From: Parcubacteria group bacterium
GTDB lineage: Bacteria > Patescibacteriota > Minisyncoccia > SW-4-49-11
Direction of reading: 5' to 3'
Assembly (NCBI GenBank): GCA_943354045.1
Contig: CALRBF010000001.1
Location: 259,860-323,859 of the forward strand
DNA length: 64,000 nt
Notes under the pieces: model-generated
Database searches by the model: none
What the model was told of the DNA's origin: nothing
The model's input: the letters and a program-made list of their open reading frames with translations, nothing else
Made by a program: the position numbers and the translations under genes
In this document: positions 1 to 64,000 of the stretch, piece after piece
Layout of the letters: the number at the start of each line of letters is the position of its first letter
Position numbering within the stretch: position 1 is the first letter of the stretch

Positions 1-35
1 GAGATATTAGGAGGGGGGGTCTTTCAGTCGCCTCT
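1..35. repeat. Partial copy of the GC-rich mosaic palindromic repeat family, truncated by the window start
   Basis: 'gagatattaggaggggg' plus hairpin 'ctttcagtcgcc' reproduce 52420-52450 and 60486-60515. Confidence 0.5.
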
Positions 36-120
36 ATTGTTGCAACAAAGAACTCTTAATTTCACACCCCTTAAAAGGGCATGTCTTCTATATTCTAAAT
101 TAACTCATACTCACAAGTTG

Positions 121-156
121 AAAAATAAAAACCCCTACCGCCGTGACGGTGGGGGG
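121..156 (-). terminator. Rho-independent terminator for ORF 179..559
   Basis: On the minus strand, GC hairpin 'cccctaccgcc gtga cggtgggggg' followed by a T-run (an A-run on plus). Confidence 0.55.
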
Positions 157-178
157 ATGGTTTAGATATAGGGGGAAG

Positions 179-559
179 TCAGGGAAAAGGATCTCCGTCT
201 ATACCACCTAGGGTGGACAGGGGGTCTACCCCGTCTAGAACATCATGCTCCCACGGATGGATGAGGTCATCATCCGTTTCAACCTTATGCCAACTAGTGA
301 TGGGATTCCATGCCCACAACTCTACCTCATCTCCCTCTCCAAACTTGGAGAATAGACCTCCTCCAGCTATAAGGCGAATTTCTGCCTCAGGATTGAGGCG
401 AGAGAGAAAAAGGCTGGCATCAGAGCCAAGGTATCTTAGCTCCCTGACAAAACATTTTCCTCCATTGAACTCTTTTCTTAGAGCATCAATTACTAAATCA
501 ATAGCCGAATGTGATGAAGGATGCATTAGGAATATGCAACAACTAGACAAGTAAAGCAT
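179..559 (-). CDS. Hypothetical small protein; the local segment is GC-richer than the genome
   Basis: 126-aa ORF with its own terminator; the opposite-strand ORF 213..554 is low-complexity S/R-rich and probably spurious; no domain recognised. Confidence 0.4.
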   Translation of the reverse strand: MLYLSSCCIFLMHPSSHSAIDLVIDALRKEFNGGKCFVRELRYLGSDASLFLSRLNPEAEIRLIAGGGLFSKFGEGDEVELWAWNPITSWHKVETDDDLIHPWEHDVLDGVDPLSTLGGIDGDPFP

Positions 560-709
560 ATTTTATACATTTTGTCAATATTATGTATCAAAACTTAGAT
601 GGCTTTAAAATCACCACCTCTACTACATTGAAAATTTAGCCTTCACCGCCTCTTATTGCATTTTAGAGCTATATCGACTATAATAGCAAGGGTATATAAG
701 AAATATTCT

Positions 710-1276
710 ATGCTTTCTATTTCAGATATTAAAAAAGGTAAAATTATTGTGGTTGATGAAACCCCTTATTTAATTTTATTTAGCCAATTAGCGAAAAAAG
801 GACGGGCGGGTTCAGTTCTTACCGTCAAAATGCGTAATCTATTAACCCAGAATACCCAAGAGCGTAATTTTAAACAATCAGATATGTTTGCTGAGGCCGA
901 TATTGCAGAATCCTATGCTGAATATTTGTATAATGATTCTGAGGGATATCATTTTATGGATGAAAGAAGTTTTGAGCAATATGCTTTTGATACTGAGACT
1001 TTAGGTGAGAATACTATTGGATATTTACAAGAAGGCGCTAAGGTAAAAATTATAACCTTCAATGGATCTCCCATTACTATTAATCTCCCTCCAAAAGTTG
1101 TGCTCGAAGTAATCGAGGCTGTGCCTGCAATTAAAGGAAATACCGTAGATGCTGCAGTAAAAGTAGTAAAATTAGAAACAGGATTAGAGGTAAAGGTTCC
1201 TATGTTTATCAATCAAGGAGATAAAATTCGTATTAATACCGAGACTGGAATTTACGAAGAAAAGGTTACTAATTAA
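710..1276 (+). CDS. efp: Elongation factor P
   Basis: EF-P-like sequence 'GRAGSVLTVKMRNLLT'; internal Met gives the typical 189 aa; the ORF-track start 656 adds 18 aa that are probably not translated. Confidence 0.85.
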   Translation: MLSISDIKKGKIIVVDETPYLILFSQLAKKGRAGSVLTVKMRNLLTQNTQERNFKQSDMFAEADIAESYAEYLYNDSEGYHFMDERSFEQYAFDTETLGENTIGYLQEGAKVKIITFNGSPITINLPPKVVLEVIEAVPAIKGNTVDAAVKVVKLETGLEVKVPMFINQGDKIRINTETGIYEEKVTN

Positions 1277-3849
1277 CCCCAATAGTCTTTGATAGTTACT
1301 CCAACTTTAATTGGAATACTAGCTTTATATACTGATTCCATAATATTTACTATTTTCTTTTGATATAAGTCCACCTCATCCTGTTCCACCTCGAATACTA
1401 ATTCATCATGAACTTGTAATATCATATGAATATCTTGCTTTTCTCTAAGATATTCATCAATTTGAATCATAGCTAACTTTATAATATCGGCTTGCAGTCC
1501 CTGAATTGGCATATTAACTGCAATTCGCTCGAGCAAAGCTTGATTGCGAGGATTTCTAATATCTATATTGGATAAATCCCGAATTCTTCCATATTCGGTT
1601 TGAGCATATCCATGTTGGCGTGCAAATTGCTTCAAGGATTCCATATATTCATGGAGTTCCGGATAAGCTTCTCGATACCGAGCCAAGAATTCCTGTGCCT
1701 CGGTGCGACTAATTTTGAGATTGCGAGCAAGGCTTACTGCTCCCATTCCATATAAAATTCCAAAATTAATAGTCTTGGCAAAAGTACGCATTTCTTTGGT
1801 AATGTCTTCCGAGTTTACTCCATATACTCGCTGAGCTGTGGCTGTATGAAAATCTTGTCCCTGACTAAAAATCTCTAGCATTGCTTTGTCCTGAGCAAGA
1901 TGAGCGGCTAGTCTTAATTCTATTTGAGAATAATCACAGGCAAGTAATGTCCAGTTTTTAGGAGCCACAAAACATTGTTTAATTTGGCGACCAAGTTCAC
2001 TACGAGCAGGGATATTCTGAAGATTAGGATCTACCGAGGATAATCTACCAGTAGCTGCAATATTTTGCTGATAACTAGTATGTATACGGCCTTTTTTATC
2101 CATCATCAGAGGTAGACTATCAATATAGGTAGACTTAAGTTTAGCAACTTCCCGATATTGCAAAATTAAATCGACAATTTCAAATTCTGCTCGCATTGAC
2201 TCGAGAGCATCAGCTGAGGTAGAAATTTGTCCACTTCCAGTTTTCTTTACCCCTTTTGGAGATAAGGCTAATTTGGTGAATAATATTTGAGATAATTGTT
2301 TGGGAGAATTAAGATTGAATTCCTCTCCAGCTATACTATAAATTTTTTGAGTCAAATCTTTGATTTTATTCTCCACAAAATCTTTAGTTGATTGAAGTTT
2401 ATCAATATCAAATAATACTCCAATGGCTTCCATACGAGCAAGCACCGGTAATAATGGTCTCTCAATAGTATTATATACCTCCTCAATATGCTGAGGTTTC
2501 ATCTTCTCAAGAATAATAGTATATAGGCTATGCAAGCTCAGTTCTGGATGAGATTCATTATAATCAACCCCATACGCTGAGGCCACTGCTGCCAGAGATA
2601 ATTGCCTCTCTCCAGGATTGATAAGATATGCCATCAAAACAATATCCTGCAGATTAGCCTTGAGTTCAAAAGGATATAAACCCCGTATTATAGGCTTTAT
2701 ATCGGCGCAAATAAGAATTTGATTGGTTGCAAGCAAATCTCTGAGTTCTTTTTCATTGAGTTTAGCTCGCCGTCCCCTAGCGTCTATTGCCGCATAATAC
2801 TCCCCTGATTGATATATGGCTAATGGACCAGAGACCAATGTATCAAGAGACTGATACTGCGTTTTGATATGCTCTTCTGCCTGTGCTGATTTATCTTCTT
2901 GGCTCCAAAAACTTGCCTGAGCTTTATTTGGTTTTTCTTTTTCTAATATAATATTCAAATCCTTTACTAAGGAGAAAAATTCAAAATGTTTGAATGTTTC
3001 TTTTGCCTTCTCTACCGGAAATTGATATTCTAAAGTCTCATTTACAATATCTCCAATGGGAGCATCGAGGATAATTGTCGCAAGCTCACGACTAAAAAAA
3101 GCTTGTTCTTTATTATTCTTGAGATTCTCAAAGATAGATTTAGTCAAAGCCTCTCTATCCTCTTTGGCAATATCTTCAAACTTAGTATATTTATCTACAA
3201 ATTTATAAACATTCTCTATAGTCTCAAATCGCTTTAGTAGATTCACTGCTCGCAAATCTCCAATCCCTGGTACTCCCGGAATATTATCCGAAGGATCCCC
3301 CTTTAGCCCTTTAAAATCTCTCACTTGATCGGGCCTAATCTGATATTTTGCAATCACCGCTTCAGTATCAAAAATTACCGTGTCATTAATACTTTTCCTG
3401 AGGGTATAAACCGAAATACCCGGCTTTACTAATTGCATAGTATCCATATCCCCCGTCACAATTACCAATTCATTCTTACTTTTATTGGTTTGCTCGGCAA
3501 TAGTTCCAATAATATCATCAGCCTCATATCCAGCGAGCTCCAAAACAGGGATATCGAGGCCTCGCACTAATTCTTGCACCAAAGGAATTTGGTCATACAA
3601 ATCCTGATCTGCCGCCACTCGATTGGCCTTATAATCATCAAATTGCTCATGCCGAAAAGTCCCTCCATCCACATCAAAAGCTGCTAAAACAATATCCGGT
3701 TTTATATCCTTGATAACTTTTAATAATAATTTGGCATATCCATATACCGCATTCACCATCACTCCCTCCGCTGTCGTAAAAGGAGGCAAAGCATGATAAG
3801 CTCGATGAATTACCGCATTACTATCTAGAATTACAATTTTTTTCTTCAT
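1273..3849 (-). CDS. polA: DNA polymerase I
   Basis: 858 aa; N-terminal 5'-3' exonuclease region; pol motifs 'DYSQIELR', 'HDELVFE', 'RTFAKTINFGILYG'. Confidence 0.92.
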   Translation of the reverse strand: MKKKIVILDSNAVIHRAYHALPPFTTAEGVMVNAVYGYAKLLLKVIKDIKPDIVLAAFDVDGGTFRHEQFDDYKANRVAADQDLYDQIPLVQELVRGLDIPVLELAGYEADDIIGTIAEQTNKSKNELVIVTGDMDTMQLVKPGISVYTLRKSINDTVIFDTEAVIAKYQIRPDQVRDFKGLKGDPSDNIPGVPGIGDLRAVNLLKRFETIENVYKFVDKYTKFEDIAKEDREALTKSIFENLKNNKEQAFFSRELATIILDAPIGDIVNETLEYQFPVEKAKETFKHFEFFSLVKDLNIILEKEKPNKAQASFWSQEDKSAQAEEHIKTQYQSLDTLVSGPLAIYQSGEYYAAIDARGRRAKLNEKELRDLLATNQILICADIKPIIRGLYPFELKANLQDIVLMAYLINPGERQLSLAAVASAYGVDYNESHPELSLHSLYTIILEKMKPQHIEEVYNTIERPLLPVLARMEAIGVLFDIDKLQSTKDFVENKIKDLTQKIYSIAGEEFNLNSPKQLSQILFTKLALSPKGVKKTGSGQISTSADALESMRAEFEIVDLILQYREVAKLKSTYIDSLPLMMDKKGRIHTSYQQNIAATGRLSSVDPNLQNIPARSELGRQIKQCFVAPKNWTLLACDYSQIELRLAAHLAQDKAMLEIFSQGQDFHTATAQRVYGVNSEDITKEMRTFAKTINFGILYGMGAVSLARNLKISRTEAQEFLARYREAYPELHEYMESLKQFARQHGYAQTEYGRIRDLSNIDIRNPRNQALLERIAVNMPIQGLQADIIKLAMIQIDEYLREKQDIHMILQVHDELVFEVEQDEVDLYQKKIVNIMESVYKASIPIKVGVTIKDYWG

Positions 3850-3862
3850 ATATTGTTATTAT

Positions 3863-3930
3863 ATCATATTTTGGGGAAAACAGGGACAGTTTTATTGTCC
3901 TCCTTTGCGCCTGCCTGCGGTAGGCAGGTT
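3863..3930. repeat. Palindromic repeat unit (module m1), 5' flank of the RhuM cassette
   Basis: 'atcatattttggggaaaacagggacagttttattgtcctcctttgcgcctgcctgcggtaggcagg'; near-identical to 5203-5273. Confidence 0.7.
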
Positions 3931-4179
3931 TGCACTATAAGTAATATTTACATACCCCCAGGCCATAGTAGGCCTACAGAAGAAATTTATACGGTTAGTG
4001 AGCTTAGACAAATATTGAAATCACCCCATGAAACCATAAAGCAATTTGATGGGAATAATAGCTTCATTATAGACCTCAGGGAAAAACACTACCCCCCACA
4101 GAACATTCCCCCGACTCTGCAGCGATGCAGAGTCTTTCTTTACTCAAAAATACTCTCAAAAATTTAATTTTATATACAC

Positions 4180-5175
4180 TTACTTTTTCTGAAGTTTACT
4201 TTCTAGTTGATTTATAGTATCCAGATAAGATTGTTCTACTGGGCTTAGAGTTTTTTGCTGATATTTTTTATATTCATCTTGAGCTTTTTGCATTGCTTCT
4301 TTACTACTAATTTTACCTGCATTTCGTAAGACTTCTTCCCCTGTAGCCAACAAAATACTATCTAAATGGTCTGCCCAATCTTGCATCTTCATTGGGACTT
4401 GTCTTTCTGCTTGTCTTTCAGCAAAGTCTAGATATCCTGAGACTATTTGACCCAATGCTCTTAATTCTTTTTCATCTAGATAATTTTTAGCTATTGAGAT
4501 ATCTTGTAATTGCGGGGTATTCCCAGTAAAGGTAGTGAGTCCCATAAATTCTTTTTCCGCATCAGCTCGATTATAAATCACTTCAGCTGCAGTTTGTTTA
4601 TGTACTGCATAATGTATTTTGTTCTGGACTTTTTTGAAAAATTCAATTGAAGTTTTATTATTAGCATCATAATCTATACTTGTTGCATAGATATCTAATA
4701 TCTGTCTATAAAAAACTTTCTCACTAGCTCGAATATTTCGTATACGGGTTAGCAATTCTTTCCAATAATTACCTCCGCCTAGATTTTTGAGCCTCTCATC
4801 ATCCATCGTGAAGCCTTTGAGTATATATTCTTTTAACCTTTGAGTTGCCCAAATTCTAAATTGAGTGGCTATTTTGCTATTAACTCTATAACCTACAGCG
4901 ATAATCATATCTAGATTATAATATGCAATTTCACGATTAACCTCTCTAGTACCTTCTTTTTGAACTATCCGGAAATTCCGGACAGTTGATATCTCGGCTA
5001 ATTCCTGAGTTTTATAGATATTTTGTATATGTTCACTAATAGTTCTGACATCAACTTCAAAAAGTTCTGCCATTAATTTTTGAGATAACCAAATCGTCTC
5101 ATCCTCTATAAAAACATTCAACTTTACCGCTCCATTGGAATCTGTATACAATATAAAGTTGTTTTGCTCAGTCAT
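4180..5175 (-). CDS. RhuM-family (virulence-associated, Fic/DOC-neighbourhood type) protein
   Basis: 331 aa; N-terminal block 'TIWLSQKLMAELFEVDVRTISEHIQNIY...IAVGYRVNSKIATQFRIWATQ' is typical of PF13310-like RhuM proteins; flanked by direct repeat copies. Confidence 0.6.
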   Translation of the reverse strand: MTEQNNFILYTDSNGAVKLNVFIEDETIWLSQKLMAELFEVDVRTISEHIQNIYKTQELAEISTVRNFRIVQKEGTREVNREIAYYNLDMIIAVGYRVNSKIATQFRIWATQRLKEYILKGFTMDDERLKNLGGGNYWKELLTRIRNIRASEKVFYRQILDIYATSIDYDANNKTSIEFFKKVQNKIHYAVHKQTAAEVIYNRADAEKEFMGLTTFTGNTPQLQDISIAKNYLDEKELRALGQIVSGYLDFAERQAERQVPMKMQDWADHLDSILLATGEEVLRNAGKISSKEAMQKAQDEYKKYQQKTLSPVEQSYLDTINQLESKLQKK

Positions 5176-5202
5176 GTTTTTGATTATTATATATTTTTAT
5201 TA

Positions 5203-5320
5203 TAGCATATTTTGGGTAAAAATATGGACAGTTTTATTGTCCTCCTTTACCTGCCTACCGCAGGTAGGCAGGGAGGAGCTTTAAGTCCCTCTTATACTTT
5301 TTTAGGAGAGGGAAAAGAAA
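5203..5320. repeat. Mosaic palindromic repeat (m1 + m2 modules), 3' flank of the RhuM cassette
   Basis: 'agcatattttgggtaaaaatatggacagttttattgtcctcctttacctgcctaccgcaggtaggcagggaggagctttaagtccctc...ttaggagaggg'. Confidence 0.7.
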
Positions 5321-5345
5321 AGCCCGATCTATGCCGGGCTTTGAG
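5311..5345 (-). terminator. Terminator for lipoprotein ORF 5371..5778
   Basis: Hairpin 'agcccg atctatg ccgggct' with a T-run on the minus strand. Confidence 0.45.
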
Positions 5346-5370
5346 GTCGTGTTGACTACTGCTTAGGTAC

Positions 5371-5778
5371 TTAAAGTAAAAGGACAGTAGCACGCCCATT
5401 TTCTATTATATGAGGAATTGCCACAAATCCTGGCACTACAACATTTTGTGGCAAAACACTCTTATTATTAAGACGATTATCCACTTGACCAGCGGGTAAT
5501 CTTGCCCTCACCCAACAAGACCTCCTAACTCTTGGGGATGATTGACATAAATATGAGAGCCTTTCTATGGGAACATTTCTAAACTCAAATGTCAAGAGTT
5601 TACTTGATGACACAACATCCCTAGACATTAGTGTAGCTGTGAATCTATCGGTTGGAAATATTTTAGGAGGATTACTTACTCCAGAACATCCAGAGACTCC
5701 TAGAAGGAGAATAAGCCCAAGAATGGAAGGTAGACGAAATCGGAATCTAGACATGGAAAGAACTCCAGTGATGGTCAA
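5371..5778 (-). CDS. Hypothetical lipoprotein
   Basis: Signal peptide plus lipobox 'LLLGVSGCSG'; bracketed by repeat copies; the real start is probably the internal Met. Confidence 0.4.
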   Translation of the reverse strand: MTITGVLSMSRFRFRLPSILGLILLLGVSGCSGVSNPPKIFPTDRFTATLMSRDVVSSSKLLTFEFRNVPIERLSYLCQSSPRVRRSCWVRARLPAGQVDNRLNNKSVLPQNVVVPGFVAIPHIIENGRATVLLL

Positions 5779-5825
5779 TAACCTTATATCATATTTTAGA
5801 ATTTTTGTCTATATTTTAGATTTCT

Positions 5826-5965
5826 GACGACTGAAAAGTCGCCCCTACGAGAGGAAATGTCGGCGAGGTCGCTGACTCTACGAAAAATGGAGGGATAAAC
5901 CCCCTCCCAAACTAAAATATGGGAGGGACTTAAAGCCTCCGCTACGAAAACTCCACACCACCCTT
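5826..5965. repeat. Mosaic palindromic repeat (m3 hairpin 'cgactgaaaagtcgcccctacga' + m5 'ggagggataaaccccctcc...gggagggacttaaagcctcc')
   Basis: Homologous to 50155-50225 and other copies. Confidence 0.7.
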
Positions 5966-5981
5966 ACCGATACTCCCATGC

Positions 5982-6010
5982 TTGAAAATAAGCTGGTTTT
6001 ATGGTATAAT
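5982..6010 (+). promoter_or_regulatory. Sigma70-type promoter of yebC-ruvC
   Basis: TTGAAA (5982-5987), 17-nt spacer, extended -10 'tggTATAAT' (6005-6010), 28 nt upstream of the yebC ATG. Confidence 0.6.
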
Positions 6011-6038
6011 TGTAATCAATAAGATAATAATATTCAAT

Positions 6039-6572
6039 ATGGCTGGGCATAATAAATTCTCCAAAATCAAGCATAAAAAAGCTGCTACAGATAAGTTGAA
6101 GGCTCAGAATTTTTCTAAGGTGGTCAAGATGATTCAAATTGCGGCAAGGAAAGGTTCTATTGATCCTGCTATGAATCCTGAGTTGAGATTAGCTTTAGAA
6201 AAAGCTAAAGAAGTCAATATGCCTAAAGATAATATTAATCGTATTTTGGAAAAAGCCTCTAATACCAGTGGGCAGGTGATTATGTATGAGGGTTTTGGGC
6301 CTGAGGGGGTTGGTTTGCTCATCAAGACATATACCGATAATGGTAATCGTACGGTGGCTGATTTAAGGCATCTATTATCTAAAAATGGAGGTAGTCTAGG
6401 GGCTAGTGGATCAGTGATTTGGATGTTTGAGGAAATTATCAGAGAGCAAGAATATAAAGTCAATATACCTACTGAAATTACTGAAGAGGCCCAAGAAAAA
6501 TTAGACAATCTCATTGAAATCCTAGAAGAATTAGATGATGTGGAAGAGATTTGGACTACTGCCTCCATTTAG
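6039..6572 (+). CDS. yebC: YebC/PmpR-family transcriptional regulator
   Basis: 'MAGHNKFSKIKHKKAATDKLKAQNFSK...' is typical of YebC; the conserved yebC-ruvC linkage is present. Confidence 0.85.
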   Translation: MAGHNKFSKIKHKKAATDKLKAQNFSKVVKMIQIAARKGSIDPAMNPELRLALEKAKEVNMPKDNINRILEKASNTSGQVIMYEGFGPEGVGLLIKTYTDNGNRTVADLRHLLSKNGGSLGASGSVIWMFEEIIREQEYKVNIPTEITEEAQEKLDNLIEILEELDDVEEIWTTASI

Positions 6573-6575
6573 AGT

Positions 6576-7082
6576 ATGGATAATAATTCCCCCTATCGTA
6601 TTCTCGGCATTGACCCAGGAACCGCCACCACAGGATTTGGAATTATTGATACTTCCCTATCTCGCGTATCCAATGTGGTGGATTATGGTGTTATTACCAC
6701 AGAATCTCATCTCTCAGACTCTAAGAGACTTGCCATTATAGATGAGAGTCTCAAAGAGATTATTGCCACGCATAAGCCTAATATTATTGCGGTTGAAAAA
6801 TTATTCTTTTTTCGTAATACAACTACTATTATCACGGTAGCGCAGTCTCGGGGAGTTATACTTCTTAATGCTGAATTACATAATCTTCAATTATTCGAAT
6901 TCACCCCGCTTCAAATCAAGCAAGCAATAACCGGCTATGGTAAAGCTCCTAAAGCCCAAATGCAGCAAATGGTAGCGACAATTCTAGGGCTCAAATCTAT
7001 TCCCAAACCAGATGATGCGGCTGATGGTCTTGCTGTGGCACTTTGCTGCCAATCAAGTTTAGGATATTTGTTAAAAGTGTAA
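6576..7082 (+). CDS. ruvC: Holliday junction resolvase RuvC
   Basis: 'ILGIDPGTATTGFGII' RNase H-like fold motif; 168 aa. Confidence 0.85.
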   Translation: MDNNSPYRILGIDPGTATTGFGIIDTSLSRVSNVVDYGVITTESHLSDSKRLAIIDESLKEIIATHKPNIIAVEKLFFFRNTTTIITVAQSRGVILLNAELHNLQLFEFTPLQIKQAITGYGKAPKAQMQQMVATILGLKSIPKPDDAADGLAVALCCQSSLGYLLKV

Positions 7083-8672
7083 TTATCGAGATAAATTAGA
7101 TAATATCGTATTAGATAACCTACTGGGCCAATATGTGACTCTTCTTATAGTGCATGAGGGACAAACCCCACCAACCCATGGTCCAATATCCAATCTATCA
7201 TATGGTGCTAATGTTAGTACAGAGGCTGTAACTATAGACTGCCCACCACCAGAAACGGTTACATCATTATCATTATAAGCTGACGCTATTTTTATAAGCT
7301 GATTATTTGTCAAACTAGGTGACGGTACCTGTACTGCATCACGAGTTGATCCATCACGTGCCATTAAAGAGTAATTATTAGTAGAAGTTTTTCTAGGTCT
7401 AAGAGATCCCGCGGCTGTACTAATTGTTAAATACTGTTGATCAATACCAAGTGTCGCATAAGCCTCTGTGTATAATGATCCAGGTCCCCGGGTATAAAAT
7501 GTATTAAAAGTATCCCCCGTAATATTGGCATTATCTACTGGACGTGTATTAGCGGCTCCTATGGTAATAATCAGAGAAGTAGCAGAGCTTCCAGCCTCAA
7601 CTTGTGCCCCCCAAATTGTTATATCCCAATCTGCTGTACCCCCATTAATAATATCAGCAAAATTTTTATACAGTGAACTATCTGTTTTATTAACTGTTCT
7701 CGTAATACGAACCCACTGCCCTACAATTAAAGAACTATAATAGTTCAGCCCACCCTCATCTCCAATATCTGTATTATAAACACCATTATTACTTGGGATA
7801 GCATTTAGTTTTGCATAGAAACTCACAGTATAGCTAATTCCTGTAGGTGATGTTGTTAAATTAGGAAAACTAATTCTCGTATATCCATAAGTTGGTCCCG
7901 TATTAATGAATCTCACAGCTGTATTACTCCCATCTGGAGCTAATAATCCTGTTTGGACACTAAGACCAGCTCCAACACTTTGTGCCCAAGAGCTTACATT
8001 ATATGCTGAGTGAAGCACATTATTGGTTCTCGCCTCCTCCACCAACAGCCCCAGCGATTCGCCTGTTATTGGGTTGTGGTCGAATCTTGGCTCATTGGCT
8101 GCCGCTGTCTTAAGTAGTCCATCACTCCCCACATAAGTTGCTCTATTCGGGGTTGGGTTAGTCTCTCCCCTACTAAAGCTTATAGGGATACTTCCTGTAG
8201 AATTAAATAACATTTTATCTCTGGCAAAGTTTATATCTAAATTGGGATTCCCTGCTATATTTGCTGCTGTATTACCCGCACTATCATATCCTGCACTTAC
8301 TCCATTTGCTGTCTTGGTTACCGTATATTGTCCATTGGCATCTGGAGGTACTGGTATTGATGCTATATAGATAGGACTTAATGAGCTACTTAAATTTATT
8401 CCATTACTACATGTTACGCTACATAATCCTATACTTGCTCCTACGGGTATATTTTGTAAACCTACGGGATAACTTCCTCCATTATCTATGATGAATTGTT
8501 GCACTGCTTTTGCTATACTATTTATATCTGCTCTTCGCTGCGCTGTTCTTGCTGCTTCTATTTGTTTATTGGGGTTTATTGCCACCAATACTATAGCCGC
8601 CAATATTCCTATTGCTGCTATTACTAATAATATCTCAAGTAGGGTGAAACCTTTTTGTTTTTCTCTTTTCAT
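7083..8672 (-). CDS. Type IV pilin-like protein with a large C-terminal domain
   Basis: Prepilin N-terminus 'KGFTLLEILLVIAAIGILAAIVLVAI' (class III leader and N-methylation site) followed by about 490 aa that is S/T/N/G-rich. Confidence 0.7.
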   Translation of the reverse strand: MKREKQKGFTLLEILLVIAAIGILAAIVLVAINPNKQIEAARTAQRRADINSIAKAVQQFIIDNGGSYPVGLQNIPVGASIGLCSVTCSNGINLSSSLSPIYIASIPVPPDANGQYTVTKTANGVSAGYDSAGNTAANIAGNPNLDINFARDKMLFNSTGSIPISFSRGETNPTPNRATYVGSDGLLKTAAANEPRFDHNPITGESLGLLVEEARTNNVLHSAYNVSSWAQSVGAGLSVQTGLLAPDGSNTAVRFINTGPTYGYTRISFPNLTTSPTGISYTVSFYAKLNAIPSNNGVYNTDIGDEGGLNYYSSLIVGQWVRITRTVNKTDSSLYKNFADIINGGTADWDITIWGAQVEAGSSATSLIITIGAANTRPVDNANITGDTFNTFYTRGPGSLYTEAYATLGIDQQYLTISTAAGSLRPRKTSTNNYSLMARDGSTRDAVQVPSPSLTNNQLIKIASAYNDNDVTVSGGGQSIVTASVLTLAPYDRLDIGPWVGGVCPSCTIRRVTYWPSRLSNTILSNLSR

Positions 8673-8696
8673 GAGAGTTATTTTTTTACTTTTTTA

Positions 8697-10079
8697 TTAT
8701 ACCATACTTTGTATGAGTTTTATGTCATTTGGATTACTTCCTGCCTCATAGAATACAAGCTGCCTCTCCTTTATAGTATTTGATTGAATTAATGCGTCCA
8801 CATAATTCCAAGCAGCTTCAATTTCATCAGCCCGAATAAATAATGATTGATCTTGTTCAATAATATCTTGTATAAGCCGTGTATATGCCCCTTGACTTCG
8901 CTGCCCAAACGATTCTTCATAGGTGAAATTAAGTTTTACGGGCTGTATACACATTCCTTTTCCGGGAAATTTTGCATTTACCGTATAATATACCTCTTCA
9001 TTTGGCTGTATACTAATAACGAGCTCATTTTGCTGAGGATTGCACCCCTCATCAATATGACTAAAATAGTTAAAACTTTGCTTAAATTTTATTCTAATTT
9101 CAGCTTTAGTCTCTGATAATCGTTTCCCTGTTGATATATAAATAGGAGTATTTTCCCAGCGCAAATTATCTATATAGGCAGTTAATGCTATATATGTCTC
9201 TGTCTTGGACTCTGTAGGGACACCAGTCTCTTCAAGATAACTCTTTTTATCCCCTGAGCTGATATATTGCCCTAAGATTATATCTTTTGACTGAATTGGT
9301 CTTAGGGAATTAAGAATTTTATGCTTTTCATCACGAATATATTCTGCTTCCATAGCGACAGGAGCTTCCATGGTAATCAAAGCTAAGGTTTGCAAAATAT
9401 GATTCTGTAGAATATCTTTGATAATACCGGTATTATCAAAATACTCAGCCCTCTCATTAATACCCCGCTCTTCCCACACATTAATAGAGATTGACTCTAC
9501 ATAATGATTATTGAGTAATGGCTCAAACATAGTATTACCAAATCTCAAAGCTAAAATATTTTGTATTGTCTCCTTCCCAAGATAATGATCTATTCGATAA
9601 ATTTCCTCTTCTCGAAAAGATTCTGCGAGTTGATTATTCAATGCTTTTGCAGATATAATATCCGAGCCAAATGGTTTTTCAAATACAAGAGTATATTCTA
9701 TATCTTTATATTGTTGTTTGATATCGGATAAGGTAGTAATAATATTCCCAAAGGCTTGTGGTGGTATTGCCATATACCAAATAATTCTATCCCCTTTTTG
9801 TATGTCATAATCCCGAATAAAATTCTGAATTGTGAGTATAGTATCAAAGTCTAATTGTATATAATGTAAATTATCAATAAAATCTAATTTCCAATCATGT
9901 ATACCAAGAGAATCTCTCACTAATTGCTGATATTCTTCTTGTGTATAAGGCTTTCTGCCAGCTCCAATAAATTGGGTTTCCCCGATATATTGGCCATAAG
10001 AAAACATTTCAGCTAAAGCTGGGTATAATTTGGTGCGAGCTAAATCTCCCGTAGCACCAGTAATAATAAAATATGTCAT
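8697..10079 (-). CDS. zwf: Glucose-6-phosphate 1-dehydrogenase
   Basis: 'GATGDLA', 'RIDHYLGKE', 'EKPFG' motifs; 460 aa. Confidence 0.88.
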   Translation of the reverse strand: MTYFIITGATGDLARTKLYPALAEMFSYGQYIGETQFIGAGRKPYTQEEYQQLVRDSLGIHDWKLDFIDNLHYIQLDFDTILTIQNFIRDYDIQKGDRIIWYMAIPPQAFGNIITTLSDIKQQYKDIEYTLVFEKPFGSDIISAKALNNQLAESFREEEIYRIDHYLGKETIQNILALRFGNTMFEPLLNNHYVESISINVWEERGINERAEYFDNTGIIKDILQNHILQTLALITMEAPVAMEAEYIRDEKHKILNSLRPIQSKDIILGQYISSGDKKSYLEETGVPTESKTETYIALTAYIDNLRWENTPIYISTGKRLSETKAEIRIKFKQSFNYFSHIDEGCNPQQNELVISIQPNEEVYYTVNAKFPGKGMCIQPVKLNFTYEESFGQRSQGAYTRLIQDIIEQDQSLFIRADEIEAAWNYVDALIQSNTIKERQLVFYEAGSNPNDIKLIQSMV

Positions 10080-10158
10080 CTTGAAAATATATTAACCATT
10101 ATCTAGAGTGTATCCCAAGATTATCAATACTGTCAAATAGATAAATTATTCTCTTGAT

Positions 10159-10677
10159 TTATAAACCCAATGAAGAATCTGATAAAACATCTCCTTCTAT
10201 ATCTGTATCTATACTTTGTACTTCTGCACTAATGGCATCAGCCTGCACCTTAGTATCTGTAGATACGGGAGTAGTATCAAGAGTACTTTGTGTATTAGCT
10301 GGAGTGGTTGCAGGTAATATAGATGCATCCTCTACAGGCTTATCCTGATCTTGATAATATCGATATACACTTACGGCTCCTATTACAAGCGCAAAGAATA
10401 CTAAGAATACTACTACTCCCCATAATAATGGTCGAGTTACTACTTCTTTTTTTGCTAAATTTTCTATTGGGCTTACGGGTTCAGTTACAGTAGGAGCTGG
10501 TGTTGGAACTGCTACCTCCTCAGGAGTAAATGAAGTTAGCCCAGTATTATTTTCTGGCACTGAATTAGGGGTTGAAACAGATTCAGGATTAATGGAGACT
10601 GGATTAACTGAAGCTGATATTGTGGGTTCTGATATTGTTGATTGATCTACATTATTAGTTTCAAGATTGTCGCTCAT
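10159..10677 (-). CDS. Hypothetical membrane-anchored low-complexity (P/T/S-rich) protein
   Basis: Single TM helix 'LLWGVVVFLVFFALVIGAVSVY'. Confidence 0.45.
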   Translation of the reverse strand: MSDNLETNNVDQSTISEPTISASVNPVSINPESVSTPNSVPENNTGLTSFTPEEVAVPTPAPTVTEPVSPIENLAKKEVVTRPLLWGVVVFLVFFALVIGAVSVYRYYQDQDKPVEDASILPATTPANTQSTLDTTPVSTDTKVQADAISAEVQSIDTDIEGDVLSDSSLGL

Positions 10678-10698
10678 ATGAGTACTATTATATTGATA

Positions 10699-11616
10699 TT
10701 ATTGAATTGGAGCTGTATTTGTAGCCGGGACTGTATTGGTCGGAGTTGTGGTATTACCTGATTCTGTTGAAGCTGGTTGTTGTGGTTTTATACTTCTAAG
10801 ATAAGGAATAATCGTTTCTTTCATATAAGTCCTAATGGCTTTATCCTGGCTAATAATAACCTTTAGATCAGATTTACGAGTATTCAATTCTGTTGCTGCC
10901 TTGTCTTTAGTACAAAGCTGAGCACTATCAGATTGAAGAGAAGCTATATATTTTTGGGTGAGAGTATTTAAATCAGTAACTTTTGAATTAACCTCAGCTA
11001 CATACCCATTATAGGTGGTAACATCTACACCTAATTCTGCTAATTTTACTGAAACTGATTGCAATCGAGTAATAATTTTATTATATTTACCAAGTCTTTT
11101 TTCAGCTTTTGCCTTTAATTCATTTTGATGTTCAGCAATTTTATTACTAATTTCCTGACACTTATCCTTGATTTTCTTCTCTCGCTCTGGCCCTACAGTA
11201 ATTTGCTCAGACAAAGAATCTACTGAGTCATCTTGGCCTTCATCATTTGGATTCAACCTATCTTGTTTATCTTTTTTCTCTAAATTTTGTTTTTCAGCTT
11301 CTTTTGCTTTTTCAGACATTTTTTTAGTTTGTTCTTTTTGTTTTTCTGTTAATTGCTGATTTTGCTCTTTTTGTCGCTCTAATAATTTTTGCTGAGCCTC
11401 ATTTTGATTTTCATTAGAAGGCATTTGATTAATACCTGTTTGAGACCTACCCTCTCCTGTTTTTTGTGACTGCTTCTGAAATTCAAGCTGACTTTCTTGA
11501 GCTTTTTTATCTAATTCTGAGGCTTCATCTTTAGCCAAGATGGTTTTCACCACTACAAATGAACCCCCAAGAACAATAATACTTGCGCAGATAATGGACA
11601 AAAGATGTGATTTCAT
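10699..11616 (-). CDS. Hypothetical secreted or anchored coiled-coil protein (Q/E/K-rich)
   Basis: N-terminal signal/TM helix; long charged coiled-coil-like stretch. Confidence 0.45.
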   Translation of the reverse strand: MKSHLLSIICASIIVLGGSFVVVKTILAKDEASELDKKAQESQLEFQKQSQKTGEGRSQTGINQMPSNENQNEAQQKLLERQKEQNQQLTEKQKEQTKKMSEKAKEAEKQNLEKKDKQDRLNPNDEGQDDSVDSLSEQITVGPEREKKIKDKCQEISNKIAEHQNELKAKAEKRLGKYNKIITRLQSVSVKLAELGVDVTTYNGYVAEVNSKVTDLNTLTQKYIASLQSDSAQLCTKDKAATELNTRKSDLKVIISQDKAIRTYMKETIIPYLRSIKPQQPASTESGNTTTPTNTVPATNTAPIQ

Positions 11617-11914
11617 ATATTAGTTTTATGTATATAATCAAGTATAGCACTCCCCAAAAACTTGTCAAGAATTCACACCCCGAGAGCCTCTCTTAACTCA
11701 TCACTCACTTTCCAGGTCGGGGTAAAGAGATATTAATAGTACTAGATTTAGTTGGGATACTATTATATGAGAGAGTTCTTTTATGTTGTTTTACATAAAA
11801 TGTATAGGGACTATTATTTTTGATAATAAAACTAATATAATTATAGTGATTGGTATATATGTATTTATATTTATATATATATTTAGTCTAAATGTGTTTT
11901 TAAAACTTTTATGC

Positions 11915-13753
11915 TTATTGAGCAACTTCTCTTACATCTCTATTGCCAAGATAAATTACTTTTGCCTTAGCCGTATAAAGATTATCATATGGCTCATCAG
12001 TCATTTCTACAACAAATTCTGATGCACCTATTATCGCCTCACTTACATTTGTTTTGGGATCAACAACTAATTCAACATCCCAGAAGGCGTTAGTAGTACC
12101 TGAGGCATCAGCCACCTTAACTATTTCCTCAGGAGAAGTCAACCTATACCCTTTAGGGATTTTTGCAAGTTTATACTTATGTGTATCATTCAAGTTTGCA
12201 CCTTTTGTATTAGCTAGTATTTTAGTTTTTCTAAATTTATTATAAACGATAGTTGGCTTAGCTGACGCTGCCAAAGTAACTGTTTGATCTGGATATATTG
12301 TAAATGCTTTACTAGCAGAAACTGATACTGATCCACCATAAGGATTACCTGGGTAGCTTCTCTTACAATCATCTGTATTTGAACCTGATGAGCAGTTTAT
12401 ACTAAGACTACATGTTAATGTACTCGTATAATCACCGGGCTTTAGTCGACTTGGATCATAGCTAATTGTATAGTCTGCATTCTGATCTACCTTTTCAAGA
12501 TATTGTCCTGTTGCACCATTAATAGGTAAGAAGTCTACAATTTGCTTGCCTTGTTTAAAGTCAATATTCAATCCGCTTTTAGAAAGAAATGGTATAACTT
12601 CTCCCGAAGAATTTTTTGTTTCTATATTACAACTTCCAGCATTAGCATTCTCTATTTGCCAAGATTTTCTAATTGGACTATTTCGATAAATCAGTTGACT
12701 TGGTCTATCTCTATGATTAATTAGATATGAGTTTAGAGTAATATTGGGCTGTTGCACTCTTGGAGTATAGGTAAAGTAATGCACTCTATGGCATTCTCTC
12801 CAAAATGGAAATGGGGACCAACAGGGAGCATCTCGTCGATAACTACTGTATACCATTTCATAGTTAAATGCTAATTTTAATGTTTCATAACTATTATTAT
12901 AAAATGTGCTAAAAAAAGAATATGGTCCTGGCTTTGCATTGTCGGAGCGTATACCATATTGATACAAACCACCCCATCTATATTGATTAGGGGCTGCATT
13001 TTGTAATATAGTGCTATGATCTGTAAATGCTTGATAAGGACTAGCAATTGCACCTATTGTTGTAAAACCTGGATAAGCACCAAAATTAACAGCTCCATTA
13101 TTGCATTCTGCATATACTCCTTTTACATTACCACAATCTTTGACAGCTGTCATATTATTAAAGGACCAATTTACTCTTTCTAGACGCTCTTCACTGACAC
13201 TACTCGGATAGGCACAAACATTATACTTAGGAGTAGAAGGTTGAACAGGGCGGTTCAAGAGAAACTGGTACCAGGAAGATGTACTAGTCGGAGGAGGAGT
13301 GTTATAATCAAGTATAGCTTTTAATATAGTATCACAGCTATAAGATCCATGTGTAGTCATACCCTTTACAGTATATTTACCATTACTTGAAATTGAAGCA
13401 TCTAGACCATTAATATTATATTGTGAAAGTCTTTCTACGTAAGAAACTGGCACATCTGTACATACAAAAGGTTGGGGTGGCTGTTCAGCAGGAGCTGTAC
13501 ATTTAGTTAAACTCGAGCAGTATTGTGGAAAAGCCACGCAAAGGAACTTACTCCAGTTGTTTTGGATTGAAGCCAAACAATTTGTACATTCGCCACACTT
13601 ATTACATTTAGATGTTTGTTGCTGCTGCTGTTGTTGCTGTTGTTGCCTCCCATGCACAACATTAAAGGTACCCGCAAATGATATCAAACCTATGGCGACG
13701 AACGATGCAAGCAATATAAACAGCTTTGGGTTTTTATTTAACTGTTTTACCAT
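11915..13753 (-). CDS. Hypothetical secreted Cys-containing protein with a poly-Q tract
   Basis: Signal peptide; Q11 tract encoded by an imperfect CAG/CAA run (13614-13646); 'CNKCGECTNC'. Confidence 0.5.
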   Translation of the reverse strand: MVKQLNKNPKLFILLASFVAIGLISFAGTFNVVHGRQQQQQQQQQQTSKCNKCGECTNCLASIQNNWSKFLCVAFPQYCSSLTKCTAPAEQPPQPFVCTDVPVSYVERLSQYNINGLDASISSNGKYTVKGMTTHGSYSCDTILKAILDYNTPPPTSTSSWYQFLLNRPVQPSTPKYNVCAYPSSVSEERLERVNWSFNNMTAVKDCGNVKGVYAECNNGAVNFGAYPGFTTIGAIASPYQAFTDHSTILQNAAPNQYRWGGLYQYGIRSDNAKPGPYSFFSTFYNNSYETLKLAFNYEMVYSSYRRDAPCWSPFPFWRECHRVHYFTYTPRVQQPNITLNSYLINHRDRPSQLIYRNSPIRKSWQIENANAGSCNIETKNSSGEVIPFLSKSGLNIDFKQGKQIVDFLPINGATGQYLEKVDQNADYTISYDPSRLKPGDYTSTLTCSLSINCSSGSNTDDCKRSYPGNPYGGSVSVSASKAFTIYPDQTVTLAASAKPTIVYNKFRKTKILANTKGANLNDTHKYKLAKIPKGYRLTSPEEIVKVADASGTTNAFWDVELVVDPKTNVSEAIIGASEFVVEMTDEPYDNLYTAKAKVIYLGNRDVREVAQ

Positions 13754-13817
13754 ATTGGTTTTAGTTTTGAATTATAAAAATATTATAACACTGAATACAG
13801 TTTTTTTTCAAACAAAC

Positions 13818-14105
13818 CTATATTCCTAGAGCCTCTCTTAATTCGTCACTCACTTTCCAAGGAGGAGTAAAAGTTACATTAATAGTGATAGAATGGGGTT
13901 TAAGAATAGTAAGAGCTGTTTTTAATTCTGCTTGTATGCGGCCCCCAAATGGACAAAGTGGCGTAGTATATGTCATCAAAATAGTAATATCATCCTGCTC
14001 GCTAATGGTAATATCATAAATTAGGCCAATAGTATAAATATCTATATTAATTTCTGGATCTTGAATTGTTTTGCATACTGATATAATATCTTCTTTTGTA
14101 ATCAT
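13818..14105 (-). CDS. sufT: SufT-like Fe-S assembly protein (DUF59/MIP18)
   Basis: 95 aa with 'TPLCPFGG' DUF59 signature; ATGA overlap with sufC. Confidence 0.7.
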   Translation of the reverse strand: MITKEDIISVCKTIQDPEINIDIYTIGLIYDITISEQDDITILMTYTTPLCPFGGRIQAELKTALTILKPHSITINVTFTPPWKVSDELREALGI

Positions 14106-14815
14106 ATATATGCATTATATCCTTGTGATTGAATCCGAGATAAAACTTGAATATCACCCTTTTCTACCACAATACCATTTTTGATTACTGTCACTTTATT
14201 AGGTATAAGTTCTAATTGTCCTTGATGAGTAATAATAATAAAAGTCATACCATTTTGATTCAATTGTTTGAGCTCTGATGACATTAATTTGAGAGCATCG
14301 ATATCAAGTCCGGAATCAGGCTCATCTAATATTGCTAATTGAGGCTTCAAGATAAGTAATTGTAATAATTCTAAGCGCTTTCGTTCTCCTCCGGAAAACC
14401 CCTCATTAACCCCTCGGGATAAAATTGATTCATCAAGCCCAAGCCTCTTCACCTCCTCAACCACTCGGGTACGGAATTCTAATACATTTACTGGTCCATT
14501 CATAGCTTGATAGGCATTTTTGATAAGGCTTAAAATACTTACTCCCCGTATAGCTGGAGGATATTGCATAGATAAAAATAGTCCTAATTTAGCTCGCTTA
14601 TCTGGAGATAACTCTACAATATTCTCATTTTTAAAAAATATATTTCCTTCAATATTATATTCTGGATATCCCGCAATAGCTAAAGCCAGAGTGCTTTTAC
14701 CACTTCCATTTGGCCCCATGAGATAATGGATATTTCCCTCATCTATATCAATTGATATATCCTTGATAATACTTTTCTCATCTTTTTTGATGATTATATG
14801 TTCTAATTTTAGCAT
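14102..14815 (-). CDS. sufC: Fe-S assembly ATPase SufC
   Basis: Walker A 'GPNGSGKST'; ABC signature; stop TGA. Confidence 0.88.
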   Translation of the reverse strand: MLKLEHIIIKKDEKSIIKDISIDIDEGNIHYLMGPNGSGKSTLALAIAGYPEYNIEGNIFFKNENIVELSPDKRAKLGLFLSMQYPPAIRGVSILSLIKNAYQAMNGPVNVLEFRTRVVEEVKRLGLDESILSRGVNEGFSGGERKRLELLQLLILKPQLAILDEPDSGLDIDALKLMSSELKQLNQNGMTFIIITHQGQLELIPNKVTVIKNGIVVEKGDIQVLSRIQSQGYNAYI

Positions 14816-14850
14816 AAACTATATTACCCAATTGACTTATTAATTATTCT

Positions 14851-15210
14851 TTATATTATCATCTCTTGGGCAGTGCGTAAAGCTAAAGTTACACATTTTA
14901 TACGCGTATTTTCCATATCAATACCAAGCCATTGATATAATTGTTCGGCTGAAATAGTGGAGATCTCAGCAATAGATAGCCCTTTCAATCTCTCAGTGGT
15001 AATAGAGGCTCCCGCAATACACAAAGCACAACCAACTCCGTCAAAACTCGCCCCCACAATAATTTCATCCTGAATATCTAAATATAATTTAATATCATCA
15101 CCACAATTAGGATTAAACCCCTGTTGATGATGTGTATAATGATTTAATTTCCCTTTATTGAGGGGGTTGCGATATAAATCAAGTATATATTCTCTATATA
15201 TATCATCCAT
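14851..15210 (-). CDS. sufU: SufU/IscU-like sulfur acceptor scaffold
   Basis: 'NCGDDIKLY...GVGCALCIAGAS...ERLKG' conserved Cys triad. Confidence 0.75.
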   Translation of the reverse strand: MDDIYREYILDLYRNPLNKGKLNHYTHHQQGFNPNCGDDIKLYLDIQDEIIVGASFDGVGCALCIAGASITTERLKGLSIAEISTISAEQLYQWLGIDMENTRIKCVTLALRTAQEMII

Positions 15211-15211
15211 A

Positions 15212-16414
15212 TTATTGAAATTTGTGATAAATACTATCTAATTCTCGCATTAATATATCAATTTCCTCTACCGTATTATATATCCCAAATGTTACCCGTA
15301 TACTGCCCGCTATACCCAGTTTTTCGGTAATACCACTCGCACAATGTTGCCCTGCTCTCACGCAAATACTTTGCTTGGCCAGTAAATAAGAAATATCATG
15401 CGTATGTATACCCTTAATGGTAAAAGCAAAGCATCCAATACGAGGAATGCTCTTTTCTCCACCCAATAATTCTATCCATGGACGTGAGACAATTTGCTGC
15501 CACATATATTGAATTAATTCTTGCTCATGATTTTGAATGAATTCCCAACCAATATCTTGAGTCCATTGTATGGCTCGGGCAAGCCCAATTACCTCGGCAA
15601 TGGGTGGGGTTCCCGCCTCAAATCTCTGTGGAATGGGAGCGTATTCCATAGTATCTAAGGTCACATATTCAACCATATCTCCACCAGTTCGATGGGGTTT
15701 GAGATTTTGTAATAATGTATAATTTACCCATAATACTCCTATACCTGTAGGTCCATATAATTTATGCCCCGAAAATGCATAGGCATCTATCCCCAAATCA
15801 GATACGGAAATCGGTATATGAGCAACAGCCTGGGCTCCATCTACTATACATAGAGCCCCTACTTTATGAGCTTTATCTGAGATTTTCTTCGCATCATGAA
15901 TAGTTCCGAGTACATTAGATATATGTCCTATAACTACTAAAGCTGTCTTCTCATCAATAGCAGCTAGAAGGGCTAGCTCATCTAAAATACCTCCTTTAAG
16001 CCCAATATATCGTATTTCTAAACCTTGCCTGCGCGCAAATTCTCGCCATGGAAGCATATTACTATGATGCTCAGTCACAGGAATAATAATATTTTGGCCC
16101 TTTTCAAATCTATCTTGTAGGAGTTCTGCAAGCATATTAATACCATCCGTAGTACCTCGCGTAAAAATAACTTCTTCAGGTCGATTAGCCCCAATAAATT
16201 GAGCTATTGTCTCGCGAGCATTCTCATATTCTGTAGTTGCCCTCTCGGAGAAATCATATAATCCTCTATGAATATTAGAGCGATATTCCCTGTAATACGT
16301 ATTCATAGCATCCAAAACTACATTAGGCGTAAGAGCGGACGCGCCTGAATCAAGATAAATAATATCCTGAATCAATGGTGAAAATTCTAATCTAATAGTG
16401 TCAATTAACTTCAT
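15212..16414 (-). CDS. sufS: Cysteine desulfurase SufS
   Basis: PLP lysine context 'SGHKLYGPTGIG'; 'RAGQHCA' active-site loop. Confidence 0.88.
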   Translation of the reverse strand: MKLIDTIRLEFSPLIQDIIYLDSGASALTPNVVLDAMNTYYREYRSNIHRGLYDFSERATTEYENARETIAQFIGANRPEEVIFTRGTTDGINMLAELLQDRFEKGQNIIIPVTEHHSNMLPWREFARRQGLEIRYIGLKGGILDELALLAAIDEKTALVVIGHISNVLGTIHDAKKISDKAHKVGALCIVDGAQAVAHIPISVSDLGIDAYAFSGHKLYGPTGIGVLWVNYTLLQNLKPHRTGGDMVEYVTLDTMEYAPIPQRFEAGTPPIAEVIGLARAIQWTQDIGWEFIQNHEQELIQYMWQQIVSRPWIELLGGEKSIPRIGCFAFTIKGIHTHDISYLLAKQSICVRAGQHCASGITEKLGIAGSIRVTFGIYNTVEEIDILMRELDSIYHKFQ

Positions 16415-16468
16415 ATACTCTAGTATATAATATATGGTATAATAAGTGTAGAGTAAATATAAAGTTAT

Positions 16469-17722
16469 ATGGAAACCCTAAGACCCATACAAGAACAAGA
16501 AAAACCGTTTTCTGAGTATTCATTGACGGAAATTATAGATGAGATATATACTTCAAACGCTGAGGGAGGGGATGGAGATTTAAGACAAGATTTAGACAAT
16601 ATATCCTTTCAAAAAGAAAAGGAATCTGAGATATTACAACAACTTATAATCTCCTCTGAGGAGCAATCTTCTAATACAAGATATCAAAGACAAATCCATA
16701 TTTTAAAACAAAAATTAGAAGAAATTCAATCATCTCAAAAAGTATATGAGGCTTGCCAAGAGTTGAATTCATATCATTTAGAAGGTAGTTTAGAATTAGA
16801 AGGTGATTCTGTAGAATTTTTATTAGAAAGATATCGTACATATCAGACACTTTTAAATTCTTTAGATGAATCAGAATCTAGTCTTGCCAAAACAGATATT
16901 AAAGCTATTATGGATATTTATTATGCCAAGATTTTAGAAATAATAGCTGAAACTGGAATTGATAAAAAATATGGATTTGGATTTGCTGAAGGAAGAGAGA
17001 TGTCAATAGAATATCTTAGTGATTTAATAATCCCAGATACCGAAAACCCAGAATTTGCTAGATATAAAGAAAGGTCTAGTAAAATAACTCAAGGGAATGC
17101 TAGGTTTTTAACTGAAGGGGAAGAAACAACTACTCAAGATGATTTAAAATGCGCGGAATCAGAAAGAATAGTCACTGAAGAATTATCCCAAGTTCCAGGA
17201 GTGCTAGCTACCATAGACATACCTAAATTTTCAATTGGGGATACCCGGCACAAAGCTGACACTATAGCAATTACTCTTAATCCAGAATTAGTAGATTCTA
17301 TTACTGATCAAGAGATTCAATTAGCAATATATAAAATGATAGAAGCGTATAGAGTAGCTTTATTAGATCATATGATGAAACAAGATGAAAACTCTCTTAT
17401 AAACCCTAGAGACAATATTTTAGGAGATATTATTAGGGTAAATCGTAATATAAAATTAGATAATATTGCTGCTAATTTAAAAGAAAAGGATATAGATTTG
17501 TCACAAATTTTAAGAATTCACAAAATACAAATCAAAACTCAAGCAAGTGAAATGTCCATAACAGCAGAAAAATACAAAGCTAGTAAAATGGCGGTTAGCC
17601 CAGATAAAGTTGGTTTTTTGGCTAGAGAATATCATCCATCAGGAGATCCTCAAGCTGAGGAATTTAATCGATTGCATTTTCAAATTGCAGCTCAAACAGT
17701 TTTGGGAATATCTATAAAATAA
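16469..17722 (+). CDS. Hypothetical acidic protein (no recognisable domain)
   Basis: 417-aa ORF inserted between the two suf blocks on the opposite strand. Confidence 0.45.
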   Translation: METLRPIQEQEKPFSEYSLTEIIDEIYTSNAEGGDGDLRQDLDNISFQKEKESEILQQLIISSEEQSSNTRYQRQIHILKQKLEEIQSSQKVYEACQELNSYHLEGSLELEGDSVEFLLERYRTYQTLLNSLDESESSLAKTDIKAIMDIYYAKILEIIAETGIDKKYGFGFAEGREMSIEYLSDLIIPDTENPEFARYKERSSKITQGNARFLTEGEETTTQDDLKCAESERIVTEELSQVPGVLATIDIPKFSIGDTRHKADTIAITLNPELVDSITDQEIQLAIYKMIEAYRVALLDHMMKQDENSLINPRDNILGDIIRVNRNIKLDNIAANLKEKDIDLSQILRIHKIQIKTQASEMSITAEKYKASKMAVSPDKVGFLAREYHPSGDPQAEEFNRLHFQIAAQTVLGISIK

Positions 17723-17726
17723 AAAC

Positions 17727-18065
17727 TTGCCAATATTGTTTTTATATGTTAATGTATATTTCCATTTGAGGATAATTTTGAACTATCAACAATTTCTTGA
17801 AATTTGGCCAAATTTATTTGCTATATTTGAAACAGTAAATAGAATTAATCCTCCTGACTTAACTATAAGTCTCAGTTCTCATTGGAAATACCATCCTAAC
17901 TTCACTGACTCCAAAATCTATGGGATAAATGGAGAGTTAATTGGTAGCGAAAATTGCTACTTTATATTACCCTGTAATCAAAATGGATTCCCTATAAATC
18001 CACCAACCATTTTATTGAAAGAATGGCGAGACATCAGACAATACCTATCATCCACCCCGCACTGA
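17727..18065 (+). CDS. Hypothetical protein
   Basis: 112 aa, 4 nt after the previous ORF, followed by a terminator. Confidence 0.35.
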   Translation: MPILFLYVNVYFHLRIILNYQQFLEIWPNLFAIFETVNRINPPDLTISLSSHWKYHPNFTDSKIYGINGELIGSENCYFILPCNQNGFPINPPTILLKEWRDIRQYLSSTPH

Positions 18066-18080
18066 GCGGGGTATTTTTTT
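18053..18080 (+). terminator. Rho-independent terminator
   Basis: 'ccccgc actga gcgggg' followed by T8. Confidence 0.6.
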
Positions 18081-18098
18081 ATCACATAACGATATTAT

Positions 18099-18752
18099 TT
18101 AATACTCCAAAAAGCCCTCAATAATACTATTTTGAGCTAATTCTCTCGTTAATCCCCGACTCATCAAATAAAATATATCTGTCTCTCGTATTGGATGTAT
18201 AGAAACTCCGTGTCTCGCATTACTATTATCTGTAGCGACTCTGAGTTCGGGGATAATTTCAAGTTTAGGCCTTTCGGTTAATAGTATTATCTCTGCTGAT
18301 TGCATAGCCTCGCAGTGGGATATGGTCGCAGGGATAGTGATAATGGTATGTTGTTTTAATGGATGAGAAGTCTCTATAATGTGTCGTGAATCTACTTTTG
18401 ATTTGGTATAGGGAGCCTGATGAGCAATAGTAATGGCATTATTTGATTCTCTATTACTTTTTACTCTTGATATATAATCTATATTAGCATAAGGCTCTAT
18501 AAGCTCAATATTCCAATGTATATTACCCGACCAAGATTCTTTTTCTCTAATTTCTATTTGGCTTCCTTTTGTCGCAATAATATGAATACTATGATTATAA
18601 TCTGCCTCTGGGATTATAATATTAAGCTGAGCTTGCTCTCCAATATGAATAATAGTCTCTGGGGAAAGTATATTCAGAGATAATTCTTCTTTATTGCGAG
18701 ATTTAATCACTATATATTGTCCTGTTGATTGCTGTGTGCTAAAAATTGCCAT
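18099..18752 (-). CDS. sufD: SufD-like (SufBD family) protein, short
   Basis: 217 aa; C-terminus resembles SufB/D 'HGVSIHPIRETDIFYLMSRGLTRELAQNSIIEGF'. Confidence 0.6.
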   Translation of the reverse strand: MAIFSTQQSTGQYIVIKSRNKEELSLNILSPETIIHIGEQAQLNIIIPEADYNHSIHIIATKGSQIEIREKESWSGNIHWNIELIEPYANIDYISRVKSNRESNNAITIAHQAPYTKSKVDSRHIIETSHPLKQHTIITIPATISHCEAMQSAEIILLTERPKLEIIPELRVATDNSNARHGVSIHPIRETDIFYLMSRGLTRELAQNSIIEGFLEY

Positions 18753-18753
18753 A

Positions 18754-20133
18754 TTATATTGCTGAATCTATAATTTCAAGTTCAATCAGGCGATTTAGCT
18801 CAATTGCATATTCCAGAGGCAAGGCTTTTACTACCGGTTCTATAAAGCCATTGACTATCATTTTGCGAGCCTCGGCTTCAGTCATTCCTCGACTCATCAA
18901 ATAAAATATCTCTTCATCCCCTACTCGTCCAACTCGAGCTTCATGACCGATTTGAGCATCTGCCGTTTCAACCTTCATCACGGGATAGGTATCGGATTTG
19001 GCTCCATCATTCATCAGGAGAGCATCACAGACAATATGAGACTCGCTGTGACTAGCATTTGGAGTAATTCTCACCAAACCGCGATAGGATGAAATTCCAT
19101 TATCTTGACTAATACTTTTGGCACTAATGGTGGATTTAGTATAGGGGGCTGCATGTATTACCTTTGAGCCTGTATCTTGCTCTTGCCCCTCTCCTGCAAA
19201 GGCTATCCCAAGGCTATCTGAGCGAGCATATTCTCCCCTCAATATACTACAAGGATATAACATTGTCACACCACTACCCATATTCCCATTTAGCCACTCA
19301 ATAGTTCCATAAGCATCCACGAGAGCTCTTTTGGTATTGAGATTATAGGTATTTTTACTCCAATTTTCAATACTAATATATTTAACTGTAGCTCCTTTAT
19401 GCACAAATATTTCCACTCCCCCCGCATGAAGAGCTGAGGCATTCCATCTTGGAGCAGAACAGCCCTCAATATAAGTAAGCTCTGAGCCTTCATCTGCAAT
19501 AATAAGGGTATGCTCAAATTGCCCCCCAGCCTCCATATTCATCCGAAAATAGGCTTGTAATGGTAATTCTACTTTTACCCCCTTTGGCACATAGATAAAT
19601 GTCCCACCACTCCATACCGCCGCATGCAGCATAATGAATTTATGATCATTGATAGGAATACATTGAGTCATAAAATATTTTTTGACCAAATCGGGATATT
19701 CCTGTAATGCGGTATCCATATTTTCGAATATAACCCCCTTATCTTTTAAATCTTGCTTGAGATTATGATATATCATATCTGAGTCATATTGAGCTCCCAC
19801 CCCTCCTAGAGCCTGTTTTTCAGCCTCAGGAATGCCTAATTTATCAAAAGTGTCTCGTATGTCCTGTGGCACATCATCCCAAGTCTTAGCCTCTTCTGTA
19901 TCTGGTCTACTAAAATAAATAATTTGCTCTAAATCTAATCCCTCCAAATTAGGTCCCCAATTTGGGAGTCCCGTTTGTTGATATAATTCAAAGGCTTTGA
20001 GCCGTTTTTCCAACATCCAATTAGGTTCATTTTTTTGGCGAGAAATCTCTTGTATTACCTCAATTCTCAATCCCGGTTTTGTTTGGAATTTTCCTTTATG
20101 TGAACTGGAATTATCATATACTGTTCTGTCCAT
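18754..20133 (-). CDS. sufB: Fe-S assembly protein SufB
   Basis: 459 aa; 'EARVGRVGDEEIFYLMSRGMTEAEARKMIVNGF' conserved C-terminus. Confidence 0.88.
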   Translation of the reverse strand: MDRTVYDNSSSHKGKFQTKPGLRIEVIQEISRQKNEPNWMLEKRLKAFELYQQTGLPNWGPNLEGLDLEQIIYFSRPDTEEAKTWDDVPQDIRDTFDKLGIPEAEKQALGGVGAQYDSDMIYHNLKQDLKDKGVIFENMDTALQEYPDLVKKYFMTQCIPINDHKFIMLHAAVWSGGTFIYVPKGVKVELPLQAYFRMNMEAGGQFEHTLIIADEGSELTYIEGCSAPRWNASALHAGGVEIFVHKGATVKYISIENWSKNTYNLNTKRALVDAYGTIEWLNGNMGSGVTMLYPCSILRGEYARSDSLGIAFAGEGQEQDTGSKVIHAAPYTKSTISAKSISQDNGISSYRGLVRITPNASHSESHIVCDALLMNDGAKSDTYPVMKVETADAQIGHEARVGRVGDEEIFYLMSRGMTEAEARKMIVNGFIEPVVKALPLEYAIELNRLIELEIIDSAI

Positions 20134-20218
20134 AATTTGCTACTAGTCAAAATATCTTCTTATGTTATACTATAGCAAAGTAATGCAATTATCTCAATTA
20201 GTTAAGTTATATTGACGT

Positions 20219-20860
20219 ATGGATATCTTCTTTAGCTACCTTATGGACAATGGTGTGCCGCGTGAAACTATAGACATTCTTTTGATGTTTCCGATTATGG
20301 CAGGATTTATTGTAGCCGCCCGACAAATTGTGGGGATTAAAGCTTTTGGTATATATACACCGCTTATTATTACCTTTGCTTTAACAGAAATTGGCTTCAA
20401 ATATGGGGTAAGTATTTTTATTGTATCCCTGATTGTCGCTTCTATTGTCCGATATCTCCTTCGCAAAATTCGTATTCTGTATTTACCCAAAATGGCTTTG
20501 ATACTTTCTATTACTGCCTTATCTATGTTTTTGAGCCTGGTATGGGGAATATTCTCGGATAGCACCGTCTTTGTACAGGCTTCTATTTATCAGATTCTTA
20601 TTATTATTACTCTGGTAGAAAAATTCATCAATGCTCAAATGGAAAAAGGATATCGTACCGCCGTAACTCTCTCTGTAGAAACCTTAATTCTTGCATCTCT
20701 TGGAAATTTAATTATGACCACTACTCAGCTAAGAGACCTCGTTTTCTATAATCCTTGGATTATTTTAATTGTCTTTGCGGGAATTATATTCCTTGGACGC
20801 TATGAAGGACTCCGTATTTCTGAATATATCCGATTCCGTAAAATTATTAGCAATCAATAA
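20219..20860 (+). CDS. Seven-transmembrane protein of the RimK-like ligase cassette
   Basis: 213 aa with seven predicted hydrophobic helices; 4-nt gap to the next gene. Confidence 0.55.
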   Translation: MDIFFSYLMDNGVPRETIDILLMFPIMAGFIVAARQIVGIKAFGIYTPLIITFALTEIGFKYGVSIFIVSLIVASIVRYLLRKIRILYLPKMALILSITALSMFLSLVWGIFSDSTVFVQASIYQILIIITLVEKFINAQMEKGYRTAVTLSVETLILASLGNLIMTTTQLRDLVFYNPWIILIVFAGIIFLGRYEGLRISEYIRFRKIISNQ

Positions 20861-20863
20861 GCT

Positions 20864-22285
20864 ATGAATTGGCTAGAATCATTCGTATTTAGTCAAAAAA
20901 TACTCGGGATGAATGCCCGTAATCTTATCTTTATCAAGCCTTATAATTACCGTAAATGGGTGCGCCTAGTAGATAATAAAATTAAATTCAAAAAAGAATT
21001 ACAAAAACATAATATCCCCACCCCAAAACTCATCGCCACAGTTCGCTCTTATGAAAAACTTAATGAATTTGATTATAATAAACTTCCTAAAAGCTTTGTA
21101 TTAAAACCAACCTCTGGATTTGGAGGAGAAGGTATTGTGGTAATATTTGGAGAACATAAAAAAAGAACCGCCGATGGGGAGAGACAATGGGTCAAAACTA
21201 AAGGAGTAAAACTCAGTGAGACAATGATACATAATCATATGAGCAATATTCTTGATGGAACATATTCTCGTACCAATAGCCCCGATGTGGCCTTCTTTGA
21301 AGAGCGAATTAAACTCAACAAATCATTCAAACATCTTGCCTATAAAGGAATTCCTGATATTCGCGTAATTGTATTCAATCGCATTCCCGTAATGGCAATG
21401 ATACGAATTCCTACCAAAGAATCTGATGGTAAGGCTAATCTTCATCTTGGAGGAATTGGTATTGGTATTGATATGGCAACAGGAGTTACTACCAATGCTA
21501 TTATGAGAGAAAGATTCATAGATACCATTCCAGGGACGGAAATCAGTCTTTCTGGTATACGTATACCCTATTGGAATACAATTTTAGATATTGCGATTCG
21601 TACCGCTGATATTACCAGATTAGGATTTACAGGGATAGATATTGCTATTGACCGTGATGCAGGTCCTGTTGTATTAGAAGCGAATGCCCGACCGGGTCTC
21701 GCTATTCAAATTGCCAATCTCGCCCCCCTCAAAGAAAGATTACAAAAAGTCAAAGGGCTTAAAGTGAAAACGGTAAAAAGAGCTATTAGGCTCGCTAAAG
21801 ATTTGTTCGGAGGAGAAATTGAAGAAGAAATTGAGGAAATTACTGGGCGACAAGTGATTGGACTTATTGAGGAAATTACATTATTTGGAAAAGATGATAA
21901 AAAACAAACCATAGAAGCCAAGGTAGATACGGGGGCAGGAAAAACATCTATTGATGAAAAGCTAGCTATTGAACTAGGTTATGCTGAAGTTTTAGAGCAT
22001 ATGAAAAAATTTAACATCAAGCCCGTTCTGACTTTAGATGAAATCAATGAACTATCCAAAAACAAAGTCTGGCGACAAATTGAAGAACATCCCGATATAG
22101 TGGGTGTCTCTAAAGTAAAAAGTAGTCACGGCTATTCTTATAGACCAATAATTTATATCAAGCTTAAAGTAGGAGATGAGATTTTTGAAACTAAAGCCAA
22201 TATTATAGCTAGACAAGATTTAAAATATTCAATAATTTTAGGAGAAAACTCTCTCAAAAGATTTATTATTGATCCAAGGAAGTAA
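20864..22285 (+). CDS. RimK-related ATP-grasp amino-acid ligase fused to a C-terminal retropepsin-like (DUF785/COG4067-type) protease domain
   Basis: 'IPTPKLIA', 'VLKPTSGFGGEGIVVIFG', 'VLEANARPGLAIQ' ATP-grasp motifs; C-terminal 'KVDTGAGKTSID' D-T-G-A aspartyl motif. Confidence 0.7.
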   Translation: MNWLESFVFSQKILGMNARNLIFIKPYNYRKWVRLVDNKIKFKKELQKHNIPTPKLIATVRSYEKLNEFDYNKLPKSFVLKPTSGFGGEGIVVIFGEHKKRTADGERQWVKTKGVKLSETMIHNHMSNILDGTYSRTNSPDVAFFEERIKLNKSFKHLAYKGIPDIRVIVFNRIPVMAMIRIPTKESDGKANLHLGGIGIGIDMATGVTTNAIMRERFIDTIPGTEISLSGIRIPYWNTILDIAIRTADITRLGFTGIDIAIDRDAGPVVLEANARPGLAIQIANLAPLKERLQKVKGLKVKTVKRAIRLAKDLFGGEIEEEIEEITGRQVIGLIEEITLFGKDDKKQTIEAKVDTGAGKTSIDEKLAIELGYAEVLEHMKKFNIKPVLTLDEINELSKNKVWRQIEEHPDIVGVSKVKSSHGYSYRPIIYIKLKVGDEIFETKANIIARQDLKYSIILGENSLKRFIIDPRK

Positions 22286-22287
22286 AA

Positions 22288-23643
22288 TTATTGGGGTAAA
22301 ACTATATTTTCTCTAATCCAATCGACTACTTTTTGAGTACGTAAATCATCAATATATTCCCAGGATAATATTACTCTAACTACCCTTTCTCTATTACCTA
22401 ATTGGGTAAAATTCATTGGCATTTGCGATACTATAAACTCATTTTTATTTTTATGTTCAAATTCTAGTGAATTACTTTGTCTTAATATTTTATTTTCTAA
22501 AATATAATATAATCCGGGCTGGATACTTTGCTTTGGAAATACCTTCCCTTTCAACAAATTTTTATCTATAAAAAAAACCATTTGAGATATTGAAAAAGAG
22601 TCTCTGGTGACATATAACGTTTGAATATCCTTATAATCCAAGTTGTTTTCTCCTACAAATTCCTTTATATGCAAACTTAATGGAGAAGGAATATTAACTT
22701 GTGAGTAAAACATATCAATTATAGGAAAAGCTGCTGTAATTCTTGGATTACACTCAATGATTTTAATTTCTTGTTTTTCAGTAATAATGAAATCAATTCC
22801 AAATATACCTTTATATCTAAATTCTTTATTTAATACACTTCCTATAATCTGAATGTATTCTATGACCTTATCATATAATATATGTTTATTAGGTATGCTA
22901 TTACCCATAAATTTACCATTTATATCCGTATTAGAGGCTTCTCCTAAAACTAAATTTTTATCACCAATTATTTGATTATAGGGAGATGTCACAACTGTCC
23001 CATTACCATAATTAATACCTATTATTGCCATTGTCTTACCTTTTATATATTCTGTCACAATATACTTTTGATACCCTTCATCTTTAATTTTAGATAAAAT
23101 TGAATTATAATCTAATTCAGAGAAAATAAAATATGTTCCATTTCCCCCAGAAGTACAGTCCCCTTGTATTACAAATTCCTCAACCTCATAGTCTTTATAG
23201 TTTGTTTGTAATAACTGTTCCCTTGTTAAAACCTTAGTTTTCGGACAAAAAGTATATTGCTCAATTAACTTTCTAAAATTTACTTTATTTTCTAAATATT
23301 CTTGAGTTTCTAAGTCGTTATTTAAAATATTCAAATTATACTTCAATTTCAATTCTTGAGTTAGCTCAGACTGTTTCTGAAATAAGACTCTGTTATCTAC
23401 CTTTTTTAACATCTGCATCCAATCAGGATGATTTTCAACATTAGCTTGATTATATCTTATTAAATTTAATTCTTCATCTGAAAGGTGATTATCCAAATTA
23501 TAAAATATATCAGGATCTAAAAACTGATTATCAGCACCCCCTATTACAGAAAAAACATAGCAACTTTTATTTTTCATTGCATAATCATAAAATATATTTG
23601 GGCTTGAAGAAGCTAAAATAACATCATGATTAATATTTTTCAT
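22288..23643 (-). CDS. Second ATP-grasp superfamily protein
   Basis: 'CTSGGNGTYFIF' and 'IIECNPRITAAFP' resemble ATP-grasp B-loop and catalytic motifs; convergent with the RimK-like gene (2-nt gap). Confidence 0.5.
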   Translation of the reverse strand: MKNINHDVILASSSPNIFYDYAMKNKSCYVFSVIGGADNQFLDPDIFYNLDNHLSDEELNLIRYNQANVENHPDWMQMLKKVDNRVLFQKQSELTQELKLKYNLNILNNDLETQEYLENKVNFRKLIEQYTFCPKTKVLTREQLLQTNYKDYEVEEFVIQGDCTSGGNGTYFIFSELDYNSILSKIKDEGYQKYIVTEYIKGKTMAIIGINYGNGTVVTSPYNQIIGDKNLVLGEASNTDINGKFMGNSIPNKHILYDKVIEYIQIIGSVLNKEFRYKGIFGIDFIITEKQEIKIIECNPRITAAFPIIDMFYSQVNIPSPLSLHIKEFVGENNLDYKDIQTLYVTRDSFSISQMVFFIDKNLLKGKVFPKQSIQPGLYYILENKILRQSNSLEFEHKNKNEFIVSQMPMNFTQLGNRERVVRVILSWEYIDDLRTQKVVDWIRENIVLPQ

Positions 23644-23695
23644 ATAATATTAAATTTATGATAATATATAAAAATACTACTATATCTAAACTCAT

Positions 23696-25531
23696 ATGTC
23701 TATTGAAACCAATACAAAATCTATAGCAAATAATGAGCAAAAACCGACTCTTTATCCAGAAAGACCATCATATTCTGCTCAAATACTATTATATGAAATA
23801 GCTCAATATGAGTCGGGTGAAAGAGAGAAGGAAATACTTTCTGATGAGGAAAAACAAGATTTAATAGAATTTGAAAATCCTTTTGTAGACAGAATTGCAG
23901 AATATTATAAGTTAGCAACTGGTAAAAAAGTTTTATATCCAGAATATTTTGATACCCCAGAAGGTCAAGTAACTTTAAAAGCAATTCCTGAATTTGCATC
24001 CCTTGATGGAGATATTGATATTAGGGGGAATATTGCAATTTTGAGAGCATTAAAACCTAAAATCATAACAGATTTAGTAAAAATTAGTACGGATTGGAAT
24101 ACTAATACTATGGTAGAGACTTTATCTCAACATATTAATCCTGATACGGGAGAACTTGATATAGAGGGTATTGAAAACCCAGAAAAATTAACCTATATTC
24201 AATATCCTGCTAACTTAACGGCAAAAATTGAAGGGTTAGAAGCAATAAGGCAAGAATTAAAACAAAAGCGATCTGACTTATATGCAGAAGAGGCTTCTGA
24301 CACTACCGATATAAGTAAAGCTTTAATACATGCTAAAATATTTCGCGTACAAGCATTAATTAAAAGAATTAATGTCATCATTGCAGAAACTAAAGAACAA
24401 GAAACATTTTTACGGAGCGAAGAATCCCATATTCCGCATAAACCTCCCTATAAATTAGATAAATTTATATATGGAGTAAGTACACTTGATACTGATACGG
24501 GTAATTATAATCAGGTAGATAATCATTTATTAGCAATGGCTGATGATATTGCTGAATTAAATAAATCAATTAATCAAGAAAAGGCTCAAATTCTCTTAGA
24601 AAAAGGCCTAGACCAAGAAAAATTAGAAGAGAAGAATATTACTCCCGAGGAGGCAAAACAATATTTAGATCAAATTCTTGCAAGCTATGACCTCTTGAGT
24701 GAATATCCTGCCGATGCTGAGCAAGTAGCTAAAAATATAAAGCCTGCCGATAATAAGTGGAGATGCTATATTAGACCAGGGAAAAGCACTCTTGAAATCG
24801 ATAGTCAAAGTAAGACATTATTAATCCCCCCCCTAAATATAGATGTTCAAAAACTCATTACAAAGGCAGCTACTCATGAAATAATTCATATTCTTCAAAG
24901 AGAAAATACTGTTCAAATTGGTTTACCTCTTTATACACATCCTAGTCAAATTGCAGGAGATAGAGCTGAATTATTCCAAGAAGGTGGGGCTATGTATTAT
25001 CAAGATCAAATATCTCAAGAGTTATTTGGATATGAAAGCCCTCCTCAACCCAATTATCTTAGAGCCATGGCCACCAAACAATCTGGAGGTACTTATATAG
25101 ATTGTGTAAAAACATATTATGAAAGTATTCGCTCTCTACAATCACACTCAGTAAGTCAATCTGAGTTAAAAGAATTTATACAAAAAGCACTTAGTGGCTC
25201 AATAAGATTATTCAGGAATTCCTCTTTTGATAATACTGACACCCAAATTTCTAATACAAAAGATACCGTATATTTAGAACAGAAAGCTGTAATAGAAGCT
25301 ATTTTAAAGTATCCAGAACTTAAAAACATTATATTAGTATCTGGAATTAATCTCGAAACAGCAAAAGAAATGATTCATTTTGGGTTATTAGATTTGAGTA
25401 AGCTCAGAACACCAGATTTATCTTATGTCAAAGAGCTTTGGGAAGAATTACGTCCTGATTATACATTAGATCATGAACCCCAAGACCAAAATCCCTCACT
25501 CACCCCTCCCTCCGATCTCCCCCTAGTATAA
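23696..25531 (+). CDS. DUF1704 / QEGLA-motif (MATCAP-like) putative zinc metallopeptidase with a long N-terminal extension
   Basis: 'ATHEIIHILQRE' HExxH; 'AELFQEGGAMYYQ' QEGLA-like motif; divergent from the ATP-grasp gene. Confidence 0.6.
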   Translation: MSIETNTKSIANNEQKPTLYPERPSYSAQILLYEIAQYESGEREKEILSDEEKQDLIEFENPFVDRIAEYYKLATGKKVLYPEYFDTPEGQVTLKAIPEFASLDGDIDIRGNIAILRALKPKIITDLVKISTDWNTNTMVETLSQHINPDTGELDIEGIENPEKLTYIQYPANLTAKIEGLEAIRQELKQKRSDLYAEEASDTTDISKALIHAKIFRVQALIKRINVIIAETKEQETFLRSEESHIPHKPPYKLDKFIYGVSTLDTDTGNYNQVDNHLLAMADDIAELNKSINQEKAQILLEKGLDQEKLEEKNITPEEAKQYLDQILASYDLLSEYPADAEQVAKNIKPADNKWRCYIRPGKSTLEIDSQSKTLLIPPLNIDVQKLITKAATHEIIHILQRENTVQIGLPLYTHPSQIAGDRAELFQEGGAMYYQDQISQELFGYESPPQPNYLRAMATKQSGGTYIDCVKTYYESIRSLQSHSVSQSELKEFIQKALSGSIRLFRNSSFDNTDTQISNTKDTVYLEQKAVIEAILKYPELKNIILVSGINLETAKEMIHFGLLDLSKLRTPDLSYVKELWEELRPDYTLDHEPQDQNPSLTPPSDLPLV

Positions 25532-25582
25532 AATTGTCCCCTAAATATATTTATGCTATACTAATATCAACCTATATTTTAT

Positions 25583-25996
25583 ATGACAATCAAAATACAT
25601 ACAGATGGTGCTTCTCGTGGAAATCCAGGTCCTGCTTCTCTTGGAGTAGTGATTGAGTTACCAGATGGGAGTATTAAAACCCATCATCAAACTCTTGGTA
25701 TTGCGACTAATAATTATGCTGAGTATCAGGCTATTGTGGTGGCTCTCGAGAAAACAAAATCCCTTGTCGGTAAGGTGAATACCAAAAAATATGCGGTAGA
25801 GGTGTATTTGGACTCAGAGCTTGCCCAAAAGCAATTGACAGGTATTTATGAGCTTAAAGATGAAGCTATTCAAAAAGCTTTTATTCAAATTTGGAATTTG
25901 AGAATTAAATTCAAATCCGTTGATTTTATACATATTCGCCGAGAATTCAATAAACAAGCTGATGCTCTTGCCAATAAAGCTTTAGATGAAGTATAA
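25583..25996 (+). CDS. RNase H-like protein (small type-1 RNase HI family)
   Basis: 'IHTDGASRGNPGPASLGVVIE', 'NNYAEYQAIVVAL', 'DSELAQKQL' RNase H catalytic-residue context. Confidence 0.7.
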   Translation: MTIKIHTDGASRGNPGPASLGVVIELPDGSIKTHHQTLGIATNNYAEYQAIVVALEKTKSLVGKVNTKKYAVEVYLDSELAQKQLTGIYELKDEAIQKAFIQIWNLRIKFKSVDFIHIRREFNKQADALANKALDEV

Positions 25997-27452
25997 TATA
26001 TATAATATGAATAGAAACACACAAAAAATCTTTGCCCGATCACTTGTAATTCTCTTCTTTATCATAGCTCCGATACTGGTTTTATATGGTATGGGATATA
26101 GACTTAGTCGTGATAATAATGATTCTCCTATATTGACTTCTACTGGAGGAGTTAGAATAAACACCAAAATTGCCTATGAAATCACTATCAATGATAAATT
26201 AGAATCCAAAAGTCCGCTTTTAAAAGTTGGGCTTGCTCCTCAAGATTTAAATATTGTCTTATCACTACCAGGATATCAGTCATGGCCTAAAAAAGTATCT
26301 ATACAGCCCTCTTTTGTACAATTAATTAGTGATGTAACTCTTTTTCCTGAAAAGCCTGAATTAGAGAAATTTAGTGACTTATCCACAGCTCGTAATATAC
26401 AAAGAGTGCCTGATGCTTCTTCAATATTATATACGTCTTATAATCCCAAAGAATCCGGACTTTGGATTCTTAATCTTGATACCCAAATACGCAAGAGACT
26501 GACAGATAGTGTGGCTCTTGGAGGCCTAGATAATCAAGATTATTCTGATTTTGCTTGGGATAATACAGGGAATATTCTTAGCTTCAAAACCTCACTTAAT
26601 AATGTATTCCAATATTTTGTTATAACCAATATTGATACTACTCCAATTCTTACCAATTTTACAACTTTAATTCCAATTGCTGATACTGCAGCCAGTCCCG
26701 TTAAAATTGTTAATCTAGATGCTGATAAATTATTATTCATACAGGGAGGATCATTGTATGAACTTACTCAACAATTTAGTATTCGCTCTGATGCTCTTGT
26801 AGCTGATATAACACATAGTGATTTTGTAGATAATACTATTTATTATGCTTCTGATAAAGATACTAATGTGGATATTATTCGTATTTATACTCTTGATAGC
26901 AAAAAAAGTACCGCAGTTGACACACCCGACATTGGTATTGATAAGGTATTTGTCAGTCCTAATCAAGGTCATATTATTATATTAGATGACAAACAACATG
27001 CTTGGCTCAAATCACTGGGAGATAAAACCCCAGGATTTAACCAAATTTCCGATCTTGAAATTACAGATATACAATTTAGCCTAGATTCTAAAAAAACCCT
27101 TCTCAAGGGTAAAAATAGCCTTTCCATACTATATCTTGATACCATTGAAGGGTACAAATCTCGTATAGAGGGAGATTTTGATACATTATATACAAGTGAG
27201 AATACGATCACTAAAGCTGAGTTATGGGAACCAAATTCAGAATATGTCTTATTTATTGAAAATAATACTCTGAAAGTGGTAGAATCTGATACCAGAGGTT
27301 TGGTTAACTCTTATACCTTACTAGATAATGTAATTAATACAGCTAGCATCAAATTACGTAATGATGCTAAGACAATTATAACTAATACTGATAATATTAT
27401 TCAATATTTTAGCTTCCCTATTCGCACTCCTCTTATTAATCTCAATAATTAA
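25986..27452 (+). CDS. Hypothetical membrane-anchored protein (possible PEGA-like domain plus beta-rich region)
   Basis: N-terminal TM 'LVILFFIIAPILVLYGMGY'; 11-nt overlap with the upstream gene. Confidence 0.45.
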   Translation: MKYNIYNMNRNTQKIFARSLVILFFIIAPILVLYGMGYRLSRDNNDSPILTSTGGVRINTKIAYEITINDKLESKSPLLKVGLAPQDLNIVLSLPGYQSWPKKVSIQPSFVQLISDVTLFPEKPELEKFSDLSTARNIQRVPDASSILYTSYNPKESGLWILNLDTQIRKRLTDSVALGGLDNQDYSDFAWDNTGNILSFKTSLNNVFQYFVITNIDTTPILTNFTTLIPIADTAASPVKIVNLDADKLLFIQGGSLYELTQQFSIRSDALVADITHSDFVDNTIYYASDKDTNVDIIRIYTLDSKKSTAVDTPDIGIDKVFVSPNQGHIIILDDKQHAWLKSLGDKTPGFNQISDLEITDIQFSLDSKKTLLKGKNSLSILYLDTIEGYKSRIEGDFDTLYTSENTITKAELWEPNSEYVLFIENNTLKVVESDTRGLVNSYTLLDNVINTASIKLRNDAKTIITNTDNIIQYFSFPIRTPLINLNN

Positions 27453-27490
27453 TATATATCCCCTAAGCTAACCCTATTGTAAACAAATTG

Positions 27491-27680
27491 TGTAGGGGCA
27501 ATATTGTAGCTGCTAGTACTATTATTGTCCTCCCTTAGGGGAGCTTTAAGTCCCTCCTATATTTATTTAGGAGGTGGGTGGGTGTTAGGCCGGAGGAGGA
27601 TAGATTTTAAGCTTGTATTTTATCCTCCCCAAAGTACTACATAATACAGGCGACTATAAGTTCGCCCCTACGAAGTGAAG
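27491..27680. repeat. Mosaic palindromic repeat (m1 fragment + m2 + m3)
   Basis: 'attattgtcctccc', 'ggagctttaagtccctcctatatttatttaggagg', 'ggcgactataagttcgcccctacgaag'. Confidence 0.7.
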
Positions 27681-27711
27681 AATACATACATATGAGAAAT
27701 TTTCTTATATC

Positions 27712-27740
27712 AAAAAAAGAGGATAATATCCTCTTTTTTG
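27712..27740. terminator. Bidirectional rho-independent terminator ending the r-protein operon
   Basis: 'aaaaaaagaggat aat atcctctttttt' perfect hairpin flanked by A and T runs. Confidence 0.7.
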
Positions 27741-27746
27741 AATGCT

Positions 27747-28163
27747 TTATCGTTTTGCCCATTGTGGGGATTTACGAGCTTTTTTAAGTCCTGGTTTCTT
27801 TCGTTCTTTTCCTCTTGGATCTCGAGTAAGATAATTATTATCTTTGAGCTGTTTTTTTAGACTTTCATCATATTTGACTAAAGCTCTTGCAATACCAAGC
27901 TGTATAGCATCAGCTTGTCCGGTAATTCCACCTCCTGATACTTTTACGGTAATATCAAAGTTCTCTACTCCAAGCACAGATAATGGCTTGATGATATTAG
28001 TATGTTGCTCAACTAAATCAAAGTATTCAGTTATAGCTTTATCATTTACTACAAAACTATGTTCTTTTTTTCGTGATAAAGTAATTCGAACTCTTGCAGT
28101 TGCAGATTTTCGTCGTCCTACTCCTTCATAATAATGACTTGCTGTAGTCTTAGTGATTGCCAT
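27747..28163 (-). CDS. rpsI: 30S ribosomal protein S9
   Basis: 'GRRKSATARV', C-terminal 'KKARKSPQWAKR'. Confidence 0.92.
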   Translation of the reverse strand: MAITKTTASHYYEGVGRRKSATARVRITLSRKKEHSFVVNDKAITEYFDLVEQHTNIIKPLSVLGVENFDITVKVSGGGITGQADAIQLGIARALVKYDESLKKQLKDNNYLTRDPRGKERKKPGLKKARKSPQWAKR

Positions 28164-28165
28164 AC

Positions 28166-28531
28166 TTATTTCGTTATATCATTCTTATGTAATACTAATC
28201 GAGTTAACATCTTAGCTCTTAGTCGATTTTTTGGAAGCATACCATATACTGCTTTTCTCAAAACTTCAGTAGAATCTTTAGCCATTTGCTTTTCTGCAGT
28301 AATTGACTTAATTCCTCCAGGATATCCTGTATGCCTATAATAGGTTTTGGAAGCAATTTTATTTGGGTGAATAGAAAGTTTATTCGTATTATATACAATA
28401 ACTTTTGCTCCCCCATCAATATGATATTCAAATTGTGCTGAATTTTTTCCTATCAAAAGACTAGAGATTTCAGTAGCAAGAGCTCCTAGTCGTTTATTCT
28501 TAGCATCAATGGTAATAATTTCTCTTTGCAT
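28166..28531 (-). CDS. rplM: 50S ribosomal protein L13
   Basis: Conserved L13 sequence; rplM-rpsI order. Confidence 0.92.
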   Translation of the reverse strand: MQREIITIDAKNKRLGALATEISSLLIGKNSAQFEYHIDGGAKVIVYNTNKLSIHPNKIASKTYYRHTGYPGGIKSITAEKQMAKDSTEVLRKAVYGMLPKNRLRAKMLTRLVLHKNDITK

Positions 28532-28537
28532 ATAAAC

Positions 28538-28888
28538 TTATTTAACTAATTCAATTACCGCCATTTTACTCACATCACTTACCCTAATAGGAGCTTTGAT
28601 AATACGAGTATATCCTCCCACTCTTTCTGTATAAGTAGGTGCAATATCTTCAAATAATTTATGAGTTGCACCCTTGGTCAAAAATCTTAATACATAGCGG
28701 CGAGATGCGATAGATCCTTTTTTACTATGAGTTACCATTCTTTCTACAAATGGTTGTAAAGCTTTAGCTTTAGCTTCTGTGGTAGTGATAGAACCACGAA
28801 TAATCAAATCATTAGCAAGACTTCGCAAAAGTGCTTTTCTTTGCTCTCGATTTCGCCCTATTTTATGTAACTTATTTCCCTTATTCAT
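28538..28888 (-). CDS. rplQ: 50S ribosomal protein L17
   Basis: 'HKIGRNREQRKALLRSLANDLII'. Confidence 0.92.
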   Translation of the reverse strand: MNKGNKLHKIGRNREQRKALLRSLANDLIIRGSITTTEAKAKALQPFVERMVTHSKKGSIASRRYVLRFLTKGATHKLFEDIAPTYTERVGGYTRIIKAPIRVSDVSKMAVIELVK

Positions 28889-28936
28889 AGTCTTGTGATC
28901 CTGTTAATGCACTCAATTGTACCTTATTTATCGCTT

Positions 28937-29869
28937 TTATGCAAGAGTTATATCATGCGCAGCTATTTGGTCTATTAATTTCTTAATAGAAGCCGCTGAT
29001 AATCCCTTGATCTCTAATAAATCAGCTTTAGTAAATTGTGCTAATTGAGCAATATTTTTGATACCTGCTGACTCTAAAGCCTTAATAGTTTTTTGTGAAA
29101 TATCAAGAGTTTCAATTTTGATACTTGAAGTTTCGATTTCTGAAGATTCTTGTACCTCTTCCTTTTGGGTTGAAGTAGGGGCAATATCTCCACTGAGAGC
29201 TGAGAACTGTTCTACTAAAATAGCTGCTGATTTGGTAATTACATCTACAGGAGCAATAGTTCCATCAGTAGTAATATGGAATACAATTCTATTATAATTA
29301 GTTTTATCTCCAACTCGAGTATCTTCTACATCATAAGAAACTCTCACAACTGGGGTAAAAATAGAGTCAACAGCAATAAGCCCGACCTCTGCTTGTCCCT
29401 CTTGTTCTGCTTCTTTTCTAAATCCAACACCTTTTTCAATCACTAGCTCAATTTCTACCTTTGCGTCCTTATCAGTAAGAGTAAGTATAGGAGTTTCTGG
29501 ATTAACAATAGTTACTCCTCCTGGAAGTTTAATATCTTTTCCTGTCACAAGTTTAGATCCTTGAGCCTTAATAGTAAGAAGTGTAGGAGAGTCAATTACT
29601 GCATTGAATCGTAATGCCTTGATATTAAGAGTAATATCAATTACATCTTCTAAAACATGTGGGATAGTACTAAATTCATGACTTACTCCTTTAATACTAT
29701 AATGAGTAACTGCAACTCCTTCAAGAGAAGATAACATAACTCTTCGAAGAGAATTGGCAATAGTTACTCCATATCCTGGATTAAGAGGTTCAATAGCATA
29801 ACTTGCTTGAAAAGCATTTACTTCTTTTACGAGTACTGGTGATTTAGGAAGAATGATATGATTAGGCAT
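28937..29869 (-). CDS. rpoA: DNA-directed RNA polymerase alpha subunit
   Basis: N-terminal dimerisation domain plus C-terminal domain 'LEIKGLSAASIKKL'. Confidence 0.92.
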   Translation of the reverse strand: MPNHIILPKSPVLVKEVNAFQASYAIEPLNPGYGVTIANSLRRVMLSSLEGVAVTHYSIKGVSHEFSTIPHVLEDVIDITLNIKALRFNAVIDSPTLLTIKAQGSKLVTGKDIKLPGGVTIVNPETPILTLTDKDAKVEIELVIEKGVGFRKEAEQEGQAEVGLIAVDSIFTPVVRVSYDVEDTRVGDKTNYNRIVFHITTDGTIAPVDVITKSAAILVEQFSALSGDIAPTSTQKEEVQESSEIETSSIKIETLDISQKTIKALESAGIKNIAQLAQFTKADLLEIKGLSAASIKKLIDQIAAHDITLA

Positions 29870-29887
29870 AATTGTATTGGATTATTA

Positions 29888-30487
29888 TTATCGGGAATAA
29901 TACTGAATCACGAGGGCAATGTCGAAGTTCTGACTGAGCTCCTCCACTCCTGGAGTATGAGCAATTTCTACTTTATGTGCTTTCTTATCTAAAGTAAGCC
30001 AAGTTGGTAGTTCAGAATCTTTGAGTTTTTCTCGATATTCAGCAACAAGTTTTGATTTAGTTGCTGAGTAAGTAACAATATCTCCGGGCTTTACGATAAA
30101 ACTCGCAATAGTAACTTTTTTACCATTCACTAAAATATGTCCATGTAAAATCATTTGTCGAGCTTGTTCTCTGGTAGCAGCCATATGTGAGCGATATACT
30201 ACATTATCAAGTCTACTCTCCAAAATACGAAGTAAGGCAGTAGGAGTAGGTTCGGAATCAGCCAAAGCTTTTTCATAAAATCGTCGGAATTGCTTTTCAC
30301 GAAGTCCATATACATATTTCACTTTTTGCTTTTCTTGAAGCTGTTTTCCGAATTCAGAAACAGATCGACGTCGCTTAGCTCCATGTACTCCGGGAGCTTT
30401 AGCTAAACGCTCATCACTAATCTTAACCTCAGGGAAGATTTTTTCTCCAAATTTTCTACAAATTTTAACTTTCTTACGACTATACAT
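29888..30487 (-). CDS. rpsD: 30S ribosomal protein S4
   Basis: 'MYSRKKVKICRKFGE' plus S4 domain. Confidence 0.92.
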   Translation of the reverse strand: MYSRKKVKICRKFGEKIFPEVKISDERLAKAPGVHGAKRRRSVSEFGKQLQEKQKVKYVYGLREKQFRRFYEKALADSEPTPTALLRILESRLDNVVYRSHMAATREQARQMILHGHILVNGKKVTIASFIVKPGDIVTYSATKSKLVAEYREKLKDSELPTWLTLDKKAHKVEIAHTPGVEELSQNFDIALVIQYYSR

Positions 30488-30503
30488 ATACTCTTATACT
30501 CAA

Positions 30504-30932
30504 TTATACTCTTCTTGGCTTACGGGCACGGGTTCCATTATGAGGAACTGGAGTCAAATCTTTAATAGACAAGATATTTAGTCCAGCTGCTGCAAGCCCT
30601 CGAATAGAAGCTTCTCTTCCTGGTCCTACACCTTTAATAATAACCTTAATATCCTCAAGCCCAGTTTTCTTTACTTTTTCTACTACTGTTTTTGCAACAA
30701 GAGTAGCAGCATATGGAGTTGCTTTTTTAGCACCTTTGAATCCAAGGGCTCCAGAGGAAGACCATGCAAGAGTATTTCCTGAAAGATCAGCTAAAGAAAC
30801 CATAGTATTATTATATGTAGAAATAATATACCCGATTCCTCGAGATACTTTTTTCTTAGATGAAGTTTCCTTTACCCCGACTTTTAGTCCAGATGCTGTA
30901 TCTCCCTTCTGTGCAACGCGCTTCTTTCCCAT
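30504..30932 (-). CDS. rpsK: 30S ribosomal protein S11
   Basis: Conserved S11 sequence. Confidence 0.92.
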   Translation of the reverse strand: MGKKRVAQKGDTASGLKVGVKETSSKKKVSRGIGYIISTYNNTMVSLADLSGNTLAWSSSGALGFKGAKKATPYAATLVAKTVVEKVKKTGLEDIKVIIKGVGPGREASIRGLAAAGLNILSIKDLTPVPHNGTRARKPRRV

Positions 30933-30949
30933 AAATACTTATTTAATGA

Positions 30950-31333
30950 TTATGTCTTCTCTACTTTTCGTCGTCCACTACCCATGGTTCGAACAACATT
31001 TCCACGAATAGTTCGAGAGTTAGTTTTGGTTCGGCCCTTAATTGGAAGTTTTTTGGCATGCCGACTTCCTCGATATGATCCAATATCCTTAAGTCTCTTG
31101 ATATTAGTAGCGACTTCTCTTCGAAGATCTCCTTCAATTTTATAATTTTTTTCAATACACTCTTTTAGTAAAGCAACTTCTTTTTCATCTAATTCTTTAG
31201 CTTTCTTATAAGGATCAATACCGGTTATAGCCAAAACTTTTTGTGAACGAGTTAACCCAACACCATATATGTAGGTGAGTGCAATTTCAACATTTTTATA
31301 CTCTGGGATGACAACTCCTGCAATTCTAACCAT
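30950..31333 (-). CDS. rpsM: 30S ribosomal protein S13
   Basis: 'MVRIAGVVIPEYK'. Confidence 0.92.
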   Translation of the reverse strand: MVRIAGVVIPEYKNVEIALTYIYGVGLTRSQKVLAITGIDPYKKAKELDEKEVALLKECIEKNYKIEGDLRREVATNIKRLKDIGSYRGSRHAKKLPIKGRTKTNSRTIRGNVVRTMGSGRRKVEKT

Positions 31334-31351
31334 AATTTACTCTATCTTATA

Positions 31352-31468
31352 TTATCCTTGACGTTGCTTATGTCGTGGATTTGCTTCACAAATAACACGA
31401 ATCACTCGCTTTCGCTTGATGACTTTACATTTGATACATCGTTTTTTAACTGAAGCATGAACTTTCAT
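31352..31468 (-). CDS. rpmJ: 50S ribosomal protein L36
   Basis: Hand-translated 38 aa '[38 protein letters not shown]'; absent from the ORF track (shorter than 60 aa). Confidence 0.85.
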
Positions 31469-31476
31469 ATAATATC

Positions 31477-31710
31477 CTAATTCCTTCTAGTAATTCTTCC
31501 TTGCGCGAGATTATAAGCACTCAATTCTACAGTAACCTTATCTCCTGGCAATACTTTGATATAATGCATACGCATTTTTCCCGAAAGATGGGCTAATATC
31601 TCTGAATTGTTTTCCAGTATAACACGAAAGGTTGTATTTGGCAATACCTCACTGACAACTCCTTCTTGTATAAGAAGGTTTTTTTCGTTTAAATCCTGGC
31701 TTTCGAGCAT
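31477..31710 (-). CDS. infA: Translation initiation factor IF-1
   Basis: S1-like 77 aa '[14 protein letters not shown]...[16 protein letters not shown]'. Confidence 0.9.
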
Positions 31711-32285
31711 AGGGTGTAATAACTCACTATCAATAATCTATTTCCTAGTATAGGACAGTTTTCTTATCTTGTCAATATTATATTATAAATATCAAATAAT
31801 TATCTTGATATTGCCCTAATTTAATCAATTACCAGTGGTTTTAAAGCGAAACTCTATCAAAAATATTTTTATACAATTCAGGTATAGGATAATTACTATA
31901 AAAATAAAATACTCTTCCTTTTCCTTCTTGACTCTGTTAGTGCAAAGGGGGGTAAGAGTATTTTATTTTGCTCTATTTCTGACAACCTCGTGGTATATAT
32001 AGAGTTTGCCAGAAAATAGATATTCTTTTCTAATCTTTGGCTAACGCCTGTTTATTTTTGCCAAAGGTGCTATTGTGTTTGGGACTTTGTTTTTATATTA
32101 CTTAAACGATTATTAGTTTGGGTTTTTGTTTATGATTGTAAAGATTAGAGCAAGAATTCAATCACAAGTATATATATAACTAAGGACTAATATGTACCAA
32201 TACTTGTGATTGTATGATTACTCTATACCTCACTCTTGTATTCTATCAGTTTAATTATATACACACTAGAGGACTTATCCACAAT

Positions 32286-33500
32286 TTATTTAATTTGGTC
32301 CAAAAGATATTTCATTGAAGTCTGTGATGAGGCTATCACAATATAATTTTCTAAACTTGACACATCAGCTGAATCGGTTGGAGAAGTATAATTATAATAA
32401 TAATTATTATAAACTTTTCCTGCAGAGTTAGTTATAGTTGTTGTTTTAATTTCTGGGTTATTTACAATTCGTGAAGGAGAATTGAGTGAGAATGAAGACA
32501 AATCACGAGGTATTGAGGTAGCCCAATTATCTACAAGAGTCTTTGCTGTTTGACCTGTATTAAGTTGAATTACTGCTGTTAGCTTGTATATACCCTCTTG
32601 ACTATATCCATATAACCAATATTCAGTAATATTATCAGTGATAGTTGTAGGTATGATTAATCCAAAAGCTGTAGAGATATCAATTAATGAAACTTTTTTA
32701 CCATCTTTTGTTAAATTCAACTCTATCAATGGAGACTTTTGTCCATTTAGACTTGTAGCAATAGTTTTACGTATTGGTTCAGTGTCATTAAAAGCTATAT
32801 CATTTTTTGCAATACCGGTAAATAATGGTTTAGTAACAACTGTTGGAGTTAGAGCTGTTGTAGGAGTATTAGGTTTTTCGGTATTATTGGTCTGAGTAGG
32901 AGTTGTGGGAGTGGAGCGAGAAATATAGAGATATATTCCAGCACCAATAAGTCCTAATAAGAGAAACATCACTAATCCTGTAATAATAGCTTTGGATGGT
33001 AATTTTTTTGGTGAATTACTCACAACTTCTTGTGATTCAGTAAAATTTGGTATATTGCTTAATGGCGGAATAGTAGCAGTACTCAAATCAGGCTTAGCTG
33101 AATCATTCAATGGCAAATCTACTGTTGAATCTAAAGCAGAAAATCCCGATTTCAATTCTGGCTTTGTAACTGAAGAATTGGGAAGAGATATATCCTTTTT
33201 ACTATCAACTACAGTAGATGAACCGGTATTAATATTACTCCAAGAGTAGCTGGAATCTTGCGGAGCCAATGGTTTTGACTGTGGAATATCTTGTTTTGTA
33301 TCATTAATATCTAAAGTCGATAAACCTCCTTTATTAGATACAGGTTCTGTTGATGTAACTGGACTATCAAGATCTGGTCTTGCTTGTACAAAATTACCAG
33401 CTTGCTGCAATCTATCCTGTGGATTGACATTATTCAAATCTAAGTCTGTTTTGAGAGTTCTTAATGTTCCTGGAATTGTATTTTGATTTTGATCGGGCAT
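32286..33500 (-). CDS. Hypothetical S/T/P-rich membrane protein (central TM helix)
   Basis: TM 'IITGLVMFLLLGLIGAGIYLYI'; low-complexity N-terminal half. Confidence 0.45.
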   Translation of the reverse strand: MPDQNQNTIPGTLRTLKTDLDLNNVNPQDRLQQAGNFVQARPDLDSPVTSTEPVSNKGGLSTLDINDTKQDIPQSKPLAPQDSSYSWSNINTGSSTVVDSKKDISLPNSSVTKPELKSGFSALDSTVDLPLNDSAKPDLSTATIPPLSNIPNFTESQEVVSNSPKKLPSKAIITGLVMFLLLGLIGAGIYLYISRSTPTTPTQTNNTEKPNTPTTALTPTVVTKPLFTGIAKNDIAFNDTEPIRKTIATSLNGQKSPLIELNLTKDGKKVSLIDISTAFGLIIPTTITDNITEYWLYGYSQEGIYKLTAVIQLNTGQTAKTLVDNWATSIPRDLSSFSLNSPSRIVNNPEIKTTTITNSAGKVYNNYYYNYTSPTDSADVSSLENYIVIASSQTSMKYLLDQIK

Positions 33501-33521
33501 AATTGTATATTTATCAGTTTA

Positions 33522-35582
33522 TTATTCAGTATAGGGAATAAGACTTATTTTTCCCTCCGCATCTACTTTTTTAATTTTTACTCGTATATTCTGATGTAAT
33601 TGTAACACATCTTCCACATTATTAATATGTTCTTTAGATAATTCTGAAATGTGGATAAGTCCATCTATTCCTGGCTTTATCGATACAAAGGCTCCAAATG
33701 GCATAATTTTTACTACCCTTCCCTCAAATATCTCTCCTTCTTGTGGCTCATATACTAAATCCTTTATCCACTCTTTAGCTCGAATCACCTGAGTTGCATC
33801 TTGACCAGTAATAAATACTTGCCCATCATCTTCTATATCAATTTTTACTCCCGTCTCATCAATAATACTATTGATGATTTTACCTCCGGTTCCAATAACT
33901 TCTCCAATTTTCTTGGGGTTAATTGCAAAGGTTTCAATTTTAGGAGCATATTCTGAAACTTGATTACGAACTTCTGCAATCACACTCTTTAGCGTGTCAA
34001 GAATAGTAAGCCTAGCTATTTTAGCTTTTTCCAAAGCTTCTTTTATCATAACAATAGACATACCCTGCCCCTTAATATCCATTTGTATTGCATTAACTCC
34101 ATTATGCGTTCCTGCAACTTTAAAGTCCATTTCTCCAAAATGATCTTCTGGCCCCTGTATATCTGTTAAAATCTTATATTTACCATTTTGCTCTACAATA
34201 CCCATAGCAATTCCAGCCACAGGAGCTATTATAGGAACACCTGCTGCCAAAAGAGCCAGGGTTGAAGAACATACACTTGCCATAGAAGATGATCCATTAG
34301 ACCCCAATACCTCTGTTACAATACGAATAGTATAAGGAAAATCAGCTACATTAGGCAATACTCCTTCGAGAGCCTTCTCAGCCAAAGCCCCATGACCTAT
34401 TTCTCGTCGTCCAGGTCCACGAAGTTGCCTAACCTCTCCTACAGAAAAAGGAGGGAAATTATAATGATGCATAAATCGCTTTTTGATTTCATCTTTCATC
34501 TCATCAATAATTTGAGCCTCCCCCGGAGAACCCAAAGTCAAAATAGATAATGTTTGTGTAGTTCCACGATTGAATAATCCAGACCCATGTACTCGAGGTA
34601 ATATATCAATTTCTCCACTCAGTTTTCTAAGCTCATTTACAGCTCTTCCATCAGGACGTTTTTCTTGTTCAATAATATTTTGCTTAAATACAGCATCTAA
34701 TTCTTTATCCAAAGTATGCTCTACCAAATCTTTATGATCAGGATAAGCCTGATTGAGTTCAGTTAGCAATATATGATGAGCTTGTTTGGTAGAAGGAGTA
34801 TCCCCATACAAAGCAGAGTCTAATTTCCCTTGCACAAGAGACTTAATCCCCTCTATAATCTCATTATTCGATTCTGAGACAGAAACCTCTCTTTTAGACT
34901 TACCAATATCGGCAATAATAGTATTCTGGAAATCTATTATTTTTTTAATTTCTGGAGTCACTACTTCAAAAGCTTTCAGTATAGTCTCTTCAGGAATTTG
35001 TTTCCCTCCAAACTCCATCATTACCAATCTCTCATCAGCATTAAGCGTAATAATAGTATCAAAATCTCCTTCTTCCCTTTCATCAAATGAAGGGTTAACA
35101 ATTATCTCTCCATTTTGCTGCCCTACCCTGAGAGCGGCAACAGGACCATTCCATGGAATATCTGATATAGATAAAGCCAGAGACACTCCCAATAAAGCAA
35201 CTGCATCAGGATCATTCCTCTCATCCAGAGACAATGTCGTCACAATAACTTGTATCTCATTACGAATTGATTCATCAAAAAAAGGTCTTATAGCGCGATC
35301 AACTAGACGGCCAGTCAATATAGACTCATCACTAGGGCGACCTTCACGCTTTACAAAGCGGCTCCCCTTGATCTTACCATTGGCATAAAATTTTTCCTGA
35401 TAATCAACAAAAAGGGGTAAATAATTAGAGCTTACTGGTTTATCCGACATTACAACAGTTACTAATACTGTCGTCTCTCCTAGAGAAACCAAAACAGAGC
35501 CATCGGCTTGATTAGCTAATTTACCCGTTTCTACTTTTAGTATTTGTCCAGCTATTTGTGTTTGATATGTTTTGAAACTCAT
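33522..35582 (-). CDS. pnp: Polynucleotide phosphorylase
   Basis: 686 aa; two RNase PH domains plus KH/S1 C-terminus; rpsO upstream. Confidence 0.92.
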   Translation of the reverse strand: MSFKTYQTQIAGQILKVETGKLANQADGSVLVSLGETTVLVTVVMSDKPVSSNYLPLFVDYQEKFYANGKIKGSRFVKREGRPSDESILTGRLVDRAIRPFFDESIRNEIQVIVTTLSLDERNDPDAVALLGVSLALSISDIPWNGPVAALRVGQQNGEIIVNPSFDEREEGDFDTIITLNADERLVMMEFGGKQIPEETILKAFEVVTPEIKKIIDFQNTIIADIGKSKREVSVSESNNEIIEGIKSLVQGKLDSALYGDTPSTKQAHHILLTELNQAYPDHKDLVEHTLDKELDAVFKQNIIEQEKRPDGRAVNELRKLSGEIDILPRVHGSGLFNRGTTQTLSILTLGSPGEAQIIDEMKDEIKKRFMHHYNFPPFSVGEVRQLRGPGRREIGHGALAEKALEGVLPNVADFPYTIRIVTEVLGSNGSSSMASVCSSTLALLAAGVPIIAPVAGIAMGIVEQNGKYKILTDIQGPEDHFGEMDFKVAGTHNGVNAIQMDIKGQGMSIVMIKEALEKAKIARLTILDTLKSVIAEVRNQVSEYAPKIETFAINPKKIGEVIGTGGKIINSIIDETGVKIDIEDDGQVFITGQDATQVIRAKEWIKDLVYEPQEGEIFEGRVVKIMPFGAFVSIKPGIDGLIHISELSKEHINNVEDVLQLHQNIRVKIKKVDAEGKISLIPYTE

Positions 35583-35597
35583 ATATATAGGGTGAGC

Positions 35598-35873
35598 TTA
35601 TGCTCGAAGCCCAAGTTCTTTGACAATTGTCTCAAAGGCCTTGGGGTCAGTTTTTTTTAGATAAGATAGTAGTTTCTTTCTTTGAGAAACAAGATGAATA
35701 AGCCCTCTTCGAGAATGAAAATCTTTTCGATTAACTTTTAAATGCTCAGTTAAGTATAAAATTCTCTCCGTAATCAAAGCAATTTGTACAGAAGTAGAGC
35801 CATTGTCAGTTTTATGACTTTGGAATTTTTCAATAATCTGCTCTTTTGAGGCTGTATTTAACATAATTAACAC
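35598..35873 (-). CDS. rpsO: 30S ribosomal protein S15
   Basis: 'GSTSVQIALITERILYLTEHLKVNRKDFHSRRGL'. Confidence 0.92.
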   Translation of the reverse strand: MLIMLNTASKEQIIEKFQSHKTDNGSTSVQIALITERILYLTEHLKVNRKDFHSRRGLIHLVSQRKKLLSYLKKTDPKAFETIVKELGLRA

Positions 35874-35963
35874 CTATTAAACTTAGTAGTTAGCTTTATA
35901 ATAGCATAGTTTTACTCTTATTGCAAGAGTTGGGGTGTTGTAATTACATATTATTATATTATG

Positions 35964-36125
35964 TAGGGGAGCTAGAAAAATTGTCCTCCTTTGCCTGCCT
36001 GCGGTAGGCAGGGAGGAGCTTTCAGTCCCTCCTAAATAAATATAGGAGGAGGTGGCACAGAGTGCCGGAGGTGGATTTTTTCTCTGGTTGGTGTAGCCAG
36101 GCGACTTGGAGGTCGCCCCTACGAT
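35964..36125. repeat. Mosaic palindromic repeat (m1 + m2 + m3)
   Basis: 'ttgtcctcctttgcctgcctgcggtaggcagggaggagctttcagtccctcctaaataaatataggagg...ggcgacttggaggtcgcccctacga'. Confidence 0.75.
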
Positions 36126-36145
36126 ATTTATAAGATATATAAACT

Positions 36146-36170
36146 AAAAACTCCCCCAAGGGGAGTTTTT
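36146..36170. terminator. Bidirectional terminator
   Basis: 'aaaaactcccc aa ggggagttttt' perfect hairpin. Confidence 0.65.
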
Positions 36171-36187
36171 AGTACTGTGATCTAATA

Positions 36188-36742
36188 TTATTTAGACCAC
36201 TTAGACTTGCTGGCATTCCATGCTCCAATACCTCCACGAGAGATTTTGAAAGCCATGGCCTCAACATTAGTCTTAGCGTCAAATGGGGTTACCCATTCGC
36301 GACCCATTTGTTTTAAAGTTCCAGCCCAAGTTCCTCGAATAAACTGTCCACAACCAGAAGCTGTAGAGTTCTTATTCTTAGCAAGAGCATTTCCACCAGA
36401 CTCAGCTTTGATAATTCTAGTCATCAAATCAGCATCAACTCCGTATTTTTGAGACATCTCAGGCACATAATCAAAACATGAACCCTGAGTAGGAATACTT
36501 TGTAACTCAGCTTCAACAGAAGCAAAGTAAGATTTTTGGGTCTGTACAGTAACTTGTTTTACAGGTACCTCTACAGGTTTTGGAGTAATAACTGTTTCAG
36601 TTGAATTAACTCCATGTAAAACAGAGATTTGAGACTCGGTATACGAGTTATCAATGACAGCTTGTTGATCAGCAGGAACAACTCCTGTAGCACCAACAAT
36701 CAAGGCCATTGCAATATATAATGTATCCATTAAGTGGGACAA
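36188..36742 (-). CDS. Lytic transglycosylase-like (SLT/lysozyme-like domain) secreted protein
   Basis: N-terminal signal peptide; 'KAESGGNALAKNKNSTASGCGQFIRGTW' resembles the SLT catalytic region. Confidence 0.5.
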   Translation of the reverse strand: MSHLMDTLYIAMALIVGATGVVPADQQAVIDNSYTESQISVLHGVNSTETVITPKPVEVPVKQVTVQTQKSYFASVEAELQSIPTQGSCFDYVPEMSQKYGVDADLMTRIIKAESGGNALAKNKNSTASGCGQFIRGTWAGTLKQMGREWVTPFDAKTNVEAMAFKISRGGIGAWNASKSKWSK

Positions 36743-36874
36743 CCAGTAATCACTCTCAAGACTCTAATCATAAACAGGGTAAACATAGATAAATCTAGTC
36801 TTATCTTTGAGAGATGGGAAAGAGTATAGCATATAATTGACAAAAAGTCAATACATTAGTAGAATAGTACCATT

Positions 36875-36958
36875 GCCGAGGTGGTGGAATTGGTAGACAC
36901 GCATGCCTTAGGAGCATGTGCTTATAGCGTGGGGGTTCAAGTCCTCTTCTCGGCACCA
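36875..36958 (+). tRNA. tRNA-Leu (anticodon TAG), CCA encoded
   Basis: 'gccgaggtggtggaattggtagacac gcatgc cttagga gcatg...ggttcaagtcc...cggcacca' with long variable arm. Confidence 0.85.
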
Positions 36959-37031
36959 AGTAAAAAATATATATTGACAATAGAATAGCTTTTGTTATAC
37001 TGAATTCGTTCAAGTTCGAAGTTCCTTAACA

Positions 37032-37604
37032 ATGATTACTCAAAAAATCGTTGGGCTTGTTGTGTATGCCTTTGGTACACCTCACTCAAACGAGTCCAAC
37101 AAGGCTTTAGTAGGATATGTTCTGCAACTTATTCAACAAAGGTCTGAGATTAGATTTCGTATCTATACTCAAAATGACATCCAGTTTGAATTTTCTGACA
37201 TGGACGTCACTTATTTTCCTCAACTTCATGATGAAGAGGCTCCACCGACCTTGCGCATTGCTCGTGGCGCAGCTCAATGGGCTAGACATCACATAGACGA
37301 GCTGTTTGTGATAGCTGCAACACCTCATCGTTGGAGAGCTCTTCGAGACACTCGAAAAGCCTTCAAGGAGGCCGTTGTCCATATCCCTATCGAGCTTGCC
37401 AATTTCAAACACCCGTATTATATTCATGATAATGGACTCTATTTTTATGAATATGAGTCCAAAGGGATCATCGATGATGATACGGGCTACTGGTTTGATC
37501 CCAATGGGACACAAATCCGAGCAACCTCTCGTAAACACTGGGAAGGGCGAGAACGCATTCTGCGTTTTATGCCTTATCCCCTCTACTGCATCGTCGCCAA
37601 ATAG
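37032..37604 (+). CDS. Hypothetical protein (GC-richer than its surroundings), tRNA-adjacent
   Basis: 190-aa ORF about 75 nt after tRNA-Leu. Confidence 0.4.
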   Translation: MITQKIVGLVVYAFGTPHSNESNKALVGYVLQLIQQRSEIRFRIYTQNDIQFEFSDMDVTYFPQLHDEEAPPTLRIARGAAQWARHHIDELFVIAATPHRWRALRDTRKAFKEAVVHIPIELANFKHPYYIHDNGLYFYEYESKGIIDDDTGYWFDPNGTQIRATSRKHWEGRERILRFMPYPLYCIVAK

Positions 37605-37708
37605 TCCTTCCCCATCATATCTTCGGATATCGATGGGGTTTTTCTTTTTACCTTGCTTTTTTATCAAAATTTCTTTATACTAAATATAATATTGGAGAAA
37701 ATACTGAC

Positions 37709-38437
37709 ATGAGTACAAAAAAATTAATTCAGGTAGATAGCGTTACCAAATACTTTAATCTTCAGAGTAAGAATACTAGCCGCTCTGGCGGGCAAATGGA
37801 TGGTTTTCAATCATTCAAAAATACTATTAATCCTGTACTCAAGGATATAAGCCTAGATATTAATCAGGGTGAATGGATTGGTATTATTGGAAAAAATGGG
37901 AGTGGTAAAAGTACTTTTCTTAAACTTTTGGCTGGAGTACATAGTCCTGACCAAGGAAATATCAATATAGAAGGCTCAGTATTGCCCTTTTTTGGTCCTG
38001 ATGAAATGCTACATCCTGAAGGAAGAGTTGAAGATGCAGTGCTTGTGAAGGCTCTTCAAGTTGGGCTTCCTCGTGAAGATGCAGCTAAAATCTATACTAA
38101 TATCGTCAATTTTTCTGAACTTCATGATTATACTTCTCAAAAAATTAAATTTCTCTCTACTGGGATGAAAACCCGTTTGATTCTTGGTCTTATATTAAAT
38201 ATTAATGCAGATATTTATCTTTTTGATGAAATTCCTGCTACTACTGATGCTAATTTTCAAGTAAAAGTAAATAATAGATTACAAAGACTAAAGAAAATGG
38301 GTAAAACTGCTATTATTGTTAGCCATAATATGGACGAAATTCAACAACATTGTAATAAATGTATACTTCTACACAAAGGAGAGCTAATCGCCTATGATGA
38401 TACCGCATCTATTTTAAAATTATATAATCAAATGTAA
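37709..38437 (+). CDS. ABC transporter ATP-binding protein (TagH/Wzt-like export ATPase), no adjacent permease
   Basis: Walker A 'GKNGSGKST', signature 'LSTGMKTRL', Walker B 'IYLFDE'. Confidence 0.75.
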   Translation: MSTKKLIQVDSVTKYFNLQSKNTSRSGGQMDGFQSFKNTINPVLKDISLDINQGEWIGIIGKNGSGKSTFLKLLAGVHSPDQGNINIEGSVLPFFGPDEMLHPEGRVEDAVLVKALQVGLPREDAAKIYTNIVNFSELHDYTSQKIKFLSTGMKTRLILGLILNINADIYLFDEIPATTDANFQVKVNNRLQRLKKMGKTAIIVSHNMDEIQQHCNKCILLHKGELIAYDDTASILKLYNQM

Positions 38438-38444
38438 TAAGGAT

Positions 38445-38897
38445 TTAATCCTGCAATAATTTATCGATTTCGTGACGGAATCCTTTAATAGTGCGAAAAT
38501 CTCGATAAATCGATGCAAATCGAATATAAGCAACTTCATCAAATACTTTTAGATGCTTTAAAACGGTATCTCCAATTTGTTTAGTTGAAATTTCTTTGGG
38601 ATCTTTTTTGAATAAATCCACTTCAATTTTAAGGATAAAGTCTCTAATTTTATCTTGAGTAAAAGGTCTTTTGTGTAGCGAAATTGAAACTGCTTTTAAT
38701 AATTTTTCACTACTATATCGCTCTTTTATACCTGATTTTTTGATTACCATTACATCGAGCACTTCCCTTGTCTCAGCAGTAGTAAATCGATAATTACATT
38801 GTTCACAAATTCGACGACGTCTTACAATAACTCCATCACGGGATAGCCTAGAATCAGCAATGCGAGTATCTATATGTGAACATTGAGGACATTTCAT
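38445..38897 (-). CDS. nrdR: Transcriptional repressor NrdR
   Basis: Zn-ribbon 'MKCPQCSHIDTRIADSR...CEQCNYRFTT' plus ATP-cone. Confidence 0.88.
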   Translation of the reverse strand: MKCPQCSHIDTRIADSRLSRDGVIVRRRRICEQCNYRFTTAETREVLDVMVIKKSGIKERYSSEKLLKAVSISLHKRPFTQDKIRDFILKIEVDLFKKDPKEISTKQIGDTVLKHLKVFDEVAYIRFASIYRDFRTIKGFRHEIDKLLQD

Positions 38898-39415
38898 TTT
38901 TTCTTGGAGCTAGATTTTTTGATAGCAGGCTTGAGGAATGGGAGGAATAATAATGGAGATATAGTCCAAAATACCTGAAATGAATCTTTACTAAATAATG
39001 ATTTTTCTATCGTATTAAGGATAGATTTGTCTTGAGTTTTGATTACACTCAAGATATTGACAAGCAAAAGTCCCGCTACTGATACTCCAAATAATAAATT
39101 AAGTCCAAGATTTTTCTTTGATATGGAGAGTCCGCTGCCCAAAGCTGATATTTGCAAAGCCCAATTCACAATAAGAGAAAAAAGTATGAATAATACCGCA
39201 TCCCCAGGTAAATTCCCTATTTTAGGAATATCCCAGGGAAATACAGATACTACTACTTGTCCGATATACAGGGCGAGAGCTAAAATAAAAATATCTTTCA
39301 CCCCTTTTTGATAAATATAAATGGAAAGTCCAATTATAAGTACTATGCTAATCACAAAGTCTCCGGACAATGAGCTAAATGTTACTTTACCAAATAACGG
39401 TTCAAATGCATCCAT
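38894..39415 (-). CDS. Small integral membrane protein
   Basis: 4-5 predicted TM helices; 4-nt overlap with nrdR. Confidence 0.45.
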   Translation of the reverse strand: MDAFEPLFGKVTFSSLSGDFVISIVLIIGLSIYIYQKGVKDIFILALALYIGQVVVSVFPWDIPKIGNLPGDAVLFILFSLIVNWALQISALGSGLSISKKNLGLNLLFGVSVAGLLLVNILSVIKTQDKSILNTIEKSLFSKDSFQVFWTISPLLFLPFLKPAIKKSSSKKK

Positions 39416-39448
39416 ATTTTTATATACTTAAAGTTTAATTTAAGTATA

Positions 39449-40543
39449 TCATATTCCTTCAGATTGCAAATCTTTTAGCAATTGTTGTGCTCGGCGAGAT
39501 AAATGTTTTGGGGTAATAATTCTCACCGTTACAAACATATCTCCTTTACCTCGGCTTTGTAAATGAGGCATACCTTTTTCCCGAATACGGAATATTTCAC
39601 CTGATTGCGTAGATTTAGGAATTTTTAAATTCAATTCTCCTGCTAAAGTATTAATATCTACATCTCCCCCTAATGCCGCTGTGGTATATACTATATCTTG
39701 TGTATAATAAATATCATAGCCTCGTCTTTCGAATTGTTTATGTTTTTTTACTCTGATATGAACATAAATATTTCCAGCTCTACCCCCAGCTGATGCTTCT
39801 CCCGCTCCTCGCATTTCTAGGGTTTGCCCATCGGATATTCCTTCTGGCACTGTGATTTCAATAGATTTACGCTGTTTCTTGACACCCTTTCCCTGACAAC
39901 TTTTACAAATAGATTCTGGAATTTCTCCTCTTCCCTGACACGTATTACAGGTTTCTCTTTGGGCAAAATTTCCGAGCATAGTCCTCACTTGCCTCTCAAC
40001 AAAGCCTTGTCCCCGACACTCAGTACATTGTTTCATTTTTTTATTCTGCGCTCCTGTTCCATCACAAGAATCACAAGCTATATTCAAATCTAATTCGACT
40101 GATTTAGATATACCACTATAAGCTTCTTCTAAGCTAATTTCTACCTCTAATTGTATATCGCGGCCTCTGGCTTGACCCTGAGAGCGACTTCGCCCATTTC
40201 CTCCAAATACATCAGAGAAAACATCTTCAAATCCTCCCCCAAAAGAAAATCCAGATTGCCCAAATAAATCTTCAAAAGAAAAACCTTGAGCATTTCCATA
40301 TCCTCCGAATCCACCAGCACCACCTCCAGCTTGCTGATAATTGGAGCCAAATTGATTATATTGTTGACGCTTTTGAGGGTCACTAAGAGTCTGATAAGCC
40401 TCATTTACTTCTTTAAACTTAGCCTCATTTCCACCTTTTTTATCTGGATGATAGGTGTGAGCAAGTTTGCGATACGCTTTTTTTATCTCAGCATCATTGG
40501 CATCCTTGGATACTCCCAAAATGTCATAATAATCTTTTGCCAT
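39449..40543 (-). CDS. dnaJ: Chaperone DnaJ
   Basis: J-domain 'DYYDILGV...HPD', G/F region, four CxxCxGxG repeats. Confidence 0.9.
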   Translation of the reverse strand: MAKDYYDILGVSKDANDAEIKKAYRKLAHTYHPDKKGGNEAKFKEVNEAYQTLSDPQKRQQYNQFGSNYQQAGGGAGGFGGYGNAQGFSFEDLFGQSGFSFGGGFEDVFSDVFGGNGRSRSQGQARGRDIQLEVEISLEEAYSGISKSVELDLNIACDSCDGTGAQNKKMKQCTECRGQGFVERQVRTMLGNFAQRETCNTCQGRGEIPESICKSCQGKGVKKQRKSIEITVPEGISDGQTLEMRGAGEASAGGRAGNIYVHIRVKKHKQFERRGYDIYYTQDIVYTTAALGGDVDINTLAGELNLKIPKSTQSGEIFRIREKGMPHLQSRGKGDMFVTVRIITPKHLSRRAQQLLKDLQSEGI

Positions 40544-40610
40544 TACCTTTATTCTAATTAATAATTCTTGTATTATAGTATATCGTATTAGCAGTAATCT
40601 GTGAAGAGTG

Positions 40611-41534
40611 CTAAAGAATAATAGTCTCTTTTTCGATATTTTTGATATGCAGATTAATGAATTTATATTTTATTGCATTTTTATGAACAATATAAATTAC
40701 GAATCTTATTCCTGTCTGATACCAGCCTACAAAGGGAATAAGGCTTAAAAACACTACAAAGGATACCAAAGCTCCCCAAATAGGACCACTCATCCAAGGT
40801 TTAAGGAATTTGTTGACATAACTAACAAATCCTTCTGCAATCGGGGTATCCGGATTAAGAGAAATACCAAACTTTTCAGATAATGCAGTTACTTGCTGTT
40901 TGACTATTTCATCCTGATTAGTGACTTTGACTCCTAATGACTGTTCTCTAATTTGTCCTTCTATATAATTACCCACAGAGCCTTGTATATTTACTCCAGG
41001 GGCAACTTCTTTTAATAGAGGGCTCAAAGCAGTAACTTGGCTTGAGATAAATGATTCATCTAATATAATTCCATTGGGATTTGTTTTGATTGTATTTCCA
41101 TACACTAAAATAGAAGCTAACAGCATAAGCCAAATAACCAATCCACTTGTGTGGGGAAGAATAATGGTCTTCGCTCGAAACTTAATATGATCTTTTTCAC
41201 TGGTAATAATATTACGAGAAGTAGTTAATAATACTTCTATTCCTAAAAACAAAGTGGCAATTATCATACATTTTGTGATGATATCAAAAAACGGTATTAA
41301 TACAAGTAAAGGTATACTATGTATGGCAATAAGAGTTTTGATGTGTAAATAACTATCTTCAATACAAGAATACCAACCGAAAATCCCCACATATACTATT
41401 CCCCATATACTTGTGATGATAATACCCAGTAAACCCGCAATATAGCCACCTATTGTGAGGATAATACTACTTATTGTACAAAAAAATAATACCAATATTA
41501 TTATTTCTATATAGAGAATTTTTTTATTTTGCAT
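40611..41534 (-). CDS. Hypothetical polytopic membrane protein
   Basis: 307 aa, multiple hydrophobic helices. Confidence 0.45.
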   Translation of the reverse strand: MQNKKILYIEIIILVLFFCTISSIILTIGGYIAGLLGIIITSIWGIVYVGIFGWYSCIEDSYLHIKTLIAIHSIPLLVLIPFFDIITKCMIIATLFLGIEVLLTTSRNIITSEKDHIKFRAKTIILPHTSGLVIWLMLLASILVYGNTIKTNPNGIILDESFISSQVTALSPLLKEVAPGVNIQGSVGNYIEGQIREQSLGVKVTNQDEIVKQQVTALSEKFGISLNPDTPIAEGFVSYVNKFLKPWMSGPIWGALVSFVVFLSLIPFVGWYQTGIRFVIYIVHKNAIKYKFINLHIKNIEKETIIL

Positions 41535-41540
41535 ATATAT

Positions 41541-43313
41541 TTATCGTGAAAATTGTTTTTCAAACCAATCTTTATCTAATTGTACCATAGTTGGGCGTCC
41601 ATGACAGCAAGCAAATCCAAAGTCTGTCTTGGAGGCATCTTTAATCAAAGATTCTATTTCAGGCACTGTCATACTATAGCCTGCTTTGATAGCAGATTTA
41701 CAGGCTACTGTCTTTAATAATTCTACTCTTAGCTCTTTGATGTCTGTAGTATGACCTCTTTCTTGAATAAGAGCAATAAGCCCTGCAATATACTCTTCTG
41801 CTTTTTGTGTTTTGGCAAGGAATACTGGTATTGCTCGAATAATAATTTCAGCAGCTCCAAAATCATCAACCTCAAATCCTGGTAATTGAGATAATACTTC
41901 AATAGTTATATCTTTTTCTGATTGGGGCACATTATGTGCAATAGGGAATAATAATTGTTGAGAAGCCACGGGGTTATCTTGGCTCATCAATTGCTCTAGT
42001 ATAACTTTTTCATGAACTGCATGTTGATCCAGAATCATAATCCCTTGCTGATTTGGGTATACAATATAAGTGTCAAAAATATGAAGATATTGAGGTTTTT
42101 CCACTTCAGCTTCTAGTAATTCTCTAAAATTAGGTTTGAGTTTTTCAAAAGAATATTCATCTTTTGTATTATGTTGTTTGTGACGATACTCAGCAATATG
42201 GGGTTCTGATATATGAGAGGTTTGTGTTCGCTCTTTTAGGTGATAACCTTCAAAGGGCTTATCTGAAGAGGGTTTTGGTATATAGTTTGAGTTGGTCGGA
42301 GCATTAAAGGCGGGGGATTTTGGTTTTAAAACTACTTCAAAAGCTGATTTTTGCAAAGTATCTCGTATAATATATTTTACTGCTTGAAATATAGCTCTCT
42401 CATCTATGAATTTTACCTCTGTTTTACGAGGATGTACATTTACATCTACTGCTTCTGAGGGAATGGACAATGATACAAAGGCAAATGGATAATGACCAAC
42501 TTCTAACATAGTATCAAAACCTTGCTGTATGGCTTTGGTGAGCAATGGCTGTATAACCGGTCTATTATTGACAAATATATGATATTGAGGAGATTTTTTA
42601 GAAATACGAGGATGTCCAATAAAACCTCTTGCCTGTATATTGGCTCCTACCGAATCAAGGGGAAGTAAATATTCTGATTCTTGTACTTTCAAAATTGCTA
42701 TCACTCGAGACAAGGCATCGCTCGAACTAACATTAATAATTTCTCTTTTTTGAGAAGTATATATAAAAGATATCTCAGGATGTACTAAAGCAATTTCCTC
42801 AATAATACGGGTAATATGAGCAAGTTCGGTATTATGCGTTTTGAGAAATTTTTTGCGAGCAGGGACATTATAAAAGAGATTCCGAATAATAATAGTAGTA
42901 CCAGTATTATGTTTGGCAACTTGTTTAATCTCATCGGTATGAGGATTATATTGATATCCAGTCTCTTCTGTAGCGGTGCGTGTAATAAGTTCAACTTGAG
43001 CCACTGCCTGAATACTGGAGAGGGCCTCTCCTCGAAACCCCATAGTAGATAATGTTTGTAAATCCTCTATGCTCTGGATTTTGCTGGTAGCATGTCTTTG
43101 AAATACTTTATCAAAATCAGCCTTTTCAATACCAATACCATTATCTTTTATACTAATTTCCGTAAGTCCCGCATCTAATATATCAATACTAATATCAGTT
43201 GCTCCTGCATCGAGGGAGTTTTCAATTAATTCTTTTACAATAGAAGCTGGTCTCTCCACAACCTCTCCTGCCGCAATTTGATTAATTATGTGTTTGGGTA
43301 ATAATTGTATCAT
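41541..43313 (-). CDS. mutL: DNA mismatch repair protein MutL
   Basis: GHKL ATPase 'ELIENSLDAGA', 'GFRGEAL'; 4-nt overlap with mutS. Confidence 0.9.
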   Translation of the reverse strand: MIQLLPKHIINQIAAGEVVERPASIVKELIENSLDAGATDISIDILDAGLTEISIKDNGIGIEKADFDKVFQRHATSKIQSIEDLQTLSTMGFRGEALSSIQAVAQVELITRTATEETGYQYNPHTDEIKQVAKHNTGTTIIIRNLFYNVPARKKFLKTHNTELAHITRIIEEIALVHPEISFIYTSQKREIINVSSSDALSRVIAILKVQESEYLLPLDSVGANIQARGFIGHPRISKKSPQYHIFVNNRPVIQPLLTKAIQQGFDTMLEVGHYPFAFVSLSIPSEAVDVNVHPRKTEVKFIDERAIFQAVKYIIRDTLQKSAFEVVLKPKSPAFNAPTNSNYIPKPSSDKPFEGYHLKERTQTSHISEPHIAEYRHKQHNTKDEYSFEKLKPNFRELLEAEVEKPQYLHIFDTYIVYPNQQGIMILDQHAVHEKVILEQLMSQDNPVASQQLLFPIAHNVPQSEKDITIEVLSQLPGFEVDDFGAAEIIIRAIPVFLAKTQKAEEYIAGLIALIQERGHTTDIKELRVELLKTVACKSAIKAGYSMTVPEIESLIKDASKTDFGFACCHGRPTMVQLDKDWFEKQFSR

Positions 43314-45859
43314 AATGAATTTTTCTCTTGTAATGTGGCCAATATACTCAAAGCCTCCAGCGGGGTAATATCATTGAGATTATATGAATGAATATCGTGT
43401 AATAATGCTTTATATTTAGAAATATCAGGATGAGGAGTTATAATAGGCTGACTAGGGGTACTCGGCAAAAAAGATATTTGAGATTTTTTTTGCTCATATT
43501 GGTCTAAAGCTTTCTTTGCTAATTCTAACACATCAGAGGGAAATCCTGCTAACTGGGCTATTGCAATTCCATAGCTTTTATCTGCTCCACCCTTTTCAAT
43601 ACGGTGCAGGAACACAATATCTCCATTTGATTCTTGAATTTTTACCTGATAATTAACCACGCCCTTAAATTCACTTTCCAGCCCTAATAACTCATGATAA
43701 TGTGTCGCAAATAGAGTTCTGGCTCTGATAGTATTATGAATATATTCAATTAGTCCGCGTGCTATACTCATTCCATCATAGGTAGAAGTACCTCTACCCA
43801 CTTCATCCAGAATAATCAAACTCAAGTCTGTTGCATTATGCAAAATATTTGCAACTTCCAACATCTCCACCATAAAGGTACTTTGACCCTCTCCCATATT
43901 GTCTGAAGCCCCAACTCGGGTAAATATTCTATCCACGATACCAATACGAGCTTGTTGAGCTGGGACATAATAGCCCATTTGAGCCAATAATACAATTAAT
44001 GCAATTTGCCTAATATAAGTCGACTTCCCCCCCATATTAGGGCCCGTGATTAGCATCAGAGAATGATTAGGCTCAGTGAGTTCACAGTGATTGGGAATAT
44101 ATTCTGATACAATTTGCTCTAATACCGGATGGCGGCCAGATTCTATCTCAATATTTTTATCATTATGTATTTGAGGTCTTGTATATTTCCAGTTTATCGC
44201 AAGTTCAGCTCCTGATTGTATACAGTCAATATAGGCAATAGCCTCTGATATGGTATATATTTCATTTACATATTGCAGAATTAATTGTCGAAGCTCCTCG
44301 AATATAATTTGCTCTTGGGCCAAGAGATCAGCCTCTGAGGCTAATATTTTTTCTTCAAATTCTTTGAGTTCTGGCGTAATATATCTCTCGGCATTAGCTA
44401 ATGTTTGTTTTTTGATATAATCATCAGGGAGACTAATTTGTTTATAGGCATTACTAATTTCAATATAATAGCCAAATACCTTATTATATTTTACTTTGAG
44501 GGAATTAATACCTGATCTTTGTTGTTCGCGAGCTTGAAAATCTAATAACCAATCCTTACCTCCCTGACTCAGATCGAGCAAAGCATCAATATCATCCCGA
44601 TATCCTCTTGCAACAAAACCACCATCACGGGCAAGTAATGGGACGCTCTCCTGTAAAGCCTTGCTAAGTTCCTCTCTTAGAGGCTGTAATTCTCGTATAG
44701 CCTTAGTCGCTAATTGAGTATAATCTTCGATATCGATATTCAATATATTCTCAATATAATTAAAACTTTGATTCAAGAGCAACATATCTCTTGGGCCTCC
44801 CACATTACTAGAAAGCCGAGCCAATAATCTTTCAATATCTGCAATAGAGACACATATTCCTCTTATCTCTTGTCTTTTGGCAGTATTCTCAACATAACCT
44901 GAGATATGATTTTGCCTTAATTCAATATGATGTATATCAAGAAGAGGGTTAAGTATCCATTGACGCAATAATCGTATACCGAGTGCAGTCTTGGTATAAT
45001 TAATAGCCTGATAAAAACTTTTGGCCTTATTACTTGCCCGATTAACCTGGAATAATTCTAAATTCTGTATTGTCTGAGCATCTAATTGCATATATTGAGA
45101 TTGTCTCATTTCTTGTAATCGAGTAATATGCCTTAAATCCTCTTGTTGTGTATAGACAAGATAAGACAGCAGAGCCCCTGCTGGTATCAGTCTATTATCC
45201 TCAATATCAAACCCAAAGCCAGACATATTACTAATACCAAAATGCTTAGTCAATACTTCCTCGGCTCTTGCTAATTCAAAATTCCAACGAGACTCTGAGA
45301 CTATTTTTATCCCTAAATCCTGTATCAAATTGATAATATGAGCATTCTCTGGAATAATTACTTCTCTCACTTGCCTTGCCTTCAATATATCTCTTATCTC
45401 ATTTTCCCCAAATTGACCTGTCTCAAATAATCCCGTACCCAAATCAGCAAAAGATACAAAAAACCCTTTTTTATTCTGATATATACTCGCAATATATCGT
45501 GATTCTGCCGATTCACCTTCTAGTAAAGCCGTACCAGGGGTAATAACCTTTACTACTTTACGAGGTACTAAACCCTTAATCTCTGAGGCATTGCCTTGTT
45601 GCTCACATATAGCCACTGAATATCCTGCCCGAATCAGCTTTTTGATATATTGAGCTGAAGAATGATAAGGGACTCCACACATCGGGATTACACCGTCCAC
45701 CGTATTCTTCCGAGCAGTCAAGACTAAATCTAGAATAGGAGCTGCTAACTTCGCATCCTCACCAAACATTTCATAAAAATCCCCTAGGCGAAAAAACAAA
45801 ATATCATTAGGATATGCCTGTTTTAATTCATAGAATTGAGTCATCATCGGAGAAGGCAT
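43310..45859 (-). CDS. mutS: DNA mismatch repair protein MutS
   Basis: 'TPMMQQY'-like N-terminus 'MMTQFYELK'; Walker A 'GPNMGGKSTYIRQ'; 849 aa. Confidence 0.92.
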   Translation of the reverse strand: MPSPMMTQFYELKQAYPNDILFFRLGDFYEMFGEDAKLAAPILDLVLTARKNTVDGVIPMCGVPYHSSAQYIKKLIRAGYSVAICEQQGNASEIKGLVPRKVVKVITPGTALLEGESAESRYIASIYQNKKGFFVSFADLGTGLFETGQFGENEIRDILKARQVREVIIPENAHIINLIQDLGIKIVSESRWNFELARAEEVLTKHFGISNMSGFGFDIEDNRLIPAGALLSYLVYTQQEDLRHITRLQEMRQSQYMQLDAQTIQNLELFQVNRASNKAKSFYQAINYTKTALGIRLLRQWILNPLLDIHHIELRQNHISGYVENTAKRQEIRGICVSIADIERLLARLSSNVGGPRDMLLLNQSFNYIENILNIDIEDYTQLATKAIRELQPLREELSKALQESVPLLARDGGFVARGYRDDIDALLDLSQGGKDWLLDFQAREQQRSGINSLKVKYNKVFGYYIEISNAYKQISLPDDYIKKQTLANAERYITPELKEFEEKILASEADLLAQEQIIFEELRQLILQYVNEIYTISEAIAYIDCIQSGAELAINWKYTRPQIHNDKNIEIESGRHPVLEQIVSEYIPNHCELTEPNHSLMLITGPNMGGKSTYIRQIALIVLLAQMGYYVPAQQARIGIVDRIFTRVGASDNMGEGQSTFMVEMLEVANILHNATDLSLIILDEVGRGTSTYDGMSIARGLIEYIHNTIRARTLFATHYHELLGLESEFKGVVNYQVKIQESNGDIVFLHRIEKGGADKSYGIAIAQLAGFPSDVLELAKKALDQYEQKKSQISFLPSTPSQPIITPHPDISKYKALLHDIHSYNLNDITPLEALSILATLQEKNSL

Positions 45860-45922
45860 AACTTGCAGTCATTATCTTTATTATCACTATATCTATTATA
45901 GCAAATAATCCTAAAAGCTTCT

Positions 45923-45954
45923 AAAAAAAAACCCGCGATTGCACGCGGGGGGGG
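45923..45954 (-). terminator. Terminator between ORF 45968..46414 and mutS
   Basis: 'cccgcg attgca cgcggg' with a T9 run on the minus strand; an adjacent G9/C9 tract. Confidence 0.6.
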
Positions 45955-45967
45955 GTATCTGTCATCT

Positions 45968-46414
45968 TTATGTCACTATTTCAATTTTACCCACCCTTAT
46001 CCATTCACAATCATTTGGACTAGGACAAATAGGGCCTCTCATTCTTATTTGATACAAAAGATGTATTTTTATTTTTGCCCCAATGAATAAGAGTGACTTT
46101 TTCATTGACCCTGCCCCCGGACCCCATTTTGGGAGAATTCCTACTCTTGACTGATAATCAAAGTGTAAAATATCACTATCACTTAACTCCCACTCTTCAA
46201 TAAATTTAATAATAATATACTCTGGAGGTTGTATATTAGCACCTTCAAACTTTTGTTGAGAGTCATTAGAAATAGTTAAGGCCATTCTTCTATATTCCCT
46301 ATCAAGTTTTGTAAGGATATAATCCAAACTGTACAATCTACTAAAGTCTGATGAGTTGAAAATTACGAATTCTGCCTCCTCGAATACATCTATATCAGAT
46401 TGAGAGTTAGCCAT
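45968..46414 (-). CDS. Hypothetical protein
   Basis: 148-aa ORF with its own terminator. Confidence 0.4.
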   Translation of the reverse strand: MANSQSDIDVFEEAEFVIFNSSDFSRLYSLDYILTKLDREYRRMALTISNDSQQKFEGANIQPPEYIIIKFIEEWELSDSDILHFDYQSRVGILPKWGPGAGSMKKSLLFIGAKIKIHLLYQIRMRGPICPSPNDCEWIRVGKIEIVT

Positions 46415-46519
46415 AATACCCTCCTCAGGGTGAAAATTGAACCCTAGATTACTCTAGAGCCTGGACAAACAGAAACATATCATATTTTTAAGCTTTTGTA
46501 AACTATCTGTCAAATTAAA

Positions 46520-46745
46520 TTCTTCGTAGGGGCGACCTTTCAGTCGCCTGTGCTTTATAAAGATCATTTATTGCAGGAGACAAGAAAATACTGTCCTCCT
46601 TTGCCTGCCTGCGGTAGGCAGGCAGGCAAAGGAGGTGGATTGGGTTTCAGATTACATTTTATCCACCCTCCCCCTACGGGTACTCCCTCCAAAGGGAGAC
46701 AAAAACACAACTTCACGCAAACTCACACATGGCTCCGACTTTCGA
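46520..46745. repeat. Mosaic palindromic repeat (m3 + m1 long palindrome + m4)
   Basis: 'cgtaggggcgacctttcagtcgcc', 'ctgtcctcctttgcctgcctgcggtaggcaggcaggcaaaggagg', 'ttatccaccctccccctacgggtactccctccaaagggagac'. Confidence 0.75.
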
Positions 46746-46752
46746 GTCCTGA

Positions 46753-46786
46753 GCAATAGTCAAAACTGACTATTGCTTTTTATTTT
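46753..46786 (+). terminator. Plus-strand intrinsic terminator immediately after the repeat
   Basis: 'gcaatagtca aaac tgactattgc' followed by 'tttttatttt'. Confidence 0.55.
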
Positions 46787-46799
46787 ATTCTTTGTACTA

Positions 46800-46886
46800 G
46801 GAGAGGGACTCGAACCCTCACAGTGTTTAATCACCGACGGATTTTAAGTCCGTTGCGTCTACCATTCCGCCACCCTAGCTGGTGTT
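46800..46886 (-). tRNA. tRNA-Leu (anticodon TAA)
   Basis: Reverse complement 'gctagggtggcggaatggtagacgc aacgga cttaaaa tccgt...gagggttcgagtccctc'; long variable arm; ends approximate. Confidence 0.8.
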
Positions 46887-46973
46887 TCACTATTGTACAT
46901 TATTTCTATTTACTTGGCAAGATAATAGTTTTTTTATTTTCTCTATACTATCTATTGTTCTACATGGAACAGC

Positions 46974-47360
46974 TTAGTCAAGCCCTTCTAATATATTAGG
47001 ATAAAAACGAATATAACTTTTACGATGACAATTATCCACAATACAGCCAATAGCATCTATTGTAATATCCATATTCTCTAATTTCTGCTTCTGCACATAG
47101 ATTAGAGCTCCTTTTTTGAGATGTTGTACCTTGCGTGGAGTAATATTATATATGGGGAATTCGAGGTTTTCCACAAGTTTTCCACATTTATACACAGTTT
47201 TCACTTCTATGATGTGGAGAACCTTATCCTTGCTCGCAATAATATCGAGTTCAGATAATTTTCCTAGTCTGACATTCTGATCAATAATTTCAAACCCCTT
47301 AGATAATAAAAACTTTATTGCCAATCTCTCCCCAAGACTACCTTTATCTTTTGTATCCAT
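46974..47360 (-). CDS. yraN: YraN-family (UPF0102) endonuclease
   Basis: 'LGERLAIKFLLSKGFEIIDQNVR...LDIIASKDKVLHIIEVKT'. Confidence 0.75.
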   Translation of the reverse strand: MDTKDKGSLGERLAIKFLLSKGFEIIDQNVRLGKLSELDIIASKDKVLHIIEVKTVYKCGKLVENLEFPIYNITPRKVQHLKKGALIYVQKQKLENMDITIDAIGCIVDNCHRKSYIRFYPNILEGLD

Positions 47361-48603
47361 AAATTCTTGTATAATACTCTAATATAATAATCGTAATAAG
47401 CAAAACCATCCCCACAAACCCAATTTCACTCCATATTAAGAGAAAAATATTATGCACAGGTTCATATTGCCAGAATTCTCTACCCACATCTGGGAGACTA
47501 GCAACATATTGCCCCAAACCAATACCCCAAAACCAATTATTTTGAATTATTTGCCAAGCATCTTCTATATAATAGATTCTTTTAGATATTGTCGCAACAA
47601 TTTGAGTATAAGGGATAATTAAAGTAATCAAGAGACTTCCCACAATAATAGCTCTCCACGTGATTCTCCCTATACTTCTCATATTGTTTTGAAATTGTTC
47701 CATATGGAACAATTGAGAGTTTCTCAACATTGTCAAATATATTACATCTAGCGGAATAATAAGTATGAGAGCCACCTTAGAGAATGTTAGCAGAATAATA
47801 CTATGTAAGACCAAAATACTTAATTGGGTAAACCATCGGGGAAATTGAATACTTTTCCCATATCCAATATATAGTCCCGTGATTATTGCAATTACAAAAG
47901 CCTGTATCGATGTAATAAGATAATGATCAATAAATCCAGCGAAAACCAATATTAGACCATATACTATACTGGCTTGCTTTCGGGTAAACATCGCAATATA
48001 TACTATAAGCAAAGCCATCAAAGCCGCAAAGGCGAGTATATTAGGATGAGGGAAAGTTCCATAAGCTCGAATAAAAACACCCCCATTAATTATTGTTTTG
48101 GATATTCCTGCTAAAAGCGGGGATAATGCCGGCTCTACAACTAATGGCAAATTAAGATTTTTTTGTAATATTATCTGCATTATTGCAATAAGACTTTGTC
48201 CCAGCATCCCAATAACAAAACCCTGCGCAATAAAGGCTAAAGATTTGGCCCAATTTTGTAATCGAGATATATACCAGACAATACTTATTCCCAAATAAAA
48301 CCTAAGTCCATAAACCCAGCTTATAAGCGGGTATTCAGCAAATATTCCCCGTAAAAATATATAGGAAAACAGAATTACCCACAACTTATCCACAATACTA
48401 CCATAACTAAATGGGAGTTTTTTGGTTATAAATATCAAATACCCCCATATCAAAAAAAGTAATATATCGAGGCTATACCAATATATCGTAAGATAGGGAG
48501 AAATAACTCCTTGTAAGGGGTAACTCACAAGAGTTGTACGTATTAAAAAGGGAATACTAATTCCTATTAATCCCAATACTATTGGTATACTTGCCTTTTT
48601 CAT
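47344..48603 (-). CDS. Polytopic membrane protein (possibly O-antigen ligase/Wzy-like)
   Basis: 419 aa with at least 10 hydrophobic helices; family call is tentative. Confidence 0.35.
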   Translation of the reverse strand: MKKASIPIVLGLIGISIPFLIRTTLVSYPLQGVISPYLTIYWYSLDILLFLIWGYLIFITKKLPFSYGSIVDKLWVILFSYIFLRGIFAEYPLISWVYGLRFYLGISIVWYISRLQNWAKSLAFIAQGFVIGMLGQSLIAIMQIILQKNLNLPLVVEPALSPLLAGISKTIINGGVFIRAYGTFPHPNILAFAALMALLIVYIAMFTRKQASIVYGLILVFAGFIDHYLITSIQAFVIAIITGLYIGYGKSIQFPRWFTQLSILVLHSIILLTFSKVALILIIPLDVIYLTMLRNSQLFHMEQFQNNMRSIGRITWRAIIVGSLLITLIIPYTQIVATISKRIYYIEDAWQIIQNNWFWGIGLGQYVASLPDVGREFWQYEPVHNIFLLIWSEIGFVGMVLLITIIILEYYTRIYGYKR

Positions 48604-48752
48604 CTCTTTTCTTTATCGATATTCAGTATTTCTGTATTCAAGAGCAATATAGTATGCTATTATAATCATATCATATACAAATATATGGATAACTTGTATA
48701 AAAAGACATACTTATACCCAGGTTATCCACAATTACCCCCTAGATAAATCTC

Positions 48753-49739
48753 ATGGCATTCAAAAATATTGTTGTTATTGGTGGAGGAACAGGAAGCTTT
48801 ACCGTATTATCTGGGCTTAAAGTTTTTAATAATCTCAATCTTCAGGCCATTGTCACTATGGCTGATAATGGTGGTTCTACAGGGAAGCTCAGAGACGAAT
48901 TAGGAGTACTTCCCCCGGGAGATGCTCGGCAATGCCTAGTTGCTTTAGCTGAATCTCCTGAGATTTTAAGAGAATTATTCAATTATCGATTTGACTCTGG
49001 GGAATTATCTGGACATAATTTTGGAAATTTATTTTTATCAGCCCTTGAAAAGGTTACGGGAAATTTTGAGGAAGCCATTAAAACCGCAAGCAATATCCTG
49101 TCAATTAGAGGGCAAGTTATACCTGTTACTACTGAAAATATACATCTTGCACTTACTCTTGGCAATGGAGATATTTTATTAGGAGAAGATTGTATTTCCT
49201 CATCTGAAATCCTCTCCCAACATAGCGTAAAACATATTGAATTAACTCCTGAGACAGAAATCAATCCCAAAGCCTATGATGCCATTATGAAAGCTGATAC
49301 CGTCATTATTGGGCCGGGGAATTTTTATTGTAGTTTGGCTCCCAATATGATTGTACCTGGTATGAAAGAGGCTTTGAGCAAAACTTCCGCCCAGATTATT
49401 TATAATGTAAATTTAATGTCTAAAGTTGGACATTCCAATAATTGGTCAGTAGAAAAACATATTGATGAATTACATCGATTTATTGGGACAGAAGTTATTG
49501 ATATTGCCCTATATAATACTACTCACCCCAATAAAGAATTAGTAGAAAAGTATAAAGAAGAAGGAGAGCCTGTTGCTCGGAGCACTAAATCATCTAAAAG
49601 AGGCAAAACCACCCTTATTGGAGTAGATCTTATCGCAGACACTATATTTATCAATTCCAATAAAAAAGACCCTATACGCCGCACTTTAATCCGTCACGAT
49701 CCCTTGAAGCTCGCTGAAGCTTTGTATCGGCTAATTTAA
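48753..49739 (+). CDS. YvcK/CofD-family (gluconeogenesis factor, UPF0052) protein
   Basis: 'VVIGGGTGSFTVLSGLK', 'MADNGGSTGKLR'. Confidence 0.8.
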   Translation: MAFKNIVVIGGGTGSFTVLSGLKVFNNLNLQAIVTMADNGGSTGKLRDELGVLPPGDARQCLVALAESPEILRELFNYRFDSGELSGHNFGNLFLSALEKVTGNFEEAIKTASNILSIRGQVIPVTTENIHLALTLGNGDILLGEDCISSSEILSQHSVKHIELTPETEINPKAYDAIMKADTVIIGPGNFYCSLAPNMIVPGMKEALSKTSAQIIYNVNLMSKVGHSNNWSVEKHIDELHRFIGTEVIDIALYNTTHPNKELVEKYKEEGEPVARSTKSSKRGKTTLIGVDLIADTIFINSNKKDPIRRTLIRHDPLKLAEALYRLI

Positions 49740-49905
49740 TTATAAATTATTTTATTGTTGCCTTAAATTCCCCTCCCCATTTAAAGAACGCATATAAAAA
49801 TTTCAAAGCACTTGCAATTTAATAACATTTTGTGGTATATAAATATGGTAAACTCGCTCCAAAATTTGTCATGGTTTTTTTTCTTTTCTCAAGCCTACTC
49901 TCAAA

Positions 49906-50139
49906 ATGAAGAAATGTGATTGGGCTGCAATAATGACAGATGAAAATTATAATTTGTTGATAAAAAGAATCAGAAAGAGATATCATAAAGATTTAGATAT
50001 ATTGAGAAATGAGATTCTAGGTATTATACATTCTTCCAATTATAAATATGATGATCTTTTAACCTTCACAGTACCTAGTCATTCATGCAAACATACTATA
50101 CTTAGACTTTTATACTCTTGGAATTATAGCCCAGCATAA
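49906..50139 (+). CDS. Hypothetical small protein
   Basis: 77-aa ORF followed by a repeat and a terminator. Confidence 0.3.
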   Translation: MKKCDWAAIMTDENYNLLIKRIRKRYHKDLDILRNEILGIIHSSNYKYDDLLTFTVPSHSCKHTILRLLYSWNYSPA

Positions 50140-50154
50140 TCAAGAATCTGACAA

Positions 50155-50225
50155 AAACAGAGGGGTAAACCCCCTCCTAAACAAAGTATAAGAGGGGCTT
50201 AAAGCCTCTACTACGAAATCACACT
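50155..50225. repeat. Mosaic repeat (m5 type)
   Basis: 'gaggggtaaaccccctcctaaac...gaggggcttaaagcctctactacgaaa', homologous to 5885-5950. Confidence 0.65.
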
Positions 50226-50228
50226 CCC

Positions 50229-50258
50229 AGCCTCACAATGTGGGGCCTTTTTATTTTT
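50229..50258 (+). terminator. Plus-strand terminator
   Basis: 'gcctcac aat gtggggc' followed by 'ctttttattttt'. Confidence 0.55.
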
Positions 50259-52068
50259 ATCTATTAGATCTCTTTCGCTCATTGGCATCTAATACTCTTT
50301 TGCGAATTCTGAGACTCATTGGAGTTACCTCGAGGAGTTCATCATCAGCTAAATATTCAATACTAGCTTCTAGAGACATATCTTTAGGAGGAGCAATAAA
50401 TACCCCATCATCAGATCCAGATGCTCGCATATTGGTAAGCTTTTTTGCCTTTACCGGATTAATTTCTACATCTTGCTCCCGATTAGATTCTCCAAGCACC
50501 ATACCAGGATATACTTCTGTTCCATCAGTTACAAAGAATACCCCTCGATCTGAAGCTCCATCGAGAGCATATTTGGTGATTTTCCCGAGCTCCAGAGAGA
50601 CAATAGATCCAGTTAAACGCCCTTTACCACTGGATGCTCGAGGTCCATATTCAAGAAAAGAACTATTCATAATTACCGTTCCCTTAGACAGGGTAAGAAG
50701 AATACTTCTAAGTCCAATCAAATTCTGTGTGGTAATCTTATATTCAATATGAGACTCATTATGATCATTGATTTCCATATTCACAAGCTCACCCTGTCGC
50801 TTATTGACGGCTTCAATGATTTTACCGCTATATTCTTCTGGTACATCTAAACTTAATAGCTCATAAGGCTCTTCGGTAGCTCCATTATTGTCTCGAAGGA
50901 TTACCTGCGGTCTCCCGACAGAGAATTCATATCCCTCACGCCGCATAGTCTCAATCAATACCGCTAAATGAAGCTCACCTCGCCCTGCTACCAAAAATTT
51001 ATCCGGACTATCGGTATCTGCAATATTTAAGCTAATATTAGTCTCTTGCTCCTTATATAATCTATCTCGAATCATACGAGAAGTAGAATATTTTCCTTCT
51101 TTGCCTGAGAAAGGACTATCATTAATCGCAAACATCATCTGAAGAGTTGGGCTTTCCACTTCAATAGGAGCTATTTGTACCGGATTTTGAGAGTCAGCAA
51201 TAGTATCTCCAATTTCAATACCTCCTATTCCTGCAATTACAGCAATATCTCCCGCAATCAACTCATCAGTATCAATAAGTTCCATACCATTATATCGAAG
51301 TAGACTGGTAATAGTGTTTTTGGTCTGATTACCTGCTTTATCTATACGCACTACTGACATACCTTTTACAATTTTCCCAGCATCAATACGGCCTACAGCC
51401 ATAGTCCCTTTGAATTTATCAAATTGAAGATTCAAGGTAAGCATTCTAAATGAATCTACAATAGGAGATGTTGGAGCTGGAATTTCATTCACAATAACCT
51501 CGAATAATTCGGTCAAATCCTTACCTGTCTGATCAGTTTCAAGGGATGCAGAGCCATTGATAGCAGAAGCATATACAATAGGGAAATCTAATTGTTTATC
51601 ATTAGCATTAAGAGTTACGAATAAATCAAAAGTCTTATCTACCACAGAGTCTGGATTAGCATCAGGGCGGTCAATTTTATTAATTACCACCACTACCCGA
51701 AGCCCCAAAGCTAAAGCTTTTTTGAGCACAAATTTGGTTTGTGGCATAGGTCCCTCTTTAGAATCCACCAAAAGTAAGGCTCCATCAGCCATTTTGAGCA
51801 CTCGCTCTACTTCTCCACCAAAATCAGCATGGCCAGGAGTATCAATAAGATTAATAGTATAATCCTTATAGCTAACTGAGGCGTTCTTGGCTCTAATAGT
51901 AATACCTTTTTCTCGCTCCAAATCCATAGAATCCATAACACGCTCCTGCACAGCCTGATTTTCACGAAAAATCTGAGTCTGATGCAAAATAGCATCCATC
52001 AAAGTGGTTTTACCATGATCAACATGAGCAATAATAGCAAGATTACGGATATGTGAATTCATAAACAA
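50257..52068 (-). CDS. typA: Translational GTPase TypA/BipA
   Basis: 'NLAIIAHVDHGKTTL' G1, 'DTPGHADF' G3; 603 aa. Confidence 0.92.
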   Translation of the reverse strand: MFMNSHIRNLAIIAHVDHGKTTLMDAILHQTQIFRENQAVQERVMDSMDLEREKGITIRAKNASVSYKDYTINLIDTPGHADFGGEVERVLKMADGALLLVDSKEGPMPQTKFVLKKALALGLRVVVVINKIDRPDANPDSVVDKTFDLFVTLNANDKQLDFPIVYASAINGSASLETDQTGKDLTELFEVIVNEIPAPTSPIVDSFRMLTLNLQFDKFKGTMAVGRIDAGKIVKGMSVVRIDKAGNQTKNTITSLLRYNGMELIDTDELIAGDIAVIAGIGGIEIGDTIADSQNPVQIAPIEVESPTLQMMFAINDSPFSGKEGKYSTSRMIRDRLYKEQETNISLNIADTDSPDKFLVAGRGELHLAVLIETMRREGYEFSVGRPQVILRDNNGATEEPYELLSLDVPEEYSGKIIEAVNKRQGELVNMEINDHNESHIEYKITTQNLIGLRSILLTLSKGTVIMNSSFLEYGPRASSGKGRLTGSIVSLELGKITKYALDGASDRGVFFVTDGTEVYPGMVLGESNREQDVEINPVKAKKLTNMRASGSDDGVFIAPPKDMSLEASIEYLADDELLEVTPMSLRIRKRVLDANERKRSNR

Positions 52069-52271
52069 TACAAAGATAAGTAATATATGGGTTCTTTTTG
52101 TTTATTCTACCTAATATCTGATAAAAATGCAAATCTATAACAATATATTATTAGTTTTTATATAAATGTTATCTCTTGACATTTATGATAGTTGAGTGTA
52201 TATTATAAATCTGCTTAAGCAATACAATTCAATATCACATATCAAAAGGAGCGCTCAGCTCCTTTTGTCGT

Positions 52272-52306
52272 AGAATAACTGTTCCATGTGGAACAGTTAT
52301 TCTACC
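52272..52306. promoter_or_regulatory. Perfect 16+16-bp palindrome in the typA divergent intergenic region
   Basis: 'tagaataactgttcca tg tggaacagttattcta', preceded by a second hairpin 'aaaaggagc gctca gctcctttt' (52243-52268). Confidence 0.4.
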
Positions 52307-52319
52307 CACCTCAGGCGAA

Positions 52320-52600
52320 GAGGTTGTGGGCTGTTCTAAAAATTCCCCTCTCCACCTACGGTCGATAAATTGAGGGCTTTAAGTCCCTCCTATTATTTCT
52401 TGTAAAGAGATATTAGGAGGGGGCGACCTTTCAGTCGAGTGTATTATAAATCTGTCTCCCTTTGGAGGGAGAACCCACAGGGGGAGGGTGGATTATACGC
52501 AAAATCTAGCTATAACACCTATATTAGAATAGGCTACCAATTATACTTTATCCACCCCCGCCTTTTAGGCACTCCCTTCGACAAAGGTGTCAAAATATTC
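52320..52600. repeat. Composite mosaic palindromic repeat
   Basis: 'gagggctttaagtccctcctattatttc...gagatattaggagggggcgacctttcagtcg', 'tctccctttggagggaga', 'gggtggat...tatccaccc'. Confidence 0.7.
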
Positions 52601-52632
52601 TATACTAAAGCTAAATTTATAATCTCAAATCT

Positions 52633-53220
52633 ATGAAATATTTTCACAAAATCATTATCTGGCTAACATATATAAGTCCTATTGTATTCATCCCTTTAGC
52701 CACACTTACTCCAGCCCTAAGATCAGATTATGGAAAGAAATTTGGGACAATAGCTTTAATATTATTTGTAATAACCCTTATTCCTGGTATAATTCAGAGG
52801 TTTGGGCTAGCTAAAGAGTTTAATCTCATAATCAAGCTAATTTTACCAGTTAGGAGACAGTTTGGAATTTTGATGTTTGTAGCTACTTTTACACATTATC
52901 TAGCGATGAAAGTAATCCCTACATTACAATTCAAACTCCCCCCATCTCTACCAGTTTATCAGGCCTTTGGACTAGTGGCTCTGATATTCTCCTTTGCTTT
53001 ATTTATAACCTCCAATAATTGGGCTACTCGTAAGCTCAAGTCAAACTGGAAAAGACTACATCGCCTTACTTATATAATTGGTTGGCTAATTTTGGGGCAT
53101 GTTTTATTAGGAGGACTTAAATCCGAAAGCGAAGTCTCCCTACAGGCTATTGTAATCGGAGTTGTAATGGTATTAGAAGTAGCTTCTCTTATCAAAGCTA
53201 AGGTGAAGGTGTTGAGTTAG
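52633..53220 (+). CDS. Membrane protein (possibly ferric-reductase-like/MsrQ-like haem-binding TM domain)
   Basis: 6 TM helices with conserved His in 'FTHYLAMK' and 'ILGHVLL'; family call is tentative. Confidence 0.35.
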   Translation: MKYFHKIIIWLTYISPIVFIPLATLTPALRSDYGKKFGTIALILFVITLIPGIIQRFGLAKEFNLIIKLILPVRRQFGILMFVATFTHYLAMKVIPTLQFKLPPSLPVYQAFGLVALIFSFALFITSNNWATRKLKSNWKRLHRLTYIIGWLILGHVLLGGLKSESEVSLQAIVIGVVMVLEVASLIKAKVKVLS

Positions 53221-53504
53221 TTTTTAGTCCTGTTAATTTTTATTGTTAAAATCAATACTGTTAAATTAGCAATCAAATATATACTTGAAACCCCAATATA
53301 TAAACTATCTTCTAATATAAATATACCATATAAAAGCGAAACTCCTGACGTAGAAGCCCATAGCTCATAAGATCTACTATTAGCACTATATTTTTTATGG
53401 ATATACAAATCTTTTATAGTAGGCCAATATCCTATGATATCTATTATAGCGGTAGCTCCAAACAAAAAGATTATAAGTTGTATAAATATCTGATATAAAT
53501 CCAT
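53217..53504 (-). CDS. Small hypothetical membrane protein
   Basis: 95 aa, three hydrophobic helices. Confidence 0.3.
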   Translation of the reverse strand: MDLYQIFIQLIIFLFGATAIIDIIGYWPTIKDLYIHKKYSANSRSYELWASTSGVSLLYGIFILEDSLYIGVSSIYLIANLTVLILTIKINRTKN

Positions 53505-53559
53505 TTTGTTTAGATTAAATTATATATATTTGTATTATATACTATATTAATTCTAGATA

Positions 53560-54189
53560 CTATCCCAAATGAGCATGGTCATTCCAAGTAACTATTTTCC
53601 AATCCTTTTTTATTTCGTCAAATTGCATCCATACAATACCCGTATTACTCATAATAAAGTTATCTGTGATAATTTTTGCCTCTTTTGGTGTAACATTAGA
53701 ATCAAATAGTCTATACCAGATAAGACAATGCAGAAAATTTTTATGGGTTACAATAATAATATTGTCTTCCTTCCTAGACTCGATAAATTCAAATGCTTTT
53801 TGGGCTCTTTGTTTTAAATCCTCAAAATTTTCTTCATCAGAATGTCTATAACTTAATATTTCCCAATTATCTGCAATTGCTTTATCTATAGCTTTTAATT
53901 CTTCCAGCTCTTTACTCTTTTCTTCTTGAATAGATGGTCTTTTTCTTTCTCTAAATAATTCATTCTTCTCAATAGGTAAATTCACTGTCTTAGATATATA
54001 TTCAGCTGTTTCATATGCCCTCGTATAAGGACTTGATATCAGTAAATCAACTGTAATATTACTTAACCGCCTAGACGTTGTCTGCGCTTGTTCATGACCT
54101 AATTCAGACAATGGGATACTCGCCGATTGATATACCCTCAATGTATTTCCCTCTGATTGCCCATGGCGTACAAAATATATATTTTTCAT
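53560..54189 (-). CDS. Histidine phosphatase family (phosphoglycerate mutase-like) protein
   Basis: 'MKNIYFVRHGQSEGN' RHG motif. The ORF-track N-terminal extension to 54240 reads through the tRNA-Ala 3'-end duplicate and is rejected. Confidence 0.7.
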   Translation of the reverse strand: MKNIYFVRHGQSEGNTLRVYQSASIPLSELGHEQAQTTSRRLSNITVDLLISSPYTRAYETAEYISKTVNLPIEKNELFRERKRPSIQEEKSKELEELKAIDKAIADNWEILSYRHSDEENFEDLKQRAQKAFEFIESRKEDNIIIVTHKNFLHCLIWYRLFDSNVTPKEAKIITDNFIMSNTGIVWMQFDEIKKDWKIVTWNDHAHLG

Positions 54190-54190
54190 A

Positions 54191-54320
54191 TGTGGACCTG
54201 ACTGGGATACAAACCAGACTGGTAGTCTTGGGAAACCCACGGTTTCCCAACCTTCCTAGACAGGAAACTCCCGTTTCCCGACCCCTTCCCAACTGGCTCG
54301 ATCATTTGTTTAGTTAATAC
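54191..54320 (-). mobile_element. Miniature insert 3' of tRNA-Ala: partial tRNA 3'-end duplicate (18-nt exact direct repeat) plus a conserved two-hairpin GC-rich module
   Basis: 'tgtggacctgactgggat' at 54191-54208 and 54321-54338; module 'ggaaacccacggtttccc...ggaaactcccgtttcccgaccccttcccaactggctcgatc' shared with 57187-57300. Confidence 0.5.
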
Positions 54321-54322
54321 TG

Positions 54323-54395
54323 TGGACCTGACTGGGATCGAACCAGCCACCTCCTCGGTGCAAGCGAGGCGCTCTACCAGATGAGCTACAGGCCC
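54323..54395 (-). tRNA. tRNA-Ala (anticodon TGC)
   Basis: Reverse complement 'gggcctgtagctcatctggtagagcgcctcg cttgcac cgagg aggtg gctggttcgatcccagtcaggtcca'. Confidence 0.85.
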
Positions 54396-54451
54396 TAATT
54401 ACAGATTAGAGTATATCAGATTGTGATTATCTATGCAAGAGTTAAAGATAT

Positions 54452-55360
54452 CTAATTTAGATTTGTATGGGTAAAATCTAATAACTGGAAGTTATTTTCT
54501 TGAATATATTCTGGTGTCACTGTATACAATACTGGTGCAAAATTTGTCGTAACATATTCTGTAGACTGTATTTTGCCATTTACTCTACACTCCTTCAAAA
54601 TTTCATTATATCGAAAATATATATCGCCCCTTTTTACAAAACAATGATTTTTTTCAATAATATGGTATTTTTCTGGAATTCTTTTTGTGGTTAGAACTTG
54701 CCCCTTAAGATGTGTGTCTGTAAGCCATATTTTTAATTGAAGAGGTTGATTTGATATATTTTCTAACTTTAGATCAATAAAATTATATAATATCGTAGCT
54801 CCACCACCAAAAGGTAATGTTCTCCCAGAATCAGGAAAAACGTCCATGGAATGATGATATCTCTCTATAGTTTGCATTGATGTGTGTAAAAATATCCAGT
54901 ATAAAAAATTAGAGAGCTGACATAGTCCTCCCCCTAAACCTGGGATAACCGCCCCGTTTGCAAGTAACATTCCATCTACATATCCTTTGTCATATGTGGG
55001 TTTCCCAATCAATTTCCATAAAGAAAATATTTTTCCCGGCTCAATAACTACTCCATCTAAATGTTTAATTGCCTGTTTAAGATTAGTTATCTTTTGTTCT
55101 TGTAACTCCAAGTCACTATCACCAAGCCTCCTCCTAAGTACCGATTGATGCCGCGCAACTACCATTGGCAAAAAATCTTCCGTCTGATAACATCGTATTT
55201 TAGAATCTAAAATATTAGATATCGTACGAGATGTATGTCTTACAAATAAAATTGGCTTTTGAATAAAAGGATATTGTTTTGATAATGCAGTTCTCTTTGG
55301 CGACTCATATTCTGTTAATAATTTTTGTACCTTACTCCACAAGTCTCCTGGCTCATCCAT
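54452..55360 (-). CDS. VanW-like protein
   Basis: 302 aa; 'GGGLCQLSNFLYW' resembles the VanW-domain G-G-G-x-C-Q motif. Confidence 0.5.
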   Translation of the reverse strand: MDEPGDLWSKVQKLLTEYESPKRTALSKQYPFIQKPILFVRHTSRTISNILDSKIRCYQTEDFLPMVVARHQSVLRRRLGDSDLELQEQKITNLKQAIKHLDGVVIEPGKIFSLWKLIGKPTYDKGYVDGMLLANGAVIPGLGGGLCQLSNFLYWIFLHTSMQTIERYHHSMDVFPDSGRTLPFGGGATILYNFIDLKLENISNQPLQLKIWLTDTHLKGQVLTTKRIPEKYHIIEKNHCFVKRGDIYFRYNEILKECRVNGKIQSTEYVTTNFAPVLYTVTPEYIQENNFQLLDFTHTNLN

Positions 55361-55495
55361 ATAATATAATATAATTTATATTATATTATATTATATTTTA
55401 TACTACATCACCAGTATACTTATCCACATTATTCGTGTTCGACAGTATCAGCCGTCCCTAAATAAAAGAGAGAAGTATAACTCCTCTCTTTATTT

Positions 55496-55572
55496 TGGCG
55501 GGGACGGCCGGGCTCGAACCGGTGACCTTCTGCGTGACAGGCAGACGCTCTAACCAACTGAGCTACGCCCCC
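55496..55572 (-). tRNA. tRNA-Asp (anticodon GTC), CCA encoded
   Basis: Reverse complement 'gggggcgtagctcagttggttagagcg tctgc ctgtcac gcaga aggtc...ggttcgagcc...cgtccccgcca'. Confidence 0.85.
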
Positions 55573-55623
55573 ATAATTGTTGTAGTATATCAATGATCTT
55601 ATACTTCTGCAAGAGCAATACTA

Positions 55624-55698
55624 TGGGGTGGCCAACGGGAATCGAACCCGTAATGTCGGAACCACAACCCGAAGTTTTACCGTTAAACTATGGCCACC
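55624..55698 (-). tRNA. tRNA-His (anticodon GTG) with G-1, CCA encoded
   Basis: Reverse complement 'g gtggcca tagtttaacggtaaaac tcggg ttgtggt tccga...gggttcgattcccgt tggccac c cca'. Confidence 0.8.
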
Positions 55699-55772
55699 AC
55701 ATAATATTTCTCCTTTTGACAAGAAGTCTAGGATATTCTATCAAAAATAAGCTTGATTTGCAACTATACCCC

Positions 55773-57104
55773 CTACTTATTTTGTAATATTACTTTTAAT
55801 ACCTCATCTTTGTCAGAAGTTAGGGTAAATAATTTTTCATCTTCCAGCTTAATAGTACCATATTCATGAACAAATACTTTGTCGATATATTCTACTAATG
55901 GCCACCAAAACTCAGTGTCAAAGAGTATAAGAGGAGTTTTATCTACTTTATGTGTTTGTACTAAGGTTAATACCTCAAATAATTGATGCAGGGTTCCAAG
56001 CCCTCCCGGACAAAACAAATATTGATTAGTAGGTCCTGTTAATATAAATTGCCGAGTAAATGGAAATCTAAAATGAATAGAATCACTTACATAATTATTC
56101 ATTGTTTTTCCCGCCTGATGCAAAAGAGTTGCAAAAGCTGGTTTTCCGGCTTCTGCAGATGCTTTATTAGCTGCTTCTGCTATACCAAAACCACCTCCTG
56201 TAAGAATACTAAAGTCATATTTGATTAATTCCTGTGCAATAACATAGGTATCCTGATAATAGTGACTATCTTGTGAAACTTTATTACTTCCGAGTATTGT
56301 CACATTTTGGGATAAAGACTCAAGAAACTCAAGCCCCTCTACTAATTCCGCCATTATACGAAATATTCGCCAATTCACACTAGCGATAGCAGTACTATTG
56401 GATGAAGTAGCTAATATATTAGGATAATCCTCTGTCTTACTAATAATTTCAAAGGCTTCTTCGGCAGTCTCTACTATATGTATCATTTCTAAATCCTCAG
56501 CTTTTATGGCCCCAAGTACAGAATGACAAGTGTTTCGTAAAAATTGTATCAGAGGGTTCCAGAAGTCCTGTCCTACCAAAATAACGGGAACTCTTTGCAT
56601 AAAGCCAAGTGCCATTTCATTTAATACTTGAAATAATTCATCTACAGTTCCATATCCCCCAGGAAAATAAACAAAAGCCTGAGAAGGACTTGTAAGCATA
56701 ACTTTACGAGTAAAGAAATAGCTAAAATTAACCGAATCAGTAACATAAGAATTGATACGCTGTTCCATAGGAAGTTCAATCCCGAGCCCAATAGAATCGC
56801 CTTTTACTTGAAAAGCTCCACGATTGGCAGCCTCCATAATACCAGGTCCTCCTCCTGTAATCACCGTATAATTATTGAGTCCTAATAATTCCCCTAATTT
56901 ACGTGCTTTTATATAATATTGATCATCTTCATGAGTACGGGCTGAGCCAAATATCGTAACTTCATTTTTGTATTTTGCCATCAAATCATAACCCTCTACA
57001 AATTCTGCCATTACCTTGAATAATTTCCAAGAATCTGTTTGGGCGAGCTTATAGGGAGCTCCTATGGTGTCTTGAAGAGTTTTGAGTTTTTCGGTATATG
57101 CCAT
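55773..57104 (-). CDS. Tandem LOG-family (TIGR00730, cytokinin-riboside-5'-monophosphate phosphoribohydrolase-like) protein
   Basis: Domain 1 'GGGPGIME' + 'PGGYGTVDE'; domain 2 'GGGFGIAE' + 'PGGLGTLHQ' (E to Q). Confidence 0.75.
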   Translation of the reverse strand: MAYTEKLKTLQDTIGAPYKLAQTDSWKLFKVMAEFVEGYDLMAKYKNEVTIFGSARTHEDDQYYIKARKLGELLGLNNYTVITGGGPGIMEAANRGAFQVKGDSIGLGIELPMEQRINSYVTDSVNFSYFFTRKVMLTSPSQAFVYFPGGYGTVDELFQVLNEMALGFMQRVPVILVGQDFWNPLIQFLRNTCHSVLGAIKAEDLEMIHIVETAEEAFEIISKTEDYPNILATSSNSTAIASVNWRIFRIMAELVEGLEFLESLSQNVTILGSNKVSQDSHYYQDTYVIAQELIKYDFSILTGGGFGIAEAANKASAEAGKPAFATLLHQAGKTMNNYVSDSIHFRFPFTRQFILTGPTNQYLFCPGGLGTLHQLFEVLTLVQTHKVDKTPLILFDTEFWWPLVEYIDKVFVHEYGTIKLEDEKLFTLTSDKDEVLKVILQNK

Positions 57105-57137
57105 AATTTTGTTTTGAATAATTGAGGGGGGGGGTAT

Positions 57138-57324
57138 TCGATTTCTGGTTTTTTACTCGTTTACGGGGGTGTCTCCGATTGGGATCTCAGTCGCTATAGC
57201 TCCTTGGAAACCCACGGTTTCCAACACTCGGAGTAAACTCCTCGCTGCCTTCCTTCACGGGGAACTCCCGTTCCCCGACCCCTTCCCAGTTCGATCCTTT
57301 AATTATTTACTTTTAATTAATATT
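57138..57324 (-). mobile_element. Miniature insert 3' of tRNA-Arg: 49-nt exact direct repeat of the tRNA 3' end plus trailer, enclosing the conserved two-hairpin GC-rich module
   Basis: 'tcgatttctggttttttactcgtttacgggggtgtctccgattgggatc' at 57138-57186 and 57325-57373; module 'ttggaaacccacggtttccaac...ggggaactcccgttccccgaccccttcccagttcgatcc'. Confidence 0.55.
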
Positions 57325-57356
57325 TCGATTTCTGGTTTTTTACTCGTTTACGGGGG

Positions 57357-57430
57357 TGTCTCCGATTGGGATCGAACCAATAACCTACAGCTTAGAAGGC
57401 TGTTGCTCTATCCAATTGAGCTACAGAGAC
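57357..57430 (-). tRNA. tRNA-Arg (anticodon TCT)
   Basis: Reverse complement 'gtctctgtagctcaattggatagagcaacagc cttctaa gctgt aggttattggttcgatcccaatcggagaca'. Confidence 0.85.
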
Positions 57431-57750
57431 GATATACAAAAGCATTATAGCAAATATGATTGGTTTTTACAAATAAAAAAAGCCCCGACAAATGCGGGAG
57501 CTGATAGTGGTGTGGGGAGACTCATCAAGGAAAAAATTTGCCCCCCCTTATAAGGCCATAGTGCAATAATCAGAGTTATTATTAAGATTATAATGGAAAA
57601 AAACCATTTGTAGGAGCTATAGCAACAACTAAAACTGCTCCAGCCACAATGGTAATGCCTCGACGGAACATAGCACAAAGCTGAGAAAAGTTCATGGGAA
57701 AATTACAGTAACCACACAAATAGTACTATATTTTTCAAAAATATCAATTT

Positions 57751-59754
57751 TTACCATTCCGAATCATAATCAGTATAAGTGAGCGACAATTGCTCCAAAA
57801 GATGATCTGGTATCTCAGTAATAAATCGTGAAGAAGGATTGGATTGAATTTGCCCAAATATACGCCTCAGCTGAGTATATGTCATATACAGCTTATCCTT
57901 GGCTCTAGTAATACCAACATAACACAGTCGACGCTCTTCCTCTAATTCTTTATGCGAGATGAGACTTCGGGAGTGGGGGAGTATACCTTCTTCCATACCA
58001 ATCATAAATACTACCGGAAATTCCAACCCCTTAGCTGCATGATAAGTCATCAAAGTAACAGCTTGAGTAGCCTGCATTCCATCAATATCGGATAATAATG
58101 CAGTTTCTTGCAAGAATTCATATAAAGCCTCCTCCACAGGGAGATTATCAAATTTCTGCGTTACCGTGAATAATTCTTCAATATATTCCATTCTAGCTTC
58201 ATTTTCTTTGCTTTTTTCCCAATGGCTAGTATATTGGGTGATTTTCAAGATATCTGCCACCAGCTGAGATAATGTATATTTATCTCTCTCAAAAGCCCCC
58301 TTAAGCTCAAAAATTTGCTCGCAGAAGACCATTATTCCTCTTCGGGCTCCTCCAGTTATCTTCAGAGAATATTTATCCGTATGGGTCAATAATTCGAGCA
58401 AATCGATATTTTGCTCATTTTCATTGCTCAATGAATAGGCTTCAAGGATTTTATCAATACTAGTCTTACCAACTGATCGCTTTGGCACATTGATAATACG
58501 CCGAAAAGAAGCCGTATCATTGGTATTATATAAGAATTTGAGATAGGCCAAAAGATCTTTGATTTCGGCTCTCTCATAGAATTTGGTACCCCCTACAATT
58601 TGATAGGGAATTCTCATCTGCAAAAAGGCTTCTTCCAAAGCTCGAGATTGCGCATTGGTGCGATACAGACAAGCAAATCCTGACAAAGTATATTTACCTC
58701 TAGCCACCAAGTCTTTGATGGTGCGAGCCACGAATAAACTTTCCTGATACTCATTTTCCGCCTCTACCAAATGAATTAATTCTCCTGATTCTTTATCTGT
58801 CCACAAATTTTTATCCTTTTTTTGGGTATTTTTATCGATAACCTGATTGGCAGCATCCAGAATAATTTGGGTAGAGCGATAATTCTGCTCTAATAGCACA
58901 ACTTTAGTATCTTTATAATCTTTTTCAAAATTAAGAATATTCTTAAAATCCGCTCCTCTCCAAGAATAAATTGCCTGAAAGTCGTCCCCAACCACACAAA
59001 GATTCTTATACTTATGCGCCAATAATTTTACCAATTCATATTGAGCCTGATTGGTATCCTGATACTCATCAATCATAATATAACGGTATCTATCCTGATA
59101 ACGCGCAAGTACATCTGCAAATTCCTTGAATAATATTACCGTATTCATAATAATATCATCAAAATCCATGGCATTATTCTTCCGTAATTGCTTCTGATAT
59201 TCTTGATATAATTCAATAGCCAATTCCTCTAGGGGAGTAGTAGGATTATAGTCAGCAAATTGACTGGCAGTAATGAGATTATTCTTAGCCTTAGAGATAA
59301 TATATTGTATGGAAGCTGGTTTCACCTGATCTTTGGGGATATCTCGTTTTTTGAGCAAATCCTTGATAATATTCTGACTATCAGTAGTATCATAAATCAA
59401 AAATGACTTATCATACCCCAAAGCCTCAGCCTCTCGATGTAATATATTCAGACAAACGGAGTGAAAAGTCCCCACCATAGGCATAGCGGGCACATTGTCC
59501 CCAAAAGAAGTCTCAAGCAAATGTTTGATTCGCTCCTTCATCTCTTTTGCCGCCTTATTAGTAAAGGTTACCGCCAATATACTATAAGGGGAAATTCCCT
59601 GAGCAATCATATAGGCAATACGCTTGGTAAGCGTAGAGGTCTTCCCTGAACCCGCTCCAGCTAATACCAAAACAGGACCTTCTATGGTCTGGGCTGCTTC
59701 CAATTGTTTGTCATTAAGTCCTTGTAGAATAGGATGAATTTTGTCTTTTGGCAT
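57751..59754 (-). CDS. uvrD: ATP-dependent DNA helicase UvrD/PcrA
   Basis: 'LAGAGSGKTSTLTKRIAYMI' Walker A; helicase motifs 'DEYQDTN', 'VGDDFQAIYSWRGA', 'TYHAAKGLEFPVVF'. Confidence 0.9.
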   Translation of the reverse strand: MPKDKIHPILQGLNDKQLEAAQTIEGPVLVLAGAGSGKTSTLTKRIAYMIAQGISPYSILAVTFTNKAAKEMKERIKHLLETSFGDNVPAMPMVGTFHSVCLNILHREAEALGYDKSFLIYDTTDSQNIIKDLLKKRDIPKDQVKPASIQYIISKAKNNLITASQFADYNPTTPLEELAIELYQEYQKQLRKNNAMDFDDIIMNTVILFKEFADVLARYQDRYRYIMIDEYQDTNQAQYELVKLLAHKYKNLCVVGDDFQAIYSWRGADFKNILNFEKDYKDTKVVLLEQNYRSTQIILDAANQVIDKNTQKKDKNLWTDKESGELIHLVEAENEYQESLFVARTIKDLVARGKYTLSGFACLYRTNAQSRALEEAFLQMRIPYQIVGGTKFYERAEIKDLLAYLKFLYNTNDTASFRRIINVPKRSVGKTSIDKILEAYSLSNENEQNIDLLELLTHTDKYSLKITGGARRGIMVFCEQIFELKGAFERDKYTLSQLVADILKITQYTSHWEKSKENEARMEYIEELFTVTQKFDNLPVEEALYEFLQETALLSDIDGMQATQAVTLMTYHAAKGLEFPVVFMIGMEEGILPHSRSLISHKELEEERRLCYVGITRAKDKLYMTYTQLRRIFGQIQSNPSSRFITEIPDHLLEQLSLTYTDYDSEW

Positions 59755-59924
59755 TATATATCAATATTATATTTTTTCTTTTGTACGGATAATTGTGGAG
59801 GCTCCAAGCAGACTCGCACTGCTGTAGAGGGTTTTGCAGACCCTTGCCTAACTTCTCGGCCATGGAGCCAATTACGGCTTTTAGTATAGCATAGATTCAG
59901 TTTTTAGGGAAATGATAGGAGAAA

Positions 59925-59958
59925 GAAAAAGCCCACCGTCCGAAGAGGTGAGCTGGGG
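59925..59958 (-). terminator. Terminator of small acidic gene 1 (shared terminator type)
   Basis: Minus-strand hairpin from 'cccagctcacctcttcggacggtgggc' followed by T5; same 'gcccaccgtccgaaga' core as 62074-62100. Confidence 0.5.
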
Positions 59959-59975
59959 GAGCTGGAAGTGGAGCG

Positions 59976-60272
59976 CTAGACTTCTCGAGGCATATCCTTG
60001 AGGATACGCTCGCGGGAAGATAGAGCTCCTGGTCTCAAAGATTCCATACAGTCAAGAACTGCTTGACTCAACCCCACCAGAAAATTTATCCCTTCGGGAC
60101 TCAACTCCTCAGAGAGAGGCATCTCGGGGTCCATCGGGTCCATCGAATCAATGAGGTCTATGGCATCAGTAGCCTCTGGAATCACAAAATTTCGATCAAC
60201 AAAGGCTTCGAGCGCTCGCTCGGCAAACCCTTCATTAAGTGCAGAGTCTAACTCTTCTTGGGAAATGGACAT
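59976..60272 (-). CDS. Small acidic protein (paralogue family member 1), GC-rich
   Basis: 98 aa, D/E/P-rich; consensus promoter 17 nt upstream; paralogous context to 62132..62281. Confidence 0.45.
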   Translation of the reverse strand: MSISQEELDSALNEGFAERALEAFVDRNFVIPEATDAIDLIDSMDPMDPEMPLSEELSPEGINFLVGLSQAVLDCMESLRPGALSSRERILKDMPREV

Positions 60273-60295
60273 AAAACTTATGCATCAACGCAAAC

Positions 60296-60324
60296 ACCAT
60301 ACCACATTTTTCTAATTTTGTCAA
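60296..60324 (-). promoter_or_regulatory. Strong sigma70-type promoter of small acidic gene 1
   Basis: Minus strand TTGACA (60324-60319), 17 nt, tgg-TATGGT (60301-60296); homologous to 62304-62332. Confidence 0.55.
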
Positions 60325-60371
60325 TATGTTTTGTGTTTTTGCTATAATGCTTATCTCTATTTTATAAACAT

Positions 60372-60515
60372 AATAGCTTATTTACTTATTTTTATATAAT
60401 TTTATATTTTACTATTATGTTATGTTTTATTATTATACATTTTAAATTTCGTAGTGCTTTAAGTCCCTCCTAAATAAATATAGGAGGGGGCGACCTTTCA
60501 GTCGCCCGAAACCTA
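60372..60515. repeat. AT-rich about 70-nt block duplicated at 62381-62450, plus a GC-rich repeat (m2 + m3)
   Basis: 'aatagcttatttacttatttttatataattttatatttt...' matches 62381+; 'gctttaagtccctcctaaataaatataggagggggcgacctttcagtcgccc'. Confidence 0.65.
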
Positions 60516-60597
60516 ACCCCAAAACTTGACAAAAAAACACTACTATTATAAAATATATTTACATTTGGCGTTAGCCACGTCCCTCGTTTACGAGGGC

Positions 60598-60996
60598 TCA
60601 TTGATAAAGATTTATAAATCCTTCTTTTACTTTAGCAAAATCTATTTCATTCAAAGACCCCATTTTGTTATGCCGTCTCCTATAATCAATTGTTCTGACC
60701 TGCTGTAAACAAGCTGTTATTCTCTTACCTTGATATTCATAGGCCACATACCAAGTACCTGTTTTATTTTTGGTAGTTGTAGGAATAACCAAATATGTCC
60801 ATTTACTTAATCTTTTTAATATAATAACTGGTCTAGAAAACTTATCTCCCTTACCGCTGACTTCTGTTCCAATATTCTCTCCTAATTGACACCACCAAAT
60901 ATCTCGTTCTTTGACAAATGGAGCTTTGTGATTACTTTTATCTAACTTAGATTTTAATACTAACCATTCCTTAAATCTTTTGATAAATTTTTGCAT
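60598..60996 (-). CDS. MazF/PemK-family endoribonuclease toxin-like protein; no antitoxin ORF evident
   Basis: 'ERDIWWCQLGENIGTEVSGKGDKFSRPVIILKR...YLVIPTTTK' matches the MazF/PemK core; surrounded by repeats. Confidence 0.55.
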   Translation of the reverse strand: MQKFIKRFKEWLVLKSKLDKSNHKAPFVKERDIWWCQLGENIGTEVSGKGDKFSRPVIILKRLSKWTYLVIPTTTKNKTGTWYVAYEYQGKRITACLQQVRTIDYRRRHNKMGSLNEIDFAKVKEGFINLYQ

Positions 60997-61054
60997 ATAG
61001 TATTGATATAATTTGTATAGATTATATCTTAACTAAAGCTATGTGTATAGGAGG

Positions 61055-61440
61055 AGGACGGGGTGGAATGTTCTGTATTCGTAGGGCTTTAAGTCCCTCC
61101 TATATTTATTTAGGAGGGGGCGACCTCTCAATCGCCCGTGGTATTATTGTCTCCCTTTTGGGGTAGTTTATTATTGTCCTCCTTTGGAGGAGGTGGATAG
61201 TTATTAAAGTTGTATTCTAGTTTTTGAATAAAATTTAGTAATATACTTTATCCACCCTCCCCCTACGGGTACTCCCTCCAAAGGGAGACAAAAATACAGT
61301 CCACACCCGTCACTTCGTGACACCCTCGCCAGCGAGGCCTGCCTGCGGTAGGCAGGGACAGTTTTTGTCCTCCCTTGGGGGACATTAAAACCCTCCACCC
61401 CGTCAGGCAAGCCTGCCACCCCCTCCCAAACTCTATGCTA
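61055..61440. repeat. Largest composite of mosaic palindromic repeat modules (m2, m3, variable-loop 'ggtggata...tatccacc' hairpin, m4, inverted m1, 'ccaccccgtcagg')
   Basis: Modules seen directly and shared with 46520-46745, 52320-52600 and 62455-62650. Confidence 0.75.
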
Positions 61441-61470
61441 TAATATGGATATATATACTAAATATTTTCT

Positions 61471-62070
61471 ATGCCCAAGCTCAAATCATCAACCTATACT
61501 TTCTCCCCCCTACAGGAGGGGACTTTGCCTTTTGATGCCAATAGCAAGCGCAATGTAACAGATCAATTAGCTTGGGCTAAAAGAGAGGATATTCTAGAGA
61601 CTATTAACCCACATAAAATCCCTATATCGCTCTTACTCGTGAATATTGACCGGGATAATAATATTGGTAATATAATCAGATCAGCTAATACTTTCGGGGT
61701 GCAGGAGGTGCTAATTTATGGCAGGAAAAAATTTGACCGTAGAACTAGTGTTGGAGCTGAATTTTTTATGCAATTTTGGCATATTCGCTTTGTTGAGGAG
61801 TTAGAGACTCTACAACAAGAATTTGATATTATACTCGGATTAGAACAAACCTCTGATTCAGTAGAATTACATAGCTATCAATGGCCTCAAAATGCTAAAA
61901 TACTAATTGCTATTGGGCATGAGGGTACTGGGCTTCCCCAAGAAATACTGGATATTTGTGATACTACCCTTGAGATTGAGCAATACGGCACCACCAGATC
62001 CCTGAATGTATCAGTTGCTACAGGGATTGTACTATATGATTATCGGGTGAAAAGAGAGTTAGTAAAGTAA
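61471..62070 (+). CDS. TrmH/SpoU-family RNA 2'-O-methyltransferase
   Basis: SPOUT motifs 'LLLVNIDRDNNIGNIIRSANTFG', 'IAIGHEGTGL', 'LNVSVATGIVLY'. Confidence 0.75.
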   Translation: MPKLKSSTYTFSPLQEGTLPFDANSKRNVTDQLAWAKREDILETINPHKIPISLLLVNIDRDNNIGNIIRSANTFGVQEVLIYGRKKFDRRTSVGAEFFMQFWHIRFVEELETLQQEFDIILGLEQTSDSVELHSYQWPQNAKILIAIGHEGTGLPQEILDICDTTLEIEQYGTTRSLNVSVATGIVLYDYRVKRELVK

Positions 62071-62100
62071 AAAGCCCACCGTCCGAAGACGGGGGCTGGG
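62069..62100 (-). terminator. Terminator of small acidic gene 2
   Basis: Minus strand 'cccagcccccgtcttcggacggtgggc' followed by T5. Confidence 0.55.
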
Positions 62101-62131
62101 AGTGGCTGAGAATCCACTCAAGATGAAGACG

Positions 62132-62281
62132 TTAGCTCTCCTGAGTGGGTTCAACCTCATGGGCTTCGGGGTCTACAAAGAACCCTTTAGCAGCTTCATT
62201 AGCCACTGGCCTGAAGAGATTCTCCAGAACCTCAAAGCCAAGCTGCACCAGCTGCTGGTCGGTGGTGGGGGTGGAGGACAT
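62132..62281 (-). CDS. Small acidic protein (paralogue family member 2), 49 aa from an internal Met; GC-rich
   Basis: 'MSSTPTTDQQLVQLGFEVLENLFRPVANEAAKGFFVDPEAHEVEPTQES'. The segment is open in three frames, so coding status is uncertain; the ORF-track N-terminal extension is AT-rich promoter sequence. Confidence 0.35.
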   Translation of the reverse strand: MSSTPTTDQQLVQLGFEVLENLFRPVANEAAKGFFVDPEAHEVEPTQES

Positions 62282-62303
62282 GTCAGACCTGAAAGACAAG
62301 CTA

Positions 62304-62332
62304 TATATACCACATTTCCTTAATTTTATCAA
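62304..62332 (-). promoter_or_regulatory. Strong sigma70-type promoter of small acidic gene 2
   Basis: Minus strand TTGATA (62332-62327), 17 nt, tgg-TATATA (62309-62304). Confidence 0.55.
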
Positions 62333-62454
62333 TACATCTTGTGATTTAATCATAATATCCACCCTTACTTTATCAATTTAATAGCTTATTTACTTGTTTT
62401 TATATAATATTATATTTTGATATTACTTTATGTTTCATCCTGAATAATTTTGAC

Positions 62455-62655
62455 TTTCGTATGGCTTTTGTCCTAAAATTCCCCTCTTGAGGGGTGTCAT
62501 ATTTACCTGACGGGGTGGAAAAGAAAATATTCATAAATAATACAGAAACACTCCACCCCGTCTTCCTGCTATGTAAACATGGCAGGAATCCACCCCTCAA
62601 CGAGGGGAATTTAACTCAATCCACCTGCTATCGATAAAAAGGGAGGACAAAATAA
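62455..62655. repeat. MITE-like nested palindromic element with about 30-nt imperfect terminal inverted repeats
   Basis: Left end 'ttttgtcctaaaattcccctcttgaggggtg'; right end is the reverse complement 'cacccctcaacgaggggaattt...gggaggacaaaataa'; inner inverted repeat 'tgacggggtgga...tccaccccgtc'. Confidence 0.6.
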
Positions 62656-62718
62656 TATCCGCCTCCCTACACACTAATAGCCAGTGTAAAAACTGGCTTT
62701 TTTATTATATATAAAATT

Positions 62719-62756
62719 AAAAAAAGCCAGTCGTCTTGTAGGCGGCTGGTGGTTTT
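62719..62756 (-). terminator. Terminator of the infB-rbfA transcription unit (bidirectional-looking)
   Basis: 'ccagtcgtcttgtaggcggctgg' flanked by an A-run and a T-run; a second hairpin 'gccagt gtaaaaa actggc tttttt' at 62684-62709. Confidence 0.5.
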
Positions 62757-62773
62757 TGAGTGAGTATGAACAC

Positions 62774-63028
62774 TCAGAGAGTCGGCGGAATAGGGATTTC
62801 CCATTGAGCCATAAGGCTTTCATGGCGGACAAGAGCATATCTCGATTCATTACTATTTTCTTTTTTATGTTTTTCTCTGAAAATTTTTAACCAATAAAGA
62901 AATTTTTGAGTAACAGGATGATTAACATCCATAAACCCTCCAAAGAACAAATTATAAAAAATACTATACCACAAATTCTGACTTTTATCAAAAAAGTTAA
63001 GTTTTTTACAAGTTGAGGTAAAATACAA
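62774..63028 (-). CDS. Hypothetical protein downstream of rbfA
   Basis: 84-aa ORF; its C-terminal codons overlap the hairpin region, so the real gene may be shorter. Confidence 0.3.
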   Translation of the reverse strand: MYFTSTCKKLNFFDKSQNLWYSIFYNLFFGGFMDVNHPVTQKFLYWLKIFREKHKKENSNESRYALVRHESLMAQWEIPIPPTL

Positions 63029-63373
63029 TTATTTTTCTTCCTCTAACTCATCCAATAACTTTTCTAATTCATAAGCTTCGAGAGCCTCGGTATCTATCTC
63101 AAATCGGAGTTCCGGGGAGCGACCTCTTGAGAGTATATCAGCGAGGAAATATTCATATTCTTTATGAGTTTTACGTAGTTTTTGTAATACGGTACCCTGT
63201 TTGTCATTCGGGAAAACTGTCACCTTAATATCAGCAACTTGCAAATCTGCACTCACAATAACCCGTGATACGGTAACCAGAATTCCAGGATCCACATCTA
63301 ATTCTCGGAGTAGCAATAGGGATAATTGCTCCTGAATAAGTTGTTGATACCGAATTAAATGTCTGTCTGCCAT
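63029..63373 (-). CDS. rbfA: Ribosome-binding factor A
   Basis: 114 aa; KH-like RbfA sequence; follows infB. Confidence 0.8.
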   Translation of the reverse strand: MADRHLIRYQQLIQEQLSLLLLRELDVDPGILVTVSRVIVSADLQVADIKVTVFPNDKQGTVLQKLRKTHKEYEYFLADILSRGRSPELRFEIDTEALEAYELEKLLDELEEEK

Positions 63374-63376
63374 TGC

Positions 63377-64000
63377 TTATTTTTTAATTTGTTCATATAC
63401 ATAGAGTATATCTCCCTCTATTGGAGTAGTTTTCTTAAAAGAACAAGAGATTACCATTCCACATTCATTTCCGTCTGAGACATCAGATACATCTTGTTTA
63501 TCTTGTTGAAGATTAGTTAATTTACCTTGTACAATAACCTTGCCTTCGGAATTCTCTATTTCAATCAGACCATTGCGCACCATACGCCCAATTTGTACAA
63601 TTCCTCCCAAAATAAGACTTTTTTTATCTTCTTTGAATACTTTCAATACTTTGAGTTCCCCGAGATCTGTTCTGGTCACTTTTGGACCTTCTAATTGAAT
63701 GATTTGGTCTCGAATTTCATCGATTAATTCATATATCAGCCGATAATATTTGATAGCGACATCCTTGAGGTCTGCTAATTCTTTTATTTTCTTATCTTGT
63801 TTGATACCAAACCCTAATATTACCGCTTGTTGTACTTTTGCTTGAGCAATATCATTAGCGGTAATATCTCCTACTTCTCGTCCTACAATAGTAATTTTGA
63901 TATCAAGTTGTACAATTTGCCCAAGAGCATATTCTATAGCATCCAGGGAGCCGATAGAATCGGCTTTGATAATAAGATTGAGAGTTTTCTCTTTTTCGAG
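63377..64000 (-). CDS. infB: Translation initiation factor IF-2, C-terminal part (5' end lies beyond the window)
   Basis: Reading frame stays open to nt 64000; IF-2 C-terminal beta-barrel sequence 'KVLKVFKEDKKSLILGGIVQIG'. Confidence 0.85.
   Translation of the reverse strand, partial: LEKEKTLNLIIKADSIGSLDAIEYALGQIVQLDIKITIVGREVGDITANDIAQAKVQQAVILGFGIKQDKKIKELADLKDVAIKYYRLIYELIDEIRDQIIQLEGPKVTRTDLGELKVLKVFKEDKKSLILGGIVQIGRMVRNGLIEIENSEGKVIVQGKLTNLQQDKQDVSDVSDGNECGMVISCSFKKTTPIEGDILYVYEQIKK

Follow-up and report, generated by a model that had tools for sequence, protein, structure and literature searches.

The interval between polA and yebC in the Paceibacteria genome studied here carries a gene of the RhuM family and a lipoprotein gene, together with repeats that a preliminary description had taken to be the boundaries of cassettes. 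Are these repeats recombination sites, or did rhuM reach the locus by another route? We addressed this question in a window of 64,000 nucleotides, the whole stretch of DNA that was analysed, and in the same locus of related genomes. CPR/Paceibacteria genomes have few recognisable mobile elements, and the locus provides a clean, small example of gene flux among them.

Repeat copies upstream of polA and rhuM

The genes and repeat copies concerned are the following.

1273-3849, minus strand: polA, DNA polymerase I of 858 aa (ATG at 3847-3849; Pfam 5_3_exonuc_N, 5_3_exonuc and DNA_pol_A; from the ORF list)
~3848-3930, minus strand: repeat copy A; in order, hp1 stem-loop (3910-3928), AAAGGAGG, hp2 stem-loop GGACAATAAAACTGTCC (3884-3900), T-run, predicted promoter
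3858-3866, minus strand: extended -10 box TGATATAAT, 8 nt 5′ of the polA ATG (read from the sequence)
4180-5175, minus strand: rhuM, 331 aa, Virulence_RhuM (PF13310; PADLOC PDC-S05 candidate single-gene defence system)
5176-5312, minus strand: repeat copy B and its extension; extended -10 box TGCTATAAT (5199-5207), T-run, hp2 (5226-5242), hp1 (5250-5272), sub-a (5278-5312)

Copy A (aligned part 3848-3928) and copy B (5189-5272 without its extension) form a direct-repeat pair with 84.5% identity over 84 columns by BLAST (E = 2e-18) and 86% identity over 83 nt by local alignment. A core of 23 nt, GGACAGTTTTATTGTCCTCCTTT, is identical in both and occurs twice in the 64 kb, against 0 occurrences expected from shuffles. 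The repeat region is reproduced at 100% in two independent assemblies (L003 and L004) of the one genome. Three direct repeats of about 65 nt had been described; the two long copies are real, but the third, placed after the lipoprotein ORF, is merely a 14-nt sequence, TTATATCATATTTT (5784-5797), the reverse complement of an extended -10 promoter motif. The placement of the other two after the polA and rhuM stops has to be corrected as well: both genes lie on the minus strand, so the copies abut start codons and stand directly 5′ of the ATGs.

The copies fold into two or three separate hairpins, whose loops are flipped between A and B. The fold z-score is -2.9 for copy A, in which hp2 and the T-run scored as terminator-like, and -6.0 for copy B with its extension, where the sub-a module reads CCCTCTCC..GAGGGACTTAAAGC. 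The divergence between A and B, about 14% of positions, greatly exceeds that of rhuM between genomes (2-6%), which indicates that copy A is not a fresh copy of B. A fresh copy had been our initial reading, and it is further weakened by the match of copy A to the copy upstream of polA in a relative (L023), to which it is closer (94% over 51 nt). Copy A may thus be older than the local rearrangement, or it may have come from outside.

The promoter box is the constant part of the polA upstream region. In 12 of 12 genomes the distance from the motif TGnTATAAT to the polA ATG is exactly 8 nt, though the sequence farther upstream differs completely, and the stem-loops are absent there in most relatives. 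The motif is enriched in the window (seven matches, 1.07 expected). At polA we find the features of a leaderless promoter, that is, TGnTATAAT at 6-9 nt from the start codon and no Shine-Dalgarno sequence, and the short distance between box and ATG predicts that the polA mRNA is leaderless. In copy B the box lies 23 nt before the rhuM ATG. From consensus matches, we infer promoter and terminator roles for the modules.

A dispersed family of stem-loop modules

The stem-loops are modules of a dispersed mosaic family, which occupies at least 10 of the 28 intergenic gaps of the window and is present there in both orientations. The sub-a sequence GAGGGACTTAAAGC gives eight matches in the window where 0.46 are expected, hp1 is present at four sites and AAAGGAGGACAAT at six, and the genes beside the modules are ribosomal and other housekeeping genes such as S9, S15 and BipA. 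Modules are also present in two other Paceibacteria MAGs (L001 and L002). The 23-mer core has two matches in the genome collection, both in other Paceibacteria MAGs, each as a single copy inside a hairpin cluster and away from rhuM; a 20-mer module had no matches among viral contigs.

Being a genome-wide intergenic family, the modules are not dedicated cassette sites, and their proposed role as cassette-specific delimiters has to be given up. What stands of that proposal is that rhuM is flanked by direct repeats wherever both flanks are readable; the lipoprotein gene is not bracketed in this way. Nor is any of the other variable genes of the locus (geneX, an IS, small membrane proteins) bracketed by the same repeat.

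The repeat family is REP/BIME-like, consisting of short, GC-rich, imperfect palindromes that are extragenic, multicopy and mosaic. REP/BIME elements of enterobacteria and pseudomonads are likewise extragenic, multicopy, GC-rich imperfect palindromes, and they combine a small number of module types, each in one or the other orientation, into mosaics. They often lie between co-directional or convergent genes, where they can serve as terminators, mRNA stabilisers and substrates of rearrangement. The window modules share the GC-rich palindromes, the extragenic location, the mosaic structure and the freedom of orientation, but their sequences are unrelated, their host has a reduced CPR genome, and the element is fused to the promoter of the downstream gene. 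Rfam, searched at gathering thresholds over the whole window and by E-value over 3800-6100, returned tRNAs and noise only, and a known RNA family was therefore rejected as the identity of the repeat. A literature search found no published account of REP/BIME-like mosaic repeats or of leaderless promoters in CPR/Paceibacteria; both are now documented, the promoters as predictions.

rhuM is a candidate defence gene with signs of recent exchange

The RhuM protein matches PF13310 with an E-value of 2.4e-112 (374.7 bits, cut-off 33.7) and the PADLOC PDC-S05 profile over its full length (residues 3-330, E = 1.3e-157). A PDC-S05 RhuM-domain gene reportedly lowered plating efficiency about 1000-fold for T7 and T5 (preprint 10.1101/2024.09.26.614923). 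This profile match and that one preprint on another member make the window gene a candidate anti-phage system. Like PDC-S05, it is standalone, with a full-length, high-scoring match. It is neither fused to Fic/DOC nor part of an R-M operon, and in this it departs from the contexts that Anantharaman et al. 2013 (PMC3710099) describe for RhuM. A solved-structure search with RhuM found nothing, and searches of NCBIfam and PHROGs with four of the proteins were uninformative.

Comparison of synonymous divergence sets rhuM apart from its neighbours. Between the window and L021, dS is 0.066 for rhuM but 1.47 for polA, 1.6 for ruvC and 1.8 for efp, and between the window and L015 it is 0.045 for rhuM and 0.30 for polA. 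The dS of rhuM, about 20-fold below that of the flanking genes, indicates recent horizontal exchange among related Paceibacteria. Together with its presence or absence among near-identical backbones, this bears out the earlier view of RhuM as mobile cargo. The candidate defence gene has swept through lineages with backbones that are saturated at synonymous sites, landing always beside polA; it occupies the same locus throughout two lineages. The exchanged block spans 4107-5366 of the window, with 92-94% nucleotide identity as compared with 75.6% for polA, and its ends differ from the repeat boundaries, since it extends beyond copy B at one end and, at the other, stops 180 nt before reaching copy A. 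Two predicted hairpins lie within it.

4113-4134, strand not assigned: hairpin between the convergent rhuM and ORF112 remnant (below), terminator-like on the plus strand; polA-proximal end of the exchanged block
5319-5342, minus strand: intrinsic-terminator-like hairpin and T-run, 3′ of the lipoprotein gene and inside the high-identity rhuM block (end at 5366)

RhuM relatives on viral contigs are at most 66% identical, and no phage vector for the window gene was therefore found.

The yebC-polA interval varies among relatives

As the preliminary description had supposed, the interval is an insertion hotspot: relatives with PolA 79-96% identical show at least eight arrangements of the yebC-polA interval, among them an empty site and one with an IS insertion. 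The relatives are metagenome contigs, in which repeat regions are prone to assembly error; for the window genome, independent assemblies agree. A PolA search of metagenome contigs yielded one useful locus (L007), and look-ups with exact proteins were far more productive.

In the empty site (L062) yebC and polA are separated by 193 bp, and the 82-nt region upstream of polA is 90% identical to the region upstream of rhuM in L024, the match extending to the base before the ATG. A duplication of the polA-upstream module flanks rhuM in the window (83 nt, 86%), in L023 (53 nt, 92%) and in L021 and L024 (about 30 nt), that is, in all rhuM-positive genomes with both flanks on the contig, to which L015, with a contig that does not cover both, does not belong. 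In L015 the order is rhuM, intact ORF112, geneX and polA, and no copy A lies beside polA. The alignment of the window with L015 loses homology within hp1 of copy A and regains it at the polA promoter, so that copy A in the window replaces geneX, a conserved neighbour, and the 5′ part of ORF112, both intact in this close relative. What is left of the latter gene is the following.

3931-4086, plus strand: remnant of a 5′-truncated small membrane-protein gene (ORF112 of L015), lacking the N-terminal part and the promoter

The remnant is 68% identical (tblastn) to the C-terminal 69 aa of L015 ORF112. A plus-strand ORF at 3853-4167 was considered as a gene or an HTH/excisionase and rejected, being the 3′ remnant of the small membrane-protein gene.

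How the repeats came to flank rhuM

We consider it reasonably probable that copies A and B are paralogous 'insulator' modules, each a terminator joined to a promoter, rather than recombination sites, and that rhuM arrived by recent exchange. Each module would combine GC-rich stem-loops drawn from the genome-wide mosaic intergenic family, a T-run stopping read-through from the upstream gene, and an extended -10 promoter that would give a leaderless mRNA for polA (A) and a short-leader mRNA for rhuM (B). The rhuM block sits right behind the module that is polA's own in empty-site genomes, and polA then bears a second copy, which would explain the direct repeats of 30-83 nt on either side of rhuM. 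Insertion may have taken place by homology-assisted or illegitimate recombination, or by duplication of the unit, and recombination between A and B could delete rhuM.

Part of the evidence would also fit a history that we regard as rather unlikely, in which the direct repeats are a by-product of the tandem duplication of a unit. This unit would join a small gene for a secreted or membrane protein, together with its promoter, to a mosaic spacer and a promoter that points outward. On this view rhuM would merely stand between two units, and A and B would be old paralogous spacers without a causal role in its movement. Indeed, in L011, which has no rhuM, a unit with a small membrane gene and the same promoter and 3′ hairpin is duplicated in tandem; L024 bears the 3′ hairpin region of rhuM a second time, close to yebC; the promoters of small genes show homology throughout the locus (91% over 44 nt); and the 14% divergence of A and B implies that their duplication is old. 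This history leaves unexplained, however, why the region preceding rhuM in L024 agrees with the polA-upstream region of the empty site up to the base before the ATG, and why it is precisely at copy A that the window lacks geneX and the 5′ part of ORF112.

The possibility that the repeat acts as an att site, raised in the preliminary description, would make rhuM a small integrative cassette with copies B and A as attL and attR and with a recombinase in trans. We judge this improbable, although the expected trace of site-specific integration is there: direct repeats flank rhuM in each genome with readable flanks (the window, L021, L023 and L024), the empty site of L062 has a single copy, and rhuM, although clearly exchanged horizontally, always occupies one and the same locus throughout two lineages. 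A constant, identical core and a cognate integrase are what this reading lacks. The length and ends of the repeat vary across genomes (30, 53 and 83 nt) with no invariant core beyond the promoter consensus, and a search within about 6 kb in the window genome and 10 relatives found no integrase or recombinase domains, the sole rve gene belonging to the IS inside the L009 interval. Furthermore, the exchanged block disregards both copies, L015 has rhuM without copy A next to polA, and the modules are common beside housekeeping genes.

Equally doubtful is a more far-reaching version of events, in which the terminator-promoter module before polA is a preferred, integrase-independent landing pad that short-homology recombination of incoming DNA duplicates. 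DNA with a similar module would be taken up by naturally competent, pilus-rich CPR cells. If this were true, the cargo, here a single-gene defence system, and polA would each automatically gain a promoter, and the dispersed mosaic elements would constitute a genome-wide set of pads.

The least probable reading, a shared cis-regulatory RNA leader (attenuator or riboswitch) co-regulating polA and rhuM, would account for the stable folding of both copies (z-scores above) and the terminator-like hp2 and T-run, but is largely refuted, since the stem-loops precede the conserved promoter box, which stands 8 nt from the polA ATG and so leaves the hairpins outside the polA transcript, since most relatives have no stem-loops upstream of polA, and since the flipped hairpin loops argue against a sequence-specific RNA and Rfam has no match.

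Likeness to other systems

Returning to the insulator reading, modules of this kind resemble other dispersed elements in part. The Correia elements (CREE) of Neisseria and BOX of Streptococcus pneumoniae are dispersed modular stem-loop repeats that can supply promoters and terminators. The window modules are also dispersed, intergenic and able to form stem-loops, with predicted promoters and terminators; they differ in their variable module order and in showing no sequence similarity, and neither terminal inverted repeats nor a target-site duplication (TA in Correia elements) was seen. They do not behave as MITEs either, as the copies vary in module content and length, and the alignments show no constant termini or target-site duplication.

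Integron cassettes and their attC sites offer another comparison, as in both cases single genes of adaptive or defence type share one locus of the chromosome and are separated by structured repeats that are imperfect palindromes. The window repeats, on the other hand, are 5′ of ORFs that have their own predicted promoters, and no adjacent IntI with attI and Pc was found in the window genome and 10 relatives (about 6 kb). An attC site is a repeat 3′ of a promoterless ORF that folds as a single bulged hairpin (R''-L''/L'-R'), as opposed to the two or three separate hairpins seen here, and the window repeats lie beside housekeeping genes too.

Defence-gene hotspots are variable islands between core genes, for example in E. 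coli and Pseudomonas. The locus resembles them in its fixed site between yebC/ruvC and polA, its varied cargo (the candidate defence gene, an IS) and its near-identical backbones, and differs in the tiny cargo (0.2-2.2 kb, 0-2 genes), the lack of mobile-element machinery and the uncultivated episymbiont host. It is an ordinary variable/defence hotspot with REP/BIME-like repeats. Current understanding is not overturned, and the value of the locus lies in its annotation and in a population-genetics lead, with no new mechanism.

The lipoprotein gene and the yebC-proximal elements

Beyond rhuM, the interval contains the following elements.

5371-5754, minus strand: lipoprotein gene (ORF) with signal peptide and lipobox LLLGVSGC; probable ATG at 5752-5754
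5783-5816, minus strand: predicted lipoprotein promoter (TAGACA, 17 nt, TGATATAAG), at the site of the claimed third repeat copy
5826-5950, plus strand: mosaic stem-loop elements in opposite orientation, modules d and f and sub-a (5902-5936)
6039-6572, plus strand: yebC, 177 aa, with a promoter-like site at 5982-6010

The lipoprotein had no match in Pfam. Homologues lie at the same locus in L013/L014 (40% identity), L021 and L023, and the gene is a fast-evolving resident of the locus. An antisense ORF of 86 aa (5567-5827), called by one pipeline in L003, was rejected, as it is the lipoprotein ORF that has homologues. The predicted lipoprotein promoter is 91% identical over 44 nt to that of a small gene beside polA in L021. 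The sub-a modules at 5278-5312 and 5902-5936 form a 35-nt inverted repeat around the lipoprotein gene, and the segment homologous to the 5826-5950 elements is inverted relative to polA in L011.

A variable interval between polA and yebC

In this CPR bacterium of the Parcubacteria/Paceibacteria group, the region holds the following genes and repeats (window coordinates).

1273-3849, minus strand: polA
3848-3928: repeat copy A, abutting the polA start codon
4180-5175, minus strand: rhuM (PF13310, E 2e-112)
5189-5272: repeat copy B, abutting the rhuM start codon
5371-5754, minus strand: lipoprotein ORF (lipobox LLLGVSGC)
6039-6572, plus strand: yebC, with ruvC also on the plus strand

Since polA, rhuM and the lipoprotein ORF all lie on the minus strand, the placement of the repeats in the preliminary description, which had them start after the polA and RhuM stops, is inverted: both long copies adjoin start codons. 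YebC (6039-6572) is just 177 aa long and matches only part of the second and third domain model, and this short form is kept in all relatives.

The interval was compared on the contigs that encode PolA homologues of 96-77% identity.

Content of the yebC-polA interval in relatives, with polA drawn rightmost and PolA identity to the window
L015, 96%: rhuM, an intact small membrane-protein gene (ORF112), geneX
L009, 96%: geneX and an rve-type IS transposase
L013 and L014, 95%: geneX, a lipoprotein homologue and ~700 bp of decayed sequence
L011, 95%: two small membrane-protein units in tandem
L016, 94%: three small ORFs, unrelated
L007, L017 and L019, 92%, 93% and 87%: geneX (123-136-aa gene without Pfam match)
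L021 and L023, 79%: lipoprotein gene, rhuM, small gene
L024-L026, 79%: rhuM and an ORF112-like region, without the lipoprotein gene
L062 (24 contigs agree), 79%: empty save a 193-bp mosaic spacer

Because its content varies across these relatives, down to the empty site of L062, the proposal that the interval is an insertion hotspot is well supported. In L011 the unit duplicated in tandem (4997-5870) combines a small hydrophobic protein gene with its promoter and a 3' hairpin; the same hairpin module also follows rhuM in L023. The relatives' contigs reveal a second variable spot, from ruvC to the G6PD gene, and a third downstream of efp. The second, ~1 kb from the polA-yebC spot and strain-variable, is occupied in the window by a gene (7083-8672) for a 529-aa pilin-like product bearing an N_methyl motif; this gene is missing in L009, L011, L013, L016 and L017 and different in L019 and L020.

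rhuM is horizontally exchanged

Against L021, from the lineage with 79% PolA identity, dS was 0.066 for rhuM versus 1.47 for polA, 1.6 for ruvC and 1.8 for efp; against L015 it was 0.045 for rhuM, 0.30 for polA and 0.19 for efp. rhuM is thus horizontally exchanged, as expected of the mobile cargo it had been taken for. The block of high nucleotide identity (4107-5366, 92-94%) begins at the hairpin 3' of rhuM, spans copy B and reaches as far as the lipoprotein stop codon; in L024 it stops at 5229, within hp2, the second stem-loop of the repeat. The exchanged block therefore does not match the boundaries of copies A and B.

RhuM matches the PADLOC candidate system PDC-S05 (E 1e-157). According to one preprint (10.1101/2024.09.26.614923), another RhuM-domain gene assigned to PDC-S05 was strongly protective in E. 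coli, and for R-M and defence neighbourhoods Anantharaman et al. (PMC3710099) proposed that RhuM is a toxin domain. In L023 (5971-6867) ATA stands at the rhuM start codon and the annotated gene begins internally (288 aa); this copy of rhuM may be decaying.

Two repeat copies with terminator and promoter signatures

Of the three near-identical direct repeats described at first, the two long copies are real, with 84.5% identity over 84 columns (E 2e-18) or 86% over 83 nt in a second alignment, whereas the "third copy" after the lipoprotein ORF is no more than the 14-nt -10 motif at 5784-5797, part of the lipoprotein promoter; this motif occurs 7 times in the window versus 1.07 expected. Copies A and B share an identical 23-mer absent elsewhere in the 64 kb (0 expected), and two independent assemblies of the same genome (L003, L004) reproduce the region exactly. 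On the coding strand each copy consists, in order, of a first stem-loop (hp1, CCTGCCT..AGGCAGG), AAAGGAGG, hp2 (GGACAATAAAACTGTCC), a T-run and an extended -10 box (CCCAAAATATGnTATAAT), the latter placed 8 nt 5' of the polA ATG and 23 nt 5' of the rhuM ATG. By scoring, hp2 and the T-run are predicted to be terminator-like.

In 12 of 12 genomes (window 3849-3866; L007-L062) TGnTATAAT lies exactly 8 nt ahead of the polA ATG with no Shine-Dalgarno sequence, while the sequence further upstream differs throughout. This fixed spacing points to a leaderless polA mRNA conserved in the lineage.

When the 82-nt stretches preceding polA in L062 and rhuM in L024 are aligned, 90% of positions agree, and the match extends to the last base before the start codon. 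Hence the module immediately ahead of rhuM is that of polA itself, and polA has a second, shorter copy. The flanking duplication was found in every rhuM-positive genome with both flanks on the contig, namely the window (83 nt at 86%), L023 (53 nt at 92%), L021 and L024 (~30 nt each); L015, whose contig starts within rhuM and leaves the rhuM-upstream side unreadable, was left out of this comparison. Where L015 has geneX and the 5' portion of ORF112 (~885 bp), the window has copy A, and homology between the two stops within hp1 at a GCAGG microhomology and restarts at the polA promoter. With ~14% of positions differing, copy A is not a recent duplicate of B; its closest match is the polA-upstream copy of L023 (94% over 51 nt).

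A dispersed family of mosaic modules

The sub-a module (GAGGGACTTAAAGC) of this intergenic family has 8 matches in the window versus 0.46 expected, hp1 recurs at 3910, 35994, 46604 and 61338, AAAGGAGGACAAT occupies six sites, and additional modules such as GGCGACCTTTCAGTCGCC are also recurrent. At least 10 of the 28 intergenic gaps contain modules, in both orientations and varying combinations, and the same modules are present in other Paceibacteria MAGs (L001, L002). The adjoining genes include those for ribosomal proteins S9 and S15, BipA, an SLT-domain protein and a MazF-like toxin, so the elements are not confined to the surroundings of cargo genes. Rfam searches of the whole window and of 3800-6100 returned no family for the repeats. 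We take the elements to be of the REP/BIME, BOX or Correia type, and our literature search turned up no account of such elements in CPR.

Hairpin loops are inverted in some copies relative to others (for example 60465-60488 versus 61095-61118) with flank orientation unchanged; the hp1 loop, for instance, can be ACCGC or GCGGT. The pattern resembles flipping of hairpins in place and favours a role at the level of structure or DNA over a sequence-specific RNA. The hp1 copies at 3910-3928 and at 5907-5925 of L021 likewise have the same stems and flanks, with loops exactly reverse-complemented.

Origin of the duplication

On the best-supported interpretation, both copies are insulators that combine a terminator with a promoter and are built from mosaic elements. 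The duplication around rhuM would then result from insertion or rearrangement of the block, possibly through short-homology or illegitimate recombination, or through duplication of a small-gene unit as in L011, and would not be the footprint of a dedicated recombinase. Flanking repeats and a single-copy empty site are exactly the signature of att-like sites, but this model is disfavoured: no integrase was found among the genes within ~6 kb in the window's genome and 10 relatives, repeat extent differs from genome to genome, the ends of the exchanged block are not those of the repeats, and the modules are ubiquitous next to housekeeping genes. Homologous recombination between copies A and B might, we infer, still lead to rhuM loss. 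The locus is an ordinary yet nicely resolved variable or defence hotspot of a CPR genome with REP/BIME-like repeats.

The lipoprotein gene and other repeats

The lipoprotein gene is genuine: it resides at the locus and evolves fast. The proposal that it is a cassette delimited by the direct repeat of copies A and B does not hold; it is flanked by an inverted pair of 35-nt sub-a modules (5278-5312 and 5902-5936). Comparison with L021 (5380-5805) shows that promoter, 5' UTR and signal peptide are ~81% conserved but that the mature part is not alignable at the DNA level, which suggests rapid diversification of a surface protein. In L011 (5807-5946) the homologous segment of promoter and mosaic modules points the other way with respect to polA, suggesting that inversions may occur between inverted modules. 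One pipeline (L003) called an antisense 86-aa ORF in place of the lipoprotein ORF.

Elsewhere in the window, the tRNA-rich region at 54-60 kb contains a perfect 50-nt direct repeat (57137-57186 / 57324-57373) and a 65-nt repeat of 77% identity (54251-54315 / 57248-57312). A MazF/PemK-like toxin gene (60598-60996) lies among several mosaic elements (60299-62470) and is bracketed by a 162-nt repeat pair of 75% identity (60299-60460 and 62307-62468). Positions 1-560 have a GC content of 0.46-0.51 versus ~0.35 elsewhere, with ORFs overlapping on both strands and a mosaic module at 7-33.

Follow-up and report, generated by a model that had tools for sequence, protein, structure and literature searches.

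We propose that a four-gene cassette in a candidate phyla radiation (CPR) bacterium is a CPR version of the rlo/rim type of peptide-tail ligase and protease system, with a MATCAP-like metallopeptidase added. We put the probability of this reading at roughly 0.55. The cassette encodes a bare 7TM protein (P1), a ligase-retropepsin fusion (P2), an accessory ligase (P3), and the metallopeptidase (P4). It lies in a 64-kb stretch of DNA, which we call the window (35.6% GC). The labels on homologs and on matching contigs are Paceibacteria, Paceibacterota, or Parcubacteria, which agrees with the original prediction that the source is a minimal genome, here that of a reduced-genome CPR organism.

The ORF list and the translations confirmed all four predicted ORFs and the motifs quoted from them (Table 1), including VLKPTSGFGGEG and VLEANARPG in P2 and IIECNPR in P3. 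The four domain assignments also hold, by profile matches for P1 to P3 and by Foldseek and hhalign for P4. That these are real genes is supported by the ORFs themselves, which are long for a GC content of 35.6%, recur unchanged on several independent metagenome contigs, and are conserved among relatives. The ATG of P2 is 4 nt past the end of P1. Because P2 starts 3 nt past the stop codon of P1, the two genes are probably translationally coupled. P2 and P3 converge, leaving 2 nt between them, and P3 and P4 are divergent. A promoter scan of the P3-P4 spacer found 34 sites, which is not above chance (29 +/- 4.6 expected). In hydropathy profiles, P2, P3, and P4 have no hydrophobic segments, and these three proteins are predicted to be cytoplasmic.

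Table 1. Coordinates of the cassette's genes and features within the window.
Feature	Position	Strand	Details	Basis
P1	20219-20860	+	213 aa	ORF list
P2	20864-22285	+	473 aa	ORF list
P2 ATP-grasp domain	20894-21763	+	residues ~11-300	TIGR02291 (11-300), PF14397 (19-297)
P2 acidic inter-domain motif FGGEIEEEIEEITG	21806-21847	+	residues 315-328	translation
P2 retropepsin domain	21854-22267	+	residues ~331-468	PF05618
P2 VDTGAG	21923-21940	+		
P2 catalytic D355-T-G-A	21926-21937	+		
P3	22288-23643	-	451 aa	ORF list
P3-P4 intergenic spacer	23644-23695	none	52 nt, AT-rich, divergent	
P4	23696-25531	+	611 aa	ORF list
P4 predicted metal-binding/catalytic core	24875-24991	+		translations, invariant residues, PF08014 alignment
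P4 H394-E395-I-I-H398 (HEIIH)	24875-24889	+		translation
P4 F-Q-E429-G-G431-A432 (FQEGGA)	24974-24991	+		translation
P4 invariant Y526	25271-25273	+		translation

P2 is predicted from its sequence to be a bifunctional enzyme, with an RloC-type ATP-grasp ligase and a C-terminal retropepsin-like aspartic peptidase (RimB/RloA-type). In profile searches, the ligase domain matches ATPgrasp_ST (PF14397; E = 4.6e-68, 229.9 bits) and TIGR02291 (E = 4e-83; its 278.9 bits are below the equivalog cut-off of 314.2). The score for RimK (TIGR00768) is 50.9 bits, far below the cut-off of 143.4. The retropepsin domain matches PF05618 (E = 8.3e-8; 32.7 bits vs. a cut-off of 27), is matched more weakly by the models for RloA3, RloA2, RloA1, and RimB, and is similar to PDB:2pma (E = 1.8e-3). 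The catalytic residues are intact and conserved: K81 (in VLKPTSG), G85, E272 and N274 (the E-x-N of VLEANARPG), A275, and G278 in the ligase domain, and D355, T356, G357, and A358 in the retropepsin domain, are invariant in all 117 of 117 fusion homologs. P2 has thousands of homologs; those listed share its architecture and, where named, are from Patescibacteria, in which the fusion is very common. The acidic motif between the two domains is kept, as FGGEIEEE[IV]EEI[ST]G, across fusion homologs of 50-100% identity. We rejected this motif as a site for RimB or RloA because its runs of glutamate are too short, given that RloA cleaves runs of at least 8 (PMC12239564) and RimB runs of at least 5-6 (PMC11957791).

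The sequence of P1 identifies it as a membrane protein with multiple passes (~7TM) that belongs to the RloB / PF14402 family. P1 matches 7TM_transglut (PF14402; E = 9.9e-25, 87.9 bits vs. a cut-off of 25) and has about seven hydrophobic segments. It covers only positions 312-506 of the RloB model (NF052267, 508 positions), and it has no N-terminal transglutaminase-like domain or other extracytoplasmic domain. The identity of P1 is 92-95% in close relatives and 38% in three distant loci (L029, L030, and L034), and in all of these its counterpart is directly upstream of the fusion gene. (In the same three distant loci, P2 is 38-42% identical and P4 is 22-24% identical.)

P4 is a predicted cytoplasmic gluzincin-type metallopeptidase and a remote homolog of DUF1704/MATCAP (PF08014; TIGR02421, "QEGLA motif protein"; human MATCAP/TMCP1-2). 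It belongs to a family of ~600-amino-acid proteins that have no Pfam annotation and whose named members are all from Patescibacteria. Searches with the single sequence gave no match in Pfam or the PDB, even at E <= 10. Because a single-sequence profile search is blind to this relationship, the DUF1704 label needed evidence from family profiles and structure. The best five PDB matches from Foldseek are all MATCAP, and MATCAP is the best structural match by two methods. When we compared the P4 family to a true PF08014 protein (one that passes the PF08014 threshold), hhalign gave a probability of 98.1% (E = 1.3e-13), and the family's motifs aligned with HEIEGH, FQEGLA, and KDVAY. Both families share the His-Glu-His, a downstream third-ligand glutamate in a Q-E-G-x-A-like motif, and K-D-x-x-Y. 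H394, E395, H398, E429, Y526, and G260 are invariant across 65 diverse members of the P4 family.

The kinship to DUF1704/MATCAP, first predicted from HExxH together with FQEGGA, is therefore real but remote, and P4 is not a member of DUF1704 by the Pfam or NCBIfam thresholds. Only 3 of the 65 family members have even sub-threshold matches to DUF1704. P4 has HExxH instead of the HExxxH of MATCAP (19 of the 65 do have HExxxH), and it is only ~12% identical to MATCAP, with an additional helical N-terminal half of ~300 residues. Also, the substrate of P4 cannot be tubulin.

P3 is an accessory ATP-grasp ligase of the biotin-carboxylase (BC)/PurK/PylC/L-amino-acid-ligase (LAL) type, and it matches ATP-grasp_3 (PF02655, E = 4e-12). 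The expectation of a second ATP-grasp ligase was correct, but P3 is not RimK- or TTL-like: its fold is nearest to BC, PurK, PylC, and LAL. P3 is structurally unlike the protein-tail ligases, and it looks recently acquired.

The genes are syntenic in distant lineages and not only in close relatives, as expected if the ligases and the peptidase form a functional pair. A RimK-like ligase is within three genes of the P4-family gene in 9 of 13 informative, independent lineages, with P4 identity as low as 22%, and some glutamyl-type ligase is nearby in 10 of the 13. In L029, L030, and L034, the order on one strand is 7TM, fusion, one or two RimK-like genes, and P4-like; L023, L025, and L032 keep this order up to the point where the contig ends. 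In L027/L033 and L028, a RimK-like ligase abuts the P4-like gene, without the 7TM or fusion genes. L044 has standalone RimB-like and RimK genes 1.6 kb upstream of the P4-family gene, and in L010 a gene for a CofE-type gamma-glutamyl ligase lies 16 bp upstream. Most often, the ligase gene and the P4-like gene share a strand, and the spacers between them are short or overlapping. The sole bona fide PF08014 protein that was sampled (L039) has no adjoining ligase. Overall, gene linkage supports reading the cassette as ligase plus peptidase.

P4 might instead be a general housekeeping metallopeptidase that is beside the cassette because of lineage-specific synteny and is not coupled to the ligases. 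Among close relatives, the entire region is syntenic (SUF genes, the cassette, RNase H, and ribosomal protein genes), so adjacency there proves little. There is no ligase near the P4-family genes of L005, L041, and L042, and several loci from Falkowbacteria, Moranbacteria, and other CPR bacteria (L011-L013) have the cassette without P4. P4 also diverges much faster than P1 and P2 do (51% vs. 90-92% identity in L008). But we consider a housekeeping role very unlikely, given the linkage to RimK-like genes across such deep divergence and the recurrence of three configurations (7TM with the fusion; RimK-like alone; standalone RimB with RimK). Furthermore, ATP-grasp genes are rare in these genomes, and the window has just two, both in the cassette. 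A similar question arises for P3, which could be a recently inserted small-molecule ligase with its own function that is in the gap between P2 and P4 by chance. Besides its fold and its opposite strand, P3 is compositionally foreign (26.7% GC), its family is rare and lineage-restricted (12 clusters), and the closest relative (L014), whose P4 is 87% identical, does not have it. Nevertheless, P3 is kept at 69-81% identity in several relatives, and the variable slot that separates the fusion from P4 contains, whenever it is occupied, genes for ATP-grasp ligases: P3 in the window, L008, L009, L017, and L019, and RimK-like genes in L006, L015, L016, L018, and L020. This pattern favors functional replacement by another enzyme of the same class over random insertion, and we doubt that P3 is outside the system.

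Another alternative is that the ligases make an oligo- or poly-amino acid that stays free, or that they act on a cell-wall or lipid-linked precursor. Export or scaffolding of the product would then fall to the 7TM protein, and the cytoplasmic peptidases would control its length or protect the cell from a toxic product. A class A PBP is directly after the cassette in L011-L013, and a PBP is directly after P4 itself in L025. In Pseudomonas aeruginosa, rlo mutants show phenotypes that concern osmotic conditions, morphology, and beta-lactams, and the rloA triple mutant is suppressed when rloB or rloC is lost, as expected if the product of RloBC is harmful (PMC12239564). RimK makes free poly-alpha-glutamate in vitro (PMC11957791). 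P3 is similar to L-amino-acid or small-molecule ligases, as is a ligase of 424 aa in L028, and none of the proteins in the window ends in a poly-Glu or strongly acidic tail that would suggest a substrate. On the other hand, the retropepsin is fused to a cytoplasmic ligase, and a signal peptide is missing from P4, which implies trimming before any export. P1 lacks an extracytoplasmic domain, and we know of no transporter activity for PF14402. The window has no PBP neighbor, and the adjacency elsewhere could be lineage synteny. We view this pathway as possible but not probable.

Under our preferred reading, an rlo/rim type system with a MATCAP-like addition, the ATP-grasp ligase or ligases would, at the membrane, extend an acidic peptide on a carboxylate acceptor. 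The added residue is probably alpha-L-glutamate, by extrapolation from RimK. The acceptor may be a protein C-terminus, as in the C-terminal tagging that was originally predicted, or a growing free oligomer. The original prediction also had a membrane or secreted substrate, whereas both peptidases are predicted to be cytoplasmic. The retropepsin domain, as a homodimer of P2, would cleave oligo-Glu runs endoproteolytically. P4 would then trim residues from the remaining C-terminus; we infer that it acts as a carboxypeptidase rather than as an endopeptidase. Synthesis and two-tier trimming would determine how long the tail or polymer is and how fast it turns over, and there may be physical coupling to P1.

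The cassette had been proposed as an undescribed system, but its core matches the theme of the rloABC operon of P. aeruginosa (Lormand et al. 2025, mBio; PMC12239564). Both combine a PF14402 7TM protein (RloB), a TIGR02291/PF14397 ATP-grasp ligase (RloC), and a PF05618 retropepsin with a catalytic D-T-G (RloA) in one operon. However, RloB has a periplasmic inactive transglutaminase domain, while P1 is the 7TM module alone; RloA is a separate, secreted protein with a signal peptide; and the published operon has three genes, without a MATCAP-like metallopeptidase or accessory ligases. The cassette scores below the NCBIfam cut-offs for RloA and RloB, so by that standard these are not orthologs. 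Ligase-retropepsin hybrids are also known, in the opposite order: in RimBK, RimB is N-terminal and RimK is C-terminal (Little et al. 2025, JBC; PMC11957791). RimK polyglutamylates RpsF, and the Rim system shares with P2 the pairing of a cytoplasmic ATP-grasp ligase (a glutamate ligase in Rim) with a retropepsin (oligo-Glu-cleaving in Rim), and with the cassette the logic of a writer plus an eraser. But P2's ligase domain is of the RloC/ATPgrasp_ST subfamily, rim systems have neither a 7TM partner nor a metallopeptidase, and RimBK is mainly found in Flavobacteriales and Rhodobacterales, not CPR (PMC11957791).

In eukaryotes, MATCAP family enzymes trim C-terminal tails, opposing the ATP-grasp TTL/TTLL ligases, and TMCP1/2 are also deglutamylases (PMC10499314). 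These tubulin-code pairs (TTL/TTLL vs. MATCAP/TMCP and CCP) and the CPR loci both pair the same enzyme superfamilies, an amino-acid ligase of the ATP-grasp type and a metallopeptidase of the MATCAP fold, and the CPR loci encode the pairing as an operon. This likeness is only an analogy: the bacterial ligases are RimK/RloC-type (with faint matches to the TTL Pfam), and the cassette also has a retropepsin and a 7TM protein.

The core of the cassette is the known rlo/rim theme, and the cassette is a variant of a recently described bacterial system. In this variant, a compact set of genes in a CPR bacterium with a small genome brings together ligases that add amino acids and two different enzymes that cut peptides.

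The four genes of the cassette encode a 7TM protein (P1), a fusion of an RloC-type ATP-grasp ligase to a retropepsin (P2, or "the fusion"), an accessory ATP-grasp protein (P3), and a MATCAP-like metallopeptidase (P4). The four reading frames have exactly the coordinates that were originally predicted, and all of the quoted motifs are present in their translations. Several independent metagenome contigs carry the same four genes unchanged. (The homologs and matching contigs are labeled Paceibacteria, Paceibacterota, Parcubacteria, or Minisyncoccia, with a few Saccharibacteria, so the window derives from a CPR/Patescibacteria genome.) A literature search found no paper that treats this cassette in Patescibacteria. 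The P1-P2 pair is conserved in CPR loci L006-L035 (our numbering of homologous loci). As in the rlo system, the functions of this pair are encoded in one operon. A scan for promoters and terminators gave results at chance level, which is uninformative about operon structure.

Features of the cassette, its surroundings, and homologous loci
Locus	Feature	Position	Strand	Remarks
Window	P1	20219-20860	+	213 aa
Window	P2	20864-22285	+	473 aa; ATG 3 nt past P1 stop
Window	P2 acidic linker	21806-21847	+	residues 315-328
Window	P3	22288-23643	-	451 aa; convergent with P2, gap 2 nt
Window	P4	23696-25531	+	611 aa; divergent from P3, spacer 52 nt
Window	ORF	16469-17722	+	417 aa; no Pfam or NCBIfam match
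Window	ORF	17727-18065	+	112 aa; no Pfam or NCBIfam match
Window	RNase HI	25583-25996		
Window	ORF	25986-27452	+	488 aa; no Pfam match
L029, L030, L034/35	7TM, fusion, 1-2 RimK-like, P4-like			all on one strand
L023, L025, L032	same order as in L029, L030, L034/35			interrupted by contig edge
L027/33, L028	RimK-like ligase adjoining P4-like			no 7TM or fusion within ~7-10 kb upstream
L044	standalone RimB-like (139 aa) and RimK (301 aa, Rimk_N domain)	5083-6424		1.6 kb upstream of P4-like
L010	CofE-type F420-0:gamma-glutamyl ligase (PF01996)			16 bp upstream of P4-like
L010	CofE-type ligase and dihydrofolate reductase, flanking P4-like	1122-1841, 3700-4239		reductase convergent, downstream of P4-like
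L005, L041, L042	P4-like			no ligase nearby
L011	7TM partner	5473-7026		PKD-domain extension
L013	7TM partner	5347-6987		PKD-domain extension
L034	7TM partner	5411-6340		~95-aa N-terminal extension
L020	P4 homolog as two overlapping ORFs	10001-11011, 10992-11933		336 and 313 aa
L029	class I SAM methyltransferase	6790-7398		between ligases and P4
L032	DUF3541 protein	875-1876		between ligases and P4
L011	class A PBP	11176-14043		directly after cassette
L012	class A PBP	12267-14786		directly after cassette
L013	class A PBP	12892-15359		directly after cassette
L025	class A PBP	4288-6038		directly after P4

Several unannotated genes lie near the cassette. The 417-aa and 112-aa ORFs split the SUF cluster: they lie in the opposite orientation, with sufS/sufU on one side and sufD/sufB on the other. 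L006 and L008 have ORFs without Pfam annotation at the same place, with the likeness being one of position. On the other side, the 488-aa ORF has an N-terminal hydrophobic segment and overlaps the end of the RNase HI gene by 11 nt. In relatives, an unannotated ORF of 481-485 aa likewise follows the RNase HI gene.

Among the closest known systems is the rloABC operon of Pseudomonas aeruginosa (PMC12239564). Its retropepsin, RloA, is secreted and cuts runs of 8 or more glutamates. RloB combines an inactive transglutaminase with 7TM helices, and RloC, an ATP-grasp protein, is located in the cytoplasm. A triple rloA mutant shows osmotic lethality, which is suppressed when rloB or rloC is lost. The system also plays a part in the morphology of Pseudomonas, its biofilm formation, its osmotic tolerance, and its resistance to antibiotics (PMC12239564). 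P1 and P2 together comprise these three protein families, but with a different architecture. P1 has about seven hydrophobic segments and matches PF14402 (7TM_transglut, E = 1e-24). Its match to the NCBIfam model for RloB covers only positions 312-506 of 508, which is the 7TM part (75.8 bits, versus a cut-off of 900). Since P1 has just 213 amino acids, there is no room for a transglutaminase domain, and unlike RloB it consists of the 7TM part only. More broadly, the N-terminus of the 7TM partner varies. It is bare in the window and in L012 (213-218 aa), has PKD-domain extensions in L011 and L013 (517-546 aa), and is extended in L034 as well. In Pseudomonas RloB, the transglutaminase-like domain occupies the equivalent region.

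In P2, residues 11-300 match profiles for ATP-grasp ligases of the RloC/ATPgrasp_ST subfamily. The score is 229.9 bits for PF14397 (cut-off 31.4) and 278.9 bits for TIGR02291, just short of that model's hypothetical-equivalog cut-off of 314.2. Models for RimK itself score far below their cut-offs (50.9 bits versus 143.4 for the RimK family, TIGR00768; 21.3 versus 331 for the RpsF-glutamate ligase model, PRK10446). By these profile scores, the subfamily of the ligase is clearly RloC-like. Residues 331-468 are a retropepsin of the RimB/RloA type (PF05618, 32.7 bits, cut-off 27); the models for RloA1-3 give 26-35 bits, versus cut-offs of 210-280. RloA is a separate protein with an N-terminal signal peptide, whereas this retropepsin is the C-terminal domain of the ligase and is not secreted: a scan of P2 for signal peptides and transmembrane segments found neither, and there are no signal peptides in the window's version of the system. 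In an alignment of 117 homologs of the fusion, the ATP-grasp residues (K81, E272, and N274) and the aspartic protease motif (D355-T-G-A) are invariant, so both domains should be active. The fusion is not a rarity, as a homolog search gave thousands of matches. The best 120 are all 450-490 aa with the same architecture as P2, and those with a named source are from Moranbacteria, Falkowbacteria, Kuenenbacteria, Parcubacteria, or the Patescibacteria group.

The rim system combines RimK, which polyglutamylates ribosomal protein S6, with the retropepsin RimB, which requires at least 5-6 contiguous glutamates (PMC11957791). A hybrid, RimBK, has the domains in the reverse order, with RimB at 1-163, and its ligase belongs to a different subfamily than that of P2. 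Overall, the cassette's core follows the rlo/rim theme in a new architecture. The two domains of P2 are joined by an acidic segment, FGGEIEEE[IV]EEI[ST]G, that is strongly conserved in all of the fusion homologs that we examined. We considered whether the linker (FGGEIEEEIEE) is a site for self-cleavage by the retropepsin, as in retroviral polyproteins, but it has too few contiguous glutamates, given the requirements of RimB and of RloA (at least 8).

P4 was originally labeled as a DUF1704 protein. The homology is real, but P4 does not reach the curated thresholds for DUF1704/MATCAP (PF08014 and TIGR02421). As a single sequence, P4 had no match in Pfam or among PDB sequences, even at E ≤ 10, or in NCBIfam at E ≤ 1. 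Searches of PDB sequences with two profiles of its family (alignments A1 and A2) also found no match. The relationship to MATCAP is visible only by comparing structures or by comparing profiles to each other. The AF2 model of P4 is confident (pLDDT 84.9, pTM 0.82) and has the MATCAP-type gluzincin fold: when it was compared to the PDB with Foldseek, the top five matches were human MATCAP, and nothing else was close. For the profile comparison, we used a 490-aa protein from our metagenome scan (at L039) that is a true member of PF08014 (32.4 bits; the gathering score is 27). hhalign aligned the P4-family profile to this protein across 218 columns (residues 313-538 of P4) with 98.1% probability and E = 1.3e-13. 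The alignment pairs HEIIH with HEIEGH, FQEGGA with FQEGLA (the QEGLA-type motif, which includes the presumed third-ligand glutamate), and KDTVY with KDVAY. From the structural and profile evidence together, we conclude that P4 is a remote homolog of DUF1704/MATCAP that lies outside the curated families.

A word-indexed search with P4 found 33 clusters, all lacking Pfam annotations, and an exhaustive profile search expanded the family to 505 representatives at 50% identity, of which 221 scored below 1e-30. Six residues (G260, H394, E395, H398, E429, and Y526) are invariant across 65 diverse members with 20-58% identity, and by their pattern in the alignment they are a gluzincin signature. G431 is nearly invariant in the same 65 members, and A432 is nearly invariant in the 27 sequences of alignment A1. 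Three of the 65 have sub-threshold matches to PF08014, whose Pfam name is now "MATCAP" (best E = 8.7e-4), and three have sub-threshold matches to TIGR02421, "QEGLA" (best E = 6e-5). TIGR02421 is the only NCBIfam model that matched more than one of the 65. MATCAP/TMCP enzymes bind metal with an extended motif, HExxxH (PMC10499314). This form is present in 19 of the 65, and the other 46, like P4 itself, have HExxH. The members are proteins of about 600 amino acids that have an additional helical half at the N-terminus, and those with names are all from Patescibacteria. The family is a new and distant branch of the DUF1704/MATCAP superfamily. (In L020, from a Paceibacteria-like MAG, the P4 homolog is in two pieces (see also proteins P0029 and P0030). 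It is a pseudogene with a frameshift, or else the gene is truly split. One of the truncated 336-aa forms, P0029, occurs on 8 contigs.)

P3 was predicted to be a second ATP-grasp enzyme, and it is one, but not a second RimK. It matches PF02655 (E = 4e-12), has the ATP-grasp fold, including the E-x-N motif that binds Mg/ATP (E297-x-N299, which is invariant), and is of the BC/PurK/PylC/L-amino-acid-ligase type. Its family is very small (12 clusters), and with a GC content of 26.7%, versus about 35.6% for the window, the gene is a compositional outlier. The slot between the fusion and P4 is also variable. It is empty in L014, the closest relative (whose P4 is 87% identical); it holds two or three RimK-like ligases in L006, L015, L016, L018, and L020; and it holds P3 itself in L008, L009, L017, and L019. 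The GC content and the variable slot together indicate that P3 occupies a slot for an accessory ligase and was probably acquired recently. The contents of the slot suggest replacement of genes within one class of enzyme, and we think it unlikely that P3 is an unrelated insertion, as its odd composition and the empty slot in L014 might be taken to mean. (L028 has an L-amino-acid-ligase-like gene, but BLASTP found no similarity between it and P3.)

Is P4 functionally linked to the ligases? In close relatives, the entire region is syntenic (the SUF genes, the cassette, RNase HI, and ribosomal protein genes), so adjacency in those genomes is weak evidence, and we sampled distant loci of the P4 family. 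A scan of genome contigs with alignment A1 found only close relatives; the metagenome scan used a narrower alignment, A4. The distant loci were annotated with Pfam and with HMMs built for this analysis. In L029, L030, and L034/35, the homologs have just 38% (P1), 38-42% (P2), and 22-24% (P4) identity to the window's proteins, and the genes are still together. Counting the window's clade as one lineage, a RimK-like ligase is within three genes of P4 in 9 of 13 informative lineages, and a glutamyl-type ligase of some kind is nearby in 10 of the 13. In L044, whose P4-family protein is deeply divergent and of the HExxH type, the neighbors tie the family to systems of the rim type in addition to those of the rlo type. 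In L010, the neighboring glutamyl ligase is not an ATP-grasp protein.

Given the distant loci, we rejected mere lineage synteny as the cause of the adjacency. Also, P2 and P3 are the only ATP-grasp genes in the 64-kb window. The recurrence of the pairing and this rarity support a functional link of P4 to amino-acid ligases, although not an obligatory one. Some P4-family genes have no ligase nearby, and Falkowbacteria, Moranbacteria, and other CPR have the cassette without P4, in the order YebC, RuvC, 7TM (with or without PKD domains), fusion, one to four RimK-like ligases, and PBP1A. The one true PF08014 gene that we sampled (L039) has unrelated neighbors. Given how often the ligases recur beside P4, we consider it very unlikely that P4 has nothing to do with the cassette. 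The TIGRFAMs descriptions include a proteobacterial neighborhood of three genes: TIGR02291, a 7TM-transglutaminase, and TIGR02421. If this is correct, then the pairing of a ligase with a QEGLA protein already has a precedent. At four of the loci, a class A PBP with transglycosylase and transpeptidase domains directly follows the cassette or P4, and in L011-L013, YebC and RuvC precede the cassette. The adjacency of the PBP may reflect a connection to the cell envelope.

What might the cassette do? At least two ATP-grasp ligases, a retropepsin, and a MATCAP-fold gluzincin are genetically linked to each other and to a 7TM protein. From their conserved residues, all of these enzymes are predicted to be active, and because they lack signal peptides, they are predicted to be cytoplasmic. 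By analogy to the biochemistry of RimK/RimB, RloA, and TMCP, the ligases would build an acidic tail or oligomer, probably of alpha-linked glutamate, at the membrane. The retropepsin domain would cut long runs of glutamate (retropepsins must dimerize, so P2 is presumably a dimer), and P4, as a putative metallocarboxypeptidase, would trim the leftover C-terminal residues. We give this model of synthesis and two-tier trimming a probability of roughly 55%.

The model fits with a protein C-terminus as the acceptor, as originally proposed, and also with a free or exported polymer or an envelope precursor. We looked for S6 or a substrate with an acidic tail among the window's proteins and saw none, so we rejected the idea of a substrate encoded nearby. 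That the product is instead a free or exported polymer, or an envelope precursor, is a tentative possibility: it would explain the adjacency to PBP1A and the phenotypes of rlo, and P3 resembles ligases that act on small molecules, but both peptidases are placed in the cytoplasm. A broader version of the tail model is also speculative, and we doubt it somewhat: RimK/RloC-type ligases and MATCAP-fold peptidases could be an ancient, co-inherited prokaryotic module of writers and erasers that maintains a reversible glutamate tail on a specific protein's C-terminus in CPR. If so, the P4 family (about 500 clusters without Pfam annotation) would be new bacterial carboxypeptidases or deglutamylases of C-terminal tails, and the retropepsin would be a second, endoproteolytic eraser. 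The operon would then be a prokaryotic counterpart of the eukaryotic tubulin code's TTL/TTLL-MATCAP pairing, and possibly its source in evolution.

The individual parts of the cassette will not surprise specialists, but the recurrent pairing of RimK-like ligases with a large, unannotated MATCAP-like family in operons provides a minimal version, easier to work with, of an unsolved system. The CPR form of rlo is stripped down: the 7TM protein has no periplasmic domain, the ligase and the protease are one polypeptide, and the enzymes are predicted to be cytoplasmic. This could make it easier to reconstitute the chemistry of rlo. The pairing of a ligase with a MATCAP fold, as in the tubulin code of eukaryotes, exists as a bacterial operon. 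From its repeated linkage to RimK-like ligases, the MATCAP-like family also suggests a concrete role for bacterial DUF1704-like proteins that can be put to the test, which is to trim the products of amino-acid ligases. Finally, that the cassette is retained in such reduced genomes suggests that its function is important in the cell biology of CPR.

What the first reader, a model, noticed from the sequence alone, without database searches (positions are those of the whole stretch)
54191..54395. tRNA-Ala with the same GC-rich module and an 18-nt exact 3'-end duplication; the module is misread as the N-terminus of the histidine phosphatase gene
Seen in sequence:
- 'tgtggacctgactgggat' occurs at 54191-54208 and again as the 3' end of tRNA-Ala at 54321-54338.
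- The first copy continues as a degenerate tRNA T-arm: 'acaaaccagac' against 'cgaaccagcc'.
- The intervening 112 nt carries 'gggaaacccacggtttccc' and 'ggaaactcccgtttcccgaccccttccca', homologous to the tRNA-Arg insert.
- The six-frame ORF 53560-54240 begins 'MGFPRLPVWFVSQSGPH'. That is a translation of this module plus repeat. The phosphatase almost certainly starts at 'MKNIYFVRHGQSEGN'.

Two different tRNAs carrying the same module argues for an active or recently active site-specific element family, not a coincidence.
Basis: partly seen in the sequence, partly recalled or inferred. Interest (0 to 1): 0.65.

Follow-up and report, generated by a model that had tools for sequence, protein, structure and literature searches.

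The report
Small mobile module behind tRNA genes
The 130 bases between tRNA-Ala and the phosphatase gene are an inserted copy of a gene-less, GC-rich, hairpin-forming element found behind tRNA genes across the candidate phyla radiation (Patescibacteria); I found no description of it, and how it moves is unknown.

Summary
An exact 18-nt copy of the tRNA-Ala 3' end lies 130 nt downstream. The DNA between is homologous to the insert behind tRNA-Arg. The phosphatase starts at MKNIYFVRHG.

Related metagenome contigs give the empty site: tRNA-Ala, 1-2 nt, then the ATG. The block is therefore an insertion.

It belongs to a large family. Of 120 copies, 85 lie just downstream of a same-strand tRNA, covering 19 amino-acid types. 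A few sit at the 3' ends of hppA and of other protein-coding genes.

Each copy has, in order:
- a direct repeat starting in the T-loop
- a spacer
- an inverted copy of the tRNA's own T-arm
- a near-invariant 30-nt core with a GNRA-capped hairpin
- covarying hairpins
- the second repeat

No copy carries an ORF, and no integrase, transposase or reverse transcriptase is linked.

In relatives the copies are full, mutated, truncated, deleted or absent. The Arg module is 94-96% identical between genomes whose neighbouring gene differs at 49-59% of 4-fold sites.

The best reading is a non-autonomous, site-specific mobile element that spreads laterally. The mechanism is unresolved. Nothing matched in Rfam 15 or in the papers searched.

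The parts
54322..54395 (-). tRNA-Ala(UGC) gene, the target of the insertion.
   Evidence: ARAGORN. Rfam tRNA model, 62.7 bits.
54321..54338 (-). Direct repeat copy 1 (DR1). It is the tRNA 3' end from T-loop position about 58 to two bases past the discriminator.
   Evidence: Exact 18-nt repeat. In L009 the repeat is 21 nt and includes GTA of the GT-ATG flank.
54304..54320 (-). AT-rich spacer between DR1 and the inverted repeat.
   Evidence: Read from the sequence. It is absent from the empty sites. In GC-richer genomes this position holds a terminator-like hairpin.
54293..54303 (-). Inverted repeat (IR), GATCGAGCCAG. It is the reverse complement of the tRNA-Ala T-stem 5' strand plus T-loop (CTGGTTCGATC), with 10 of 11 bases matching.
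   Evidence: In 31 copies with an IR of at least 12 nt, the inner end maps to tRNA position 50-53 in 28 and lies 0-2 nt from the core in all. The IR is absent from the empty sites.
54261..54290 (-). Conserved core GGGAAGGGGTCGGGAAACGGGAGTTTCCTG. Hairpin P1 (CGGGAAAC-GGGA-GTTTCCTG) occupies 54261-54280.
   Evidence: Exact pattern hit. The same core occurs at 117 loci in other genomes. P1 shows a two-sided A-U to G-C change in 4 of 56 sequences, plus G-U variants.
54228..54250 (-). Hairpin P2, TTGGGAAACC-GTG-GGTTTCCCAA.
   Evidence: Across 55 distinct P2 hairpins there are 480 Watson-Crick and 7 G-U pairs, and stem positions 4-8 carry 3-5 different pair types.
54209..54227 (-). Right end of the element, with a pseudo T-arm (CCAGTCTGGTTTGT). 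It copies the T-stem and T-loop with a 1-nt insertion.
   Evidence: The same GGTTTGT|ATCCCAG junction occurs in L009 and in L111, where the target is tRNA-Ala(GGC). Other copies show CTCGAG|ATCC or CTCAAG|ATCC, tracking the tRNA's own T-loop.
54191..54208 (-). Direct repeat copy 2 (DR2), followed by T and then the phosphatase ATG.
   Evidence: The junction GGTCCACAT-ATG is identical to the empty site in L122.
53560..54189 (-). Histidine phosphatase gene, with its true start at MKNIYFVRHG. It is the flanking gene and not part of the element.
   Evidence: Pfam, public gene calls and five empty-site orthologues.
57137..57430 (-). Sister copy behind tRNA-Arg(UCU).
- tRNA: 57355-57430
- DR1: 57324-57373
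- spacer: 57298-57323
- IR: 57289-57297
- core: 57258-57287
- right end: finishes at 57187
- DR2: 57137-57186
   Evidence: Exact 50-nt repeat, alignment with the Ala copy and orthologous copies in L009 and L129.

Best explanation
The block is one copy of a family of ORF-less, non-autonomous mobile elements of Patescibacteria. They insert at the 3' end of tRNA genes and, rarely, of protein-coding genes.

Shown:
- It is an insertion relative to orthologous empty sites.
- The insert brings a spacer, an inverted copy of the target's T-arm (IR), a near-invariant structured core and covarying hairpins.
- It is bounded by a repeat of the target that always starts in the T-loop and ends at a variable point downstream.
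- Copies are always co-oriented with the target gene.
- Copies are gained, degraded and lost between close relatives.
- Copies are far more conserved between genomes than neutral host DNA.

Inferred (about 0.35):
- The element integrates by conservative site-specific recombination, with the crossover in the T-loop. This follows the pattern I recall for integrases whose crossover is in the T-loop.
- It supplies a replacement 3' end and terminator for the target.
- Its site is presented as a folded hairpin, in which the repeat pairs with the IR. This resembles the CTX-phi attP or an integron attC site.
- The recombinase acts in trans, is unlinked, and may be a housekeeping enzyme.

Because the element is flanked by the two halves of a highly conserved tRNA gene, ordinary homologous recombination after DNA uptake could also copy it into empty alleles of other lineages.
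For: Insertion and loss:
- Empty sites exist in L122, L124, L125, L128 and L129.
- An imprecise deletion relic is present in L123, which matches L009 at 100% over the 94 residues of the phosphatase that L009 holds.
- The Arg and Asp sites show full, mutated, truncated, nested and empty states.

Family size and target:
- 85 of 120 copies have a same-strand tRNA upstream and 1 has an opposite-strand tRNA nearby. DR1 starts 15-19 nt before the tRNA end in 48 of 57 copies.

Integrative signature:
- The identity block has a sharp left edge, with only partial T-loop similarity to its left.
- At hppA, the first 39-43 nt of the two copies are identical. After that, 14 of 17 codons differ and 13 of those changes are synonymous.
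- Terminator hairpins after the two repeats differ by compensatory changes.

Inverted repeat:
- It matches the specific tRNA for up to 22 nt and spans the left edge of the repeat, also at non-tRNA targets.

Lateral spread:
- The Arg module is 94-96% identical, and its flank, spacer and IR 88-91%. The adjacent LOG gene differs at 49-59% of 4-fold sites.
- An Ala-type copy also sits at a different gene, tRNA-Ala(GGC), in L111.

No linked enzyme:
-.
Against: - No recombinase or other mobilising protein was identified. No excised or circular form was seen.
- The repeats include locus-specific flank: GTA of the start codon at Ala, 31 nt at Arg and the terminator at Asp. A classical attP would not carry these unless it came from the same locus in a relative. 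This looks more like a target-site duplication.
- How one family came to occupy 19 tRNA types, each with a matching repeat and IR, is unexplained.
- In many copies the right end is a conserved element terminus rather than a clear T-arm copy. Similarity to the copy's own tRNA is only weak: 4.35 against 4.12 matches of 9, about 2.5 sd.
- High conservation of the module could reflect host-level selection instead of recent transfer.
Confidence: 0.6

Rival explanations
1. It is a host-functional structured RNA. It would be co-transcribed with the tRNA, for example as a processing or insulator signal with a tRNA-like 3' handle, or as a small RNA released by the tRNA-processing enzymes RNase P and RNase Z. 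It would be inherited vertically and kept by purifying selection.
For: - The core has at most 1 mismatch in all copies seen.
- The module is about 10 times more conserved than 4-fold sites.
- Loops on the tRNA-sense strand are GNRA and UUCG, and there are tandem G-A motifs.
- The module is always co-oriented with the tRNA.
- In the window there is no terminator between tRNA and module, and the downstream genes are on the same strand.
- The IR and DR2 can form a helix that mimics the T-stem and acceptor stem.
Against: - Orthologous sites are empty, truncated or deleted in close relatives, including two contigs that appear to be the same species.
- In most other genomes a terminator lies between the tRNA and the module.
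- Stems carry almost no G-U pairs (7 of 487), so there is no strand signal.
- A function would not by itself explain target-derived repeats or insertion into hppA.
Confidence: 0.2
2. It is a SINE-like retroelement inserted by target-primed reverse transcription. The bottom strand is nicked in the T-loop. The read-through transcript (tRNA-sense) anneals by its tRNA-like 3' end. A variable second nick then sets the repeat length.
For: - The geometry fits. One repeat boundary is fixed (T-loop) and lies next to the element's 3' end, while the other is variable at 14-88 nt.
- The repeats contain locus-specific flank.
- Orientation is strict, and targets include the 3' ends of protein-coding genes such as hppA.
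- The IR resembles a primer-binding site complementary to the tRNA 3' part.
Against: - No reverse transcriptase is linked to any copy or present in the window.
- A published survey of 95 complete Patescibacteria genomes detected no group II introns (PMC13011429).
- The most conserved part is at the 5' end, not the 3' end.
- The synonymous-only divergence at hppA fits an element-borne replacement end better than a fresh duplication.
- A simple snap-back origin of the IR is contradicted by non-complementary segments inside the palindrome.
Confidence: 0.12
3. It is the remnant att scar of a large integrated prophage or island whose interior was deleted. This is close to the integrase-linked picture implied by the first reader.
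For: A repeat from the T-loop to the tRNA 3' end is, as I recall, the classical signature of tRNA-integrating elements.
Against: - All 76 copies in which both repeats were measured have only tens to about 300 nt between them.
- The interior is a conserved structured module shared across classes.
- No integrase is nearby.
- There were no hits in viral contigs.
Confidence: 0.04

Closest known systems
Integrative elements whose tyrosine integrase crosses over in the tRNA T-loop (sublocation classes, Williams 2002, recalled from memory). This includes cis-mobilisable derivatives that have lost their genes (CIMEs).
   Same: - The identity block runs from the T-loop to the tRNA 3' end or beyond, with a sharp left edge.
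- There is partial T-arm mimicry on the element side.
- The element restores the 3' end and terminator of the target.
- 3' ends of protein-coding genes are also used as targets.
   Different: - The element is only about 120-300 nt, with no integrase in it, next to it, or in the window.
- One family occupies 19 tRNA types.
- It carries an inverted copy of the target.
- The repeats include locus-specific flank.
Recombination sites used as folded single-stranded DNA: CTX-phi and similar Xer-dependent elements (IMEX), and integron attC sites.
   Same: - Two inverted copies of the site lie on one side of the integrated element.
- The folded sites vary in sequence and length but share a structure.
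- A host or unlinked tyrosine recombinase acts in trans.
- The arm has an extra unpaired base, here a 1-nt insertion in the T-loop copy.
   Different: - The target is a tRNA T-arm, not dif or attI.
- No GTTRRRY core is present.
- No phage or cassette cargo is carried.
- A single-stranded intermediate is purely inferred.
MITEs and REP/BIME/REPIN elements
   Same: - Short, ORF-less, GC-rich and palindromic.
- Mosaic of hairpin sub-modules.
- Located at gene 3' ends.
- Nested insertions occur.
   Different: - The flanking inverted and direct repeats are target-derived, not element termini.
- The duplication is long and variable (14 to more than 50 nt).
- Strong tRNA specificity and strict orientation.
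- No parent IS or REP-associated transposase (RAYT) was found.
- Only a few copies per genome region, not hundreds.
E. coli tyrT locus repeats and RtT RNA (Rfam RF00391; recalled from memory).
   Same: The 3'-terminal 19 nt or so of the tRNA is repeated downstream of the tRNA gene, bounding a short non-coding unit that is co-transcribed.
   Different: - Those are tandem 178-bp repeats at one locus of enterobacteria.
- They have no conserved core, no inverted repeat and no multi-tRNA distribution.
- Rfam gave no hit here.

Membership tests
tRNA-integrating tyrosine-integrase element | A direct repeat of the tRNA 3' part bounds the element, starting at the crossover in the T-loop or anticodon loop. 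| tested here: met
   18-nt and 50-nt exact repeats in the window. DR1 starts 15-19 nt before the tRNA end in 48 of 57 copies.
tRNA-integrating tyrosine-integrase element | An integrase gene lies inside the element, next to one att site. | tested here: not met
   The repeats are 120-300 nt apart with no ORF between them. No protein family is enriched within 3.5 kb of 117 copies. None was found among 40 window ORFs.
MITE | Conserved terminal inverted repeats belong to the element, and the target-site duplication has a fixed short length. | tested here: not met
   The inverted sequence is a copy of each target tRNA. Repeat length ranges from 12 to 55 nt exact, and up to about 88 nt.
MITE | A related autonomous IS shares the same ends. 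| tested here: inconclusive
   None was seen in 0.9 Mb of flanks or in the viral contigs. Whole genomes were not surveyed.
Integron attC cassette | R''/R' core sites (RYYYAAC / GTTRRRY), with an integron integrase and attI platform. | tested here: not met
   The junctions are TTCGAAC|core and pseudo-T-loop|ATCC. No integrase was found.
IMEX (Xer-dependent element, CTX-phi type) | Integration at dif through a folded attP made of two inverted sites. | tested here: inconclusive
   Inverted target copies are present on one side of the element. The target is a tRNA, not dif. Neither Xer dependence nor a single-stranded DNA form can be tested with these tools.
Group I intron in Patescibacteria tRNA genes | It interrupts the tRNA (anticodon loop) and has a group I catalytic core. 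| tested here: not met
   A complete tRNA lies upstream. There was no Intron_gpI hit at an E-value up to 10. The published introns are at position 35/36 (PMC13011429).
Any Rfam 15 RNA family | A covariance-model match at the gathering score. | tested here: not met
   Only tRNA, RNase P and tmRNA were found in the window and in 18 other loci.
Non-LTR or SINE-type retroelement | A reverse transcriptase partner, and a target-site duplication of variable length anchored at the 3' junction. | tested here: inconclusive
   The anchored, variable duplication is met. No reverse transcriptase was found near copies or in the window. Genome-wide presence was not tested.

The most novel reading that the evidence does not exclude
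This is a new class of protein-less mobile element. It carries its own target address as a folded or base-paired copy of the target: the inverted repeat acts as a guide next to an invariant scaffold. It is moved by housekeeping enzymes or by an unlinked, CPR-wide factor. That would let a roughly 100-nt module home into any conserved tRNA 3' end across a whole superphylum.
Probability: 0.3. Interest if true: 0.9.

Novelty: new variant of a known kind. Interest (0 to 1): 0.75.

Why it matters
- Patescibacteria have very small genomes and few recognised mobile elements. Even so, a sizeable share of their tRNA genes appear to carry these modules: 2 of 7 in this window (plus a decayed remnant and a module of a second family), and 3 of 5 in a related contig.
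- If the element is mobile without a linked enzyme, it points to an unrecognised integration mechanism, possibly guided by a hairpin or by base pairing.
- It would also be a route of lateral DNA flow between very divergent CPR lineages.
- Practically, the modules create spurious N-terminal ORF extensions and pseudo-tRNA 3' ends.
- They are also a sensitive marker for CPR contigs.

Tried and rejected
- Rfam at the gathering score and at an E-value up to 10, on both window loci and 18 other loci: only known RNAs.
- Viral contig scan for the core: 0 hits.
- Five literature searches, including one for the core sequence: the only relevant result was the group I intron paper, which concerns a different feature.
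- Clustering of proteins near 117 copies: no enriched family. The largest was an ABC transporter at 8 loci, and a serine recombinase appeared at only 3.
- Pfam on 40 window ORFs: housekeeping genes only.
- Fuzzy search for diverged cores in 0.9 Mb: one extra copy. It missed indel variants that turned up later.
- Strand assignment from G-U pairs: uninformative, with 7 of 487 pairs.
- RNAalifold on 56 copies recovered P1 but not P2, because of loop-length and bulged-A misalignment. I did not run the count of structure pairs for that reason.
- Snap-back synthesis from the terminator as the origin of the IR: rejected. The discriminator/CCA segment inside the palindrome is non-complementary and of unequal length, while the outer arms are perfect.
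- The idea that the IR pre-exists in empty targets: rejected. Empty sites lack it, and IR-only loci are deletion relics.
- Hammerhead, IS91 GAAC-target and attC core motifs were checked by eye and did not fit.

Full report
**Observation.**
- tRNA-Ala(UGC) lies at 54322/3-54395 on the minus strand.
- Its last 18 nt, from T-loop position about 58 to two bases past the discriminator, recur exactly at 54191-54208.
- The distal copy is preceded by a degenerate T-arm with a 1-nt insertion: GGTTTGT|ATCCC against GGTTCG|ATCCC.
- The 112 nt between the copies align with the insert behind tRNA-Arg(UCU). That copy is bounded by an exact 50-nt repeat, 57137-57186 and 57324-57373.
- The shared motifs occur nowhere else in the window and in none of 100 shuffles.
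- Between the two window copies, P1 shows an A-U pair changed to G-C on both sides. A further P1 pair is formed only in the Arg copy, and the outer pair of P2 also changes on both sides.

**Phosphatase start.**
- The Pfam His_Phos_1 model begins at residue 4 of MKNIYFVRHG.
- Public gene calls give 209 aa.
- In five related contigs the ATG follows the tRNA by 1-2 nt.
- A 1-nt indel just upstream, between the window and L009, breaks the frame of the longer ORF.
- The N-terminus 'MGFPRLPVWFVSQSGPH' is therefore an artefact.

**It is an insertion.** The phosphatase protein recovered syntenic metagenome contigs carrying tRNA Arg-His-Asp-Ala followed by the phosphatase.
- L122, L124, L125, L128 and L129 have tRNA-Ala, then 1-2 nt, then the ATG. 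They have no spacer, no inverted repeat and no module.
- The window and L009 carry an extra 130 nt.
- L123 is identical to L009 over the 94 phosphatase residues that L009 holds. It keeps the spacer, the inverted repeat and GGGA, then has an imprecise deletion running into DR2.
- At tRNA-Arg, L129 has a full copy, while L122 and L124 are truncated after GGGAAGGGGTCGG.
- At tRNA-Asp, L125 is empty, L009 is full, L124 is a mutated full copy, L129 has a nested insertion, L122 is a stub, and the window keeps only a degenerate inverted repeat.

- Nearly all hits are in Patescibacteria lineages.
- About 13 carry Bdellovibrionales or Gammaproteobacteria MAG labels that I could not verify.
- Of 120 copies, 85 have a same-strand tRNA ending 17-200 nt upstream (19 amino-acid types), and only 1 has an opposite-strand tRNA nearby.
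- The background expectation for a same-strand tRNA that close is about 2%, from the tRNA density in these loci (my arithmetic).
- Other copies lie at contig ends or at the 3' ends of protein-coding genes. These include hppA in L068 and L112.
- L103 instead duplicates the first 15 codons of a gene on the opposite strand.
- tRNAs that lack this core but carry an inverted repeat reveal further module families with the same layout. One lies behind tRNA-Leu(UAA) in the window.

**Anatomy, read in the tRNA direction.**
1. DR1. It starts 15-19 nt before the tRNA end in 48 of 57 copies.
2. A spacer, often a terminator-like hairpin.
3. An inverted copy of that tRNA's own T-loop, T-stem and acceptor 3' strand, up to 22 nt. 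Among 31 copies with an IR of at least 12 nt, its inner end is at position 50-53 in 28 and lies 0-2 nt from the core in all.
4. A 30-nt core containing hairpin P1, capped by the GNRA loop GGGA.
5. Optional hairpins.
6. Hairpin P2. Across 55 distinct versions there are 480 Watson-Crick and 7 G-U pairs, and 3-5 pair types at stem positions 4-8.
7. A moderately conserved right end, often a degenerate T-loop copy with one extra base.
8. DR2.

A second subfamily replaces P2 with CUAGAGGGC-GGAA-GCCCUAUAG. Between the repeats there is no room for a gene.

**No linked enzyme.**
- No protein family is enriched within 3.5 kb of the copies.
- Forty window ORFs are housekeeping genes, including Pol I, RuvC, MutS/L, PNPase, SufBDS and RpoA.
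- There were no viral-contig hits.

**Age and selection.**
- Between the window, L009 and L129, the LOG gene next to the Arg copy is 78-86% identical in protein and differs at 49-59% of 4-fold sites.
- The 101-nt Arg module is 94-96% identical, and the flank, spacer and inverted repeat are 88-91% identical.
- By eye, the window's proximal unit differs at about 2 of 64 positions from the distal unit of L129.
- An Ala-type copy sits at a different gene, tRNA-Ala(GGC), in L111.
- Copies are deleted or truncated in sister lineages, so I read the conservation mainly as spread after the hosts diverged, with extra constraint on the module. Host-level selection is not excluded.

**Mechanism.** Several features fit conservative site-specific integration with an element-borne replacement end:
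- The identity block has a sharp edge in the T-loop, with only partial similarity to its left.
- At hppA the two copies are identical for 39-43 nt. After that they differ at 14 of 17 codons, 13 of them synonymously, and both keep the stop codon. This is not duplication followed by decay.
- Terminators after the two repeats differ by compensatory changes.

The inverted repeat always spans the left edge of the repeat, at non-tRNA targets too. This suggests a folded site in which the repeat pairs with the inverted repeat, as in CTX-phi attP or attC. That step is inference.

Against this model, the repeats include locus-specific flank: GTA of the ATG at Ala, 31 nt at Arg, and the terminator at Asp. 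That looks like a target duplication with one fixed and one variable end. It is the geometry of target-primed reverse transcription, yet no reverse transcriptase was found.

A third, enzyme-free route is possible. The element is flanked by the two halves of a highly conserved tRNA gene, so homologous recombination after DNA uptake could copy it into empty alleles.

**Comparison and novelty.** The element shares the T-loop repeat with tRNA-integrating elements, and its small size and hairpins with MITE and REP elements. It fails defining tests of both:
- no integrase
- no element-owned terminal repeats
- no fixed duplication length

Rfam 15 has no matching family, and five literature searches found no description. 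I file it as a new variant of a known kind, a non-autonomous site-specific element. It may instead represent a new mechanism.

Noticed in passing
window 55437-55459 (minus strand), downstream of tRNA-Asp 55496-55572: After a terminator hairpin there is a degenerate inverted copy of the tRNA-Asp 3' part (AGGGACGGC...GTCGAAC) but no module. L009 has a full copy at this site and L125 is empty, so this looks like a decayed remnant.
   Followed up: partly
window about 46600-46750 (minus strand), downstream of tRNA-Leu(UAA) 46794-46879: A module of a different family with the same layout. A terminator hairpin is followed by an inverted T-arm copy (AGGACTCGAA, 46741-46750) and then AGTCGGAGCC..., with GC-rich palindromes such as GCCTGCCTGCCTACCGCAGGCAGGC. 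The same AGTCGGAG...GGGGTCG family occurs in L046, L075, L088 and L116. No clear second repeat was found here.
   Followed up: partly
window 54187-54191, and the empty sites in L122, L124, L125, L128 and L129: In the ancestral arrangement the phosphatase ATG follows the tRNA-Ala 3' end by only 1-2 nt, with no room for a ribosome-binding site. tRNA 3' processing would then leave an essentially leaderless mRNA.
   Followed up: no
window 57126-57134: A run of nine G (C9 on the coding strand) lies directly after the Arg DR2, about 25 nt upstream of the LOG-family gene start. L009 has ACCCCAC at the same place. This could be a slippage-prone tract.
   Followed up: no
L122 about 2212-2226 and 4034-4047; L124 about 731-744: Three copies are cut off at the same point, directly after GGGAAGGGGTCGG(G). 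Two of them continue with TGC...AAAATC. This could be a deletion hot spot, a second recombination boundary or a short variant element.
   Followed up: partly
L035, L042, L045, L056 (P2 loop); L033, L071, L129 tRNA-Asp (inside or after P1): Nested insertions of other short hairpin modules lie inside the element, for example after CCGTGGG in the P2 loop. There are also recurring sub-modules such as CCGAGTCTTCGAGG and GCGAAGC mini-hairpins. The family is a mosaic.
   Followed up: no
L112 938-1250 and L068 6916-7240: The element is inserted at the 3' end of the H+-pyrophosphatase gene. An intact second copy of the last 29 codons follows the element. The two copies are identical for 39-43 nt and then differ almost only at synonymous sites.
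   Followed up: yes
window 53560-54189 compared with L009 and L122-L129: The window phosphatase is 81% identical to L122 overall but only about 61% to L009 over the first 94 residues, whereas the other relatives are 87-100% identical to L009 there. The N-terminal part of the window gene looks unusually diverged or recombinant.
   Followed up: no
window 55359-55401: An AT-only perfect palindrome (ATATAATATAATATAAT / ATTATATTATATTATAT) lies between the VanW-like gene and the tRNA-Asp region.
   Followed up: no
window 4183-5175 and 60598-60996: A RhuM-family gene and a MazF/PemK toxin gene are the only accessory-looking genes seen among otherwise housekeeping ORFs.
   Followed up: no
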